Notes under the pieces: generated by a model
Seen by the model: only the letters and a program-made list of their open reading frames with translations
Databases searched by the model: none
Told to the model about the DNA's origin: nothing
Shown here: piece after piece, positions 1 to 64,000 of the stretch
How the letters are laid out: the number at the start of each line of letters is the position of its first letter
How positions within the stretch are numbered: position 1 is the first letter of the stretch
Translations under genes and position numbers: made by a program
Source of the DNA: Yuukianura sp. NJ FZ-2021
Taxonomy: Eukaryota
Direction of reading: 5' to 3'
Length of the DNA stretch: 64,000 nucleotides
Assembly (NCBI GenBank): GCA_046563655.1
Contig: CM102289.1
Span: forward strand, 5,952,001-6,016,000

Positions 1-115
1 ACAACTTTATTGTCGTGGCCAGTCTTATAGTCAACATTCCAAAATTGGGTCGAACGTGATCATCGATTGCACGGCTGGAGGGACCTTATCCGGCGGTGTA
101 AAGAACGAAGGGATC

Positions 116-3100
116 ATGAAGAAGGAGGATGGTGACGAACGAGGGTTAGAGTTAGAACCACTAGAACTTTGGAAATTAACAGCTGACTTGGTGCGATTGA
201 TTGTCATTGCTTTTGTATAGAAAATTGTTCATTGGTGGACTCAGTTGGGAAACGACGATTGATGGACTTCAACGTTACTTCAGTCGGTTTGGAGAGGTCG
301 TTGACTCCGTGGTCATGAAGAACCCGGATACTGGACGCTCCCGTGGATTTGGCTTTGTCACCTTCGCTGACCCTGGAAATGTTGACGCTGTTTTGAATAG
401 TGGACCTCATCAATTGGATGGAAGGACTGTAAGTCACTAAAAGCTCAGTTTACGTTTACCATCGATAACCTTAGTCTAACCTACCCTCTTCAGCAACCTT
501 TAGTAACGCAATCTATCGTAATAGCTTCAGTTTACATCAGATCAGCTGATCTGTGTTAGATAAAATAACTAAACGTTAACGACGTCTAGATGAACATAAT
601 CTAAAGAATACACAACATTCTAATTGATTGTCTTTTATTGTTTATTATTAGATCGATCCGAAACCATGCAACCCGCGGACTCTTCAGAAGCCTCGTCGAG
701 GAACTAACATCCCGAAGGTGTTCCTGGGTGGGCTTCCACCCAATGTGACGGAGACTGACCTTCGGTCATTCTTTGATCGTTATGGAAAAGTAATCGAGGT
801 GGTAATCATGTACGATCAGGAACGTCGCAGGACACGCGGTAAGTCAAAACATAAAAATTACACAGTAACATTTCTATCCGAATCTTTTTCTTTCCCACCA
901 AATCATTTCTTGGCTAAAGTTATCTTATAAGTAAACACCCTTCACAATCTTATTGTAAGGGGTAAATGGAGATTAGCCACAAAGTAAAGTCTTTTCCATA
1001 GTACCGGATGATCTGTTTTATCGGAGATCTGGCCTCCAAGACTTGCCACATTCTACACCTTAGTAAAAATCACATTTTAACTAGAACCCGTTCTAAAAAG
1101 TGTGTTGGTTTCGGGTAAATTGTAATATTCTTTATATATAAAGTATAATTTGAGACCATTTTTCATCAGGATTTGGATTTGTTTCCTTTGAAACGGAGGA
1201 TCCTGTTGAAAGATTAGTTGCAGAGCATTTTGTCAACCTTAATGGAAAGCAGGTATAATTATGTTGCAATTAATAACAATATAAGTAATTAATACTTTGG
1301 AGAAGAGCTTGACAGCAGTGTCAGTGTCAATTTATTGTGTTCATTGTCACTTTAACGCTTGTCGTTGTTCTATTCCAGGTTGAAATCAAACGAGCTGAGC
1401 CGCGAGATGGGCGTGGAGGAAGTAGCATGGGCCGGCAATCTGGATGGGGTGCAATGGTGCGTGTGAACATTTTTTGTTACTTCTTACTAGCCATTCGTAG
1501 TTGCTTGCTTGGAATTTGGAACTTTCTTTTTTATTTTGCAAACCTTTTGTTTGCCAAACTTTTTGGTTATTACGAAAAGTTAAACGTTAAAGTCGTAGTT
1601 CGCATTGAGATGGTGCTTGACCGGGGATATGGTTGTGATAACAATTTCTAAAGGGCGGCATGGGTAACCATATGGGACAGATGGGAGGAATGGGTCATAT
1701 GCCACCAGGAGGAATGAACATGGGCTACCAAGGCTGGGGAACACCACCGCAACAAAGTGGCTACGCTCCGCAAGGCTACCAAGGCGGCCAAAGCTATCAA
1801 GGATGGGGAGCAGGCACTGGCGGACAACAAATGCCTCAATGGGGTAGTTATGGAACTAATCCGCAGCAGAGTTACGGTTATGGTAAGGAATTAAACGAAG
1901 TTCTTCCCCTATACTTGAAATTTTGAAAATTTGAAGCAAAAGTTACGGCGGGAAGAAGTTAATACTAATTGAAATTGTATTTTGACAGGCACAACTCCAC
2001 AGAGTAACTACGGAGCAAACTGGAACTACTCTATGGGTCAAAATGGAACGAGTGGTGGTGGAGGAACGCCACAAGGAACGGATATGTACGGACGTCAAGG
2101 AGCAACTCCAACAGCAGCTCCAGGAACACCATCAGCAGGTCCGACTGCGGCCAAATCCGCTTCTACGTATCCGTATTCGACGCCTACGCCACAATATGGC
2201 TCCTCGGCTGGCTACTCTCAAGCTCCTCAAGACTCCGCCTCTGGTGCCTACGGACCTTCGCGAGCATACGGTCAGCATCTACAACACTTCACCTAGTCAC
2301 TTGACCCCAGTTTGCATAAGCTAACTAATGGGCCTCTGAAACGCATCAACCGAATTGTTCATTTTATTTGACTAAAGTTAAGCACCAACAAACACAAACA
2401 CAGTACACGTTACGTCTCAGAGGCCCACGGTCACTCGTTAGCAAACAACCGCTTTTCCTCTCCTTTCCTCACAAAACACAGAAACTGAGTTAACGACGGT
2501 TTCATAATCAGTGGGTGTTGCTGCTTCTACCTCCGCCTCTCACACTACTATTCCTCCGAATTACTTGAGAAACTTTAATTTAAATACTTGTCGGTAACCC
2601 GTTAGAACGAAAGTGATAAGTACTCGAGTTCCTTTCCAACCAGAGGGAGGTTAAGCAAAGTACTTTTTAATTTTTACATACGTTTACGGTACCCTTTAAC
2701 TAACTACGAAAAGGGAGTACTTTTACGTAACAGTTTAAGTTTAACCTAACCGGTAAAGCTAAAGCTACGTACTTGAAGTTGAGCTATTTACTGTCCTGTA
2801 AGTATTTAAATTAAGTTAACTCTAGTAAGTCAACTTAATTGAGGAAGTAGTTTAAGAAGCGATGTTGGGGCATAAGCGCTAAAAAGAGGAAGGTGACTAG
2901 GATAGTGGTGATGATGATGAGTGGATGTACGTATAATGACTGTTAGTCATTACAGTTGTAGAGAGGGCGGTAGATTATTGTTGGGCAACTTTTGATTCTT
3001 TGTAGGCGGCGGGTCAGGAGGTTACGGTGGCTCTGATGGGGGAGGTAGCTATGGTGGTCCTGGTCCACAACGGGGCAGCAGCTATTCTACCCCTGGACAG

Positions 3101-3136
3101 CCTTCCAGCTACCATCCCTACAGACGTAACATGTAG
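116..3136 (+). CDS. Hrb27C: hnRNP 27C / DAZAP1-like RNA-binding protein (2 RRMs + Gly/Tyr/Gln-rich low-complexity tail), 408 aa
   Basis: 8 GT-AG exons: 116-144, 221-428, 652-838, 1170-1252, 1379-1456, 1654-1882, 1989-2270, 3006-3136 (1227 nt, in frame). RRM1 [12 protein letters not shown]...[10 protein letters not shown]; linker [12 protein letters not shown]2 [16 protein letters not shown]...RGFGFVSF; C-terminal YHPYRR PY-NLS-type motif. Confidence 0.93.
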
Positions 3137-4965
3137 ACAAGCCGAACATCAAGCACAATATACTTACCACCATCACCATCAAAAGTCGCTGAAAGAAGAT
3201 GAGAAGACTATCCACTAATCTAAAAATCGGTTCTACAACAACCTATCCCTTCTAAAAATGCAACATGTTTCTCTCTCTATAAGCCATACGTTACAAACGT
3301 AGCAAACGTATCTTTAGGAAAATGTTAGAAAATGGTAAGGTTATATGCAAAAGTTGTTTTCATTGTTTACTCACAGTCTCTGTTAGTTTCTGTAACTAAA
3401 ATAAATTTAGTAAATTACATTAATCATGTTTAAGATTCGGGCTCCATTCTTACCACTAAATCGCTTCAATTGACAACGTTAGGGTTTACAAATTAGATTT
3501 AAAGTAATTTGAACAAGGAACTGGCGAAGGGGCTACAAATGTGGTTTTGAGGCAAAGGAATTCCCAGCAGTTTGAGAGCTTTGACACTTCAGTCTTTTGT
3601 CTTTTTAGAGGAACTGAAGAGCAGAAAGTCTCAAAACTTGTAAAAACTTTTCTTGTAAATAATTAAAAGTTTAACTTTAGTAAACATGTGTTGTTAAGTG
3701 TTCTATTAAAAAGTGTTGTCAGACTGTCAGTTAACGTAGTAAGGACTAGGACAAAGGACAAGGGAGTTAGTAATGAGTAAAATGCATGTTTATAATTGTA
3801 AAAAGGAAGTTTAAGTAGTAATTGTTGACTGAATTGTCGTTTAGGTTTTTGTGTCTGAAGACTTTTGGGCCACACTGTACAAGAGAAAGGAGTCTAATGA
3901 GGAAAAAGGGGCAAAGGAGTTAAGATCATTGTTAAGTTTCTTAATTATGACTGATTGAGATACACTAAATTCCAGGAAGCATCATCATTCACACTTTAAA
4001 GTTAACGCTAACTAAAAAACTAACGTACAATTAGTAAAAAAGTCCTCTGCTTTTTTAGCTCTTATGACCCATTACAAAAACAGGAGACGACTTAGGAAAA
4101 TTATGAATGGAAACACGGTAAAAATTTGTTAATTACAAAAGCGCATGATTACTGTCTGATTAAAACGTTAAGTTTTGACCAGGAAAAGTCAGGTAAGGCA
4201 AGTTAGGTAAAATTGAAAGTTAATTTGGAATTTAAATTTACATTTTGCATGGTACATTGGTAATTGTTCTCTCTCTTAATTGTTGAAATCTTGAATTAAT
4301 TACAATTAACTTTAAAGCTGCGCGCATTTTGTTAAATTATTGGAAAAATTAAGGTACACTAAGCAAAGTTAACATTTTTAGAGTTGACCCTCATCCTAAC
4401 CTGTCAAGTTAACGAAACGGAAAAGGTGATTAATTTTTTATTAATTGTAAATTAAAGTTAATTACTACAAAGTTAAATTACAGGAAATGTTAGTAAGGGA
4501 CTCTGATCAGCACTACATTTACAAATCAGTGGATTAGTTAAATTATGAAAAACTGAAGAGGGCGGGTTGCTTTAAAACAGGGAAAAATTATTTCTTTAAA
4601 TTTAGTAGAAAGTTTAATTATAATTGAAAATTTAAATGTCTGATTAACACCTAAAAACTTGTAGCCAAAAAAATGTTAGTTGATGCTCTAAAACGTTAAG
4701 AACTTAACTGGAACGGAAAGGAACTTTAAAATGAGTTAAGGTCCTAGAAAACAAAAAATCAAGCTAAGAAACGAAACCTGAAACTCCTAAAAGTTAGACA
4801 ACAATTACAAATGTACATAGGGAAAATTCTAAACATCAAAAAGATCAACACATACAAACAAACACACACACACATACTTTTTTTCTTGAAAAAATTGTTT
4901 TTTTTTTCTTTACTTTTTTTTCTCTTTCTCTCCTTCTCGGATTACAAAAATGTGAAATTTGAAAA

Positions 4966-4971
4966 AATAAA
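4966..4971 (+). promoter_or_regulatory. Candidate polyadenylation signal for the Hrb27C-like gene (implies ~1.8 kb 3'UTR)
   Basis: AATAAA hexamer followed by U/GU-rich sequence, lying before the convergent convertase gene. Motif only. Confidence 0.35.
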
Positions 4972-5610
4972 AAAAAAACGGCAAATTGTCACTGTAGTCT
5001 TTAAACTTCTTAACACTTTCGCTATGCTTTCTTTTTAGATGGGAGTGAAAGTTTTTACAATTTTTTCAAAGAAAATTTTACAATTTCAAGGAAATTTTTT
5101 TAATGTTTTCAAAGGACATTTTTAAACTGTCGACCCCTTAGCCTGTTGATCTAATTTTGACGATTTTGTTACAGTTTAATTTAAGCTGTGTTTTCAGTAT
5201 CCTAGTAATTCCAAAGTAATTACTTTCAATTACTTGAGTATTTCATGTAATTACACTGAAGTTAACGTAGTCAAAATGAGATTCATTTCCTTGTAAAAAG
5301 AATCACCGTGATTGACATTTCGAACTTTTAAAAATCTTTCGCTTTATTTCAGTTTCTTTTAAAAATGGTGTTGGATTTTCTAAAATTTATTTCTTCCGGA
5401 TTTCAGTTTTCACTTATAAAAAAAAAAGTTTAAAATACTTACGATATTTGGTTTTGAAAATTTAGTTTAAAAAAAATCGAGAGAAAATGTCCGAGAGGTC
5501 TAAAATTTAAAATTACAATTTTTCTTGCTTAATTTTTTGTTACCGTGTCTGACCGCGTTGTTCTGTTTCGTTTCTGACCTCTTAAAATTTTGAAAATTTT
5601 GTACTAAAAG

Positions 5611-8600
5611 TTATTTGACTAGATGTTCATTAGTAGTTAGTTGTGGAAAGTGAGACTCTAGATCTTCTAAAAGTTTTTCGAGTCGTTTTTGTTGAAGTTC
5701 CTTTTCGGAAAGTTCTGGTGTTGGATTGGATCCGGTTGGCAACGACTTCTTCCGATACACTTCCGAGTAGATTCGTCTTCCAGTGGCCAATCTGGAAGGT
5801 GGTTCTGTTGTACCATACAGAACCAAGGTGGCATCCACAAACGAACCTTCATTACTTGTATCTTTGGTCTACAATTTTCAAAAAATTTAAATTTTAGAAC
5901 AAGTTTTGAGAAAATTTCAGAAAGTGAGGTTCCTCCTACTCTTCCTGCCTGGCACCTTCTCTGGCCTCTAAAAATCTCTTGTGTGAGTTTGGGATTTTCC
6001 CGCTTTCTCTGACTCCTTTCTCTGGCTTTCTTTGTTCCTTGTTTTCTCATTACTTATTATTTATACTCATTATTAATTATTATATTTTAATTATTTTTAT
6101 TACGTAATCTGAAATGGTCATTGTCCAATTTCCTTTTGGGTTTTCTCCCCAGGTACCCACCGACATGAACGGCCAGGCGTTGAATCCAGCAGAGGAGACA
6201 TCATTCTTTCTTGGAATTAAGAGATTTACGGCGGTTCCTTTCGAAAGTCATGATGAAGATTTAGGAGAAAAAGAAAAAAACAACAAATTAGAATCAATGA
6301 AAATTAATTACAGTTAAACTAATTAAAAGTTAAAATTTAATTAGCTAAATTTAAAACTTGAAATAACTAAAATCACGAGAAACTACCACCACTAGAAAAG
6401 ATATGCCTGTAACTGTTAGTAATGGATGCAAAGGGAATTTCTAAAAAACTGAAACCTGTTCTCAATTTCTACATTTAACTAAACATGTTATGTTGTTTGT
6501 AATAATTAACGTTAACGTTAATCCTAACGCACTCAATTAGAATCTAAAAATCTTAACTTAAAATGTTGATGTAAAGTAAAAGTTAGCATGTTTTGAAACT
6601 CTTGTTTTAAAAAAGTTTGTTTTAAAAAATCGGATACTAATTGTTTTATCGTACGTACCTTGCGGAGATGTTAGTGTGATGTGAAGGGCGCCACGTCTAC
6701 TGTAGCGAATTGTTGTTACGACTTCTACGTGTTCCAGAAAATTTACTTCACACGATCCTCCATCCTCAAATCGTATCACTTTTAGGCCTTTTGGATCAAG
6801 ACTTTTGTTGGCCCTAAAAAAAGAGCAACATTTTTAGTAAATGTATAAATTTTAATGAGAAAAACAAAGTTTAAATATCTAATTGTCTGTAAACTAAAAC
6901 TAAAGTTTAGATCCGAATTAACTAAATTGTGGAGTTTTTAGAAAGTTAAGGCATATTTTAGAAAACACCTATTCTCTAACAAGAAAAGTTATTCATAGCA
7001 AACAACTCAAAACTGTAATAGAAAATACTAATTACATAATCTGTACTAGAAACAAAAAATTAGAATTTTTTTAAAAATTAAAACGTGAATGGAACGAAAT
7101 CATGCTTGAAAAAAATGTGAATTTTCTATTTACTTGGAAAAACAAAGTTAAAAAATTTTGTAATACTTTTTAAACTAAAGTTTTCCTTCATACGCTTTCA
7201 CACCTTCGATTGATTTGAATTTTTTTTTAAAGATGAAAGAACACGTTTTCCAATTTGGAAAGTAGTTGAAAAAGTTATGCCCAATTGGGAAATTGAATTT
7301 GTGCAAAATCCTTTTTATGTGAATTTTGTGAACTTTGACCTCTTTATGTTGTCACCCGTGAACTCCAGTCACTTGGATAATTCAAAATTCTTTGGAGATC
7401 ACAAGGAAGCTGTGTTTTTTTGAACATTCAAAAAAACCGCCGGTGAAAGTTGACATACCGGACGAATAAAGGAGTAAATTTGAAATTCTGGAGAAAGCGG
7501 AGAAAATTACAGGGAGAAACCTTTGTTGCGGCTGGGAGTAAAGTGATTTTATCTCTTGTGGTCTTTGATGAACACAAAAACGTACTGTGTACCATCTGAG
7601 GTATGCAAAGAAGCGGAAGTGGGTGGGGCCTAAAAAGGGGCGGGTACTTACGGTACGATGGCTTTGACTTGACAAGATCGCTGTTTTCCAACATTTTTCC
7701 AAGTGCGAGCTGCCGTCACCATTCCGTGACTGTTCATAAGGCCAAAACCAAATCGACTGTTGAATTCAAACCCAGCGCCGTTCGTAATCCACCCGGGATT
7801 GTCTTTGAGTGGGGTCGGTTCGGATGTCCATATGACTAAATGCTGAACGTCACGCCAAGTTAGTTTCGGGCTAAATCAAAACCAACATTTTTCGGTACTG
7901 GTCAATCATAAACCGGTATTTCGGTATCGGTACGGTATTTGTAGATTATATAAAACTTACTTGACTTCCAGCGTCAACGCGACTATTCCAGCGGCTAGCT
8001 GAAACGAAAACCGAAAATCATATTGAAAAATTTTCATCGCAAAGAATTTTGTATTTTTCATACAGGCGCAGACGCTGATGTTCCGGTATGACCCGTAGTA
8101 CACTCATTGTTGATATCCGTCGTAGCCTAAAAATGAACCAATCGACTTGCAAGATTTCAAAGGAATTCAAAATTTTGAAAAATTTCAATTTCCGAATTGC
8201 TTACAATCTTTTGATCAGTGTATGCTCCACTTGAGTAAGTGACAGCCATAGTTGAAGGGCACTTTTCGCCATACCATGGGAACGATCCGGATTCGGAAGC
8301 ACTGCCAACCGAAAGTGTGTAAATGTTTGAAGCGTAACCATCGCAACTGCAACTATCGCCCTTCGCACCGCCATTTCCAGAAGCCCAGACGTAGATGGCG
8401 CCTTTTCCTTTTCTTCCCTGAAAATCCCCCAAAAAATTTCAAGAAACTATTCTAAATCGTTGCTAAATTTTTCCAAATTTTTCAGGTTTTACCTTAGATA
8501 TTCCCTTGAGAAATGCCATTTCAGCGAGTCTTCCAGGCCCTTCGACTACTTCGCCATTGTCATTGGGTCCCCAAGAAGCTGAGAATACATCGACTTTGTC

Positions 8601-10074
8601 CAGAGCATAAGAAAGAGCTTCAGCTTCAATTTGATCACTTACAGGACCATCCAGCATTCGAATTCCTGAAAGCAGGCCAAAGGTCAAACGTCAAAGGCAA
8701 CAATTGAAAATAGGGGTGACCGACCTCCTATGGAAGCTCCATAAGCGATTCCAACTCCGCACTTTGTATTGTTTGGTTTCATAACGACTTCTCCAGCACA
8801 GCGTGTTCCATGGCTGTTTGGCGGTGTGCTACCGTAAGATGGCATCGGATCAGCCTTTTCTCCGTTTAAATCGTAGCTGATCTCTGCATTCTGAAAAATT
8901 TGCAAATTCTTTTTCAGAAAATAGCACTTCTACATTTGAAAGAAAAATTTCACCATAGTTTTACATAGTTTTGAATGAGATCTTCATGTGTGTGTTCCAG
9001 TCCGTCGTCCAGGATGAGGACGTTGATTCCTTTGCCAGTAATTCCTTCATCAAATACAGGCAGGACGTTGAGGTCAAGACGCGGTAAAGTGTTTCTGGTT
9101 CGAGTGTCATACTAAAAAAAGTCATACAAAAATCAAATGAGAAAATTGGTGTCATAAATTTTGATGGTATCAGTTATAAATAGGAAATTTTCAAATCCAA
9201 CATGCCCCGGAAAATGAATTGGACACTATTAAAATGAAGTTAAACTTGTGAATTCCTGCTCTAAAAGTGGCTTTGTCGAGTGGTAAATTTAAAAAAATGA
9301 AGTTATTTTTGTGAGTGCCATACCAAGTACCATTGCTTGTCCCACAGTTCGTCGTTGAAACGCGTTTCCCTTGGATTGAGAATGGGTGTTGCATGGATGC
9401 CACGGAGAATGCTGCCCAGTTGGAGGTCGCGGAGAATGGACTTCCAGCCGAGCTCACGCTTTTCTCGCTCTTTCACAAAAAGCTGATCAGCCCAACGCAC
9501 CTACAAATTACAAATCCAAATTCCTTTCATCTAAAAAGTTAAAAACTAAAATTTCGAAATTGGTTTTGTGGAACCACATTGACTTCAGTCAGAAACTTAC
9601 GCGACGATCTGAAGTAAGTTGTTGCGTGAGAGCTCTAGCGTTGCGATTATGCTGATTTGGATGCTTAGGGTTTTTCATACGAAAGACCAACGGAAATCCC
9701 CGGACCTATTAGACAGAAATCATTAGGTAAACTTCTCAGTTTCCGAAAAACGAAAATTAAATTGTTCGTTTTTTTTTTTGAAAAATTGTTACCGGTCCAA
9801 CATTTTCATATCCCGTTTCATTGGCCAGTTCATTGGCCTTTGCAAATCCTTCCGGAACATAAACAACCCATTCGTTGAGGTAATGCGTCGCACTTTCACC
9901 TCCGCCATGCGCATCCAGTTTTTCTTCCTTGGAAAACAGAGGTCCATAGTCTCTCTGGAGCTCTTCCAGAAACGAATCCAGTTGACCTTCGTATACCCTA
10001 AGGTCACGAACTGTCATGGCACTGACCTCTGGCCCTAACCAGAGACAACTTAAAACTAGCAAGGTCAAGTACAT
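5611..10074 (-). CDS. PCSK1: Neuroendocrine convertase 1 (PC1/3)-like subtilisin/kexin prohormone convertase, 709 aa
   Basis: 13 exons (minus): 10074-9793, 9705-9601, 9500-9324, 9111-8965, 8890-8725, 8665-8493, 8417-8205, 8126-8064, 7998-7961, 7870-7652, 6813-6659, 6237-6104, 5868-5611 (2130 nt). Signal peptide [14 protein letters not shown]; prodomain site REKR; catalytic motifs [28 protein letters not shown]-domain. PC1/3-type segments [15 protein letters not shown] and [10 protein letters not shown]...[11 protein letters not shown]. No Cys-rich or TM tail, so not furin. Confidence 0.9.
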
Positions 10075-11147
10075 TTTAAAAAAGGGGGTCAAGGGGTCAA
10101 ATGTTAAGGTCAGAAATTGAAAACGAAGAGCTAAAGTTACGTAACTAACTTTTAGATGAAAGTGAGACTATAAAATGGAGATGGTGATTCAGTGCTACAG
10201 ATTTAAAGACTATGGAAAACTAAGGTAGGAGGGTCATTAGGAGATGCATTAGGAACAGTATCTGGCAGATAGCCCCCGCAGTTCTCCCTGTTTGACTTAC
10301 CTCAAAACTAATTTACGTAACGTAGACTTCTGGAATAGAGTCATCTTGTGCCAGGGAGATTAGCATAATGCTACTCATCTCTTGTCAGATCAGAAATGTT
10401 TAGTGTCACAACTGACGATACCAAAAACCGCACGGCAAAACGTTAAACGCAAACAATGTTTTTCCATTCATTCAAAAATGAAGCCCAAATGTCCATAAAT
10501 CGATGAATGACAAACTGTACAATTTCTGTTTTTCTGTAACTTTACAGACTGCGATCCAAGAAAAAAAAACCTACGTTTTAGTCAAGTTGGTTCTGTTTTT
10601 TTTTTTGTGGACAAAATTGAAATTTTGCTGCAAATATTCCTTTAACATATACTCGACCTAGTGCATCATTTTGATTTGATTCTTTTTGTCTTTATTTGCA
10701 TTAGGGTCAGAGCTCGCAATAAGAGTTCGCTGAACCTTATGTAAACGCATCTCAGACGTTTGATGGTAACAGGGCAGGTTGAGATGAAAACATTTTTCCG
10801 GGAATTGGATTTTTTTTGAAAAGTTGAAAATGAAAAGTTCTTGAGCATTAAACGTTACCATGGTAACGAGTTTTGGGGGTAGAGACAGAATGATGTTTAA
10901 AGCTTTAAAAAACTTTCTTTTGAAAAAAAATCAGCCACTCTCAGCAGCAGTCGGACGTGTTTTTCGGAATCAGCGCTTCGTTCTGCTCCTCCTCCTCTCA
11001 ACCGAATCTACTTTTTTAACCGCTGATTTTTGAATTTTGGACAAAGAATCAAGTCTCTCCAACGCACTTCGGTACTGAAAGGCCGTTTTCCAAAAAACAA
11101 TTGAAAAATTGCTCCCATTTTTCTAACAATTTTGAATTTTTTTAGAA

Positions 11148-11324
11148 ATGGCCAAGAACAACGACATCATTTATATCATCGTGGCTATTTTCATTCCACC
11201 ACTGGCTGTGTACTTGAAGACCAACAAATGCGACTCCAAGGTTCTCATCGCCTTCATCCTGATGCTCTGCTGCTTGCTTCCTGGAATCATCTATGCCATC
11301 CTCGTTATTCTCGGCAAATGCTGA
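11148..11324 (+). CDS. Pmp3/RCI2/YqaE (UPF0057) plasma-membrane proteolipid, 58 aa
   Basis: Below the ORF-track length cutoff. Translates MAKNNDIIYIIVAIFIPPLAVYLKTNKCDSKVLIAFILMLCCLLPGIIYAILVILGKC*, with family motifs AIFIPPLAVY and LPGIIYA and two hydrophobic helices. The ATG follows a polypyrimidine/TTTAG acceptor (11141-11145), suggesting a 5'UTR intron. Confidence 0.88.
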   Translation: MAKNNDIIYIIVAIFIPPLAVYLKTNKCDSKVLIAFILMLCCLLPGIIYAILVILGKC

Positions 11325-12723
11325 ATAACCCAATCCAAATGTGAGCCCATTTACAAATTTCCAAATTTGCAAATTGTTTTTAACTTTGTTTTGATATCCA
11401 TTAGGTCTCAAATCCACATATCCAACAAATCAAATCAAAGAAATCTCAAAATTCGTCGTTTCAAAGTAATCGAGCATGGATGACGTCTCTTCCCAAGCTG
11501 GCAGTTGTACATAAAACGTCATTTGTTTTCAAAAACATTTTTTAAAATGTCTGAATCTTGTAATTTATAAAAAGATGAAATTCTTAACATTTTGGTCAAA
11601 TTTGACAATAACTTTGAATAAACACATGAATTGAACAGAATTTGTCCAAAGCTGGGTCTTTTTGTTACCGAAGCTTATTATTTGATCTGAAATGATCATT
11701 TTGATTTTTACCAATATATATCGTATGTATCGTATTGTCTCTAGGAATTGCTGACATTCTGGCAATCTCAGTTCTTTGAATAAACAAGATGCTTGTTAAA
11801 GAAAAACTTTACCTTTGAAACCCCAACTTTATTTGCAGCCAAAACTTTTTTTTAGCACTTTTGTCAATAGTCATGTCTGAGATGATCTCGTTTCTTGTGC
11901 GGTTTGCGTAGGTTGAAGAACATCGCTTAAACACTTAGTCGTATCACGGAAGATGACGATGGGCGGAAGGCGGATCAGTCGCATCTTCACACAGATTGAA
12001 GAAGATCCGCCTGATTATTTTCGCAAATGCAAAACGAGCAGCTCATCTCCTTGCAAGAAAGAATTCGGATTTGTTTTTATTTATGTTAGGGAAGCCACAG
12101 ATGCTTCCACCCTAGTCTAAAGGATTGTTTAAAAAAGGCTCAGTTTCTACCGGATATCGTCACGATTGTTCTAAACTCGACGTTGTTTTAAGAAATCAAG
12201 ACCATGTTTGGTTGGAGTCACGCTAAAAGGAGAGGAAGACAACTTTTGGAAAAGCATGTGACTTGTGTACCTTGAAGGCACCAATTTCGAAACAGGGTTG
12301 CAGTGTTTCTTGAAAAAAATGGCGACGACGGGTGTCAGTGTCATGGTGTGTACAGCTTGGACTTGAACGTAGGACAGTGTAACTGTGCCAGCAATTTTAC
12401 CATTTGTCTTCTGCGATTCTGGTTACTCTTTGCCTGCCAATATCAGATTTCATTCTTCGAAATTGCTTCTTCCCATTTCTCATCTTTTGCTGTTTTCAGA
12501 AAAAAGAAGTCTTTGGAGATCAACTCAAAGCAATTCTATTTCAATTACATCTTCTCAAAAAATTTTGCTCTGAAGATTTGGTCTACTGATTTTCATTTTT
12601 GAAGCGAGGGTGGAACCCATTTAATTGAATTGAGTGCTTTACACTTTTTGAAAAGAAACTAAAAGTGATGCTTGTCTTGCTTTTTTAAAATTTCAAAAAA
12701 AGAAGTTTCGAAAAAACGAGAAA

Positions 12724-15700
12724 ATGAAGATTAGACTCATCAGTAATATTATAAAATGGAGAATCTGGACCCCCATTTCGTCCAATCCTGTTTTGATCGT
12801 GTTAATTTGGATACTAAGCTTTCCTTGCACTATAACTGGAGGTAAGTTTGTTTTAAAACTTAATAAATAAAGTATTATTTTTCTTAAATTAATTAAAGTA
12901 AATTCAATTAATTAGGAGAAATTGAATGAAGTCGTTTTGAAACCGATGTGAATGTGTTAAGTCAGGTATTTACAAAAACCACGAAGGTGGAAAATTGAAG
13001 ATGTTTTTGGTGAAAGTTGTTTTGAAATTTTGAAGTTTTGAAACTTTGAAATTTTTTGTTTTATCTGTTCGCAGAAGTGAAAATTTAGTACGACTCCAAA
13101 TGACACTACGTTTTTAATTAATTTCGATCTTTAGAAGGCTTCACTAAAGTCTCTCTTCCACTTTCACTTTGGTCCAAATAATTAAAAGGGTGAAAATTAT
13201 TGAGCTTTTTGTTCGTCCTAGTGCGGCAAAGAAGTTTAAAGGGCTTAGCGAGCTAAATTTCAAGTCAAGTTAAGAATTAACGGTCTATCTTGATTTGTGA
13301 TCTTGACTTTAATTGATTCCCTCCTAAAATTTGGACTTACTCTTGTCACCAATCTAAACGTTTCAAATTACGGGCCCCCGAAATTGTTTATTTTCATTTT
13401 AATTTAAACAGAAAAGACACAAATTTATCTCCGGCTGGCAAAAATTATCTTTCGAGGCTCTTAAACGGCTCAAATTCCACTCTCTTTGCGACGCCATTTT
13501 TGCAAAACTGAAAACATAAAATTTTGCGATACTAAAAAAGAAGACTTTTTGCCATTTTACACTCTACACAAAGTGTAGTAGTGGCCATTAACATAAGTGA
13601 TTTGTGGCACAAATCTGCATGGGAAAAAAATACAATGTGGCAGAAATTCGGAGTGCCTTTTTGCCACTGCTGTTTCATCTTACCCGGCAACCAGCAGACT
13701 ACACGACTCAAGGTTTTTTTTTTTTTCGTTTTTGCAAAAAAGAGAGAGAATGGCAAGGAAATGAGGCACTTTTGGCTCATACACTTCTTGTATGTCACCC
13801 CATGCGATTTTTTTTCTCTTTTTTGAAACTGCCGCCAGAATTTTGTGTAGCTTCCTCCATTGTCCTTTTCTTCTCTTCTTTAGACTTTGAACATGAAAAT
13901 CCGCCTCCACTCCCGTGTCTTTTCTTCTAATTTTAGAAGATCAAACTGTGCTATAGGGTTGGCAATGGGCCATCTTCTCCCGAAATCCATTCCATTGTTT
14001 TACATCTAATTCTTTACAAGGGAAATTCAACTGATATTCTTCCTCCTTCCTCTTTCAATTCTAACTTCTTTTAACAAGGAAATCTTTCTTCATTTACTTC
14101 CAAATCTCGGAAGTTTCAACGTGTAATGCTGATTTTTCAGGAGATTGTGCACAAACAATCAAAACAAAAAATTAAGTCAACAACCTTAGATAGATTTGTT
14201 TTAAATTGAAAACAGATTTCATATTTTCAAAAGAAAAATTCTTGTTTCCAAAAATGTGTTTTATTTCGCAAAATCATGAAAAAAAAGTTTTGAATTTTTC
14301 TAAACATTGCGCTTTACAAACATTGCAGAGCCGTCTGTATAGATCATCTTTAGGTTAAAAATTACCAAGTACGAGAAAAGCGTTGAAGAGTGAAAGGCGA
14401 AGCGTAGAAAAGATTTGCATTCACCTGTCAGCCACTTTTAAAGAAACGGAAGAAGCGGCGGGTAGTCCGCTAGTTCTTTTTTACTTTGCTAAAGTAACTT
14501 GGCTTCACTTCCAAATTTCCTATTAGTAGATTCAGGTTCCCAATTACTAAAAGAAGAGACCAATTTGTAAAAGTGGTCGGAATTTTAGTTAAGTGGAGTA
14601 TGTTGGATGCCAACTTATACACGAGTTTTAATAATACGTAGATGTGATGATTTGGCTCTGATTGTTTCTAGGTGGGAGTATTGTAGAAGACAATGATAGA
14701 GGTCACACAGTGCGAGCACCGTACATAGAACCTCCGCTTCAGGTCAACGTCACAGTAGCCCTTGGACAAACAGCATTCCTCAGATGTCCGGTCAAATTTC
14801 TCGGAGATAAAACTGTAAGCTATTACTATTTAACATTTACATTGTAGTCTAATTTTCATGAAAAATTTTTCCAAAGAGATAGTTTAGTCTATTTCGAAAA
14901 ACAACAATTGGATATTTCCCACAAACATTACAAATAGTTTTTTTTTAATTTCCAACAATAATACCATATTATATTTGACAAAGATATTGCAAACTGTTTA
15001 CTACACATGCGCATTACACCTTACTTTCCCGCTCTCTGTAAAATACGTTGAGCAAAATAACGCTTGGTTCTTGGATAAGGTAAGGCAGGGGCCGGACCAA
15101 AGTTGGGCACTCCCGGGCCGAAGTTCGGCATTGGTGGGCCATAGCCTGGAACTCCAGGGTATGGATATTGTCCAGACCATGGATCAAGTCCAGTCTGTTC
15201 GTTACAAGTTTCTCCCATAGATGGTTTGTAGCATCTCCATCCACAAGGTTTTTCGCCAAAGTCACAAAGAACTCCACCGTGGTAACACTGCTTCCCGAGG
15301 GACTTCGTGTAGCATTGGAATCCACAGACGTCTTCTAGGAAGTCGCACAGAATACCGCCAGGGTGACACTTCTTGGAAGAGTATTTGTCGTAGCACTGGA
15401 ATCCACAGACGTCTTCTGAGTGGTCGCATAGAATGCCACCAGGGTGACACTTCTTAAGAGAGTACTTGTCATAGCACTGGAAACCACAGGCCTTCTCACC
15501 AAATCCACAAATGACTTGCGACTGTACTAAATTTAAAAAATCATGGGTGATTCATTTTTAAGAAATCAATTTTTCAAATTACGGATTTACCGGGTTCCAA
15601 AAATGTCAACGTCAATCCGGTCAAAAGAAAAACGAAATAATTCTTCATTATGACTACGATTCTCAGCGTTCAACTATACTTTTGAAGAAATGGATTTGAA

Positions 15701-18700
15701 TTGAGATTTTATTGTCTACGAAACTCTTTCTAACTGAATTAGAGAAAACCACAAAGAGTAAACGGAAATCTGAACTAATTGCGCCAGTAATTAAAATACT
15801 TTCCAAAAAGATGGTTTACTCTATTTCTAAACAATCATTTGGCTGTTTCTCATGAACATTATGAAATGCGTCAATTTTTATTTCAAAAAACACAGCATTA
15901 TATTTGCTTTGTTATGTTTGTTAAAGTGTGGTCGTTGAAACCTTGTAGTGCGCATGAGCATGTACACCTTACTTTCCCATTCTCTGAAAAGTACGTGGGC
16001 CATAATTACTATTGGCCGGTGGATAAGGCATGGAAGTAGCCGGGCCAAAGTAGGGCGGTGGGCCAGGCATACCTGGACCATAAGCTGGAACTCCAGGATA
16101 TGGATAATGTCCAGGTCGTGGGCCGTACGGTCCAACCCCCGGACCAAGTCCTGTCGGTTCGTTACAAGTTTCTCCCATGGATGGTTTGTAGCATCTCCAT
16201 CCACATGGTTTCTCGTCAAAGTTACAAAGAACTCCACCCGGGTAACACTTATTTGCGAGGGACTTCATGTAACATTGGTATCCACAAACATCTTCTAAGT
16301 GGTCGCATAGGATGCCACCAGGGTGACACTTCTTGGAAGAGTACTTGTCATAGCACTGAAAACCACAAGCCTTCTCACCCGATCGACAAATGACTTGAGA
16401 CTGCACTAAATTTAAAAAATCACGAAATCACATTTCGACGACATTTCGATTAAAGAATCAATTTTTCAAATTACGGGTTTACCGGGTCCCAAAATGATGA
16501 ACGTCATTCCAAACAAAAGAAAAATGAAATTCCTCATCATGATTGTGACTGTGACTCTCTCAGTATTCAACTTCACCTTTGGAGAAATGGATTTGAATTG
16601 AGATTTTATTTGTACTACGAAACTCTCAATAAGTTAAAGTATCTCAAACTGAATTAGAGAAAACCACACATTTGACTTTTCAAACGGATATTTGAATTAA
16701 TTGAGTCAAGTCAATTTGTATGCGGTCACAACTTTTCGTAATATGGAAACTTTGAAGCTGGACACACGAGTTTGAAGACCAAAACTCTGAAAGTTGAGCG
16801 TTTTTGATTTATTACCATGAGTCGTACATGTGAGTACTACTACAATACATTACTTTCCGAAATTTCTGTATATCTTAGGTTAGGCTGTCTAATAAGTAGT
16901 ATTACTTGTAAGAAAAGTAACCTTGGGATTTCAACCCAACCTAGCAAATTTTAACCCTGAAGGTGAGTAGCAGGCACCGTTTGAATCGACATCTTCCATG
17001 AAATCACAGAGAATATTTCTTGGGCGGTTGCACTTTTTGGATTCAAATGCGCCGTAGCAAGTTTTCCCACAAACTTTTTGATTTGCGTCACACACAACGC
17101 CATCCGGGTGACATTTTTGGGAAAACGGGCTGTAGCATTCGTCACCGCAAGGTCTTTGCCCATACTCGCAAATGGGCTCCGATGCTAATACAGAATAAAA
17201 TGTTTTAAGTATTTCACTTTAAATTAAATTCAATACATACAGTATAGTAAAGATGATTCCGAAAGTATTTATTCAAGTACAGATCACCTTACCTTCTACA
17301 ATTCCGAAGAAACAGAGCAGCAGAATCAACCTCATCCTCATTCTGATAATAATTTGAAGTTGCGCCATGTTACACTTTGGAAGGCGTTCAGATGGGGATC
17401 ACAATTTATTTACTTTCGCCGCCAAATTATTTACTCATGAAACCACACGGAAGGAAATTTGAAATTTCAAAGAGAAAATCCCTAATTGCAAATTTAACAT
17501 GACTTAGCACGGAGATCAGCCCAATTTTTATTTTCTTTTGCTAAGTGGTAATCAACGAAGAATTTTTTTATACGAGAAACCTACCGACGGGGTACATAAC
17601 CGCAGGTCTTAATTAATCGCAACTTAATTGTTGTACCAGCTATAAACTGATTAAATATCACCGTCGGGTATCAAACTTCTTTGGCTATTTTTTTGCAACC
17701 GAAAACATACGCATGTCGTCGATTGTTTTTCTATACTCCCGTGAACAGCTGCTTCATATCCGGCTGTATCTGCTAAAAAAATGAATAAGTTGAAAATTCA
17801 ATATTTTTAATTTTTAAGCATTAAGCATATAATGTGATGCCGAAAATTTAGTTAGATATCAAGGTAGCGTACGTCTAACGTACGACCTTTAACATGTCCT
17901 AACAAAACATATATTAAGATGATGCCGAAATTTTTCTGAATTTTTACAAAAAAAAATTTCCACTCTAAAGTACGCTTGAAATTTCCGCCATTTTGACTTT
18001 ATCCAAATGTTACCTGAGTGTACGTAGAGCACTCATCATTTGAATCGACGTCTTCCATAAAATCACAAAGAATGTTTTTGGGGCGGTTGCACTTCTTAGA
18101 TTCGAATGCGCCGTAGCATGTTTTTCCACAAACTTTTTCGTTTACGTCACAAATAACATTACCCGGATGACATTTTTGGAAAAATGGGCTATGGCATTGG
18201 TCACCACATGGCCTTTGCCCGTACTCGCAAATGTGTTCGGAAGCCACTAACGAATCAAGTGTTTTAAATATAACAGTCAAAACATAATTTAAATTATAAT
18301 CTCTTCTGAAACACAGATTTCTATGCTTTTAGCAATCAACTTACCTTGTAAAATTCCTGTAAAGTATCCAACGAAGCAATACAATATTAGAATCCACTCC
18401 ATATTGAAAAGAAACTTTGCGATTGTGAGCTACGTTACGTTTTGCATTGACAGAAGACAAACACAATTTCGTCAAGTATCGCTTCAAATTATTTAAAACT
18501 TCAAACCACAAATGGGGGACGCTTGACATAAGTACAACTATAGCAAGCGTAATTACAAATTGCACGTTGCGTATAAAGGAAAGCAACGGAATTTATTTAG
18601 TCCGATTTGGCTTAGCTGCTAATTAACCCAGAATTTTTTAAAAAATATTTTATGCCGAGGTGACGTAAACCACAGGTCAGTTTTTAGTATAAGTTGACAT

Positions 18701-21700
18701 AGCTGAAACGAACGCAGCTTTGTTAGGCATTGAGTATAGGTGGGGAAAGGAAGTTGGCTGAACTTTCTAATGCCACTAGGAATGCATCGTGCGCTCTTCT
18801 CTCCCCAGGCAATCACTCCCCCCCCCCCTCCCTCCACTTTTGAATTAAACCGCTTCAGCCACAAGGTTTTAAGACGCTGAAGCTGTGTATTACTAGAAGC
18901 AAACGGCTGAGTTATGAACTTTCACTTAAGTTTTCATCAGGAACTTTTGGAGTAAGGAAAAGGCTCAGGGGCAGGAGGTTTCTAATTCCTATGATCTCAT
19001 TCTACCCCCCACCCCTACGCAACTTCCTCCCCACCCCCGTTTCTGACTTGCTTTTGACTCTTTTAGGGCTGAAGATTCTAATCCAATTGAAAGTTCCAAC
19101 TTTCTCCTGGAGAAAATTGTTTAGTGTCTGCCTATTAAGTTGAAATTAGGGGGTGGTAGTTGGGAAGGTGGAACATGGAGGGGTCAACGCCCCTACATAG
19201 TTTCTTAAACACACTCAAACATAGCCTTGACACTGGGTTTTCATATTGGATATGGTGGAATGAAGGGAGACTTTTAAATTTGGCAGGGTTCCATGAATTT
19301 TGAATTTCCGAGGGGCTGGTTGGATTTTGAACTTCGGCGGGGTTTCTCGGATTTTAAATTTTGGCGGGGTTTCTTGGATTTTGAATTTTGAGCGGGCTTT
19401 TTGTCTTTTGACAGGTGTCATGGATGCGTCGACGAGACTTGCATATTCTAACCTCCGGGAATCACATCTTCACTTCTGATCCCAGGGTCTCTCTCTTAAG
19501 GGATCGGGGGTCATGGACCCTTAAGATTCAAAATGTACAACGAAAAGACGACTCTCCCTACGAATGTCAAATCAACACAGAACCAAAGATGAGACTTGCC
19601 ATCTTCCTCACTATCATCGGTAAAGTTCTTATTTTAATGTAAAAAAGTAACTTTCTTTAAAAAAAACTTTCTCCAAAAAATTTCAAGAGAAAAAGTAAGA
19701 GTGGAATATTTAAAAAAAGCGACACCATCAAAACAAAAAAGCTTTTAAAACAACACGCTCAAATCCGTGAGAGTTCTCGCTTTTTCTGCTTTTTTTTTAT
19801 AAAAGTGAAAGCGAAAGTAGTAATGTTAACTTTAAACACTTTTGAGGAAGCGGGAGAAATTCAAAATTAGACAAACAAAACTTTTTCCTTTTCCTCACTT
19901 TTGAATTGACTCAATTTCTTCTAAACATTCTCTAAAAAGAAAATAGGATTAAACCTGGAGATGAAGCGAATGAGAACGTTTTTGTGAGAGAAAGAAGTTA
20001 AAAATCTCGCTTTTGAATTTTATTTTTTTTAAAAGTTGATGTAAAAAATCTGTTTTTACTTTTTGCTTTTTTCTAGGTTCTCAAAATGATGAGTACGTTG
20101 GGCCTCCATTAGAAGCCCAAGTAGATTACAGACTCCGTGGAAAGTCAGGTAAGAAAAATAGATACTCCTTTTCTTTTTTGTACAAAGTGAAATGAAGGAA
20201 GCAGCTTTTTAGTTCTTGTGAGAATACAGAGACAATAGAATTCAGTAGAAATATAATGCTTTCGTAACAAAGTTACTGAGAAAGTTGGTTTAATTCAAGG
20301 AGAAAGTAAGTGTCGAAGGGAAATGAATATGTAAATCTTAGCTTTCCTCTCACTGTCTTCAAATCTACAAAATCTACAAGAGTAGAAATGAAGACAGTTT
20401 TTGGAGAGAAAGAGAAAACGGAATTCAAACTTGGATTTTCAAATTTTCCCGGCACAAAAAGAGAGAAAGAGCTTTCACTCTCCTTCTGTACATGAAAACT
20501 TAATCTACTTAAACATGCCAGATTAACATCATTTTCATTCATGGCTCCAAAATTAGCAAGACTTCCATTTCTCTTTACAAAAGAGAGAAAATGCCCTCGT
20601 AAATTTAGTGTCCAATGTTTGAAAAATTTCATTATTCAAAAAAAATCTTCTTGAAAATTTTTGGAGGTGGAGAAGCCCGAGTGCTGGGTAAACCGAACAT
20701 GAAGGTCATCGCTGGCGGAACGCTCGAATTAACATGCGTAGCTGCTTACTCTGATTCGGGGCAAGTCGGAAGTGGAAGTGACCTCACGTGGTTTCGAGAT
20801 CAAACACCAATCAAACCACGGCTTTTTGGCGGCTTGGACATTCAAACTACCAGAGCGGGAACGACGATTATTTCAAAATTGAAGGTCAGCAGAATAGAAA
20901 TGTCGGATTCCGGGAAGTACTCGTGCGGTGGCACAGGGCTCCAATCAGAATCTTCCATTTTGGTGATGGTGATACAAGGTCATGGTCAAGGTCACGGAGG
21001 CCCATCTGGAGACTACGGTACGTTTGCCAAAATTTCCGTAATGTGATGAAGGGAGTAACTATTTAGCCAAACGTTCCCTTTCCAGCGCCAAGTTTTGGAT
21101 ATAATTGTGAATGCTAATTTGTGTTTCTGGTGGGGCAGGGTGTGTCGGTGGGACGAGCACCGTTTGGTGGGGCCATTTGTCATTTTTTAAATTGGGCTAA
21201 AGTGGTGTGAGGGAATTGGATAATTAGATTTTGTTCTAAAGTTTCTGGCAAGTCGTAATGGGTGACTGTGGCCATGTGCAGTTCTGGAGAGACTCCATTC
21301 TTCATAAGGAACGTTTTCCATTAAATAGGACATAACCTAACCATAGCCTAACCTAGTGCGTTGAAAGTTGAGCACGATGTTGCATGGTTGTCCACTACGA
21401 ACAGTGTAGTAAAAAGACTACTGGGAAATGAAGCTGTTAGAATTTAAATGTAGATGTAAAAGTTCCAGATGGAGATTATGGTCTTTTTCAGTTTTCCCGC
21501 CACAAAACATTTTCCCACACTTTCTCTTCTTAGTTTCACTTAATATGCATGGCACAGTTTCCCATGATTTTCTTTCCTTTTCTAAAAGCACATCCTACAA
21601 AATCGGATCCCTTTTTTGAGAACGAAAAAAAAATTACGGAATAAAATGAACTGAAATTTTCCCAGCTCAACTTTCTCTTCATGCGAAAATGTGTAACTTG

Positions 21701-22292
21701 ATTCTGTTTTTTTTTCGTTTTAAAAGTCGGATTTGACCAGAGCGGAAAGTTTTTAAACTGAAACGTGCTCTGGCGTGAAACAAGTTTAGTTTTACTGACG
21801 GCCAACGTTTTTTGGTCTGACGACGACGAATTGGCCCGCTTCACACTTTTGATATATTATTTCTCTCTCTTTACTTTATGTTATATTCATATAATTTTAT
21901 ACAACAGTAGTATATTTTTTGACGAGTCATAGAAATTTTGAGGATTGATGGTCTTTGGGGCAGCATAGATTTTCATAAAGTGTTGGCGTAACAGCGTTTC
22001 AGTGTTTCATTTTCATCACAAAAACTGAGGAGAGAGAGCGAGAACATTAGAAAGGAGAAAGTTGACGCTTTCTGTTCCATGATTTATTTCCTAATTCGCC
22101 TGCTTTCTCTTTTGCTTTCTCCCAGATTTTGATCCAGCCAAAGATGTCGTCTTCGTTGGTGGAAATGGGCCCTTAGAAGGGTCCCCTTCCGCGCATTCAG
22201 GGACCCTTGAATCCCCTCGTCAAGTCTCGCTCAAGTCTCCTGTCGTCATGGTGGCAATGGTGGGCTGCGTTTTCCAGAAGCTTCTCAGATGA
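12724..22292 (+). CDS. Defective proboscis extension response (dpr/ZIG-8) family two-Ig cell-surface protein, divergent paralog, ~351 aa
   Basis: Exons 12724-12841 (signal peptide), 14672-14814 (NVTVALGQTAFLRCPVKFLGDKT), 19415-19619 (VSWMRRRDLHILT...YECQINTEPK), 20077-20148, 20667-21017 (Ig2 LTC...W...DSGKYSC), 22126-22292 (hydrophobic GPI-like tail). 1056 nt in frame. The terminal exons and the linker exon are less certain than the Ig exons. Confidence 0.85.
15021..15648 (-). CDS. Secreted Cys-rich repeat protein A (187 aa, 16 Cys, Pro/Gly/Tyr-rich tail), nested in dpr intron
   Basis: Exon 1 15648-15591 (MKNYFVFLLTGLTLTFLEP, phase-1 GTAAAT donor); exon 2 15526-15021. Four units of C-x6-CGxxCY-x7-C, three of them complete with (H/Y)xGG(I/V)L; tail ...PRTKRYFAQRILQRAGK*. 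Confidence 0.85.
15969..16540 (-). CDS. Secreted Cys-rich repeat protein B (164 aa, 12 Cys, Pro/Gly/Tyr-rich tail), paralog of A
   Basis: Exon 1 16540-16483 (MMRNFIFLLFGMTFIILGP); exon 2 16405-15969. Same intron phase as A, one fewer 27-aa unit, ends ...PRTFQRMGK*. Confidence 0.85.
16931..17341 (-). CDS. Secreted Cys-rich repeat protein C (~100 aa, 10 Cys)
   Basis: Exon 1 17341-17293 (MRMRLILLLCFFGIVE; alternative in-frame ATG at 17368); exon 2 17184-16931 encodes ASEPICEYGQRPCGDECYSPFSQKCHPDGVVCDANQKVCGKTCYGAFESKKCNRPRNILCDFMEDVDSNGACYSPSGLKFARLG*. The ORF track shows only a wrong frame here. Confidence 0.82.
17999..18402 (-). CDS. Secreted Cys-rich repeat protein D (~101 aa, 10 Cys), paralog of C
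   Basis: Exon 1 18402-18345 (MEWILILYCFVGYFTGILQ, GTAAGT donor); exon 2 18246-17999, closely similar to C, ending ...CSTYTQVTFG*. A possible CAG|GTAACA donor near the end makes the exact C-terminus uncertain. Confidence 0.82.
19272..19397. repeat. Degenerate ~27-bp tandem repeat, about 4.7 copies
   Basis: Units resemble TTTTGAATTTCGGCGGGGTTTCTCGGA. It produces the spurious (PPKFKIQET)n ORF at 19215-19421. Confidence 0.8.
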
Positions 22293-25200
22293 TGAGCGCC
22301 TAAGAAGCTGGTTTTGGTCCCAATGTGAAAGTTTCCGCCAGGGAAATTCTGAGGATACTTATACTTTGTCTTCATGTAAACTTTTGTTCCTATTACTTAA
22401 CATTTTATGTTTGGTTAGGTACAGTCAGTGACTATGTGACTAAGGTATTGTCAAGAGACGAAAGTGTCAACAAAGTAAACAGAATTTATTCTTACTTTTA
22501 CTTTAGACTAACAAAAGACGTTTTTAGCAAATTATTTTCATTTAGTCAAATATTACACCCCTTGGGGTCACTAACCCGTCAGCAAACGCCCAAAAAATTC
22601 TGTACATTTCGTAGTTTGAATACTGAAAATGTGAATTCCTGGACAAATTTTTGTTTTGGTGACGAAATTTTTGAAAATGTTTTTGTCTATGATCGGGATA
22701 CTGCAACCATATTCTACACGTAAAATTAGATTTGAATTTAAGTGCGCACCAAAATTTGAAAAGTTACGTTTTTGGTTTTCGGTTTTTGACGGTGTACTTT
22801 TGCAATTCCCTTGATGCTTGTAAAGACCCCACCGTTTTTTTTTGTGTTCGCTTGTTCAAAAGTTTTAAGGATACGCGTAGGAGGAAGAAAGTTTTATTGT
22901 CTCCTGGCCATTGGAGCGTGTGAGAAAGAAAGCGCGAAATTGTGAATGGAATGAGAACTATGCCTTTACACTTGTTTCCGTAGTTACTCCCTCCACTTTC
23001 TCCTTTCTTCAAGAAACCACGGAATTCATAAAGACGCTGGATTAGACCTAAGCGTTGAAAACGTTCAAAAACTGAAAGTCTTCCTTGTCTTGTGGTTCTG
23101 ACGATGAAACAGTGAAGAAGATTACACGTCTTTCTTTCCCTTTGTTTTCTTTTGCTTCTTTTATTATGAGCTCAAACAACGTTCCTGGGCCCTGGGGTAG
23201 GGTAAGGTTATCTATCCGCACCCGTTTGCGCGGGAAGTCAGGATTCCCGCGGAACATTTGAACTTCCTCTTATCTCCCTTCCGTCTGGACTCATAACTGC
23301 CAAAATGATGAAGAGAAAGTCCTTTCTGAAGAAGAGAACAAGGGAAAGCTCTGTTCATTAAATGCTTTCTACTCCACTAGTATCAGACAAATGGACTCAT
23401 ATGGAAATGGAGCGGGAAACAAAAATGGGATTTGAATGAAGGAGGCGGCAAATGCATTCAAAATGGCCGTTAAGCAAAAACACGATTGCTATTGTCATTG
23501 TCTCGGCTGGAAATGGACTAGTGGAGGTCAAAGGTCATGGATCCTAGGACAACGTGGCCTTAAATGAAGAAAGCCTATTTTCTCCTGAGCCCAATTAAAC
23601 CCTTTCACCAAACACTTAAGGAATTAAGGCCAGGCTCACACATTAACTCAGAGGTTAGGCTTAAAGACCTTCAGTAACCATTTATCCACGCCAAATTTGA
23701 CATTACGCGCGTCACGTTTCACGTCCTGCCTCACTCAGCCGTAAACACATTTAGTCCGTCTGAGTTGTTTTAAAGTTCCCGGCTTGAATGCATTAATTCA
23801 CGCTAACGATTAAGCCGCTTTCGCTTGCAGCTTTCTAAACTTTGATACGATTTGAAAATACGCGGTTAAATGCATCCAACTCCAGTCGTGAAAGGTGTTC
23901 GTTTTACGAATTTTGAAAATCCATTGTACTTTTTTTTTTTTGAAAATCTAACAAGCATATAACTTAATTCGAAGAAATAAATTTTTCTCAAGTTTCGCTT
24001 TTGAGCCGAACGGTAAAACTGACTTTCTCCAGCCTTTCATTTTTGAGAACTGAAAAATAACAAGGAAAAGTTTGTAAATCGAACATGAAGAAGCGACAGG
24101 AAGGAGATGACATTTCGTATCGATTTCTCCATTTTTTAACGACTTCAAATTTCGCGCCACATTATCTCTCATGCTTCCGTTTTCGAACACAGCCTCGTAT
24201 TGTTTTTGAAGCTAAAACCTTGAAATAAACTGAACTCAAAATAATCCTGTACGCTTTTTCTAAAATTTAATGTTGTAGATGGCGCTGTACTGGTTGCATG
24301 CTTCACTCGGTGGAGTTCCAGTCTTAGAAGTGGCGGGAAAATTTAAATTTGTGATTGGTGTAGTCGGGTGATTTGGGAAATGAATAGGAGGAAGCGTTGC
24401 CCAATTGCCTGGACGTGTTGAAGCATCTGATCTTGCTCATCCGTCGACTTCACTACTACTGTACTTTGCTAGTCCTGGTTGAAGTAGAGATGCAGAGATG
24501 AGATTTTCGGTTGAAGTAGAGACGAAGACGCCTCAATGTTCCCAGGAGACTGAGACTCTAATCGCATTCACAGAGACGACTTTCCCCGCGTAGAATTTCT
24601 TTACTTTCGCCAGTTTCAGTGTTTTCTCCTCTCTGGTCCATGAAAGGCATCAGGACTTGCCAAACTGAAAGTCTAAAAGTTTTAACCCAGCTCTGTTGTA
24701 GCTCCAGTTTTGCCCATTTCTGTTTGGAGCTGCATTTACATGAGTCCAATTACCCATTAGAAGGCTAGTGTCTCTCCTTGCTTTGGAAGACACGACGCCC
24801 ATTAGACTTCTGCTGCTTGACTATTTCAAAATACTTCGCCAAAATTGTACCCCGTTCTTCGTCGTCTAATTAGACGTTTTTTCGTCTTCAGAGGAAACTG
24901 GAAAGCACTTTTCAGTTCCACTTTGCAAAATGACTTTTACATTCAAAATGAAATATAAAGTTTTATACAATAATAATATAAATATAGAAGAAAGGCAGGT
25001 TCAAACTAACAATTTTAAATAAAATTCAAAGGAAGGCGGAAGAAGTCAAATCTTTTTGTAGATAAATTTTGTTTCTTATTTATTTTTTTCTTTGAGTTGC
25101 ACTACTTACAACACAGGTTTGTTAACTAAAAAATCAAAATTCAAATCAACATACTCCACTTCCACCAAAGGGACCAATTTACACGAAACTTTTTTTTTCA

Positions 25201-26444
25201 AAAGTAAAAAAAATGTATTTTTTTTAAAGGAAGTTTTCCTTTCTTTATTCTTAAGGTGTTGAAGATGTTCTGACTAGCAGCAGTTTTATTAAAAAATTTT
25301 CCTCCCAATTTTTCAATTATTAACAAAAAATTTGTTCGTACCACTTTAAAAACTTTCCAGCTTCGAATTTCCAGTGCGCCAATTTACCAAATCAGAAAAT
25401 CTTCGACTTTTGAGTTAGTAGCTTAAAAAATGAGGTCGTTTCTTCCCTTCAAAAACATCGATAGCATACTGTTAGAACCTAACGTAAAACCTAACAAGAT
25501 TGAAAGTCTAGCCTAACAGAGGAGCAGGTACAGTTAGGTCTGGTGGCGGGAAAAGTAGGAGTAGAAGCACTTTTCGCTGGAGAAAGTGAGGAAATGAGTG
25601 CTTGAGAACTTTCAGTTTTCGCCTAAAAGAAAATAGACTTTTTGAGCCAAGTGGGGAGGAAAACAAATTGGAAGTTTAGCACACAATTGGAAAGAACCCG
25701 GGTAGGGGAAAAACGACTTTCTCCCGGGTAGAATTCTACGCAAAATGGGAACGTTTTAAGAAAAGGAATAAAGGTTCACAATTGCCTAATCCAAACTAAT
25801 TCCTTCTTTTCATCTGCTGGGTGATGCTGGGAAGATCTGTCTAAAAAAGAGGAAAGGGGGAGGGGGAGGACGATGGCGGGAGTGGAGGGGGCGGGGGAAC
25901 TAACGACTACAAACTGGAGCTTGCCTGTCACATAAACGTATACGTATACCTTAACCTAAAGACTTAAGACTTTAGGGCTAATAACCCTTTCTCCTCTGTG
26001 TAAGTCGTCGTTAGGTTAAGGTTAGTAACCTAACTTTCTCCGAAAGCAAAAGTGAAAGTATGGGTAGCAAAATAGTTCATTTTGAAAATGGCGGCAGAAA
26101 GTCACAAATGACTTTGCTCATTCCTCGATTGCTGAGCAAGAAGAAGGTGAAAGTGGAGTGGGCTGAATGGGCTTTCTCCTCTCTTTTTACTATCCAATTT
26201 CCTTTGATTTTGTTCCTTAAAACTTTGTCTATTAGACTTATTTCCATTGTTCTCTTTTTTTAAAGTTCTTAAATTTACATTTTTTTTTCGGAATTGGAAG
26301 TTTAACTTTTTAAATTGTCTTGCTATCTAAACCCAATCTAAAATTTCAAACACAAAAGTTAGTATCACAGGCTTTCACTCGATATTCGAAAACTTCCCGG
26401 TTTTTTCAAACTCAAATCCGGAACGGCCATTTCCCTTAACCTTA

Positions 26445-29400
26445 TCATCTAAAGTAGTGAAATGTGAGCAGAGAAGTAGCAGTGAAAATGACAAGCGGAG
26501 ATGAAACTGTGGAAGCAATTCCATGTTCTCCATGCTGCATTGCGGCGGGATGCTCACCTGTTCAAAAAAAAATTCAATCTTTTAAAATTTTGAAAATTCT
26601 GAGATTTTAAAACAAACTTTTCAAAAAGCGGCTCAAGGTCAGCGAGAAAGAGTGTTTTCTCTACTTTAAAAAAAAACTTTCGCCTTTGCAAAAGTCAAGA
26701 TTTCCCATCGGTCATTAAAAAAAAGTTTTGTACCATGTTTACTTCACGCGCACGCGACAAAAAACTGCGCTTACTTTTTTGAGCCCCCAAAGACTGAAAA
26801 CTTTTGCAAATCCCTTCAAGACTTTTTTCTTCGGAGCTTTGTGCGAAACTTGAAAGACTAAAAGAGGAAAAGTGAAAGAGGGGAAAGACTTTGGCTAACG
26901 CCATATTTTTCAGTCCGTTACGCAGGAGCCTTATTAAAGAAAATCTTTCAGAAACTCCGGAGGAATTTTGGTTGTTACAAAAGCTGAAAAATCCTTTTCA
27001 AAAGTTTCTGCCACAACTTCAATTTGCATTTGAAGTCAATCGAAATTGGCGCGTAAAAAGTTTAAGTTAAAAAAATCTTGTTATGCTTTTGTTTGGAGAG
27101 GGAAGATAAGAAGGAGGACTTCCCCGAAAAAGAAAGGGAATTGACAGTATTGGCAACTTCAGAGTTTTGCAAAAAGAAAAGGATTTTTGGCGCACTTTTC
27201 AAAATAATGACTTCAAAAACCTCTTCTGGTTTTCTGAGAATAAGGAAAGTGGAACAAAACCAAAAGTTAGTTTCAAAAAGAAACTTTTTAAAGAGCTTAT
27301 AGGATTTTGAAGTCTACGAGGCTCTTGTTTATGCCTTGTTTACTTCTCTAATTTCTTTGTTCAACTTTCTCCAGGTGTTTCCCCTCTTTGCAAAATAAGT
27401 ACTGGCTTTAGTTTTTTGAAAAACAAAAGTTTTTTGAACCAGAAACTTTATTCAAGAAATATTTAGAATTTCGGAGTTAAGATTTGTTGAAGCAAGAAAA
27501 AATCACTTGAAACAAAGTAGTAAGCAAAACAAGAAACAACTTCTTGTGAATGCTGTGTTGTACAGATAAGCCATCAAAATTTACTTAACCGCTAAGACTC
27601 TAATAAATTTTTTTTAAATAAATAGTTTTTTTTTGTGATTTTGTGATTGATATAAGTTAAAAATTTCTTACCGTTGAGAACATGAACCCAAACGGATGCT
27701 TGATGGGCGTTGGATGGGACACAAGTATAGTTTCCGGAATCTGCGAGCGTTGCCTTGGTAACCAGCAGCTTACTGGTTGTTGCGGTATCCGTTTTTTCTG
27801 TTTCCAAGGAGATACCACCACGTGGGGAATCAAAATCGACTATGGCGTTTCCATGGTACCACGCCACGGACCCGGGTGGTTGTGACTGAATGTTGACTGA
27901 ACAAGTGAGGCTGATGGTGGAGCCCGTTTTGACGTATACGTCATCCGGCCCCCAAATTTTCGCTTGAGCTTCTAGAACAATCGCAGGCAGTTTTAGACTC
28001 GTGCAAACATATAGGCGTTTAGTTTTTAGACTTCTTGCAGTTTAGCTTAGCTAAGAAGTCAATAACCTCTCACAAGTGCAGCGTCAACAAAGAAAAAAAG
28101 GCGGCAAACAAAAACTTTAATACAATTCTTTTCACGAACTGCACTTCCGCATTTGTTCAAATACAAAACACAGTTCCCGCTTTTTCTCTTTCTTTTCTAT
28201 TGGAATCTTCCATTCCCTAAAATTTCAGAAGACAGCTTCCAGGAAGATAAAAATGTCAGCCCTGTCCTGTTTATTTCTCATTTTGAAAGGAAAGCTGATT
28301 AAGGAGAAAATTTAGATGTGAAAGCCCATGAGAAAACTTCTGAGCTGGCAGGCGGGGTGCTAGATACGCAACGGCGCCTGCAGGACGACGTTAACTTAGG
28401 TTATGTTAGAGTAGTGAGTAGCCAACTAGCACTCAGTTGCAGAAGTCATAAATTCCCGCCTTCTAATTAATCCCCTCTCTGCACAAATATTTATTTATTG
28501 CCGTACTTTCTCCAGTTGCCACCGAAGAGCTTTGATTGGTGAAAGCATCTTCTGCACTGCATTTCTCCAGGAAATGATGATCACCATCATCATCATCAAG
28601 AAGATGATGATGAGGGTTGGAGTTCATAACGCAAGGTTGTTTTGGAGAGCCCGCACTTTTCAAATTTCCCTCATGGCCACCATCACCTCATCCTGGTTTG
28701 GGGCAATGTGAGAAACTTTTCAAGTTTCCACCAGCGATGAGGTGGGGGGAAACTATGAATAATGATAAGTCATTAAGGGCCTTCTGGATTTTATTATTTC
28801 CCCAACACCATAAACACTTCTGTCTGGCTCAAGGCACACTACATCATTCACTCCAACCTAAAGGACATACGCCGCGGATGCCCAATTAAATCCAGAACCA
28901 AATTTATCACCATGGACCTGCGCCCGTCGCTGGAACGAGCGAAATCGCTGCTGGATTTTGGCGGGAGCTCCAAAGTCACTTTTTCAAAATTTGGCTCTTC
29001 GCGCCAACCATTGTCCCAAGAGCACCGTTACCCGTTGCCGTGCTTATGATGCAGAAATATGCTAAGGGTTTCCGGCCTTTCCGAAATTTTGGAGCGACGA
29101 AAAGTAACGGTTTTGGTTAGCTGCACAAACTCACCTTCTTTTCCAAAAGGTAAGAACGGCTCTTGGAGCCATAAAATCTCTCTTCCAGAAATGTTAACAT
29201 TTCCGCCAAGTTCCGCTAGGAGTGAAAAGCGCGGGCTCTTTTGAATTTGTTTTGAAATAGTTTCTGTAGCTCTTATTTCAATATTCCTGTCCTTCCTGCC
29301 GTCTCTGACCTTCTCTAGTCCACAATGGAAATCCAATTATGGACCAGGAGACCCACACATCTCCCAAAAGGCTCCCTCCAAAACCACAATCACACTAAAT

Positions 29401-32400
29401 CAAAAGAAGAAAAGCAGGTCATGGGGGTCGTGAAGAAGAAATATGATGGTGAAAGGGAAAGCAGAGAAAGTGAAAAGAGGGCTGACTGCTGGATTGAATT
29501 TTGGTCAAAGCGATTTTGAAAAAAAATTGCGCAAAAACGGCAAAAGCAATAGAAATTGAAAAAGTGAAAGTGTGAGAACCTTTTGTGGGGCGAGTGGAAT
29601 GGATGCCTTGCTCCGAAAGCATTTCACGATCTGCAACACAATCCAAAAGCAAAGAGAAAGACATGGTTTTTACTAAAGATTTGAAACAAGAAAGAGCATG
29701 CGTAGTAGTGTTGTTGAAATGCAGACTACTCAGTATTGAGGTTGGCGACCTTTTCACAAATGGGCTTTGCTTACCTTCAACATTAAGGAGCATAGCCATG
29801 TTCATCTTAGGTTCGGTATTAATTTGACACTCGTAGACGCCTTGAAAGAATCAAACAAAAGTGATAAATTTTCACATAAGTTTGATAGCTTAAACAGTAA
29901 ACTTCTTCTTGGTTTACCTGCATCTCGTTTCTGCGCAAATCGAATTTCTAAGCTCCAATCGTCAGAGTTCTCAGGATGAACAACAGCGAAGCGAGCATCA
30001 CCCGTAAACGTAAAAATTTCTGACGTTAGAACGTGAAGATCCCTTTTACGGATCCAGGAAACCTGAAAAAAAATAGTTCAAATACTTTTTAGTCTTTTAA
30101 TTTTAAATTAAAAGAAAATTTTAAAAGTGTAATGTAAATGTAATGTAACTGATGCTAGTTATCTCCTCATCTCCATTTCTATTGATCTGGCACGCGTCAT
30201 TGAAGTTGTGTATGAAAACAATCGAACTAGAAAACGTAATGTCTTTGAAAAGCACGCCGCGGTTTGTTTTTACGTGTTTCAAAAGAGAAAGTGGAAATAT
30301 TGATAATGGAATGCGCGCGTCATTTCAAATTCCTGGTAAGCCGAGGAAGAAAATAAATTGAGCAATCAAACGAGTCTATAAAAGTAATAGGAACTACGCT
30401 CTTTCGTTACGCATGCCTGAATGTTTACTACCTGGATTTTCCAAATTCCATTTTTGTTTTATCCTAACCACAAATTTCAAAGTTTTTGTTTTAAAATCCT
30501 AAAGTTTTCAAAATCCACGTTTCTTGAGATAATACTGTTTCAAGATTAAGGTTAGTGAAGCGTCTAGTTTATTAATAAAAGACGTGAGATGTGTTTTTAG
30601 TGTTTCTGTGTTTCTAAAAAACACTTTCTCTTGTTTTCCTCCTGAGTGGAGGAGTCAATGAGGCGAGGCAGCCGCTCGAAAAAACAGGAGAAAGTAGTTT
30701 TTTAGTTTCTAAAAAGTTTTTTTTTCTTAAGTTCTTTTTTGAGTTTTTTCCAGCTTCTATTCTTTGGGAGTTTGTCCATAAATTCCCGTTTGCTTTCACC
30801 ACTTTCTCTTTTTCCGTTGGAGTCGATTTTGTTCCCTAAATTCTTCCAATTGTTTCCATTAAATAATATGAGTCCTTTTCTAACAATTCCATAACTTCCA
30901 AAGTCCATTCTCCGTCTAGAATTTATCTAAGAATTCTAAGCTGTTCTAGAAACTCTGGTTCTAGAATTCCTTTTTCTTTTTGTTCTCAACTGAGGACACA
31001 AACAAAAAAACTTATGGCTGTGTCCTGGAAATGTCATCAATACTTCCAAGTCAGAGGACTTTATGGGTTGAGAGGCATAAAAAGAGCCAATGACCAACAT
31101 TACACAACTTAACCACCGCCACGGTGCTTTTCACGGTCCTATCGACTTCCCTTGAGAACCAACTCGGCCGAGAAAGTGATGTGACGACGATGGAAGTTGA
31201 CGACGATGGTCACTGGAATTTCATCATTTCTGACGGTCTTCACATCATCATTACGGTAGGTTAGGCAATTAGGTTACGTCACCAAAGTTGTCAAATCACT
31301 CATTGAACCTATATGACCCGAAAACAAGGTCATGTGAAGGTTATTTCCACTAACACCCTGCCTAAATCCGATTGTTTACGCATGAGCCTGTGCCCGCAGA
31401 TTTCAAAAAATGAGAAACGCGGGAAAAGAAAAAAATTGAATTTTGACGTAGGGCTTATGCAGGTAAATCTGGAATTTTGTTGTGTTATTTTAACCCTACG
31501 TTCTTTCGTTTTTTTTTGTTGTTGCAAAAATGTTTTTCTGGCAACTGAAAGTGTCACTTTTGCCACGGTGGAAATATTGGTCCTGTCATGTTTTCCCGTT
31601 AAGTCTCCTGGCTAAGGGAGTCGCAGAAAGTCTTTGTGACATCATCAAACACAAACAGCTCCTTCCGCTTCCTCTTTATCGCATTATGGTTCCAACTTCC
31701 CACCAACGAAAATGGCGCCCTATTCGAAAACTCTAAAGCGCCCTTTATCCTCCTCCTCCCCACCCCTCCTCCTGCTGCTTTTGCTAGCAACAGCAGTAGT
31801 ACAAGGCATTTACGGCCAAAGCTCAGGACTTTAAAGGAGTCCAAAGCTTCCTGGCAGGGTGAGGCTGTGAGCACGTAGTCTTGAATAGCATAGTCTCTCT
31901 AATCTCCCGCTTTCCGCGACAGGGAAAGTGGACTGCCTGCGGGGGAGAAAGTTCAGGAATCACGGACTCCCGGGAAGGTGTCAACTTTTGGCGGGAGGAT
32001 TTCAAATCTACTTTTGTCCCTTGACGCCCCTTGTTCTCCATCACGACGACGACCTCCCTCGCATTTCCTCTGACAGTCACAATTGTGACATAAAGTTTAG
32101 AAAACAAAACGGATCATCAACCTACAACCTACTCTTAAAAGGTTTTCATTTTAAACCGAGCTTAACCGTGTGGACGCGGGAAACTGTTGAAAATAATTTC
32201 AAATTTTGGCAACAAAAACTGACCTTCGAATTTCACGCTTTGAATAGAGAGAAAGCAAAAAGCGCTAGAATTGGAGTCGAAAACGTGGGATGTGATTAGA
32301 TATTTTGAGTTAATTTGAAATTTTACTATTGAAATTTTTTTTGGAAAAGTTCAAATTAGAGTTTGTTAAACTCTTCTGCTATTTTTGGAATTTGGATATT

Positions 32401-35400
32401 GCACGGCATACGGCATCATCGAAATAAGATTTACCGCTGTGGAAAATAACGCAGCAAAGTGCGATTTCATGCTTGATGTATGTTGTTACAAAACAGTCGC
32501 TTTCTTCAAATTCGCTTATATAGCATAGAAGGACGTGTTAAATTTTAATGTGGCGCATCAGCTTCAGTCCACGTTTTCCCAAATCCTCCATTTTCAACTC
32601 AATTTCCACCCAAATCCACCACCGCAACACCCAAAGAAGACAAACGGCGCCAAAAAACAAATCGACCAACTCTGAACTTTTGTTTTGAAAGCAGAAAGAG
32701 AAACCTAATGTAAACTGAAAGAACCTAACCAAAACGCACATTAGCCTAAACCTAATCCCAAAGGCCTAGCTGTGTCACGTGTTGAATTTCATTGAAAACC
32801 TCCGGTTTGACATGCTACGCCTCCAGGCATGTCAAAAATTTCAGGATCCTTCAGCATTTTCATCATAACCTAACTAACCTAACTCCCTCCATCCTGACTA
32901 CTAAACTAACATCAGTGGCATAGTAGATACAAAACTCATGTGTAATGGTATGCACTCCGTATGATAACGGTAGCAAGTTCGTTCAAGTGCACTCCAAATG
33001 GAAAAGTGAAGAGTCCAGCAGTAGTGAAAATATGTGAAGTTGGGCAACTGAAGTGAAAGTGGGTGACGTGGAAGGCGGAGTTTTGCGTGATCTGTCTTCA
33101 TTCGACTAGAATTGCAAGACATTCTCCTTTCTTTATCCAATTCCTTTAGAGTTTTAGGTTCGGAGGAAAAGGTTTTAGGTTAGGCTAAGATTTTAGGTTA
33201 GGGATTGTTAAGTTAGGCTGAGAAAGCAGAAGAAAGGAGTCTTGTGCTTTCACTTTCCGATTACAAATCTCCAGCCACGTTTTGTCCTCCAATAAGGACC
33301 TGTCAGTCAATGGGGATTCATGTCACCCATTCATGTCAGGATTTATGCCCTCCCGCCGACTACCACACACATAACATACACGAACGACCCAAATTCAAAA
33401 ACACATTAGGAACCTTACTCACTTTCCCGCGCCGCACCAACTTCTCCCGCGCCTTTGGTTTTTCGTGCGGTCGACGAAAAGGATTAAAGAGAAATCACAG
33501 ATTCCATGGAAACCACACAATGACTTTCACATCCTTCTTCTTCTGACACATTTTTCTTTCGTTTTACAATAGGTTTCCAGATTCAAGAAAAAAATCGAAG
33601 ATTTTTCAAAAGATTTAAGAAAGCAAAAAAAAGTACTTTTTGCTTAAAATCAGTTTTACAATAAAAAAAAAGATTAGTTGAAATTTCGTAGGATTTGACC
33701 CAATTCAAACCCTTCGAACCCGTTTATTATGTTTCGATTTCCTTTCAATTTTTTTGTTGAATTTTTGTACAACTTGACCCACGTAGTTCCTGGAATGAAA
33801 GTTGAGAAATTCCAACTCCCGTTTTTTTTTTGTAAAGAATTTGACATTTGGTCAACTTTGAAGCAGAAGAAATTAAATTGTGAAAGCGACGCGCTTAAAG
33901 TTACACAAGAAACTTAAGTGTGCGTGTCAAATTTTCCTTCTTTTGTCCTACTTTCTGTGATCTTGATTTCGTTAGCATCGAAAGTGAAATTGTTTTATTC
34001 GCTTTCACTTTCATTTCATTGTAACCTAACGCAACGTGACCTACTAACTCACCGTTCTATCTCCCAAGTGTCGGACACGACATCTGAGTAGTGCCGTTTG
34101 ACCCACAACAGTCGTCACGTTCCTTGACCCAACACTGTCAAAGTACGGTCTCTCAATTTTCCCATTTTCTGTTTGAAACGAACCGGACACTCCTGGAAGT
34201 CCAACGTCAACAGTCTCCACACCTGAAAAAAATCAAAAAGAAAAATGTCAAATGTATTTTGGCACAAAAAAAATTTGATCGCTAAAACAGTTTCAAAGAA
34301 AATACTTTCATCTTTCTCTTTTTGTTGTTCCAGGAACAAGGCGCGACGTTTTCAGTTTTCAAAAAATTGGGTTGCTACGTCGCAGTTCCCAATTTTTGGT
34401 TGAATTTACGTATTTTGTGTATGACACTTTTGCCAAAAAACACATTTTGTGCCCAGGCATGTTGTGACTTTGGAGGAGAAAGTGAGTCGTCTGACAAAGT
34501 CAAATGGCTAAGTAAAATTTTATGATCCTTATGGCTCGAAATGAGGAATGGATTTTCTATTCATGGAATATAGAAGGGAAAGCATTAAGTGAGGTTTTGC
34601 TTTCTCCTGCTTTCACTTTTTTTTTCGTTTTAAAAAAAATCCGTTCAAACGACCTTCTCCTCCGCCCTCCTGGCAGAGTCCATAAGGACGTTAAGGCCAG
34701 AGAAAAATCTTCTTCACAACGCCGAGTGGCATTTCTTTCCGCTTCACTGAGATCACCTCATCAATTTAAACTGAACCAAACCAATCCACCGCCGCCCCTC
34801 TGTGGGTGGATGGAGGAAGTGGTGCAGAGAAAGTATTTTCAAAAAATATATATGAAAATTCAAGAGTCTAAAAAATGAATCTATAGTTGGCCCAAATTTT
34901 GGTGAGATCGGATTTGGGGGAGGGGAAGGTGAACACTTTGATCAGATTTTGGTAAGGTGCGGTGGGAGGTAAGGATATGAACAAGTACAAGGTGAGCGGA
35001 AAATTACATTCAGTTTTTCCGCACCATACTCATGCTAACCAATCAGAGTGAATGTTTTTGAAATCGGTGTAAAGGCTGGGAAGCATCCAAGTGTGTCACG
35101 ATGGCGCTCAGAGAGAAACATGTGTACATGGGTACTAGTTTATGCGTTTGAATTTTGGCGGGTGCTCACCGGGGTGTAGAATCCAAGAGGCATGAAATGG
35201 AGACATTTATTTCAAAAGATATTCTCCAAACTAAACGAAAAACCAAAGGAGAATCCGGATTGAATTATGGAGATATTCTTTCCGTTTTCACAGGTTAATA
35301 AGGAAACACCCATAACAAAATTTTCCGCACTTTCTAGCTACATCCAATAAGAGGGCGGGACATAACTTTAAAAATTTAAAGGCTCGCGACACATTTCCTG

Positions 35401-38400
35401 GCATCGGTTAACATACCAGCGACATAACCATTTCAAATGCTCGTTTTCCATTTTTTAGCTTTCGATGCTACTAGTTTTCGTTTTGCTTTTTACAAAATGG
35501 TTTTGATACGCACGACAGCCTAAAAAAAGCATGGAAAATGTTTTTGTCGAAAAGTGAGGGAACTTTCGAGATTAAAAATATAAGTGATATCGTTGAACAT
35601 TTTCTATTTTGAGTTACAGAAAAATGCACTGTAGTTTTTTGTAGAAAGAGAAAACAGACAACAGTGCAATCAATGCAGACTTTCTCTTGAATTGTCATCC
35701 TGTTTGTTAGACACAGGAAAATGGAAACAGTCCCTTGGTAATTTTTCTATCGATTCTACTTTTTCTTCTGGATTATTTGAATTGAGATTCCGTGCAGAGT
35801 TGGGCAAGCTTCGTGCCTCGACTTTCAACAAGAGTGTGTCCAACTATTTGAACTTTTCGGATCAAAACCTTCTCTTCCTCTCTGCACTTTCTCCGTTTAC
35901 ATGTATGTCCAAGAAGGTCTTTAAGAAATACAAAAAGAGTCGAAAAGCGGCAAAACTTGAGTTTGATTAAGGAAGTCATGTCTCATTCAAAACGAACATC
36001 AAGACAAAGTTCAGCTGACAGGACAAATATATTTCTCAAAATTTTTAATATTTGCACATCACTTTCTGCTGCTACAGAAAAAAAGCAACACAAAGCATAT
36101 CTTTCAATTTCAACTTCTGAGTGGAACGCTTGCAAAATTCAAAAATATTCAACTTCAAGAATACAAATCCTCACCAATAAATTTTCAAAATTTCTCATTT
36201 TCAAGTTACATTTTCGTGGAGCCTGATAACCTATTTTTATAAGTCCAAGTTCAAATAAATTTATGTCAGAACCTTTTCTTTCAAAATTCTACAAAAATTT
36301 TGCCTTTTGTAGCGTAAAATGCGGATCATTTTGCTGGAAAATGAATTTCCGCTCACGGTTTGATTGTATTAATTGGTAAAGGAATGAGTTCATTTACTAA
36401 TTGAAAGAAAAAGGAACGTTTTTCTACAAAAGCGTTTACTCCTCAGGCCAATTGCTAAAAAAAGTTATAAAAGTGAAAGCGGACTTTCTCTGCCTCTTTA
36501 GTACAAAGAGCAGCTCCTGTTCTCTTTAGTCCTTGAGGCCTTTGTGCCAGTTCTGGATTTTACCTGACTCTATTCCCTGATTAGAAAAATTCCTGGAGCT
36601 ACCTTCCGTTCGTGCTGGAAGTGCGGAAAAGCAACTCTGTACTAGTGGAAGCCTTCCAGTTTTTCCCTATTAGTTTTCATATTAGAATTCTGAAGGAGAT
36701 CAGAATGTTAGATTAAAGAGAAGAAGAGAAATCAGCAATGCGACTCTATTCCAAAACTTCCGCCCTTTTCTTCCCTCTTCCAAATTCCTGTCGAATGGAA
36801 GGGGAAATGGCAAGGAGAAGCGTAGCTGAAAATAAAATCGCTGAAAGTAAAGAAATATTGGAATTGGCAAGGCCGCAGACAGCAGTGGAAGGAGACGCGC
36901 TTGATTTCAAACTCCACTTTCACCAAGTCTTTCTACAATGCCACTAACATGTACAGTGACAATTTTTAAAAATAAAAAAAACAATAATTTAGTTCAAGAC
37001 GACTTTTTGAAAATGTTAAAACCGCAGCGGTATGGTCTAGTTAGAGTAAATTACAAGAACAAAAAATTCAAATTTCCCAGCGATTTGCCAATTTTCACTT
37101 TCTTTTTTTGCTCTTTTGGTTTTTGACTTTTCGTTCACAGACTTCGGCGTATATTTTTCTATCCCAATTTTTTTTAAAAAACTCACTGTAGAATGAAAAA
37201 TTCTGCAGTGGTGGAGTATTGCATGTAGCAGTTCGATCGCTTTCTGTCGAAAAAATGCGTCTGGTGAGAATTGATTGGAGGAGACTGTCGAAGAGTGACT
37301 TCCGGAATGGGCCTCTCTTGCCCCATAATCTCAATCGCAGATTCACTTTACTTTTTTTTTGCAAAAACTATCGTTTGAGCAGCAGCACAGTACGACTGTC
37401 TCCACAGCAGTACTATTTGTAACCAAAAAAAAATGTCCCCAACAACGTAAACTAACATAACATATGCTTGCAGTCACAAAGTGACCACCGTGTCTTGTCT
37501 TCATAAACTGATCAAGTCCCTCTTAATCATAAATAATCATAAATGGGTTGGGAAATTGTTGATAAGTTCCTGCCGAATCATAAATTTTGGATTCTTTTTC
37601 TCTCCAGAGTTCAGTTTGAACGGAAAAAAGTGAAAGTGGAGAAAGTCTTTTTAGAATGGAAATTTCTTGGGTTTATTGCTTTAATAGGATTTTTGTGGAA
37701 GTGACTTTATATCCTACCACTTCCTTTTTTCCTTTCTCTACTGCCCAGCCACTACTTGGAGAAAAGTCTCAAGTCTCTGTTTAAGGGTCATGTTTCGTCC
37801 CTTAGCTTAACTCGAAGTCTGAAGAGTAGGATATCCCTTCTGCCTTACTTAGGTTACGTTAGTTTTTTCTTGTGAGGATGACTTTTAGTAGGACAGTGGA
37901 GAAAGGAGCCATTTCCTTGTCTTTTATGGCTGCTCCTTTTGGATTAGATCTTCTAAGGAAAGACGAGGAGTGAAAGAGCTCTTAGGGACTTTTCTCTGCT
38001 TTTTGGCCGAATTCGGAAATATAGATTGTGGAACTGGAGGAGTTATGTAATAAATCAAACTAGTCATCAACTCCCGCCTTACTTCAACCAAGTGACTAAC
38101 ACTTAAACCTATCATCTCTTGTCCATTTGCATGGAACACAGCGTTTCAACAATTGACCACTTAATCCTCCATCCACATTTACTTCCTAACTTTACTAACT
38201 TAAGCTAACCCATTTCAAATTTTTTTTTCAAAAATTTCAAACTATTGTCCGAAATGTTCGGTTTTGGCTTGTTGCGCAGGAACGAAAATTTCTTGGAACT
38301 GTGAAAAATTAAACATTAAGCTTAATCAAATAATCAAATTAGCAAGCTGTAGAAGATTTTATTGGAATTAGCCACAAAAAAATTCGCTTACTTTAAGTTT

Positions 38401-41400
38401 TTAGCGAGCAAGGTGAGGATACATGTAATATGTATCAGTATGTTACGTGATCCGTGAGATACATGTCGTGACTGGCATGTAACAAATCGGTTACATAGCA
38501 CCCGCCATAACAAATTGCATCATCTCATGGGGTTGATGCAATCCATCACATCAACAATTTCAAAGAAAAATTGAAACAAGAAATTGATGCTAAAATTGAA
38601 GTTCGAAAATGGTTTTATACAAATCTTGACGTTCCAATCCAATTTTCTTTAAACAAAATATCAAAGCAACAAAACATCACTTTAGATCGGATTTCTAACC
38701 TGTTGGTTCTGTGCCTTTTGAATTTGAATAGGAACTTATTCATTCCTAAACTGCCTTGACTGATGACATGACACGGAAATCTGTCAAGTCAAAGGAATAG
38801 AGAACATCCTTCTTAACGTCTTAGGGTTTCGCTGACTTTTAGCCTTGCTTATAGATTATTCTGGGTAACGCTTTTTGGTAGGAGAAAAGCCGGTTCATTT
38901 CGTTTTTTAAAATTTCAACAAAAATTCAAATATATTTTCAAATTCAGATTGGACTGTGAGAAAGAACGGAGAAGAGTATTCATCATCTTTTCTATAGGTT
39001 TTGAAAATTCTTTGCCTTTTCCTTCATTTCCTCTCTCCAGTAGAACATGATAGGATACGAATCTAACGAATTTTGGCGGAAAGTACGAAAGGAGTTATGG
39101 TTCACCAACAAAAAACTCATGGTAAAGCACATACATGGGCAAATATGGGACGTAGAATGGGAATGGGCACATCGAACAATTTTTTATGCACGCGCAAAAG
39201 TTCTTATTTTGCGAAAGAATATATCTGTCTTCACTTTTTCTTCTTCTTGCCAAAAGGAAATTGAATTGTGACGGGAAAAAAACGGATTTTTGAGACCGAA
39301 AAAAATGAGGGCGATGGAGAAAGTTCGTTTTCTTTTTCTGCTCCTTGACAGCAGCAAAGCTGTGTACGTGTAGCTAGGTGGCCTTAACTTTTTTTTGAAA
39401 AAAAAAAGTAGCAAAGATATTTTGTGATATTTTTTTCCGTTTTTCCATCTTCTTCGTGTGTGCGGTTTACTCCGTTGGGATCATAATTTTTTATCCTTTC
39501 CAACAAGTTTCAAATATTCCTTCCTTCCAGGCCCTCCGGACTCGGAATCCAACTTACCCACCCAGTTTCCAGCCAAAACAAAGTTGGAAAGGAAAGTTCT
39601 GGAAGTGTGGTGAGTCCCATGCTCCAGAAGATGAATTTCCTTGACTTTTTTCATGCCTTTCACTTGAAGCTGCCTTTGAACGTATGCATCAGAAATTGCT
39701 TTCACTTCCACTTCCTCATCTTCTTTGCGCCAAAAATAACAATCAAGGATGGAGGAGGTTGATGATCATCCCTTTAATCCCTCCCAAGAGCCACTATGAT
39801 CTTCGTAAAACACAGGCTAACCTAACCTAACGTAGTAGAATTCAAGCCGCTTTTTAATAAACTACTCCACACCAGTAGCCTCTGGACGTGTTAGCCGCAA
39901 GGATCTCATTACAAACTGTGCTCCATAGTAAATGGCGGAATACTTCAACTTGTTCCACAGCAATTTGGTCAACATACAAAATTTTTATCATTTCTAAGAA
40001 TATTCGGTTTCCAACAGTCTATCTCAATAAACAAAAAAAATATTTTGGCCTTGTCGAGTAAAGCAATTTTTTGTTTCAAATAAGTGAGGCGAATAATTTT
40101 GTAAACTTTTCTGAATTTTTTATGCATTTTGAACGTTTTGAAGAGAAAGTGAGTGAAAGATGTATATTTTTGTGTTGTTCTTTTCTTTTGCATCTCAACT
40201 TCCAACTGAAAACGGGATGAACCTGGAAGGAGAAAGTTTTCCATTAAGTGAAGCGATGCGTGAATAAGGACAAGAGGGAAAGGGAGCTCTCTTCCTTTTT
40301 TTTTGTAAAAAGACAAAGACCTCTAGAAAAAGAAAACTTTTCACCTTCTGCTCTTAAATTCTGGCAGAGGAGTGAAAGTGGAGAAAGTGAAATGCAGAAG
40401 GACGATGGAAAGTGATGATAATCCAACGAGAAAGTTCTTAAAATATTTCATCTTCCGTCACTCCCCATCTCCCCTCTTCCGTCTTCGTTTTCATCTCAAT
40501 GAAGTTCCTCTTCTTTTATGACCCAAAATACGATGCCCGGGAACTTTCAAATTTTCAAAATTTTAACTTCTCCCACCTTCTGCTTGTCTGCACAAAACAA
40601 GATCCGATTTCTATTTTCTTTTGCTCTCACTCTCATTAATTCTTTCCAGTTTCTAGGTAGTAATTCGTAAGATTAAGATTATTTTTGAAATTAAATGCAA
40701 AAGCAGGTTGGTTTACGCTTTAGTTTAGGTCAAACTTAGGTTTAGGAGTTAGGATGGCAGTATGCTGCCAAATTAGACCTAAATTATGCTGTTGAAATAA
40801 AATTAAATTGCATGTGTTTTTGATCGAGCTAACAAAGTAGCAAAAGCTGCAAAAGTTTTGCGACAAACAGGAGCAAATTGTGAAAAATATTTGTCGTTTA
40901 AGATTCCAGACAACTACGTGTTTTTTGTGGCGAAATTTAAGTTGCAAAATACGAAAATGGCGGCAATTTCAAATTAAAAGACGTGTCAAGAGGAGGATGT
41001 GGCCAAACGTACATGACAGACCACCAAAAATGATGATGAGGGAAAAAAGATTTCTTTATTAATTCTTCGCGCGTTTTCATTCTTCATTTTCCTTGTTGGG
41101 CAGGAAGAGGTCTTAAGGTGGAGCATAGGAGAAGGTGGTAGAATCTGAGAGAAAAGTAATTTAGAAAATCCATAAGTGAAAGTATCCTTTCTCTGCGGAA
41201 TCGAAGGGAAGGCCTTTGTGTATTGGCAATTCATCTTCCGTCTTAAAGGACATGCGGAGCACAACTCTACTTTCTCCATCCATCTCCGTCCTGCCTTCCG
41301 CCCATTTATTTCCCAACTCAAGTGGAGACCTAGGCGGAAATCAGACTAATTTCCTATCCTAAATGTCCTGCTTTCACCGAACAAAAAAGAGGAGAAACAC

Positions 41401-44400
41401 TTTCTCTCCCTTGTGCATTCATTATTAGAAACTTAAATTAAAAAAGACCAAGGAACAAGTGAAATTAGACTTTTGGGATTTTTTAGTAGTTTGAACGACT
41501 TGGTGATTTATTCAATTTTACGAAAACTTTCACTAAAAAGCTTTTTAACCCATTTCATGTGTCTGCCTGTCCGTTTTGTTTTTGGAAATTACGAAGCTTA
41601 AATGTAAGAAATTTGAAATTACTTAATGATTTAGCAATATATAGAATTAAAATTGTTCAAACCATTTCGAGATTTTGCAAATTTAACTTTTTGTTTCCTA
41701 TGTTTTTAATAGAAACAATAGAAATGGGTTACGGTGTAGAAAACACCTTCGCTACTTCGGTATAACTCTTCTTTGTGTATGCCTTCGACGTGGCCTTGAG
41801 CCCATGCACTCTTCTCCTCTCTAATTAAATATTCTTCTGACATTTTTCCAAAGAAAAAGTTAAGTTAAACTTTACACAAAAAATTTACTTTTTTAAGGAA
41901 AGTAAATCCAAAACTTTTTTCTTCCTAATTTTTTTTTCTTTGGCATAAATGTATGAATTTTGGTGCCGCCTGGAGGTGAATTTTGATAGGAAAAGGACGT
42001 CCCCTTTTCCTTCTGATTTTTAGTTCACTTCTAATTGGAATCAACAAAATGCCTCAAAGTCTGAGTCTCCAAAAGAAGTAAGAAAAAAGTTTTTGAATTT
42101 TCCCTGGTTCCAAATAAGACTTTCCCTTCCTTAAGAGAAGACGTAGCTGGGAAAAAGAGATTTCCTTCAGATTTCCCTTGAGTCCTTTACGACGAGAGAT
42201 GACATCCTCCCAAAAATCTTACCAATCCACAAAATCCAACTGTAGTACGTTTGTCATAAGGAAATCAATGGGAGGCACAGGAAGAAGAAGAAAACAGACT
42301 AAGAAGACTCAATATCTTATTCCTAATTCAAATTTTGGAACGACAGAGATGATTCTCTCTCTTGTGATTTTTTTCTGATCACCACCGAAATCGAGATTTC
42401 GCGCGAAAACTGAAGAAAGAAGCCACTTTTTCAAATAATTCAAATGATAGTTGGGCTTGTAGAGTAATTGTAAATGGGTAGAGCCTTCTTAAGGTTTGCT
42501 TTACGAACTTTGCCAAAATTTTACTTCAGACTGGTTCCAAATCAGATACCTGGCGGGAGAGAGTAGAAAGTTTGAAAACGGGCACCATTACTCCTGTGTT
42601 CAAAAACTACCTTTGGCACTCTGAACTAAAGAAACTGTAGAGAAAGAGGAGAGAGTAAGTAGGAATTCACTGGAGAAAGTGCTGTGCTCCTGCCTTTAAT
42701 TAATGATTCCAATGGACCAATTTCCCACGTTTTCTTTGCACAAATAGTTCTTTACCTGCTTTCTCTTTTTAAACGTGAGAAACTGTACAAAAAAGCGAAA
42801 AGTTTCAAGTTTCATTGCCATCCAGTTTCTGTATTTTGTACTTTTACTCAAGACGAAAATAAACTCAAAATCCTTCAGAATCCAATCAAGCTCTCTCCAC
42901 TCTAAACAAACTTTTAATCCAAGTTTCTTAAGTACAACTTTTCAAGTTTGAAAATAAAAGTACATAAGGCTTTACCTGGGATTGAAATCATGGCGTTCAA
43001 AGCTCACGCAGGTTTTTCACGATAAAATTTTTGAGATCAAAGGCTCGCATTGCTGGTTTGAGCTCCACTTTCACTTTCATTGACTCTATAATTAGGTTTT
43101 GAGTGTAGCTGAAGTATTGTGACCTAATTATTAAGATATACTTCATGTTCCAGAAGTATATTGGAAGCGACATGGGATTTAGGTTTTGTTCAGTATATTA
43201 GCTTAGGCTATGTGATGCTTTCTCTGCATGAGTTAGGTTTCGGGTTTAGTTTCTAATTTACGGTGGTTTTTAGTCGTGGTGAACCAAAGCGTGTAACAAG
43301 CATTCCTTATTTGGAATTAGAATGTAATTAAATTTTGTGGCGGGAGAAAAGGCAGATTTAAAGTTTCTAATAAAACTTTGTACTTTCTCTTCTCCTTTGC
43401 TACAGTCAATATTCTATTACAAGTTTCCAAAAATTCATTGTTATTTAACTTTTCAAAATTTGAAGTTTTGGAAACTCATAAGAGCCTAAAACTTAACTTT
43501 CTCTGTTCGCTTTTGAACTTAATGAATTGCGGTATTGGAGTTTGAGGTATTCGCGGTACTACAAGAGAACAACCATACGAGAAAGTAAATAGCAAATATC
43601 ACTAAAGTAGAGAAGTGGTTTCGATAGGACTTATTTTGAATTTGAATGTTTCGTAGTATTATATTGGAGCGGGCTCTTGGTGGGATATTTTAAATTTCCT
43701 GCGGTTTGACATTTGGGAATAATTTTGGGTTTCATATTGAACTTCCTTAAGGGAGTCTCGACCTACTTCCCACAACATTAATTTCTCCATAAATATCTTG
43801 GATAGGAGTCACCAAAATCCTGGAAGGAGCAAATACTTATAGGACTGTGAGAATCTCTGAATTGGGACTTGGAGTACATATCCTAGAGTTTAGAATCTAG
43901 AATTCAAAAGAGCACTATATTTTGTAGGAGGAGGAAAACGGAACAATCAAGTCAGATCCTAAATCCTTTCAACTTCATAAATTAGGAAATTATGCCGGGA
44001 TTTACAAATTCAAAAGTACAAGCCATTGGATTTGAATTGCTAACTTATAGGCATCGTTTACGAGAAAACGCACGGAGCAAATCCAAATTATTTACAGGCA
44101 GGAAAATTTCTGCAACTTAACTTCTAAAGTAATCGTTTCATTCAGAGTCACGGGAAAACATTTCTTTAACTCTGATACGTACTGTGTTTAAAAAAAAACG
44201 CTTTTAATTAATAATTAACCACTTATTAATTATTAGTCAAGGTTTGTATTTTAACAAGTTGGTTTTCCGGGAAGAATTTTTTTCTCACAGAGTTTATAAA
44301 ACGAGCAGGAGAATAATTTCATAAAAGTAATTTAAAATTACTTAACATTTTAAAAGCGAACTTTAAAAAAAAACTTGTATTGAGCTTTGTGCAAAAAAAA

Positions 44401-47400
44401 ATTCATTAAGGTTTTAGTTATGAGAATTTTAATCAAAACTCGTGTCTTTCTCACGATAGTGACGGCTGTAATGGCCGTGGATGCTGCTATTTCGCAGAAA
44501 CAAGTAAAAAAAATTTTTTTTAATTGATAAAAAAATAAATTTTGAAAATAAATGTTGTTAGCTTTACTAAATTCTAATTTGTAAGGACACACTGAGATTC
44601 CGTGGACGTTTACAACAATACCCGTATGAGATTCTCGAGAAAATTACATATCCGGTCCCAAGTTCAATCGTATCCATTCGGATAAACAGAATGGAGTTGG
44701 TTCCGTTGAAATTTGTCCAAGAAATAGAAAAATTTGGGCAAGTTCAAGAAATTGAGCTCGTCGATGTCGTCTGGCGTGGAAATTTTTCTGAAAAATTAAC
44801 ATTTCCGAAGTTGACCCGGATTGAAATTTCCAGGAAAAATTGGATGTTTGCGGAAAGTTCTCCAGAAGATTTTTGGGACATGTTATTTTTTACTACATCA
44901 GAAAAGGCGTCGTCTATGAACAACCTTAAAATATCTATTTTTGCTGAGCTTGGAGGTCAATTTTTATATGACGAAGGGGTGTTGGAAATGTACGAAATTC
45001 CGTATGACCTTCAACGATACTTTCCTTATACGGAGCTTATAGCTTATGACACGGTCATTGATCTGTCAACATTCAAAGGATTAGGGGTGCACGAATTCGG
45101 TGCAATGGACTCTAGCCTAATCCATGGGACGTCAGATTACTTACTACAAAAACTTGAAGATATTGTTCGGTAAGTAAACAGAATCGTAGGTATATTTTTT
45201 TTTAGAGATAGCGCACAAAATAATTATTTACTCCATGGTTTTATTATTACTGTAAGTTCGATTAATTGAGTGCAACATTTTGGCAGGTTGGATTTACGGT
45301 TTCTGACCTTTGACACGGAAACTTTATCGTACAAATTGAGTTCACTCCATAGTCATTCGCTGGAGCACCTTACTCTAATGGGTGCCCATCGTGTATACAC
45401 TGCTTTGACAATAACTCAAAGTGTTGTACAATTTCCAAAATTGGTTAGTCTATTTATTACCAGTGCAACATTGCCTACATTTGGAATCAAATCAGGAACA
45501 AATTTAACCCGCATTGGGTTTTACAACATTTCGTCAACGCGCGCAGAAAATTTTGAGTTCATGAGATCATTGCCCTTGCTCACGCGCGTAATGATCACTG
45601 GAATTCATGGGTCAGCAACTGGCTACGTGAACTTTGACCTGTCTTTGCTTCGACAGTCCAGTAATACCCTTCAAAAATTAAGTCTAGGCATTGCCAAAGT
45701 CACGCTCACCTCTTGGGATTTGACGTTTTCAAACATGAAGGAACTAGAATTGCTAGAAAATTGCAAACTGGATGGCGGAGTCAAGACGTCCTTTTCAAAT
45801 ATATTTAACACGACAAACGAAATGTATTTGGAATATCAACTTACAGACGACCTTTTGAATTCAGTACGCAATACGTCCGTGTCCACGATCTGGATCTTTG
45901 GAGTTGACCGAATTCCTACTAAATACGTTGGAGTGCAGAAATTTCTGGAACAAGCAAATGTGAAACCTGGCGCAGTTGGGGTACAATTAAAGAAAGTTAA
46001 CGACTCCTGGCAATCTATGAGAAATATTTTCGGAGAAAAAAAGAAATACGACCAAGAAGAAACTTGGTTCAATGTATACTTTTTCGGTCTTTTGGTCCTT
46101 TGCTTTTTTGGAATCTTTGGAAATGTTACGTCAATTGCTGTGTTATCAAGAAAGGCTATGATGAGTTCTACAAGTTGCATTATGATTGCCCTTGCACTGT
46201 GTGATCTTGGAATTCTCGTGTCACTTGCTGCATCTATTCCCTTGTATGGATTTAAATTGGTCACACTGTTTCCCACAATTCTGGCACTTCCGCATGAAGC
46301 GTTGGATTCATTTGCATTATTCCCACTTTTGGGAGAAAAGCCAACGGAAGTCATGCTTTCACTTGAACATTTTCAATCTAGCTACATTTATCCATTTTCG
46401 AAAACAGGTAAAGACAAAAAAATTCAATACAAATTCCGTAACATATAACGAAAATTACAAAGTGTAAATTACAGCAAATCAAGTTGATAATTTTGGCTGT
46501 TACTTTTTGGTAGCATACAGTGCGTCAATATACGTCACAATTCTGTTGACGCTTGAAAGATTTGCAGCGGTATGCTTCCCTCTCAACGTGAAGTCTTGGT
46601 CAAGCAAAAAGAAAGCAATCAGAATCTGCGTCTTGATTTTCTTTGGAGCTATTGTGATTAACTGCCCACGATGGTTGGAAAACATTGGGTCAAAGGTCAG
46701 ACTCATATTCCTAAGAACAAAGAAAGAGCTCAAAGGTGTAATCTCGAGGGACTACGACAGTGGAAACATTCTACGCAACAAATTCTACAGAGAATATTAC
46801 CATGGATACGGCTGGACAGTTCTGATGTACCTCATTCCAATTCCACTTCTTACAATTTTGAACATTACAATACTAGTTCAGGTTAGTTGACATGGGACGT
46901 TTTGAAAAATCAAAAAAATCTTGAGTTCTATGCCTTTCTTTACATTTCTTTAGGCAATAAGGTCATCAAAAACACGTGGAACAATGACCAGGTCAACCCA
47001 GGACAATGACATTGCGGCTCTTACTATGATGCTTCTCTGTGTCAGTATCTGCTTCATCTTTAGTAACACGCTGAATGGTGCCATTATTTGGTATTTTGTG
47101 TCTTTTGGAACCTATGACCCCAGAGACGTTGAAGTCTTCTCTTCTATCCCACTCATGTTCAACTCATCAACAAATTTTGTTTTTTATAGCTTGTTAGGCA
47201 AAAAATTTAGAAAGCATTTGGGTATCATGTTGCAAAAATTGCGGTGTTGGAGATGCTAATCTACTCAAAAAACTTTCGGTTAGATTTAAAAAAATTTCTA
47301 AGCTACTAAAACTAAAGCTTAGCAAGTAGAAAAAAAAGTGTGTTAATTAGAATGCGCGGTATTTGTGTTGATGAATTTAAAACTCACTCCGTTAATTACC

Positions 47401-50400
47401 ATTCGACGCGCAGCGTAAGATTTTTTAAAATGTGGTTTTCCTGGAAATTAGAGTGCTAATTTGCAGGTTATATATAACTAGAGGCAAATATCCAGTCAAG
47501 GCGATTTCAACAAAATTCATGTAATAACGATTTGCTAGTTCTAAAAACCTACCTTGTTTTAAATATTTAAAAAAGCTACTTTTTAAAAAAAAACGAGTTA
47601 TTTTTGTTTAAATTTAGTTATGATTTCTGTTATAAAAATTCGTTTCTTATTCGACATTTTGTCGATTGTCATTCTCATTGGAACAGTGGCAAATGGTCTT
47701 AAGCAACAAATGGTAATGGATTTTAAAATTTTCAGTAATTTTTGAATATAAATTGCATGTATTGTAATTAGTATCCAGAAGAAATGAGAATCCGTGGAGA
47801 ACTGCAGCAATACCCTTACGAACTCCTGGAGAAGATTGAACACAGCAATCCAGAGTCAATCAAGTTCCTTGGAATACACAAAGTGGAAATTGTTCCGTCA
47901 CAATTCACAGAGGAATTGGAGAAATTTGAAAACCTTGAAGAAATTGAACTTGTGGATGTGATTTGGAAGGGAAATTTCTCCAAAAAGTTAACTTTTGCGA
48001 ATTTGAGCAGAGTAGAAATTTCCAGGAAAAATTGGTCATTTTCCAATAGTTCCGCAATTGAATTCTGGGACATGTTGTTTTTCACTTCGCCTGAAGAATC
48101 TATGACCCAAGTTACAATCTTAATTTTCGCTGAACTTGGAGGGCAATTTTTCTACGACGAAGAGCATTTGGAAGTTTCTGAAATTCCTTATGACCTTCAA
48201 CCATACTTTCCTCATAAGGCGGTAAGCGCTTATGACACGGTCATTGACCTATCGAAATTTAACGGATCAGGAGTACTGGATTTTGCGGCGATGGATTCTA
48301 GCGTTGTTCATGGGACCTCGGATGATCTGCTAAGAAACCTTGCATATATTGTTCGGTGAGTAAACATTGTTTTATTAAAATTGCTAATATTATTTAGTTA
48401 TATGTAATTTAGAATGTGTTTTTTAAGTTTGGAATTACGTTTCTTGACCTTCGACGACAAAATTTTATCATACAACCTTGCCTCTCTCCATGTTCAGTCG
48501 CTTGAATCTCTCGTCCTAGTTGGCGGGCGTCGCGTATATGCTTCACTAATACCGACTCGTAATTTAATACATTTTCCAAAGTTGACTACCTTTATGGTTA
48601 CAACTACGGTACTCTCAACGTATGGATTAAAATTTTCTGATACAACGTTAACGACTATTTGGTTGTATAACATCACCTTGGTGAGCAAAACTGATCTGGA
48701 CTTTATACGGTATTTGACCTCGCTCAAATCAGTTGGTGTCACAGGATCTGAAGCGTCAACAACTACTTACGTGGACTTTGACCTATCACTGCTTCAAATG
48801 TCCCGCAAAACTGTCTCTACATTATTTCTTCAAATGAGCAAAATCACAGTCACAACTTCTGATTGGGAGTTTTCCAATATACGGTCACTGGAAGTGGTAA
48901 ATTGCATTTTAGACAGCGCCACCATGAGCTCATTTTCGAACATTTTCTATCAAACAGAAAAAATGGGTTTCGAATATCAACTAACTGATGAGCTTTTGGA
49001 TTCAGTACTAAATACTTCCGTATCGACAATTTGGATTCATTCAGTCAATAAAATTTCTACGGAAAATGTGAGAGTGAAAATTTTTTTGACTCAAGCAAAT
49101 GTTGAACCTGGTGCAAGCAGGGTAGAGCTGAAGAAGGTCAATGAGTCATGGACAGCAGTGCAAAATATATTTGAAGAGAAAACAAACATTGATCGTGAAG
49201 AAGCTTGGCTCAATTTCTACGTTTTCGGTCTTATGATTCTTAGTGTTTTTGGAATTTTTGGAAATGTCATGTCAATTGCTGTGTTGTCTAGAAAGACAAT
49301 GATGAGTTCTACAAGCCGTATTATGATTGCTCTTGCCCTTTGTGACCTTGGAATACTCGTGTCACTTGCTGCATCAATTCCTCTGTTCGGATTTAAACTG
49401 GTCACGTTATTCCCCGAAATTCTGGAAGTTCCTTATGATACATTGGATTCAGTTAAATTATTTTCAATTTGGGAAGGACATCCGATTGGTCTCGTTCTTT
49501 CTCTTGAACGATTTCAATCCAGCTACATTTATCCAATATCGAAAACAGGTAAAACAAAAAAAAACATATAAAATGTTTAATTTTTATACTCAACCGCATT
49601 TGTCGTTGGTGTTTCTGTAGCATACAGTGCATCAATATACATTACGATTCTACTGACGATTGAAAGATTTGCAGCAGTATGCTTTCCTCTCAAAGTGAGG
49701 TTCTGGACAAGCAAGAAAAAAGCAACTACAATGTGCATCTTGATTTTCCTTGGAGCTATTCTAATCAACTCTCCAAGGTGGCTAGAAAACATTGGGTCAA
49801 ATGTCAGAATTATTTTCTTGAGGACAAAGAAAGTATACAAAGGAGTCATCTTAAGGGACTACGATGGACCAAATATTCTACAGCACAAATTCTACAGAGA
49901 GTATTACCATGGATATGGCTGGACGACACTGATGTACCTCATCCCAATTCCACTTCTTACAATACTTAATATTACGATACTGGTACAGGTGAGTGAAGCA
50001 GCTAGAAACATTTTCTTTGTAATGTTTGAATATGCTAAACTTAAGTTTTCTATAATTACCTAGGCAAAGAGGTCAGCGAACACGCGAGGAGCAATGACAA
50101 GGTCAGCGAGCACGCGAGGGGCAATGACCAGGTCAGCGAGCACGCGAGAAACAATGACAAGGTCAACACAGGACAGTGACATGGCTGCTCTGACTACGAT
50201 GCTTCTATGCGTCAGTATGTGCTTCATCTTTAGCAACGCTGTCAATGGTGCCATACTTTGGTATTTTGTGTCTTTTGGAACGTATGACCCCAGAGACATT
50301 GAAGTCTTCTCGTGTATCCCACTCATGTTCAACTGCTCGACAAACTTCGTTTTCTACTTCTTGTTAGGCAAAAAATTTCGAAACGAATTGGGTATCATGT

Positions 50401-53400
50401 TACAAAAATGTAGGTGCTGGGCACACTGATTCAAAATTCAAAGTTTAGGAATTGAAAAAGTAGAAATACAAATTCAAAGGATACACAAAATGACGGGACG
50501 TCCTTCAAACTCACCATTTACACATACAAAAACAAAAACAAATACTAGTACAATTAAGATATTTTTCGCAATTTTCAAAAATTTTATTAAATATTCTATT
50601 TGTTTTTATAAACAGGATAAATTATTCACAATTCCTGCTGGAAATCACTATATGCACTTATGTGATTACGATTAAAGTCAGTCGAGTGAATTGAATTGAA
50701 ATAAAAGCTCTCGTCATTCCTATTTTGAATCATCATCCTGCTCCTTTCTCTCGCAGCACCCATCGCTTCATGCGGGCATTCGAAAAAAGAACAATGACAT
50801 TTTTTTGATTTTGAAAAAAAATTACGTGAACAACAATAGGGGTGACATTGTGTGATGGGAAGGGTAAGTCTGAGTCGCGTGACAATGTGACATGTCAACT
50901 TTCTCTCCCCATGGGATTCCGTTCACCAAAAGCCTTTCTTCTCATTTTTATACGGCAAAGGGCAGACGTTAGGTTAGCATTAGGGTGGTTAGGTTTAAGC
51001 GTTTCGGTTTTAGGTTTTAGTTGAAATTGATCGCTTCCCTTTCCCTTGACAATTCTAGGATTACTTATCCCTCATATCCCCATCCACATCAAGTGATGGA
51101 AAAAGAACATTGTTATTGTTATGATTATTTCCTACTTCCTTTGTCTCCAATAAGTTCAATTTCAAATGAAAAACTGAATTAATGTTTCCTATAAAGCTTC
51201 ACTGATTCCAGGAAATGTTTTCCCGATGGACTTTTCCCTGATTATTTGCGCAACAACTGGAAGGATTACTGTAAGGGCGTTTGGATATGTGCAACAACTG
51301 GAAATGATTTTCAAATCTGCGCTGCAACTGTGTACAAAAATTGTGTTTGCGCAAAAGCTTAAAACTAATTTTTAGGATTAGATCTTAAGCCTAATATATA
51401 AAAAAAAAACAAAGAGACAAGTCACACGTTTAATAAAACAGACAAAAAGAAAGTCGAAATGTTGCAGTTTCTTTGCAATTTTTCTTTGCAGGCAAAACGT
51501 TGTGTAATTTTTTACAGTTTTACATTTTCCCAAGTTCGTTTTTTTTTCTCCAAACTGCTAGACGCAAATGGATGTCTTTGAGGTTTTTGAACTTGGCGAA
51601 TCAAATTGGTTTGACCGTTTAGAATTGATTTTATTTGAGCACGACACAAAAGTGGCGAAGAGAGAAAGAAAGTTGTGTGGGAATTTGAAACGTTCAAGAA
51701 TTGGAGCTAGAAGTCCTCCGTACGTGGTCCAGACCTTAGGACGTGAGAGAAATGAGGCTGGAAGCCTGTGCTGAAACGTTGTTCATGGCTACTATTGGAA
51801 ATGGAAGATTTCCAAAGTCCCCCTGGGGAATCTTTAGAGTTGATTTATTTCTGTCCCCTTTGAACTCCCTTTTTCCTTCTTCCCAAACTACATACACTCA
51901 ATCTCAGGTTGTGCAGGGAGAGCCCTTAAGGACTTTCCTTACTTACCTTGTCTCGAACATTTTCGGATTTCCGGGTTCCTACTTCAAATCAAACAGATTC
52001 CTCTAAAAAACCCGCCTTTTGATATAAGAAAACACCAAATCCAACCATTTTTAACTTTCACTCAATGCTGATCCTTGGGTTCGTTGAACCCCTCCTAAAC
52101 TGTCCTCTACTCCCCCCCCCACTTGACTTTGTTGTTTGTGACCCCCCCCCCCTTGAGAGACTTAGTGGGGGGAGGGGTTCTGTGGGTGGGAGGCAGGAAG
52201 TGAAGCAGAAAGAGGTCATGAAGACACTTTGGGCTTGACTGCTTTCTCTAATTTCCAATTGTTAAGAACAAAGTTGTAAACATCTTTGATCTGAAATCGT
52301 TAGGGAGCAGAAGACACGCAAATGAACATCTTCAACCAAGCATTCAATGGATTCAAATGTCCCAGGAATTTCAAGAAGATTTCATGTTTGCGGCTTAAGT
52401 TTAATTCTTTTTGTGGACCAAGGGTTCTGTCATGTCAAATTCAAAAGAGGAGCCCTTTGTGACACCAGATTCCTTGGAAGGGACGCACTTTTAGTGAGGT
52501 GGTTTGTTTAGGCTAAAATGAGAAAGTGAATTGTCCCTTGGCGTTCTGCTTTGTTCAAGAAAGAAAGTTTAGCTAGTGCAGATATTATGTGGAAGTTCCT
52601 TTGAACAAGGAGTTCCCTTTGTACTTGTACAGAAAGTAGAAAGTGAAAGTGGAAATGTTGGTTTTTGATGGTTGAGTGGACATGGGAAATGTTCGCTTTT
52701 GAAACTTTGAAATTTCCCGCCCGCCCGCTCGCGCACCGCACGGTAAAGCTAGTGGCAGTGGGAAAACCTAAATGGATCAAATGGACGCAACCCAAGAGGA
52801 ATTCAACTGGATAATAAAATACATATTGGCACGTTTCCGCTTTCAAATTCCAGAGCACAAAGGGCAGAACTCTTTGGGGCAAGGAGAGAATTTCAAAAGT
52901 CGTGTGGTCAGCGTATGATGTCCGGTTCTTGTTTACACACTCAAATATTTGTTGTTTGGGCGTATGAAAAAAATAAACAATAAACAAAAGTTTAAAGAGA
53001 CTGTTGAACAGGAGGAAAAAAAATGTGCGGGAAATGGAAAATGTTGTAAATTAATTAGAGCTTTTTATAGTTGAAACGACTAGGAGGAAGAGAGACATAA
53101 ACGGTGACTTGAGTAGGAGTTATGACCGCCATTTTCAAAAAGAAAGGAAAAACAACTTTGAGTTTTCCTGGAAAGAGAAAAATTCGTACTGGGATCTACG
53201 GACTTTCTTCAGGAAGAGGAAAGTCTGCTCATTTAATCTAAATAATCTAACCGAGCTTTCAATGATTTTGTTCTGTTCGAAAGATAAAACTTTTTCTTTG
53301 TTGAAAAAAAGTAAAAGTAAAAAGTAAAACCTTAAAGCTTATTTTCTTCGTTCCTTGTTGTTAACTTTGTCTTCGTCAAGTTCCTTATGGAGGCTTAGAG

Positions 53401-56400
53401 ACTTTACAAAAGTCTTTTCTTTACTATTTCTTACTTTGAAACCTGAAAATGGAAATGGTTCACTTTAAATTTTCCCTCCTGGAGGTTTTTCCTCTCAAAC
53501 TTCTAACAATCGTCCTACAGACTCATTTCTCTTTGTTGAAAAAAAGTTTTCAATTTATTCGAAGACGAAGTAAAACCTTTTGAAATCATAAAATTTGAGA
53601 GTGTAAAATTTTTTAAAAGCAGAACAACAATCTTGGAGAGTTATATAAAACCATATTTGTTTCAGAGAAAAGTTATTGTGTTTAGTTCTGAAATTTTGTA
53701 CAACATAAGGATTTGGTAGAAAAAAATTTAGATGAAGTTTTTGGTTACTTTTTGCCGTATAATCTTTCTTTTTCTTAATTTCCTGTCGACACTTGAGAGT
53801 GCAAATTCTGATGCAAGGCGTGAGACCGAGATTTTGTTTATTTAGAGAACCCTGCTGCACGCGTGTTTATTTTTAGTGGTTAAAACACTAGCGTGGCGGG
53901 AATTTTAAATCTGAAAAACCGGGTTGCGTGTGGTTGATAGCGGGGGACAGACGTTTCGAGCATGGATCTCATAAATCATTTCAAAACGCGAGTCCACCCC
54001 CTCCCGCCAAATCCATGTGGAATGTTATGGACACCGAGGCTGAAAGCCTTCAGCTTCCGCAATTGTGTAAACTTACAAAACGGTCAACTGGAAATAGTTC
54101 AAAAGTCATTTCACTTATCCAAGAACTTCAGCCAACACAAGTACTGTGACATTTTTATGTTGAGCGTTTTGCTTGTTGGTAAAATTGTAACTTTAGGCAA
54201 TAACCCTAGCATTTGAAAGAGAAAAAGTAGAAAGACGTGCGTTTTTAGAGTAAGTTGTCCTCCATCCACCTCAACTAGTTTGTAATTACGCTCTCAGAAA
54301 AATAAGAGGGTAGGCGCATCCGAGTACAATGATTTAACACCACTTAGGCACGGGAAAATTGGACTATAAAATATGAGGGTTGGTCCTCGGAGGCGGGAAC
54401 TTTCAACAAAAAATCGTAGCTTTTAAATGAAAATCCAAATTTCTCATCCTAAGGCTAATTGAAACCTAGTAATTTTTCAGAAACAGAAAAAACTAAAGGA
54501 GTAAATCACTACGAGTAATTTCAGAAACCATATTGGAGGGATTTCCTGCACTAAAAAATAGTCTGAGTTTTCTGAGCGCCAAGTTTGAAAAACAAGAGAA
54601 CTTGTTGAAATGTTGAAGGAAGGAAAGTGAGATTGATTTCAAATTAAAAGCGGACTGACAGGTTAGGGTTAATTAGACTTTACTCGGATTTCTTTTCCTG
54701 ATCTCGTTACTTAATTAAAGTTAATGATTTTACTAACACAAGCTGAAAATAGGGTAGAAAATGTTATGTTAAGGGAAGTTTAGGTTAGCCTTACATAAGC
54801 AAAACCTGCGCGGGAAATTCGATTCCACTTCAATTAAAAGGGAAATTTGAAATTTCCCGGATTTCTAACTTAACCTTTTCCTCTCAATGTGACCTCAATA
54901 TTTTAAAAATTCTTACTTTAACACTAAACTAAACTTTTTCCAAACTTCAAAATTTTGTAATAAGAAACTTTTCATTTTTTAGTAACAAGTTTGTAGACTA
55001 GAAGAGGACTCTTACATTCAGTTGAGTAACCTAACAACATTGAAGAATGCTTCAGATGATTTCGATTCAAAAGTTCGCGAAAATTTAAACTTTTCGAAAA
55101 AATTACAAAACATTTTCTTATATCCATGCAGTTCCAAAATTGAGTACTTCCGAAAATGCTCCAAACTCTCTCTCGCTATCAAAACTTCAAACTTTTCAAA
55201 AAGTGGAAAGTTATGAGAAACGAGGAAATCGAGTTCGTCATGGTTTCATGTCAATGTTTTATCCACGCGAATTCAAATTTCGAAAAAAATTCCTTTCGCT
55301 GCCAAAAACATGGTATAATTTTTAGAACAATTTCGCAACTTTTGTTTAAAAAATGAAAATATCTACTAAAAAACTTTCGAAATTGAGTTTTTTTCTGTGG
55401 CTCAAGGTTTCTCTATTTCGTTTTCCTTAGACGAGCGTGAAAGAAAAACCACTTGAGAAAAGGCGGAAAGGTTTGAATTTTCCATTTTCCACTTGCGGTG
55501 ACTGCAGAAACCACCGGAAGCATTGGTTTCCCCTTTTCTACGCAAAAGTCCCTTCATTTCTATACGTTCTACAATTCCATTCAATTTACATAGTTCTCCT
55601 CTCCTGCAAATGGACCAATATTCCAAAAGTCCATGTGCTGATTTTCAGTCAAGTGGAAACTAGAAACTAGACGTTTTCTAGAAACTGTTTCAGAAACTGC
55701 TCCGTCCTAGGTCTCGAATTCATTTGAATCTGTTCTAGAATTGGGCTCTAGATTTCTAGAAAGAGGCAATTGAAAATTTAAGCTTCTTGGGAATTAGAAA
55801 CCGGCTTGAAACTCAATTCCCAGCCGTCGAAACACTTTCCATTTTATGTAGTGTCGAGAATCTAATTAATAGGAGTCTCTCTGCCCATCTCTGTTTTGTT
55901 GGAAATTTGAAACAAGAAGGGGGAAGGAAAACGCCAAGCTAAATTCAAAATTTAAAAAAAAGAAATTCAAAAAAGTACTTTTTTGGACTGACTGAAGTTG
56001 ACATTGGTTGGGGTTTGGAGCAAATCACTCTGTGTCCCTTATGCCTCGTTACCGGATATTCCTGTTCATTTCCGTTAGATTTTAAAAATAGGATCCATTA
56101 GGTTCTGGAAGACGTTTTTGAGTTCTACAACATTACATCGGGCATTCCAGGAAGAATTCACTTACTGCAGTTTCAAACTTACATGGAAGATTTCTTTTTT
56201 CGAAAAACTTATTTTAATTTAATAAGGTTTATGTTGACATTTTCACAAAAACTTGATTCTTTTTTTAGAAGAAAGGTACAAAAGAAAATCCATTTTCTGG
56301 AAATTACTTTCTTTAAGTTTAAATATTAAATGAGTGTCATTTGAGTGTTGCCGTCGGATGCACAGAATGGCGCGAGCAAAGGTGGGCAGACATACCTCTA

Positions 56401-59400
56401 TGACCTTCAACGTAAAGTGTCAGATTTTGGATTATATGTTAACGTTAGGTTCTAAAAGTTGTGTTTTGCCCAACTTTGAAAAAGTTGAAAAAGAAACTCT
56501 CCCCCCATTCTTTGAAAAGTTTAAAGTTCAAGTTTTTGGGGCTTTTCTTATTCTATAGAATCCTTGAATTCCATTAGATACACGAGCAAGGATAGAACAA
56601 AAAAGACGATTAGTGTTATTATTATTATTTCCACGCTTTGTCTTGAAAGAAAAGCGAGACAGCGAGGAGAAAGCCCAACCTTGCCTACCCTAAGCAGGTT
56701 AGGGTTAGCCTAACTTTCGATTAGTAAACCCAACCTTACACGACAATGAAAGGAAACGGCGGGCGGGAGGCATTTTTCAAAAAGTTTTGAGTAGAAGGCA
56801 AAGCAGCATGGGGTTGGAAGACAAACTCTAACGGGTGAAAGTTGGAGGGACTTTCGAAAGTTGGCAACCGAAGGAGTCAGTAGAGTGGAGAAAAGAAAGG
56901 GCGGGAAATTGGAAAACAAGAACCGAAACTTTTAAAATGAACGTCTTCATTCCCGCGCTCTTTTTCAAAGTTGAACGAACGAAAAGAAGAGAAAGAGTAA
57001 AGGGAAAGAAGACAAGTTACGGAATTGAATGGCATGTAAAAAAGTTAGTGGTGGATCCTAAAAAGAAGAAAAGTCGAAAACTACGACCCATTCGTCGAAT
57101 CTCCTTCTGCTTCTTTAGTAATACCGAAAGAAAAACGTCTCTATCACTCAAATAACTTTTACTGTTCAGTGGGCTACTAGAATTTAGAAAATTTTGTTGT
57201 TCAAATAAGTTCTAAAAATCGACAGAAGAGAAAGGCAGCCTAGAGGATGGGAAATACTTTTAAGACTTTTCAGTCTGCAAAAGAAGCTTTGTGTCAATGC
57301 GTATTTTTTCTCTTTTTGTCCAACTTGAGTGGCAGGTGAAAATGGGGTCGTAATAAAGAAACTCTTGCTTGGTTTCAGTTATTTTTCAGGCGCCAAAAAA
57401 ATTGAACGAATTTCATCATTCATCATCCGATAGCTAAGAAAAAAATTGGGATAGATGGATGGATAAATGGAAAGTGCATTATGGAGAAGCCATGACAGTT
57501 TACTGAGTAACAAAAAGTAGAATTTGTAAACATTGCGCCATTTTCGTTCGGATTTTTAAAAGTTGGCGCTCGAATGTTGTTTGAAATTGGTCATTTCTTG
57601 CCAGCCTTCTTGTCTGAGCAGTGTTCGAGTAACTTTCAATTACTTTTCCATGCTCAAATTTTTTCCATGTCAACATGTTTAGAAAATTAAAGAATTCAGA
57701 ACTAGCGTAATGCATTGTCCGCTTGGGAAGGAACTTTTCAAATCACAAATGGAAATACGAACTTTTTTCCCTCCAAAACTAAATTCTTTCACAAAAGTTC
57801 CTCTTCTACCGTGTGTTGCTTGGAGATAGGTCAACAGAAAAATACAATTCACTTGCCTTAGGTTTAAATTTCTAAGCCTTGTGAACCTAGTAACCGTAAA
57901 ACCGTTGTTCACAATTTCGTTTTTTGAAATTTTGAAAAAAAATCATTCTGTGCGTTTGAAATTGTACTTTGTCAACAATTTGAAATCAAAACTTTTTGCT
58001 GCTGTCCAGCTTAGTTCTGCTTTAGGCCACAATCAATTGCGACTCTTTTCAATCTCAACCTTCCTGTTTATTTAAACTTGACTTCAAAGATCAAAAGAAT
58101 ACAAACTTGAGGCTCAATTCCAAAATGAAAGTACAACATTTTTCAAAAGTTTTCCAATTTTGAGGCAAGTTAATTTCAATTTTCATACCACTCCACAGCC
58201 TTCAAAACACTCTGTACAAAGATCGAAAGCCAACTTTTCCCTGGACACAAAAATCAATCAAAATGAAAATTGGACCAAACGTATCCAATTTCTCAAAAAA
58301 TTTCTTTTTCCTTTATGGGAATGTCCACATGAAATGAACAAAATTACTTTAAGTGCTTGAGCCGTTTGACTTTTTAGGACTCAGCGCATGCGTAAAAGAG
58401 AGAGAGGTCGAAATTGGCGAACAAAACAGAAGTTGATTGAATTGGTGAAAGTGATGTGTTCGTGTTCGTCGTTAAGAACAAGAGCCAACTCCCTTTTGTC
58501 TTCGTTTTTTGTTCTTTGCCCATGTTTGTCTTCTTGTCCACTAGTGCTAAAAGCATTTTGCCATTTCACTACGATGGGGTCACGCCATGACATACTAGAC
58601 GACATCTAATTGCTTCACAAACAATCATGACTTTTGTTTAGAAAAAAAAAACTTTTTTTCTGAATTTTTTTTGAAAACGCGTTTCCAACAAAATATTTTG
58701 GACCGGTAGAAAACCAATCCACTTGCATTTTGTTGAACTGTCTGGCTGTTAGCCAAAACGACAGAGATTAGAATAGGAACAAAATCTTCTTTTTTGGAAA
58801 AAAAAAATTCACGGTACATATTCTAAGATAGGAAAAAAGCAATACATTTGTTGTCAAAAGAAAGTACAGATTCGAAAATTTTGAAAAAAAAAATAGAGTA
58901 GGAGAAAGAAACTTTCAATTGAATTGAACGAGGGAAGGGGCAGTTTAAATTTGAATTGAAAGTTTTCCACGCGCCCTTTAGCTCTGGCCGTTCTCGCATA
59001 CTATTCTGGTGTTGGTAAGATGAAATGAAATGGACTTTCACTTTACTTTCTCCAGCTTTCCCCTTTATTTAATGTTTTATTTATGTTTTCCGTCTCGAAT
59101 CAACGAGACTTTTACTTTCTCCGGGTTAAGTTTCCACTTTCCAGTAGTTCGTCTATTTGTCCAGGAGTCGCTAGAAAACCTGCCAGTCAGCATTAGTTTC
59201 CAGACCATTCCAGCGTCAAACAGTGAAATGGAACAGCGTTACAAAATCGTATCCGTCCATCGTATGTAACAGAAGTGAAAATACCTTCCGTTCGTTCCCT
59301 TTCCACATCCATGCCCACACGGTCCCCATACTCTCACATAAGATACTAGTACACCGTTCGCTTCAGATTAATCCAGTCGTTCACGTGGAAGTTTTAGTAG

Positions 59401-61642
59401 GACTTCTAGAGCTCTACAGTCTAACCTAACTTAGGTTTAGGTTAGGCTAGAAGCATAACTAACTCGTGTGAGCATAAGGTTCAACTCAATCCAGCCTAGA
59501 TTTCTAGATTGTAGCTCTCAATTCAATTACCACCTTTCTCTTCCCAAAGAGACACTATCATCACCAAATCTTGCCTCATACACAACTCCTCGAAACTATT
59601 AAAGTAAACTCCCGTAATTTACAAACAAAACAAAAGGTGCAGAGTGATTTTAGAAAGTGGTAGTAAGTGCTAAATTTACAAAAGTACCAAAACAAAATCA
59701 TTTAAGGCTAAAAATTTAATACTTTTGAAAAGAGAAGAGCAATGAAAACATTGTTTGAAAAATAAATACATTGCGTTGAAACTTGGAAGAATGCTTTGTA
59801 AGTGAAGTAAAGGCAGAAGATGGGTTGAGATAAGGTTTAACGTTCATCATTGTAGCTACACAAAGTAGCCGCTTGCGGCCATCTTTAGTAGCTACAATGG
59901 TTGGGTACGCTTGTGCCACCAAATTTGTAGCTGCCTGTGAGAAAATTCGCGGTGTAGCAACTCCATTGTAACCTCATATGCTACCTAATGCTGGCAACAC
60001 TGTATTGGAATTATGTTACTAATTGCAATTGAACAAATGCAACCTAACGTAGTCAAAAACCTCTAAAGTCTAATCACTACTGTCAAGCTCATAACCTAAC
60101 ACCGCGGGAAAATTAAAGTAAATTAATAGAGTGAAACAGTATCGAACCTCAAACAGGCTACATTCTACCCTGTTTTCTTCAGTTAATTAACTTTTGTTTT
60201 TCCACCTCGAAAGCATGGGTTTTCGGTTGTTTCTCACTGCTTTTATCTCGTAAACTAAATTTAAAACTGTGTTGGCAGCATTTTTTACCATTGGTGGCTA
60301 CAATTGGGAGGCTATGAGGCATTTTTCAAACGCGGCTACAAAAAGGAATAATTGTTGCCGCATAAGTATAGCCACGTAAGATGGCTGCCAGCGTCTACAC
60401 TATGTGGATACAATGACAAGCGTTAAACTTTACTCCAACCCAGAAGAATGTTGTGGAATTTTTGAAACTGAGAGAGTAAGTAAAAGAAACAGTCACGTTG
60501 ACTGGTATTAAAGTTCTTAGTTTTAGAGGGACTAACTATTTTAAGTTCCAATTAGAAATAGAACAACAAGAATAAAATGCACGAGTCAATATTACTTCTA
60601 ACAACTGGCTCCATTTTTTTTGGAGGAAAATCATCTGACTCAGTAAAAGCAAAAAAAAATGGAAAAAGTGGTTCAAAGTGGCACTCGAAGAAGACAATGA
60701 AGATGGCACTTGACAGTGACACTCAAACTAATAACAAAAAAGGAAGTGAGATATTTGTAACAGTAGATTCCAAAAGTTCGTTTCCGTTAAAAAAAATTAA
60801 ACTACAGAGTAAATCTAAATTTGGAAAAGAAAGTTTTGAGCCAGGAAAGCATCTCAAATGAACTTTGTGGCTAACGATACTCTTTGATGAAAAACTTGAA
60901 AAGAAAGTTTTTTAAAAAAGAAGAGTGAATTATTAATTTTTATAAAAATTTTGTGATAAGAGATTTGAAATTTGCTGTGACTCTGTTAATCTTTTCAAAA
61001 AGTTTGTTAGCAGGCGTTAGTTACGAGTTGGCTAAAACTACCTAAAGAAATTTTTTGAAGTTTACATAATTTGTATGCTCAAATGACTTGGAGGAAAGAA
61101 AAATTGGAAAGTGTCGAAAGATGTTTAAAGATTGAACAGGCTTTTTTCAAAACTTTTTTTTTCTAAACTCGCCGCTCCTTTCTAAGTCTGCAAGTCTTTG
61201 CTTAAAGGCACAAGAAAATTTTCCCATCATTTTCATCCTTCAACCCAATAATTCATCTTCCAGAGAAAGATCAAGTCAAAACCTTCAACTGTGATCCCAT
61301 AAGGGCGATGACTTTGACCTTAAACTTTCGAGCTGTTGAGATACAAATTCTATTTTGATTTTGACACATGAAACCCATGATTTGCATTTTGAATTTTGGA
61401 AATGCAACTTTCAAATTTCAAATTCTGAAATCGGATCAGACTAGGCGCATTTCGAAATCAAAACTAATCATCCTCGAAAACTGTGAAATGAAAATTAATT
61501 AAGTTTTGAAATTACTAGAACTTCACTAAAACCAAATTAAGCAAAAGGCATAAAATCTTGAGTGACACTTACCGTAGAGAAGGATTTGGAGTAGGATGAA
61601 AAGTAAGTTGAGAAAAGTAGTGAAACTGATCATCTTCTGCAT
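26445..61642 (-). CDS. dpr family two-Ig cell-surface protein (dpr1-5 subgroup, dpr4/5-like), 287 aa
   Basis: Exons (minus): 61642-61573 (MQKMISFTTFLNLLFILLQILLY, phase-1 GTAAGT), 34222-34053 (PYFDSVGSRNVTTVVGQTALLRCRVRHLGDRT), 30062-29918 (VSWIRKRDLHVLT), 29840-29775 (GVYECQINTEPK), 27971-27672 (FDSPRGGISLETEKT...DSGNYTCVPSN), 26557-26445 (GEHPAAMQH + hydrophobic tail). 864 nt in frame. Linking the first exon across a 27-kb intron is inferred from phase and signal-peptide continuity. Confidence 0.88.
44295..44301 (+). promoter_or_regulatory. Candidate TATA box of nested GPCR 1
   Basis: TATAAAA about 125 bp upstream of the ATG. The paralog has TATATATAA at a similar position (~47469). Both ATGs are preceded by TTTAG|TT, suggesting a shared 5'UTR intron. 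Confidence 0.4.
44420..47259 (+). CDS. Class A GPCR 1: signal peptide + ~480-aa LRR-like ectodomain + FMRFamide-receptor-like 7TM, 820 aa
   Basis: Exons 44420-44503, 44586-45169, 45287-46407, 46514-46881, 46954-47259 (2463 nt). TM1 GIFGN, TM2 IALALCD, TM3 YIYP...LTLERFAAVCFPL, TM4 NCPRWLE, TM5 MYLIP...LN, TM7 FNSSTNFVFY, helix 8 GKKFR. Exon 3 runs in one frame from the ectodomain through TM1-TM2. Confidence 0.88.
47620..50429 (+). CDS. Class A GPCR 2, tandem paralog of GPCR 1, 843 aa
   Basis: Exons 47620-47712, 47772-48355, 48428-49548, 49621-49988, 50064-50429 (2532 nt). Exons 2-4 have the same lengths as in GPCR 1 (584/1121/368 nt). Same motifs (IERFAAVCFPL, FNCSTNFVFY). Confidence 0.88.
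50070..50165 (+). repeat. Coding 30-bp tandem repeat (3 copies + partial) in intracellular loop 3 of GPCR 2
   Basis: AGGTCAGCGA(A/G)CACGCGAG..(G/A)CAATGAC(A/C) x3, encoding RSANTRGAMT-RSASTRGAMT-RSASTRETMT. Confidence 0.92.
59821..60442. mobile_element. Decayed non-autonomous TIR element (MITE/foldback-like), 622 bp
   Basis: Arms of ~180 bp (59821-60000 and 60268-60442) are imperfect reverse complements; 57 of the outer 76 positions match by manual alignment. Termini TGGGTT...AACCCA, flanked on both sides by GAAGA (59816-59820, 60443-60447). Confidence 0.7.
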
Positions 61643-64000
61643 GGATTTTGGATGCTCAACAAATGTTTTCTTTTGGTTTTGTTCAAAACTTCAAATTTTT
61701 AAAAAGATTCACATCGTTAAACACAGTCACACGTTTTTTCGTAATTTGACACGGGTTTGTCCTCTTTTTTTGTTTTGAAGAAATTAGAGAACGTTTTGAA
61801 GTTCAATTTTCATTCGTTTAAAAGAAAGTGGTTTGTTTTGATTAAAGAGGAAAACTTCATAAGAAATTGGAGAATGAATGGGAAAAAAAAATCTTATCCA
61901 GGATTTCAAAAAACACTCGCACTTTGTGTTTTTTTTTGTTCCAATTAGGATTTCGAATTCATTTTCAAAACAGAACAAACGACGCTTTTTTTTCTCTAAA
62001 GAGGCATCTGGAACTCTTTGTGTTGTTTTGAAGTTAAGAATTCACGAGACATTTGAACTCTTTTCTAACACGTTGGCACTATTTAAAAAAACGAGTCGTA
62101 GATGTGTTTAAAACAGAAATGACTAATGATGTGTTTTTCAAGTCACTCAAGTTTTTTAAAAATAGGGCTCGAAGAAGAAACGTTTTTTAACACGTTTTTT
62201 TTTAAAAAAAAAACGGATATCTCTGTTTTGCTCGCTAGTTTTGTCGCTTGCGATTACAAAACTGAAAAACAAATCGGATCGATTTCTTCAAAAAAAATGT
62301 CGTTTTTGGTGTTGATTGTATTGCTGGTGATGTCAAATAAAGCAGTGTACAAAACGTCAGTTTTTTTTTAAAACTGACTTTTGGAGAAAAACATAATGTC
62401 AAAATTAGTACTTTTTGTTCCAAAAATCGATTTCTCACAGTTTCCAATCTTCAGCCGAAAACTAACGGCTTATTCGCCTAATTTGTTTTACTGGAGAGAT
62501 CCAAATGACTTTTCAGTTGTCGCTGGAACAGACTGATTTATGATTTTGAGTTTTTTCTGACTTCTTTGGAAACTGCTTTTTCTAAGTTTCAGAAAAGCTG
62601 TAAGACGATTTTTGAAATTAGAGTTTACATCGACTCTTCCTTTTTTTCAGTTAAAATGTCCTTGACGAATCGGATTCCACTTTTGGATCTTGTCTTGGAT
62701 TTCGAGACAAAATCGGATTTAGTCTTTCTCTGTCCAAATTAGGCGAGTTTCTCAGAAGGACTTTCACCAACTGGCCTCCAATTCTGGAAACGGTTAGAGA
62801 CAAAGACTTACATGGAAAATCGCTTTTCCACAACTTTCACCCGGCGGACGAACAGATTTGCAAAATTTTCTGTTCTGACAGAATGATTTGAATTCAAAGA
62901 CGATTCGCTAGAAACATTCAAATGCAAGAATTTTGAAAAAGAAATGAGCTGGAACGGTCACTGTCAAGAATTTTTTTTAGACGCAAAAGACTTGGGAACC
63001 CAAGAATTTCTTCTTCCGTTTTTCTTCAATAAATTCTTCTAGGCTTTTACCAACTTTCACTCTAAATTTTTTTTCTCGACTTTAGTAGAAATCTTTGGCA
63101 GATTGAGATCTTATTGTATTCAAAATTTCGAAATTGTGCAATACAAAAGAGCGCGAAATGAAACCACCACTTCAGCTCAAAGTTCAACCAGAACTGGACG
63201 GGAAGGGAGTCGAAAATTCTCAAGTCGGCGCACCGCTCAGCACATTTTCCTAAGCTAAGAGGAAAGCCATGGCACTGGAGTCTGAATAGTTACTCCCTCT
63301 GCTACATCCCAGCATTTCACAACATTCAGAGGAGTCCTCGGATACTGAGCTTAGCATATCCCAGAGAAAAGAAAAAATTCGAACGTTTCCCGCACTTCTT
63401 TTATGCGCCCTTTTCTTCTTTGAGTGACTTGGACAAGTAACCCATCAACATAAAAATCCAATCGTCTTAAAACCGGATGGAATTACACTTTTACTTTCTC
63501 TTTTTTTAAATCTTCGTCCAAACCAGGCTCGATGTCTTTTTTTGATTTTTAATGTTATGTTACACCCAAAATTTGAATAGTATCCAGAAATGGTTCGAGG
63601 CAAAAGTTAAAATATGAAATTCTCAATGCTACACAATCGGAATTCGCACGTATGGAAAATGGAAATTGAAGAGGAAAAACGGCTATTCAGGAATTCATAA
63701 ATTCATGGACTCGGGGAAATTAGACATGGAGCAACCATTGAAAATGTTAGGAGAACGACTCCATTTTCCTCCGCAAAATGACTTTTGAGTGTTGCTATAA
63801 AATTTGAATAACATGCAGGCAAAGAGAGTTTTTTTTAGTGAAAGTATTATATGAATTGTAATTGAAAGGGCAGCACAGACAAGTGTGCAAAAGTGTAATT
63901 TTGCAAATTGAACACGATTTGTTCAAATTATTATTGCAACTTTGCAATAAAAGTGAAACCTAAGAGGGGAATCAATTGCTTGACTTTTCGTCGTCTGCTG

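Follow-up and report, generated by a model that had tools for sequence, protein, structure and literature searches.

A tandem quartet of genes encoding secreted four-cysteine repeat proteins with CBM52-like units in an arthropod genome

Analysis of a 64,000-nucleotide stretch of the Yuukianura sp. genome (hereafter the window) identified four genes, A to D, which belong to an old and real family of secreted, disulfide-stapled proteins and have arisen by tandem duplication. Profile comparisons place their 26-28 amino acid repeat unit as a homolog, at the superfamily level, of the CBM52/Carb_bind module (PF10645), two units corresponding to one module, and qualify the four proteins as CBM52-like rather than as members of CBM52. 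We tentatively favor, at slightly less than an even chance, their acting as secreted multivalent binders of a microbial wall glycan, probably beta-1,3-glucan.

The quartet is arranged head-to-tail on the minus strand, spans exactly 15021-18402 and sits antisense within an intron of a plus-strand Ig-domain gene [Table 1], which we take to be DPR-like and whose downstream exon yields a V-set match (E 7e-6). All four genes are spliced and intact, each consisting of a hydrophobic exon 1 resembling a signal peptide (putative, as judged by eye) and a second exon separated from it by a single phase-1 GT-AG intron of 64, 77, 108 and 98 nt in A, B, C and D, respectively; the products are 187, 164, 100 and 101 amino acids in length. 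Exon/intron reconstruction thus bore out the original prediction of four head-to-tail genes with a signal-peptide exon and a phase-1 intron. Alternative in-frame ATGs are found at 17335 and 17368 for exon 1 of gene C. Contamination was ruled out because the genes are spliced and nested in the intron of an animal Ig gene on a 10-Mb contig, and because their paralogues are dispersed.

Table 1. Positions in the window of the four genes, their host intron and the upstream 8-mer.
Feature	Position	Strand	Description
Host intron, Ig-domain gene	14815..19414	+	GT..AG, phase 0, 4.6 kb
Gene A, exon 1	15591..15648	-	Start codon and putative signal peptide
Gene A, exon 2	15021..15526	-	Four 27-aa four-Cys units and tail
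Gene A, units	15189..15512	-	
Gene A, tail	15024..15188	-	Basic, Pro/Gly/Tyr; ends Gly-Lys-stop
Gene B, exon 1	16483..16540	-	Putative signal peptide
Gene B, exon 2	15969..16405	-	Three units (16149-16391) and Pro/Gly/Tyr tail ending Gly-Lys-stop
Gene C, exon 1	17293..17341	-	Putative signal peptide
Gene C, exon 2	16931..17184	-	Two full units (17015-17173) and half unit
Gene D, exon 1	18345..18402	-	Putative signal peptide
Gene D, exon 2	17999..18246	-	Two full units (18074-18232) and half unit
TGTGGTTT	15746..15753	-	98 nt upstream of A start
TGTGGTTT	16661..16668	-	121 nt upstream of B start
TGTGGTTT	17440..17447	-	99 nt upstream of C start
TGTGGTTT	18503..18510	-	101 nt upstream of D start

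A pattern search found 11 complete repeat units in the window (4+3+2+2), all within genes A-D, in agreement with the tandem 26-28 amino acid four-Cys units expected at the outset; 100 shuffled windows averaged 0.01 units, none having more than one. The cysteines encoded by exon 2 (16 in A, 12 in B, 10 each in C and D) match the counts originally given; C and D have an extra one apiece in the signal peptide, and their 10 correspond to two full units and a half unit that keeps Cys1 and Cys3 only. Pairwise identities of 80% (B/A), 79% (C/D), 44% (B/C) and 39% (B/D) likewise uphold the proposed split into two subfamilies, A/B and C/D, with about 80% identity within and 39-44% between them. Unit 2 of gene A derives from an internal 81-bp duplication (86/100 bases identical). 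Loss of Cys1 goes together with that of Cys3 (p 4e-4), and loss of Cys2 with that of Cys4 (p 0.018, few cases). The 55-59 amino acid tails of A and B are Pro/Gly/Tyr-rich and basic (pI about 10, net charge about +4 to +5) and close on Gly-Lys-stop, presumably an amidation-type ending; in A, a dibasic site precedes the final 12 residues. With a pI of 5.7 and 5.2, respectively, C and D are acidic; they have neither a tail nor a low-complexity part, and comprise only about 80 amino acids. Upstream of the genes lies an 8-mer, TGTGGTTT, that is unchanged across six short paralogues and presumably resembles a Runx/Lozenge site.

The same contig carries at least four further paralogues, and the number of units per protein within the genome varies from 2.5 to about 13. 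A further match, L025 (G000:C3), proved to be a lectin/sushi-type exon and was dropped as a family member. Nor did a Cys module adjacent to a GH184 lysozyme match the family profile (best E 0.6). All six comparisons returned dN/dS values of 0.095-0.215, indicative of purifying selection, and 14 consecutive residues of unit 2 are unchanged across C, D and two paralogues despite a dS of about 0.9-1.2. Selection of this kind, rather than diversifying, speaks against the proposal that the proteins are direct antimicrobial peptides, whether through a Cys-rich module joined to a cationic Pro-rich amidated tail, which is the logic of penaeidins, or through peptides derived from the repeats. Suggestive of such a role are the small, secreted and duplicated nature of the genes, the charge and ending of the tails with the dibasic site of A, and the common upstream 8-mer; in addition, PMC12773714 reports that single squid galaxin repeats inhibit bacteria. 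Yet C and D, being acidic and tailless, do not fit, and the cysteine spacing differs by eye from the six-Cys motifs of collembolan diapausin, Alo knottin and defensin as given in PMC10051947, consistent with the earlier statement that it is unlike defensins and knottins; Pfam returned no diapausin, Alo knottin or defensin match in the window proteins. Altogether, we regard a direct antimicrobial role as quite unlikely. The Leo knots of Acanthamoeba, in which four disulfides connect short loops and which PMC11423589 describes as genus-unique, were rejected as relatives on that description alone.

AlphaFold predicts gene B to be a stack of beta-hairpins (pLDDT 85.6), and the model of one PF10645 member, compared without superposition of the two, gives an equal repeating hairpin pattern. 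The top two weak PDB neighbors of both models are identical, the first being granulin (PDB 6cku; Z 2.9, rmsd 3.8, 49 aligned and Z 3.7, rmsd 3.4, 46 aligned). Granulin is likewise a beta-hairpin stack held by disulfides, but with Z values at background level and no Pfam match the likeness is a general architectural analogy only. Sequence searches of the PDB gave no match, Foldseek found nothing at E<=1e-3 among PDB and viral models, and VIA-align nothing at Z>=5 for either model, none of which implies a new fold; the Atlas contributed low-score leads only (0.77 and 0.76), and no solved CBM52 structure was found by sequence and fold searches. The structural check suggested with the original prediction thus yielded a hairpin pattern common to B and a PF10645 member, and no PDB match.

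Set against the PF10645 gathering score of 25 bits, A and B gave no match, and C (10.8 bits, E 0.6), D (7.7 bits, E 5.9) and paralogue E (20.1 and 17.7 bits per exon) all scored below it, while a long paralogue matches at E 7.6e-4. A profile built from the repeats of this genome retrieved 296 proteins at E<=1e-3; among the best 150 of these, 62 match PF10645 (E<=1e-3) and 39 reach 25 bits, and in all 12 strong PF10645 proteins checked the two profiles cover identical residues. Aligned with hhalign to chytrid CBM52 modules, the family gave a probability of 96% and a score of 41.9 over 48 columns (Cys-fixed shuffles, 23.6 at most), and the window rows alone 69% and 25.5 over 42 columns (shuffles, 19.8 at most), in a test that is not fully independent as the chytrid modules had been retrieved with the family profile. 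The comparison with CBM52 runs through the profile and these modules, the sequences of Eng1, NCW-3 and GBP themselves lying outside the alignments. A word-index search for homologs returned no candidate for gene A, and four and six proteins for alignments A3 and A5, with no named Dikarya CBM52 among them.

The motifs of CBM52 are shared in part. CG is present in 11/11 complete window units and CY in 10/11, CH replacing it in unit 1 of D; the half unit of C alone has the exact form ACYS. LCPx has been described as a CBM52 motif (10.64898/2026.05.09.718313); LCP is found in none of the four window proteins, where LC, IC or VC is never followed by proline; paralogues E and H do contain CP. The tyrosine of YxC is seen in 0/10 pattern-matched window units, compared to 34/77 in strong PF10645 proteins and 27/411 in other matches; if that tyrosine stacks on sugar, glucan binding may have been lost. 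Scoring under the Pfam cut-off and missing two of the four motifs published for CBM52, A-D are designated CBM52-like. Of the likeness to CBM52/Carb_bind initially noted, superfamily homology therefore stands on profile searches and hhalign, whereas membership fails on the Pfam cut-off and on the missing LCP and YxC.

IGFL (PF14653) is also matched by C (13.4 bits, E 0.084, better than its Carb_bind score) and by paralogue E (14.5 bits), short of the gathering score of 25, an IGFL threshold that P0018, the top two-unit match of the family profile, does pass. These matches could point to an IGFL-like protein-binding ligand or a protease/hydrolase inhibitor, inherited vertically from an old eukaryotic stock of Cys-hairpin repeats. 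Fusion partners among the best 150 relatives are astacin (2), CBM96 (2), carboxypeptidase-regulatory, SH3 and MORN domains, with no glycoside hydrolase; that tardigrade astacin fusions carry the module agrees with a ligand or inhibitor, as does the finding that GBP (MGG_05232), a stand-alone CBM52 protein of Magnaporthe oryzae, is also the target of a protein interaction. Carb_bind matches nevertheless outnumber those to IGFL by 62 to 4 in the best 150 of 296, and the free variation in unit number better suits multivalent binding to a polymer, such that we consider a ligand or inhibitor the least probable of the functions discussed here.

Named relatives, with 30 of the best 150 looked up, come from tardigrades, bdelloid rotifers, dictyostelids, a bacterium and one chytrid, the only named fungal match. 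The dictyostelid (DDB_G0269420, PPL_04718), bdelloid (Rotaria, Didymodactylos), tardigrade (Hypsibius, Paramacrobiotus) and bacterial (L026) proteins share the four-Cys unit, often with a signal peptide and 2-4 units as here, and reach about 45% identity to A; almost all are annotated as hypothetical or uncharacterized, apart from two tardigrade astacin fusions and one automatic Tenascin-X label, and no Pro/Gly tail of the A/B type was noticed in them. A metagenome scan with a C-type alignment found no relatives in 167 candidate stretches. Judging from these matches, the repeat is not specifically fungal. Horizontal acquisition from a fungus would be in line with the description of CBM52 from fungi, with the modules of exactly two such units in the chytrid protein and with the absence of insect, crustacean, nematode and vertebrate names from the 30 looked up. 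By best two-unit score among the best 150, however, the chytrid ranks only 126, behind dictyostelids (5, 6, 14 and 25), a rotifer (27) and a tardigrade (30). A tree of 73 rows and 53 columns, from which segments covering <45 profile positions and unnamed matches <40 bits were left out, sets the genes of this genome apart from the chytrid and groups A/B, on long branches, with a protein from a tardigrade; most of its forks are unresolved and it names no donor. With its nearest named relatives in dictyostelids, rotifers and tardigrades, and a bacterial gene in existence, the fungal origin first suggested is not sustained, and we deem it improbable. Transfer from an amoeba or bacterium, which is possible if on balance doubtful, and patchy ancient retention, to which we give about an even chance, each fit the data as well or better.

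In the preferred reading of the proteins as glycan binders, each 26-28 amino acid unit would fold into a pair of beta-hairpins stapled by Cys1-Cys3 and Cys2-Cys4 disulfides. Once secreted, 2.5-4 units would make up a protease-resistant rod on which every unit displays one or two aromatic residues. The rod may bind a polysaccharide of repetitive structure in microbial walls, with beta-1,3-glucan the most likely ligand. Acting non-catalytically, as GBP does, the proteins could coat or loosen the walls of fungi, either in the gut or at the body surface, and the tail of A/B, which is basic, Pro/Gly-rich and possibly amidated, may add an effector or anchoring function. Given that bacterial relatives exist, the module need not recognize glucan everywhere. 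Alternatively, the hairpin rod could serve as a spacer or cross-linked scaffold of the galaxin type in a structural or adhesive secretion (cuticle, egg coat, glue or matrix), with the tail providing cross-links. The Pro/Gly/Tyr-rich tails, the missing YxC aromatic, the long arrays of some relatives (>80 Cys, some with C-terminal hydrophobic segments) and the weak Galaxin_repeat matches of two of the best 150 relatives are all compatible with a scaffold. The short C and D without low-complexity part, and a constraint on one unit stronger than a spacer needs, are not. Window proteins, galaxin (PF24748) and IGFL have in common secreted Cys repeats, a CG...Y.P....C core and weak cross-matches, but the di-cysteine motif (CC), the galaxin hallmark according to PMC12773714, is absent from all four window proteins, and galaxin and IGFL scores lie under the cut-offs; the galaxin profile does not match the window proteins, and a genome-wide search with it was silent, as were its controls. 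On this evidence a structural role is somewhat unlikely.

Our leading interpretation, glycan binding, would be of broader interest in that these animal proteins of 80-160 amino acids, with a confident predicted fold and easy to express, make glucan binding outside fungi, and the need for the YxC tyrosine, directly testable. Should they bind, fungivorous soil arthropods would possess an unrecognized means of binding or loosening walls, of use in digestion or immunity, and a function could be given to hundreds of proteins now annotated as hypothetical in amoebae, rotifers, tardigrades and bacteria. A wider and rather doubtful proposal is that a disulfide hairpin repeat of 27 residues may be pan-domain, with CBM52 as its special case in fungi; microbe-eating soil animals (this arthropod, tardigrades, bdelloids) would have taken the repeat from soil microbes and would use it as a so far undescribed class of secreted multivalent beta-glucan lectins or wall-looseners, here co-regulated through the upstream element; if true, animal recognition of fungal walls would extend to a system separate from GNBP/GH16 proteins and Dectin. 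The surprise is limited, since this module is already annotated by Pfam in some tardigrade and rotifer-type proteins, and springtail-like genomes often contain foreign genes. The family was not found described in animals in titles and abstracts (subscription journals, hyphenated spellings and preprint supplements lying outside this search), the literature found discusses CBM52 for fungi only, and the family terms are absent from three supplementary files of the Folsomia candida genome paper.

Compared with CBM52/PF10645 as known from the Eng1 module of S. pombe and NCW-3 of Neurospora, the window proteins share the CG and CY motifs, the Cys spacing, predicted beta-hairpins and secretion, and two of their units span the length of one module. 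They differ in being regular single-unit tandem repeats rather than a paired module, in not being joined to a GH81 glucanase as in Eng1, and in being borne by an animal. GBP differs in acting on the wall of the very fungus that makes it. It has been shown to bind beta-1,3-glucan, and its knockout has a wall to which glucanase gains less access (10.1101/2025.07.03.663104); glucan binding by the window proteins is putative. As a small, secreted, non-catalytic protein whose sole named domain is from the CBM52 superfamily, as theirs is, GBP provides a functional model for their possible glucan binding and wall loosening.

Gene modelling on the minus strand agreed with the original prediction of four head-to-tail genes (A to D; Table), each with a leader exon followed by a phase-1 intron, and a recount of the mature proteins returned the same Cys numbers (A 16, B 12, C 10, D 10). 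Exon 1 (49-58 nt) encodes a leader judged by eye to be hydrophobic, the single GT-AG intron spans 64-108 nt and all Cys repeats lie in exon 2. A pattern search of the whole window found 11 complete four-Cys units, every one in A-D, against a mean of 0.01 and a maximum of 1 in 100 shuffled windows. The final unit in C and in D is a half unit that keeps Cys1 and Cys3 alone, and A owes its extra unit to duplication of an 81-bp stretch inside the gene (86 of 100 bases identical). A and B carry basic, Pro/Gly/Tyr tails of 55-59 aa ending in Gly-Lys-stop (window 15024-15062 and 15972-15990, minus strand), presumably an amidation-type ending; given also a dibasic site 12 residues ahead of its C-terminus, A could release a short amidated peptide. 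All four genes lie antisense within an intron of an Ig-domain gene, the first of at least two such genes, both of which we take to be DPR-like, that face each other at 14662-21043 (+) and 27595-29850 (-).

Coordinates of the gene cluster, its paralogues and the shared upstream 8-mer
Feature	Location	Strand	Remark
Genes A to D	window, stop 15021 to ATG 18402	-	gene models, n=4
Host intron of Ig-domain gene	window 14815-19414		A-D all antisense inside
TGTGGTTT copies	window 15746-15753, 16661-16668, 17440-17447, 18503-18510	-	
TGTGGTTT copies, other two short paralogues	L015:5971-5978; L016:5115-5122		own-genome stretches
Two C-type paralogues	C7, 6.07 and 8.13 Mb		same contig as window
~13-unit paralogue	G000:C7:7319380-7320650 (L013:7380-8650)	-	three exons
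~5-unit paralogue	G000:C7 ~9646760-9647430 (L022)	-	exon 2 GC-rich

By sequence criteria A-D are functional: dN/dS was 0.095 between C and D, 0.215 between A and B, and 0.15-0.20 when paralogues were brought in (four comparisons), with dS of 0.4-1.2 throughout; in unit 2, C, D and two dispersed paralogues share an uninterrupted run of 14 identical residues. Each of the six short paralogues has an invariant 8-mer, TGTGGTTT, ~100-125 nt 5' of its ATG; we take it to resemble a Runx/Lozenge site, and in C-type genes a GGCGGCGA-like box comes after it. The window contains 11 copies of the 8-mer (4.5 expected), seven of these within or just 5' of the A-D cluster (two coding), and it may mark shared regulation of the short paralogues. 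Elsewhere in the window, two long ORFs in tandem, read by eye as leucine-rich and each with a GPCR-like exon behind it (44571-50060, +), possibly encode receptors whose N-terminal extension would be very long; an ORF at 9760-10167 (-) has the look of a leader plus pro-domain from a protease of the furin or prohormone-convertase type.

Three protein searches of the 98.7-Mb, 22-contig assembly, whose counts are lower bounds, identified at least four further family members on C7, the contig whose positions 5952001-6016000 form the window, all four with the leader exon and phase-1 intron. Among own-genome members the ~13-unit paralogue comes nearest to Pfam Carb_bind (E 7.6e-4) and would suit a binding assay best. 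Three metagenome contigs (L037-L039) encode relatives 42-47% identical to the ~5-unit paralogue, one of them adjoining a UDP-glycosyltransferase; the leader-exon/phase-1 model was script-built in one, and by eye the other two show the same junction. The family is thus present in a second eukaryote, probably a related animal. Gene content suggests that the assembly studied here comes from an arthropod, probably a springtail. It also contains three GH16 matches above cut-off (C8:2000417, C4:3949895, C2:2007141), candidates for glucanases or GNBP-type proteins.

From 16 own-genome segments we built a two-unit profile; at E<=1e-3 it drew 296 proteins out of 1.84 billion representatives. A-D belong to a much wider, mostly unannotated repeat superfamily. 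Among the best 150 of these 296, 62 matched PF10645 Carb_bind at E<=1e-3, of which 39 reached the Pfam cut-off, four matched IGFL and two Galaxin_repeat; most are repeat-only, many with a leader, and fusions include astacin and CBM96, with no glycoside hydrolase fusion in this set. Two Hypsibius astacin metalloproteases (P0004, P0027) bear C-terminal repeat arrays of up to 15 profile stretches. Of 30 looked up, 11 carry a taxon (four tardigrade, four dictyostelid, two bdelloid rotifer, one chytrid fungus), none of them an arthropod; one relative lies in a bacterial genome among flanking genes that read by eye as ordinary bacterial.

The predicted likeness to CBM52 held in part. Pfam stretch and two-unit profile fell on the same residues in 12/12 strong PF10645 proteins, and a module of the chytrid protein consists of two units exactly. 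Compared profile to profile with six distinct modules of that protein, the family gave a probability of 96% and a score of 41.9 (maximum of 100 Cys-fixed column shuffles, 23.6; reversed, 9.1), or 69% and 25.5 (shuffle maximum 19.8) with window rows only, a result supportive rather than independent since the chytrid protein was retrieved with our own profile. On the other side, the proposed PF10645 search scored C and D at 10.8 and 7.7 bits and gave no match for A and B. Of the four motifs described for CBM52 (CG, LCPx, ACYS, YxC; 10.64898/2026.05.09.718313), A-D units retain CG and CY, show ACYS once and LCP never, and YxC occurs in 0/10 window units versus 34/77 units of strong PF10645 members. 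By these tests A-D are not CBM52 members; the family represents a divergent variant of the module, built of repeated units, in an arthropod, with a moderate probability of working like CBM52. Cys modules beside a GH184 lysozyme (stretch L036:3775-4540, +) proved to be a distinct six-Cys unit.

Folding of the B Cys domain with 62 sequences (mean pLDDT 85.6, pTM 0.61) predicted ten short strands in consecutive hairpins, the same strand pattern as in a modelled PF10645 member. In the structural search suggested with the original prediction, neither model had a significant PDB match, granulin and ZCCHC4 being the top neighbours of both at only Z 2-4. Among the hits, Cys1 is also missing from 8 of 10 units that keep Cys2 and Cys4 but lack Cys3 (p 4e-4; reverse test, joint loss of Cys2 and Cys4, p 0.018). 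Taken with the C and D half units, this pattern suggests that Cys1 bonds with Cys3 and Cys2 with Cys4.

The fungal origin once entertained is not supported. When the best 150 of 296 are ordered by their highest two-unit score, dictyostelids take places 5, 6, 14 and 25 and the chytrid comes at 126, and a tree (73 rows, 53 columns; 37/70 inner branches open) joined our genes neither to the chytrid nor to each other; its grouping of A/B with a tardigrade protein (98/99), on long branches, is not trusted. The family may have been transferred from another soil microbe or be an ancient one patchily retained. A-D represent a real, conserved gene family, of which we found no description in the literature searched.

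Our tentatively favoured reading is that the A-D products are secreted, lack catalytic activity and bind microbial wall polysaccharide, probably beta-1,3-glucan, in a multivalent manner. Freely varying unit number would suit polymer binding; the specific glucan claim is weakened by loss of the YxC tyrosine, absence of glucanase fusions and presence of bacterial relatives. A structural or adhesive matrix is an unlikely alternative reading of the same repeat proteins, a protein-binding ligand the least likely of all, and a direct antimicrobial peptide only slightly less doubtful than the latter; squid galaxin repeats act against bacteria (PMC12773714). For polysaccharide binding, the precedent is Magnaporthe GBP, a secreted protein with CBM52 as its sole named domain; it is reported to bind beta-1,3-glucan, and walls of its knockout to be less accessible to glucanase (10.1101/2025.07.03.663104). 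Binding by the Eng1 CBM52 is cited at second hand (10.64898/2026.05.09.718313; PMC6980582).

Follow-up and report, generated by a model that had tools for sequence, protein, structure and literature searches.

Structure and conservation of the two genes

Two GPCR genes lie in tandem on the forward strand of the window, i.e. the whole stretch of 64,000 nucleotides that was analyzed, at 44420-47259 and 47620-50429, which is where the original prediction had placed them (Table 1). Both consist of five exons with GT-AG boundaries at every intron and a reading frame that is continuous across the junctions. The predicted proteins comprise about 820-833 aa (gene 1) and 843 aa (gene 2). TM1 begins near residue 483-487 and is preceded by an ectodomain of about 480 aa, in agreement with the earlier description of two intact paralogs with a signal peptide and ~480 aa before TM1. 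Exon 4 of gene 1 could also start at an acceptor further upstream (46475), which would lengthen the protein by 13 residues, one of them a Cys. Since the homologues and gene 2 begin this exon at AY(S/T)(A/G)S(I/V)Y, the downstream acceptor at 46514 is favored; as a weak pointer on the same choice, contigs of a related genome gave no alignment over 46413-46504. In gene 2, the AG at 49619-49620 is the sole one between the donor at 49549 and position 49620. Both the signal peptides in exon 1 and the exon 4 acceptor of gene 1 are predictions from the nucleotide sequence only. Through the tandem repeat in exon 5 of gene 2, a 10-aa unit that occurs once in gene 1 recurs several times in the third intracellular loop (ICL3).

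Table 1. Exons of the two receptor genes and the repeat in gene 2 (positions within the window)
Feature	Position	Strand	Description
Gene 1 exon 1	44420..44503	+	ATG; hydrophobic, signal-peptide-like N-terminus (28 aa, predicted); GT donor; phase 0 into exon 2
Gene 1 exon 2	44586..45169	+	N-terminal half of LRR ectodomain (predicted); aligns to P0002 residues 6-210, E 4e-10, a stretch within the modelled solenoid of P0002
Gene 1 exon 3	45287..46407	+	C-terminal LRR half, capping helix, beta-hairpin (modelled), TM1, TM2, long ECL1, start of TM3
Gene 1 exon 4	46514..46881	+	TM3 (ERF motif), TM4, ECL2, TM5; Srx 32.8 bits, 7tm_1 28.2 bits
Gene 1 exon 5	46954..47259	+	ICL3, TM6, TM7 (NSSTNFVFY), tail, stop; Srw 21.5 bits, profile positions 222-312
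Gene 2 exon 1	47620..47712	+	Start codon; signal-peptide-like N-terminus (31 aa, predicted)
Gene 2 exon 2	47772..48355	+	N-terminal half of LRR ectodomain (predicted); 62% identity to gene 1 exon 2, dN/dS 0.20
Gene 2 exon 3	48428..49548	+	C-terminal LRR half, hairpin (predicted), TM1, TM2, start of TM3; Srw 26.1 bits
Gene 2 exon 4	49621..49988	+	TM3-TM5; Srx and 7tm_1 matches
Gene 2 exon 5	50064..50429	+	ICL3 with in-frame repeat, TM6-TM7, stop codon; Srw 19.1 bits
30-bp tandem repeat, 3.2 copies, within gene 2 exon 5	50070..50165	+	TRF score 157, 89% matches

An alignment of the two proteins has 859 columns, 528 of them with identical residues (61%). Identity amounts to 52-62% in the ectodomain (52% in its exon 3 part, where dN/dS is 0.26) and to 78% in the 7TM domain; dN/dS was 0.20 and 0.26 for the two ectodomain parts and 0.19 for the 7TM domain. 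Frame disruptions were absent from the ~2.5 kb of coding sequence of either copy. The gene pair represents intact tandem duplicates with purifying selection acting on all parts.

Fusion of ectodomain and 7TM domain

In both copies, exon 3 encodes about 260 aa of the ectodomain together with TM1, TM2 and the start of TM3 in one open frame. A homologue search yielded 44 matches at E<=1e-3, of which 11 (P0001-P0010 and P0031) reach into the ectodomain. The fusion within a single exon is also found in the ORFs P0001-P0010, P0031, P0045 and P0046, the last of which is continuous from the ectodomain to TM5. Altogether, about 20 unnamed ORF fragments and eight metagenome loci (L001-L008) show the same ectodomain-7TM layout, the loci also with the same exon layout as the genes of the window. 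These eight loci are divergent and paralogue-like (24-40% identity) and come from one metagenome with possibly several source organisms. Contigs of a second organism span both genes with ~87-94% identity. In the protein collections searched, the relatives are exclusively unnamed ORFs or fragments, with no named reference sequence among the matches. Because the layout recurs in these ORF fragments and metagenome loci, the fusion does not stem from a splicing artefact, as had been argued before from the location of the ectodomain and TM1-2 in one exon of both copies. The shared residues, the low dN/dS and the collinear relatives elsewhere also place the LRR-GPCR pair far beyond chance.

Fold and LRR type of the ectodomain

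In the AF2 models, about 17-19 repeats form a continuous solenoid, which is followed by a helix and a beta-hairpin leading straight into TM1. Mean pLDDT was 79.8 for gene 1 exon 3 and 83.2 for the complete ectodomain of the homologue P0002, from which, at 22% identity, the fold of the N-terminal half of the window ectodomain was taken. In VIA-align searches against 48,161 chains, 50 of 50 listed rows were of LRR type both for the exon 3 model (Z 11.8-14.6; four of these rows are chains of large assemblies whose title does not name the protein) and for the P0002 model (Z 10.5-16.5, up to 379 aligned residues). For the P0002 model, Foldseek returned 99 matches at E<=1e-3, and the ones listed are LRR proteins; for the exon 3 model, the best E-value was only 1.8e-3. 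According to these models and structural matches, with which the profile matches at family level are compatible, the extracellular ectodomain is an LRR solenoid. The original prediction had read an LRR-like ectodomain from periodic motifs and had proposed AlphaFold plus Foldseek as a check; exon 3 and P0002 both model as a repeat solenoid, and all quoted motifs were found (LEHLTLMG, LVSLFITS, LTRIGFYN, LTRVMITG, LQKLSLGI, MKELELLENC, LEEIEL and LSRVEI).

On the ectodomain pieces of the window, the best Pfam LRR match was LRR_14 with an E-value of 0.035 (13.3 bits at a cut-off of 40), and the exon 2 product of gene 1 had no Pfam match. Six of 24 family members matched LRR_At5g56370, the best with an E-value of 8.3e-7. 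The family profile covering ectodomain and TM1-2 matches FBXL2 (5.9e-7), the LRRs of the phytosulfokine receptor PSKR1 (6.2e-7) and others. Judged from these similarities, the LRR type is nearer to F-box-like and plant-type LRRs than to LGR ectodomains. The solenoid of about 450 aa carries several N-glycosylation sequons and is almost devoid of cysteines. As each ectodomain has a single Cys (position 382 in gene 1, 385 in gene 2), Cys-rich caps are absent. Conservation across the ectodomain is even, and no binding face or transduction module stands out.

Affinity of the 7TM domain

Pfam scans were performed exon product by exon product. The TM1 pieces of exon 3 match 7TM_GPCR_Srw (PF10324) with 27.5 and 26.1 bits and thereby exceed the gathering threshold of 22.2, while the exon 5 pieces with 21.5 and 19.1 bits are just below it. 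For the TM3-5 piece, Pfam prefers Srx (32.8 bits) and 7tm_1 (28.2 bits on the exon 4 fragment, cut-off 30.5) to Srw. Among the 24 family ORFs, 18 have an Srw match at E<=0.1, and 7tm_1 reaches an E-value of 6.6e-11 in one member (P0046, by precomputed Pfam). The profile check suggested earlier gave Srw above threshold on TM1 and an LRR family in a quarter of the members, the window pieces being below the LRR cut-off.

Class A features are present with ERF, a version of DRY, after TM3 and with NFVFY, a version of NPxxY, in TM7. All 7TM motifs quoted in the original prediction were recovered (YIYP, ERFAAVCFPL, NCPRWLE and NSSTNFVFY). However, YIYP, said to precede TM3, sits inside the N-terminal part of this helix. 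Counted back from the ERF motif, Cys3.25 of TM3 is absent, as had been claimed. The conserved ECL2 Cys is missing as well, and TM6 is without the usual CWxP proline.

In profile comparisons, the closest receptors were the TRH receptor (TRHR, 3.5e-9) for ectodomain plus TM1-2 (best 60 of 178), neurotensin receptor 1 (3e-7) for TM3-5 (best 60 of 501), and the delta-opioid receptor (5.7e-8) for TM6-7 encoded by exon 5. By this similarity ranking, the nearest relatives are peptide/SOG receptors, and Pfam indicates Srw, Srx and 7tm_1, so that the earlier statement that the 7TM domain is not of LGR type holds. Sequence comparison assigns it to class A, Srw/peptide-receptor type. We assume that the TM7 motif NSSxNFxxY resembles that of FMRFamide, myosuppressin and sex-peptide receptors. 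The proposed link to this receptor group is supported only indirectly, by way of the Pfam Srw matches and the published kinship of Srw, which is reported as a relative of FMRFamide and myosuppressin receptors in PMC2576165 and of the peptide and SOG subfamilies in PMC3963977. An adhesion GPCR (class B2) was rejected, as neither GPS nor GAIN nor 7tm_2 was found at E<=1 on the exon products; at E<=0.1, the 24 family ORFs had no match to these domains either.

Proposed function and alternative explanations

We consider it probable that the two tandem genes belong to an unannotated animal GPCR family with signal peptide, LRR solenoid and Srw/peptide-receptor-type class A 7TM domain, which works in an LGR-like manner and was assembled independently. 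The ligand, most likely a protein or peptide, would bind primarily to the solenoid, and occupancy could be relayed to the 7TM domain via the long ECL1 and the rigid junction between hairpin and TM1. As the E-R-F and N-F-x-x-Y versions of DRY and NPxxY are retained, the 7TM domain presumably signals through G proteins; coupling is not assured, since the CWxP proline and the cysteines of the TM3-ECL2 disulfide are missing. Such a receptor would share the working design of the LGRs but neither their 7TM lineage nor their kind of LRR.

It is possible, if rather unlikely, that the architecture is real and the receptors are chemoreceptors which, like nematode SRW, evolve rapidly and detect peptides or proteins of environmental or microbial origin, and not receptors for endogenous hormones. 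The Srw-type 7TM domain, the tandem duplication together with the many ORFs of one metagenome that are divergent and paralogue-like (eight loci), and the lower conservation of the ectodomain relative to the 7TM domain are in line with this explanation, and in PMC2576165 SRW proteins are proposed as sensors of environmental peptides. However, the ectodomain has a dN/dS of ~0.2 with no positive selection seen at the resolution of gene 1 versus gene 2, and the metagenome ORFs may stem from more than one organism. More doubtful is a wider proposal, namely a second, independent invention of an LRR-GPCR from a cap-less, F-box-like LRR and an Srw/peptide-type 7TM domain in an invertebrate lineage so far unannotated, forming an expanded multigene family that would sense outside macromolecules (microbial, prey or conspecific proteins) as the GPCR counterpart of Toll-like receptors. 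That the receptors sense protein or microbial ligands, as originally suggested, is pure conjecture.

That the genes are highly diverged LGRs of types A, B or C, in which LRR and 7TM domain were inherited together and the latter drifted, is very unlikely. The overall architecture of LRR ectodomain and class A 7TM domain is the same, complete TSHR, LHCGR and LGR4 structures are among the Foldseek rows, and FSHR matches TM7 weakly (E 0.011). This value is, however, about five orders weaker than that of the delta-opioid receptor for TM6-7, and neither best-60 list (of 501 for TM3-5, of 178 for ectodomain plus TM1-2) contains an LGR, glycoprotein-hormone or relaxin receptor. On this ranking, an LGR-type 7TM domain was rejected, also in view of the Pfam assignment. 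An LGR-type ectodomain was likewise rejected, because the single Cys per copy leaves no Cys-rich caps and no hinge, the models put helix and hairpin directly before TM1, and the LRR profile finds its matches among F-box and plant-type LRRs instead of LGR ectodomains. It is most improbable that the genes are non-functional or mis-modelled, being either recent pseudogenes or wrongly joined to upstream exons of a separate gene for a secreted LRR protein: exon 1 and the junctions 1-2 and 2-3 are predicted from sequence alone, but the frames are unbroken, all parts are under purifying selection, the ectodomain-7TM junction sits inside one exon, and in P0002, P0008, P0009 and P0031 the equivalents of exons 2 and 3 run into TM1-2 as an uninterrupted ORF.

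Textbooks present LRR-GPCRs as the receptors for glycoprotein hormones, R-spondins and relaxins, and to our knowledge they are treated as one single ancient lineage. If the independently assembled LRR-Srw receptor is real, a second lineage would be a clean example of convergence in domain architecture, and the gating of a class A 7TM domain by an LRR ectodomain could be tested comparatively, here with neither hinge nor TM3-ECL2 disulfide. In addition, attention would be drawn to a receptor family of small invertebrates that has escaped annotation, with ligands that are perhaps proteins rather than small peptides. In the collections searched, this family occurs only as unnamed ORF fragments; standard surveys of GPCRs in annotated proteomes would have missed it.

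Comparison with known receptor systems

The LGRs comprise the glycoprotein-hormone receptors, LGR4-6 and the relaxin receptors RXFP1/2. Like the genes described here, they have a large N-terminal LRR solenoid before a class A 7TM domain, and by analogy a similar mode of action is likely, in which the LRR part would capture a macromolecular ligand and the signal would pass to the 7TM domain. In contrast to LGRs, the 7TM domain appears nearest to peptide/SOG receptors and Pfam Srw, the LRR sequence appears nearer to F-box-like LRRs, and instead of Cys-rich LRRNT/LRRCT caps and a hinge, a modelled helix and beta-hairpin abut TM1.

With the Srw/FMRFamide/myosuppressin-like class A GPCRs of protostomes, the two receptors share Pfam Srw matches on TM1 and TM6-7, ERF/Y-x-AVC-x-P after TM3, presumably also NSSxNFxxY in TM7, and tandem, lineage-specific duplication. 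Those receptors are described with short N-termini, whereas here ~480 aa precede TM1. The literature considered on Srw-type receptors mentions no LRR or large ectodomain (in PMC3963977, "LRR", "leucine" and "N-terminal" do not occur), and a literature search for receptors combining an LRR ectodomain with an Srw-type 7TM domain found no description.

ADGRA2/A3 (GPR124/GPR125) are likewise 7TM receptors with extracellular LRRs, but belong to class B2 with Ig, HormR and GAIN/GPS domains, none of which was detected here by Pfam beside the rhodopsin-class 7TM domain. Finally, Toll-like receptors and plant LRR receptor kinases, both among the structural matches of the ectodomain, likewise use a long extracellular LRR solenoid as sensing module, yet they couple it to a single-pass anchor with TIR or kinase output, whereas the output here would be a 7TM domain.

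Results

Two tandem receptor genes in one conserved layout

Two genes lie head-to-tail on the plus strand in 44420-50429 and were each modelled as five exons in continuous frame, separated by GT-AG introns of 59-117 nt (see table for exons). In both, exon 1 encodes a short N-terminus, basic and then hydrophobic, which is typical of a signal peptide, and the first transmembrane helix (TM1) starts at about residue 485 of the predicted proteins. This agrees with the original prediction of two intact paralogs with a signal peptide and about 480 aa before TM1, and all motifs quoted there were found again. The ectodomains contain six (gene 1) and eight (gene 2) N-x-S/T sequons and a single cysteine each. 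The two proteins are identical at 528 positions in 859 alignment columns, and Nei-Gojobori dN/dS between the copies was 0.20 for the exon 2 part, 0.26 for the ectodomain part of exon 3 and 0.19 for the 7TM, so that both domains are under purifying selection in both copies. A tblastn search with both proteins revealed no third copy in the window. In exon 5 of gene 2, an in-frame 30-bp tandem repeat (50070-50165, plus strand; 3.2 copies, 89% matches) gives the third intracellular loop three copies of a 10-aa unit (RSASTRGAMT-like) that gene 1 has once.

In both copies, exon 3 is a single open frame whose first ~260 aa belong to the ectodomain, with TM1, TM2 and the initial turns of TM3 behind them. 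The fusion is thus no splicing guess, as had been stated from the sequence, and its layout is kept in relatives. A HMMER search with exon 3 against 1.84 billion representative proteins gave 44 matches at E<=1e-3, eleven of which (P0001-P0010 and P0031, unnamed ORFs; 28-41% identity) contain both ectodomain and TM1-2 sequence and resemble ORFs called in prokaryotic style on eukaryotic contigs. Those of the eleven that reach the end of the exon stop past the same Y-P-x-x-K-T-G boundary. A profile search added P0045-P0048, including P0046, which reads through a short intron and carries ectodomain and TM1-TM5 in a single ORF. In P0002, P0008, P0009 and P0031, the equivalents of exons 2 and 3 form an uninterrupted ORF; the window's exon 2 matches P0002 at residues 6-210 (E 4e-10) and exon 3 at residues 349-567 (E 5e-23), collinearly.

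A metagenome scan confirmed eight loci (L001-L008) out of 103 pattern matches. L001 has all three downstream parts in the same order with identical exon breaks, and in L002-L004 and L006-L008 an exon starting AY(T/S)GSVY...ER(F/Y)xAVCxP directly follows the ectodomain exon. Downstream of the receptor gene in L001, the closest homologue, a 608-aa ORF with many C2H2-type zinc-finger-like motifs is located (2102-3928, minus strand), so this neighbourhood is unlike that of the window. Contigs from X4, a sequencing run of a second organism, span both genes at roughly 87-94% identity (e.g. 123 of 944 and 110 of 1696 letters differ). In another run, X1, 219 contigs fall on the 6.2 kb of 44300-50500, with 67, 59, 50 and 43 in likeness classes from >=99% down to <90%, a spread that points to several haplotypes, paralogues or related animals within the sample. 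None of the homologues received an informative name from cluster look-ups, two family profiles (A1 and A4) returned 5 and 14 proteins, none of them named, and in a search with exon 3 for longer homologous proteins none of 6079 candidates scored.

Acceptor site of exon 4 in gene 1

For exon 4 of gene 1 there is a choice of two in-frame acceptor AGs lying 39 nt apart (46475-46513, plus strand). With the upstream AG (46473-46474), AYSASIY at the start of TM3 would be preceded by 13 extra residues, one of them a Cys. This longer form, with the exon starting at 46475, was set aside. In gene 2, no other AG is present between the exon 3 donor and 49619-49620, homologue exons all start at AY(T/S)GS(V/I)Y, and the final 20 residues of exon 3 were modelled by AlphaFold2 as a helix that would run on into TM3. 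A weak hint also came from two contigs, one from X1 and one from X4, that aligned on either side of 46413-46504 but not over it (80% likeness). On these grounds we prefer 46514 as the predicted acceptor.

The ectodomain as an LRR solenoid

Domains and folds were tested on single exons or on homologue ORFs without interruption. Pfam gave nothing significant for the ectodomain pieces of the window, the best match being LRR_14 (E 0.035, under threshold). An AlphaFold2 model of gene 1 exon 3 (22-row alignment) reached a mean pLDDT of 79.8, with values >90 over residues ~70-250. In this model, short strands and helices alternate, followed by a capping helix (214-222), a beta-hairpin (229-248), TM1 (251-286) and TM2 (294-327). 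VIA-align against 48,161 PDB representatives placed model residues 1-249 on known structures with Z 11.8-14.6 over 150-226 aligned residues, and 46 of the 50 matches listed are LRR proteins (Roco LRR, FBXL2, internalins, VLR, SDS22, TLR4, LGR4/5 and others), as judged by title or general knowledge, the other four being unnamed chains of large assemblies. Foldseek matches of the same model were almost all LRR proteins, with weak E-values (best 1.8e-3).

A second model, covering the whole ectodomain of P0002 (581 aa; 24-row alignment including the window exons), had a mean pLDDT of 83.2 and contains ~19 strands in succession over residues 5-400, then a helix (411-422), a hairpin (431-446) and TM1 (454-487). 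Here all 50 VIA-align matches listed were LRR-type (Z 10.5-16.5, up to 379 aligned residues over 1-450), and Foldseek gave 99 matches at E<=1e-3, headed by internalin A, TLR2/6/8, LRRC8 and LGR4/5.

Since middling VIA-align Z values are easily reached by repeat proteins, sequence evidence was also sought. A profile of ectodomain plus TM1-2 (A5) matched solved LRR proteins at positions 150-385, among the matches listed FBXL2 (5.9e-7), phytosulfokine receptor (6.2e-7), MIK2 (2e-6), a designed LRR (3.7e-6) and also ANP32A. Six of the 24 family members matched Pfam LRR_At5g56370, an F-box-associated LRR, at best with E 8.3e-7. In the ESM Atlas, all ectodomain matches scored <0.9, F-box/FNIP-type LRR clusters giving 0.81-0.84 as a lead only. 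Conserved columns are mostly an L/F/N skeleton plus an F-D-L-S-x-L-x-x-S motif. The idea that C-terminal cap and hairpin are a transduction module conserved above the repeats was ruled out by block-wise conservation, which is even across the ectodomain.

From models and profiles we conclude that the whole ectodomain is probably one LRR solenoid of ~17-19 repeats without Cys-rich caps, and that its LRR sequence resembles F-box-like LRRs more than typical extracellular ones. The LRR-like character originally proposed from periodic motifs was thereby borne out.

Type of the 7TM domain

The Pfam family Srw matched the TM1 pieces with 27.5 (gene 1) and 26.1 bits (gene 2) against a cut-off of 22.2, and the TM6-7 pieces with 21.5 and 19.1 bits; the TM3-5 piece matched Srx (32.8 bits) and 7tm_1 (28.2 bits). 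Srw was matched in 18 of 24 family ORFs, and P0060 (412 aa), the nearest full-length relative without the ectodomain, is already annotated with Srw, Srx, Srv and 7tm_1. Among PDB sequences, the TM3-5 profile was closest to neurotensin receptor 1 (3e-7), then GPR139, V1a, SSTR2, NMUR2, NPFF2, TRHR and motilin receptor (best 60 of 501), and the TM6-7 profile to delta-opioid receptor (5.7e-8), NMUR1, SSTR1, orexin and galanin receptors, with FSHR at only E 0.011 (best 60 of 209). For the TM1 region, the TRH receptor was closest among the matches listed (3.5e-9). ESM Atlas matches of the P0046 7TM came most commonly from Chordata and Rotifera (0.91-0.93; a lead only).

With the ERF arginine as 3.50, our own numbering puts a Ser at position 3.25, in line with the missing TM3 Cys noticed before, and the conserved ECL2 Cys and the TM6 CWxP proline are both absent from the sequence. 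The TM7 motif reads NSSTNFVFY. Published work relates Srw to FMRFamide receptors of nematodes and myosuppressin receptors of insects (PMC2576165) and names the peptide and SOG groups as its closest rhodopsin subfamilies (PMC3963977), and the similarities found here agree with these statements; Srw-like genes are also reported in planarians (PMC4862687). The similarity ranking supports a 7TM that is not LGR-type, as originally predicted, and a putative place in the FMRFamide/MsR/SPR group is plausible.

Other features of the window

The window is from an animal. The Pfam scan covered 150 of its 178 ORFs of at least 75 aa. The immunoglobulin-domain exons suggest one or more Ig-superfamily genes, and the two Cys-rich ORFs had no Pfam match. 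Searches of the window gave no Rfam match and no tRNA gene.

Features of the window and predicted gene models
Feature	Position	Strand	Remarks
RRM_1 exon	652-927	+	E 1.6e-9; start of window
Furin-like proprotein convertase exons	6561-8929	-	Three Peptidase_S8 pieces and one P-domain piece
Adjacent ORFs, 176 and 152 aa	15024-15551, 15972-16427	-	Repeated Cys-rich units (CGFQCYDKYS.KKCHPGGILCD-like), then Pro/Gly/Tyr-rich tail
Immunoglobulin-domain exons (V-set, I-set, ig, Ig_3)	19412-21043 (+), 27595-28041 (-)		Pfam-type domains
Gene 1 exons	44420-44503, 44586-45169, 45287-46407, 46514-46881 (or from 46475), 46954-47259	+	Predicted model, 820 aa (833 aa with upstream acceptor)
Gene 2 exons	47620-47712, 47772-48355, 48428-49548, 49621-49988, 50064-50429	+	Predicted model, 843 aa

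Discussion

The receptor family is real, intact, conserved and unannotated. That it combines an LRR ectodomain with a peptide-receptor-type 7TM is highly probable, and an origin independent of the LGRs is moderately likely. Literature searches and main-text passages (including PMC2396169, PMC4862687 and PMC7308585) yielded no description of an LRR ectodomain on an Srw/FMRFamide-type 7TM.

In the predicted proteins, a secreted-type N-terminus and a modelled LRR solenoid lead, with no intervening hinge, into a class A 7TM of peptide-receptor type, and both parts are constrained. The solenoid would bind a protein or peptide ligand, and a rigid junction of helix/hairpin and TM1 together with an ECL1 of ~25 residues may relay binding to the helical bundle. 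The bundle would then signal via G proteins, as the ERF and NFxxY motifs are retained. A chemosensory role for external macromolecules is also possible, similar to that speculated for SRW proteins (PMC2576165); the tandem duplication and the many divergent paralogue-like ORFs speak for it. Confidence in any particular ligand class is low. In the proposed mode of action, ligand binding by the solenoid and relay to the bundle, the two receptors would share the functional principle of the LGRs, whereas 7TM similarity, caps and hinge set them apart from that family.
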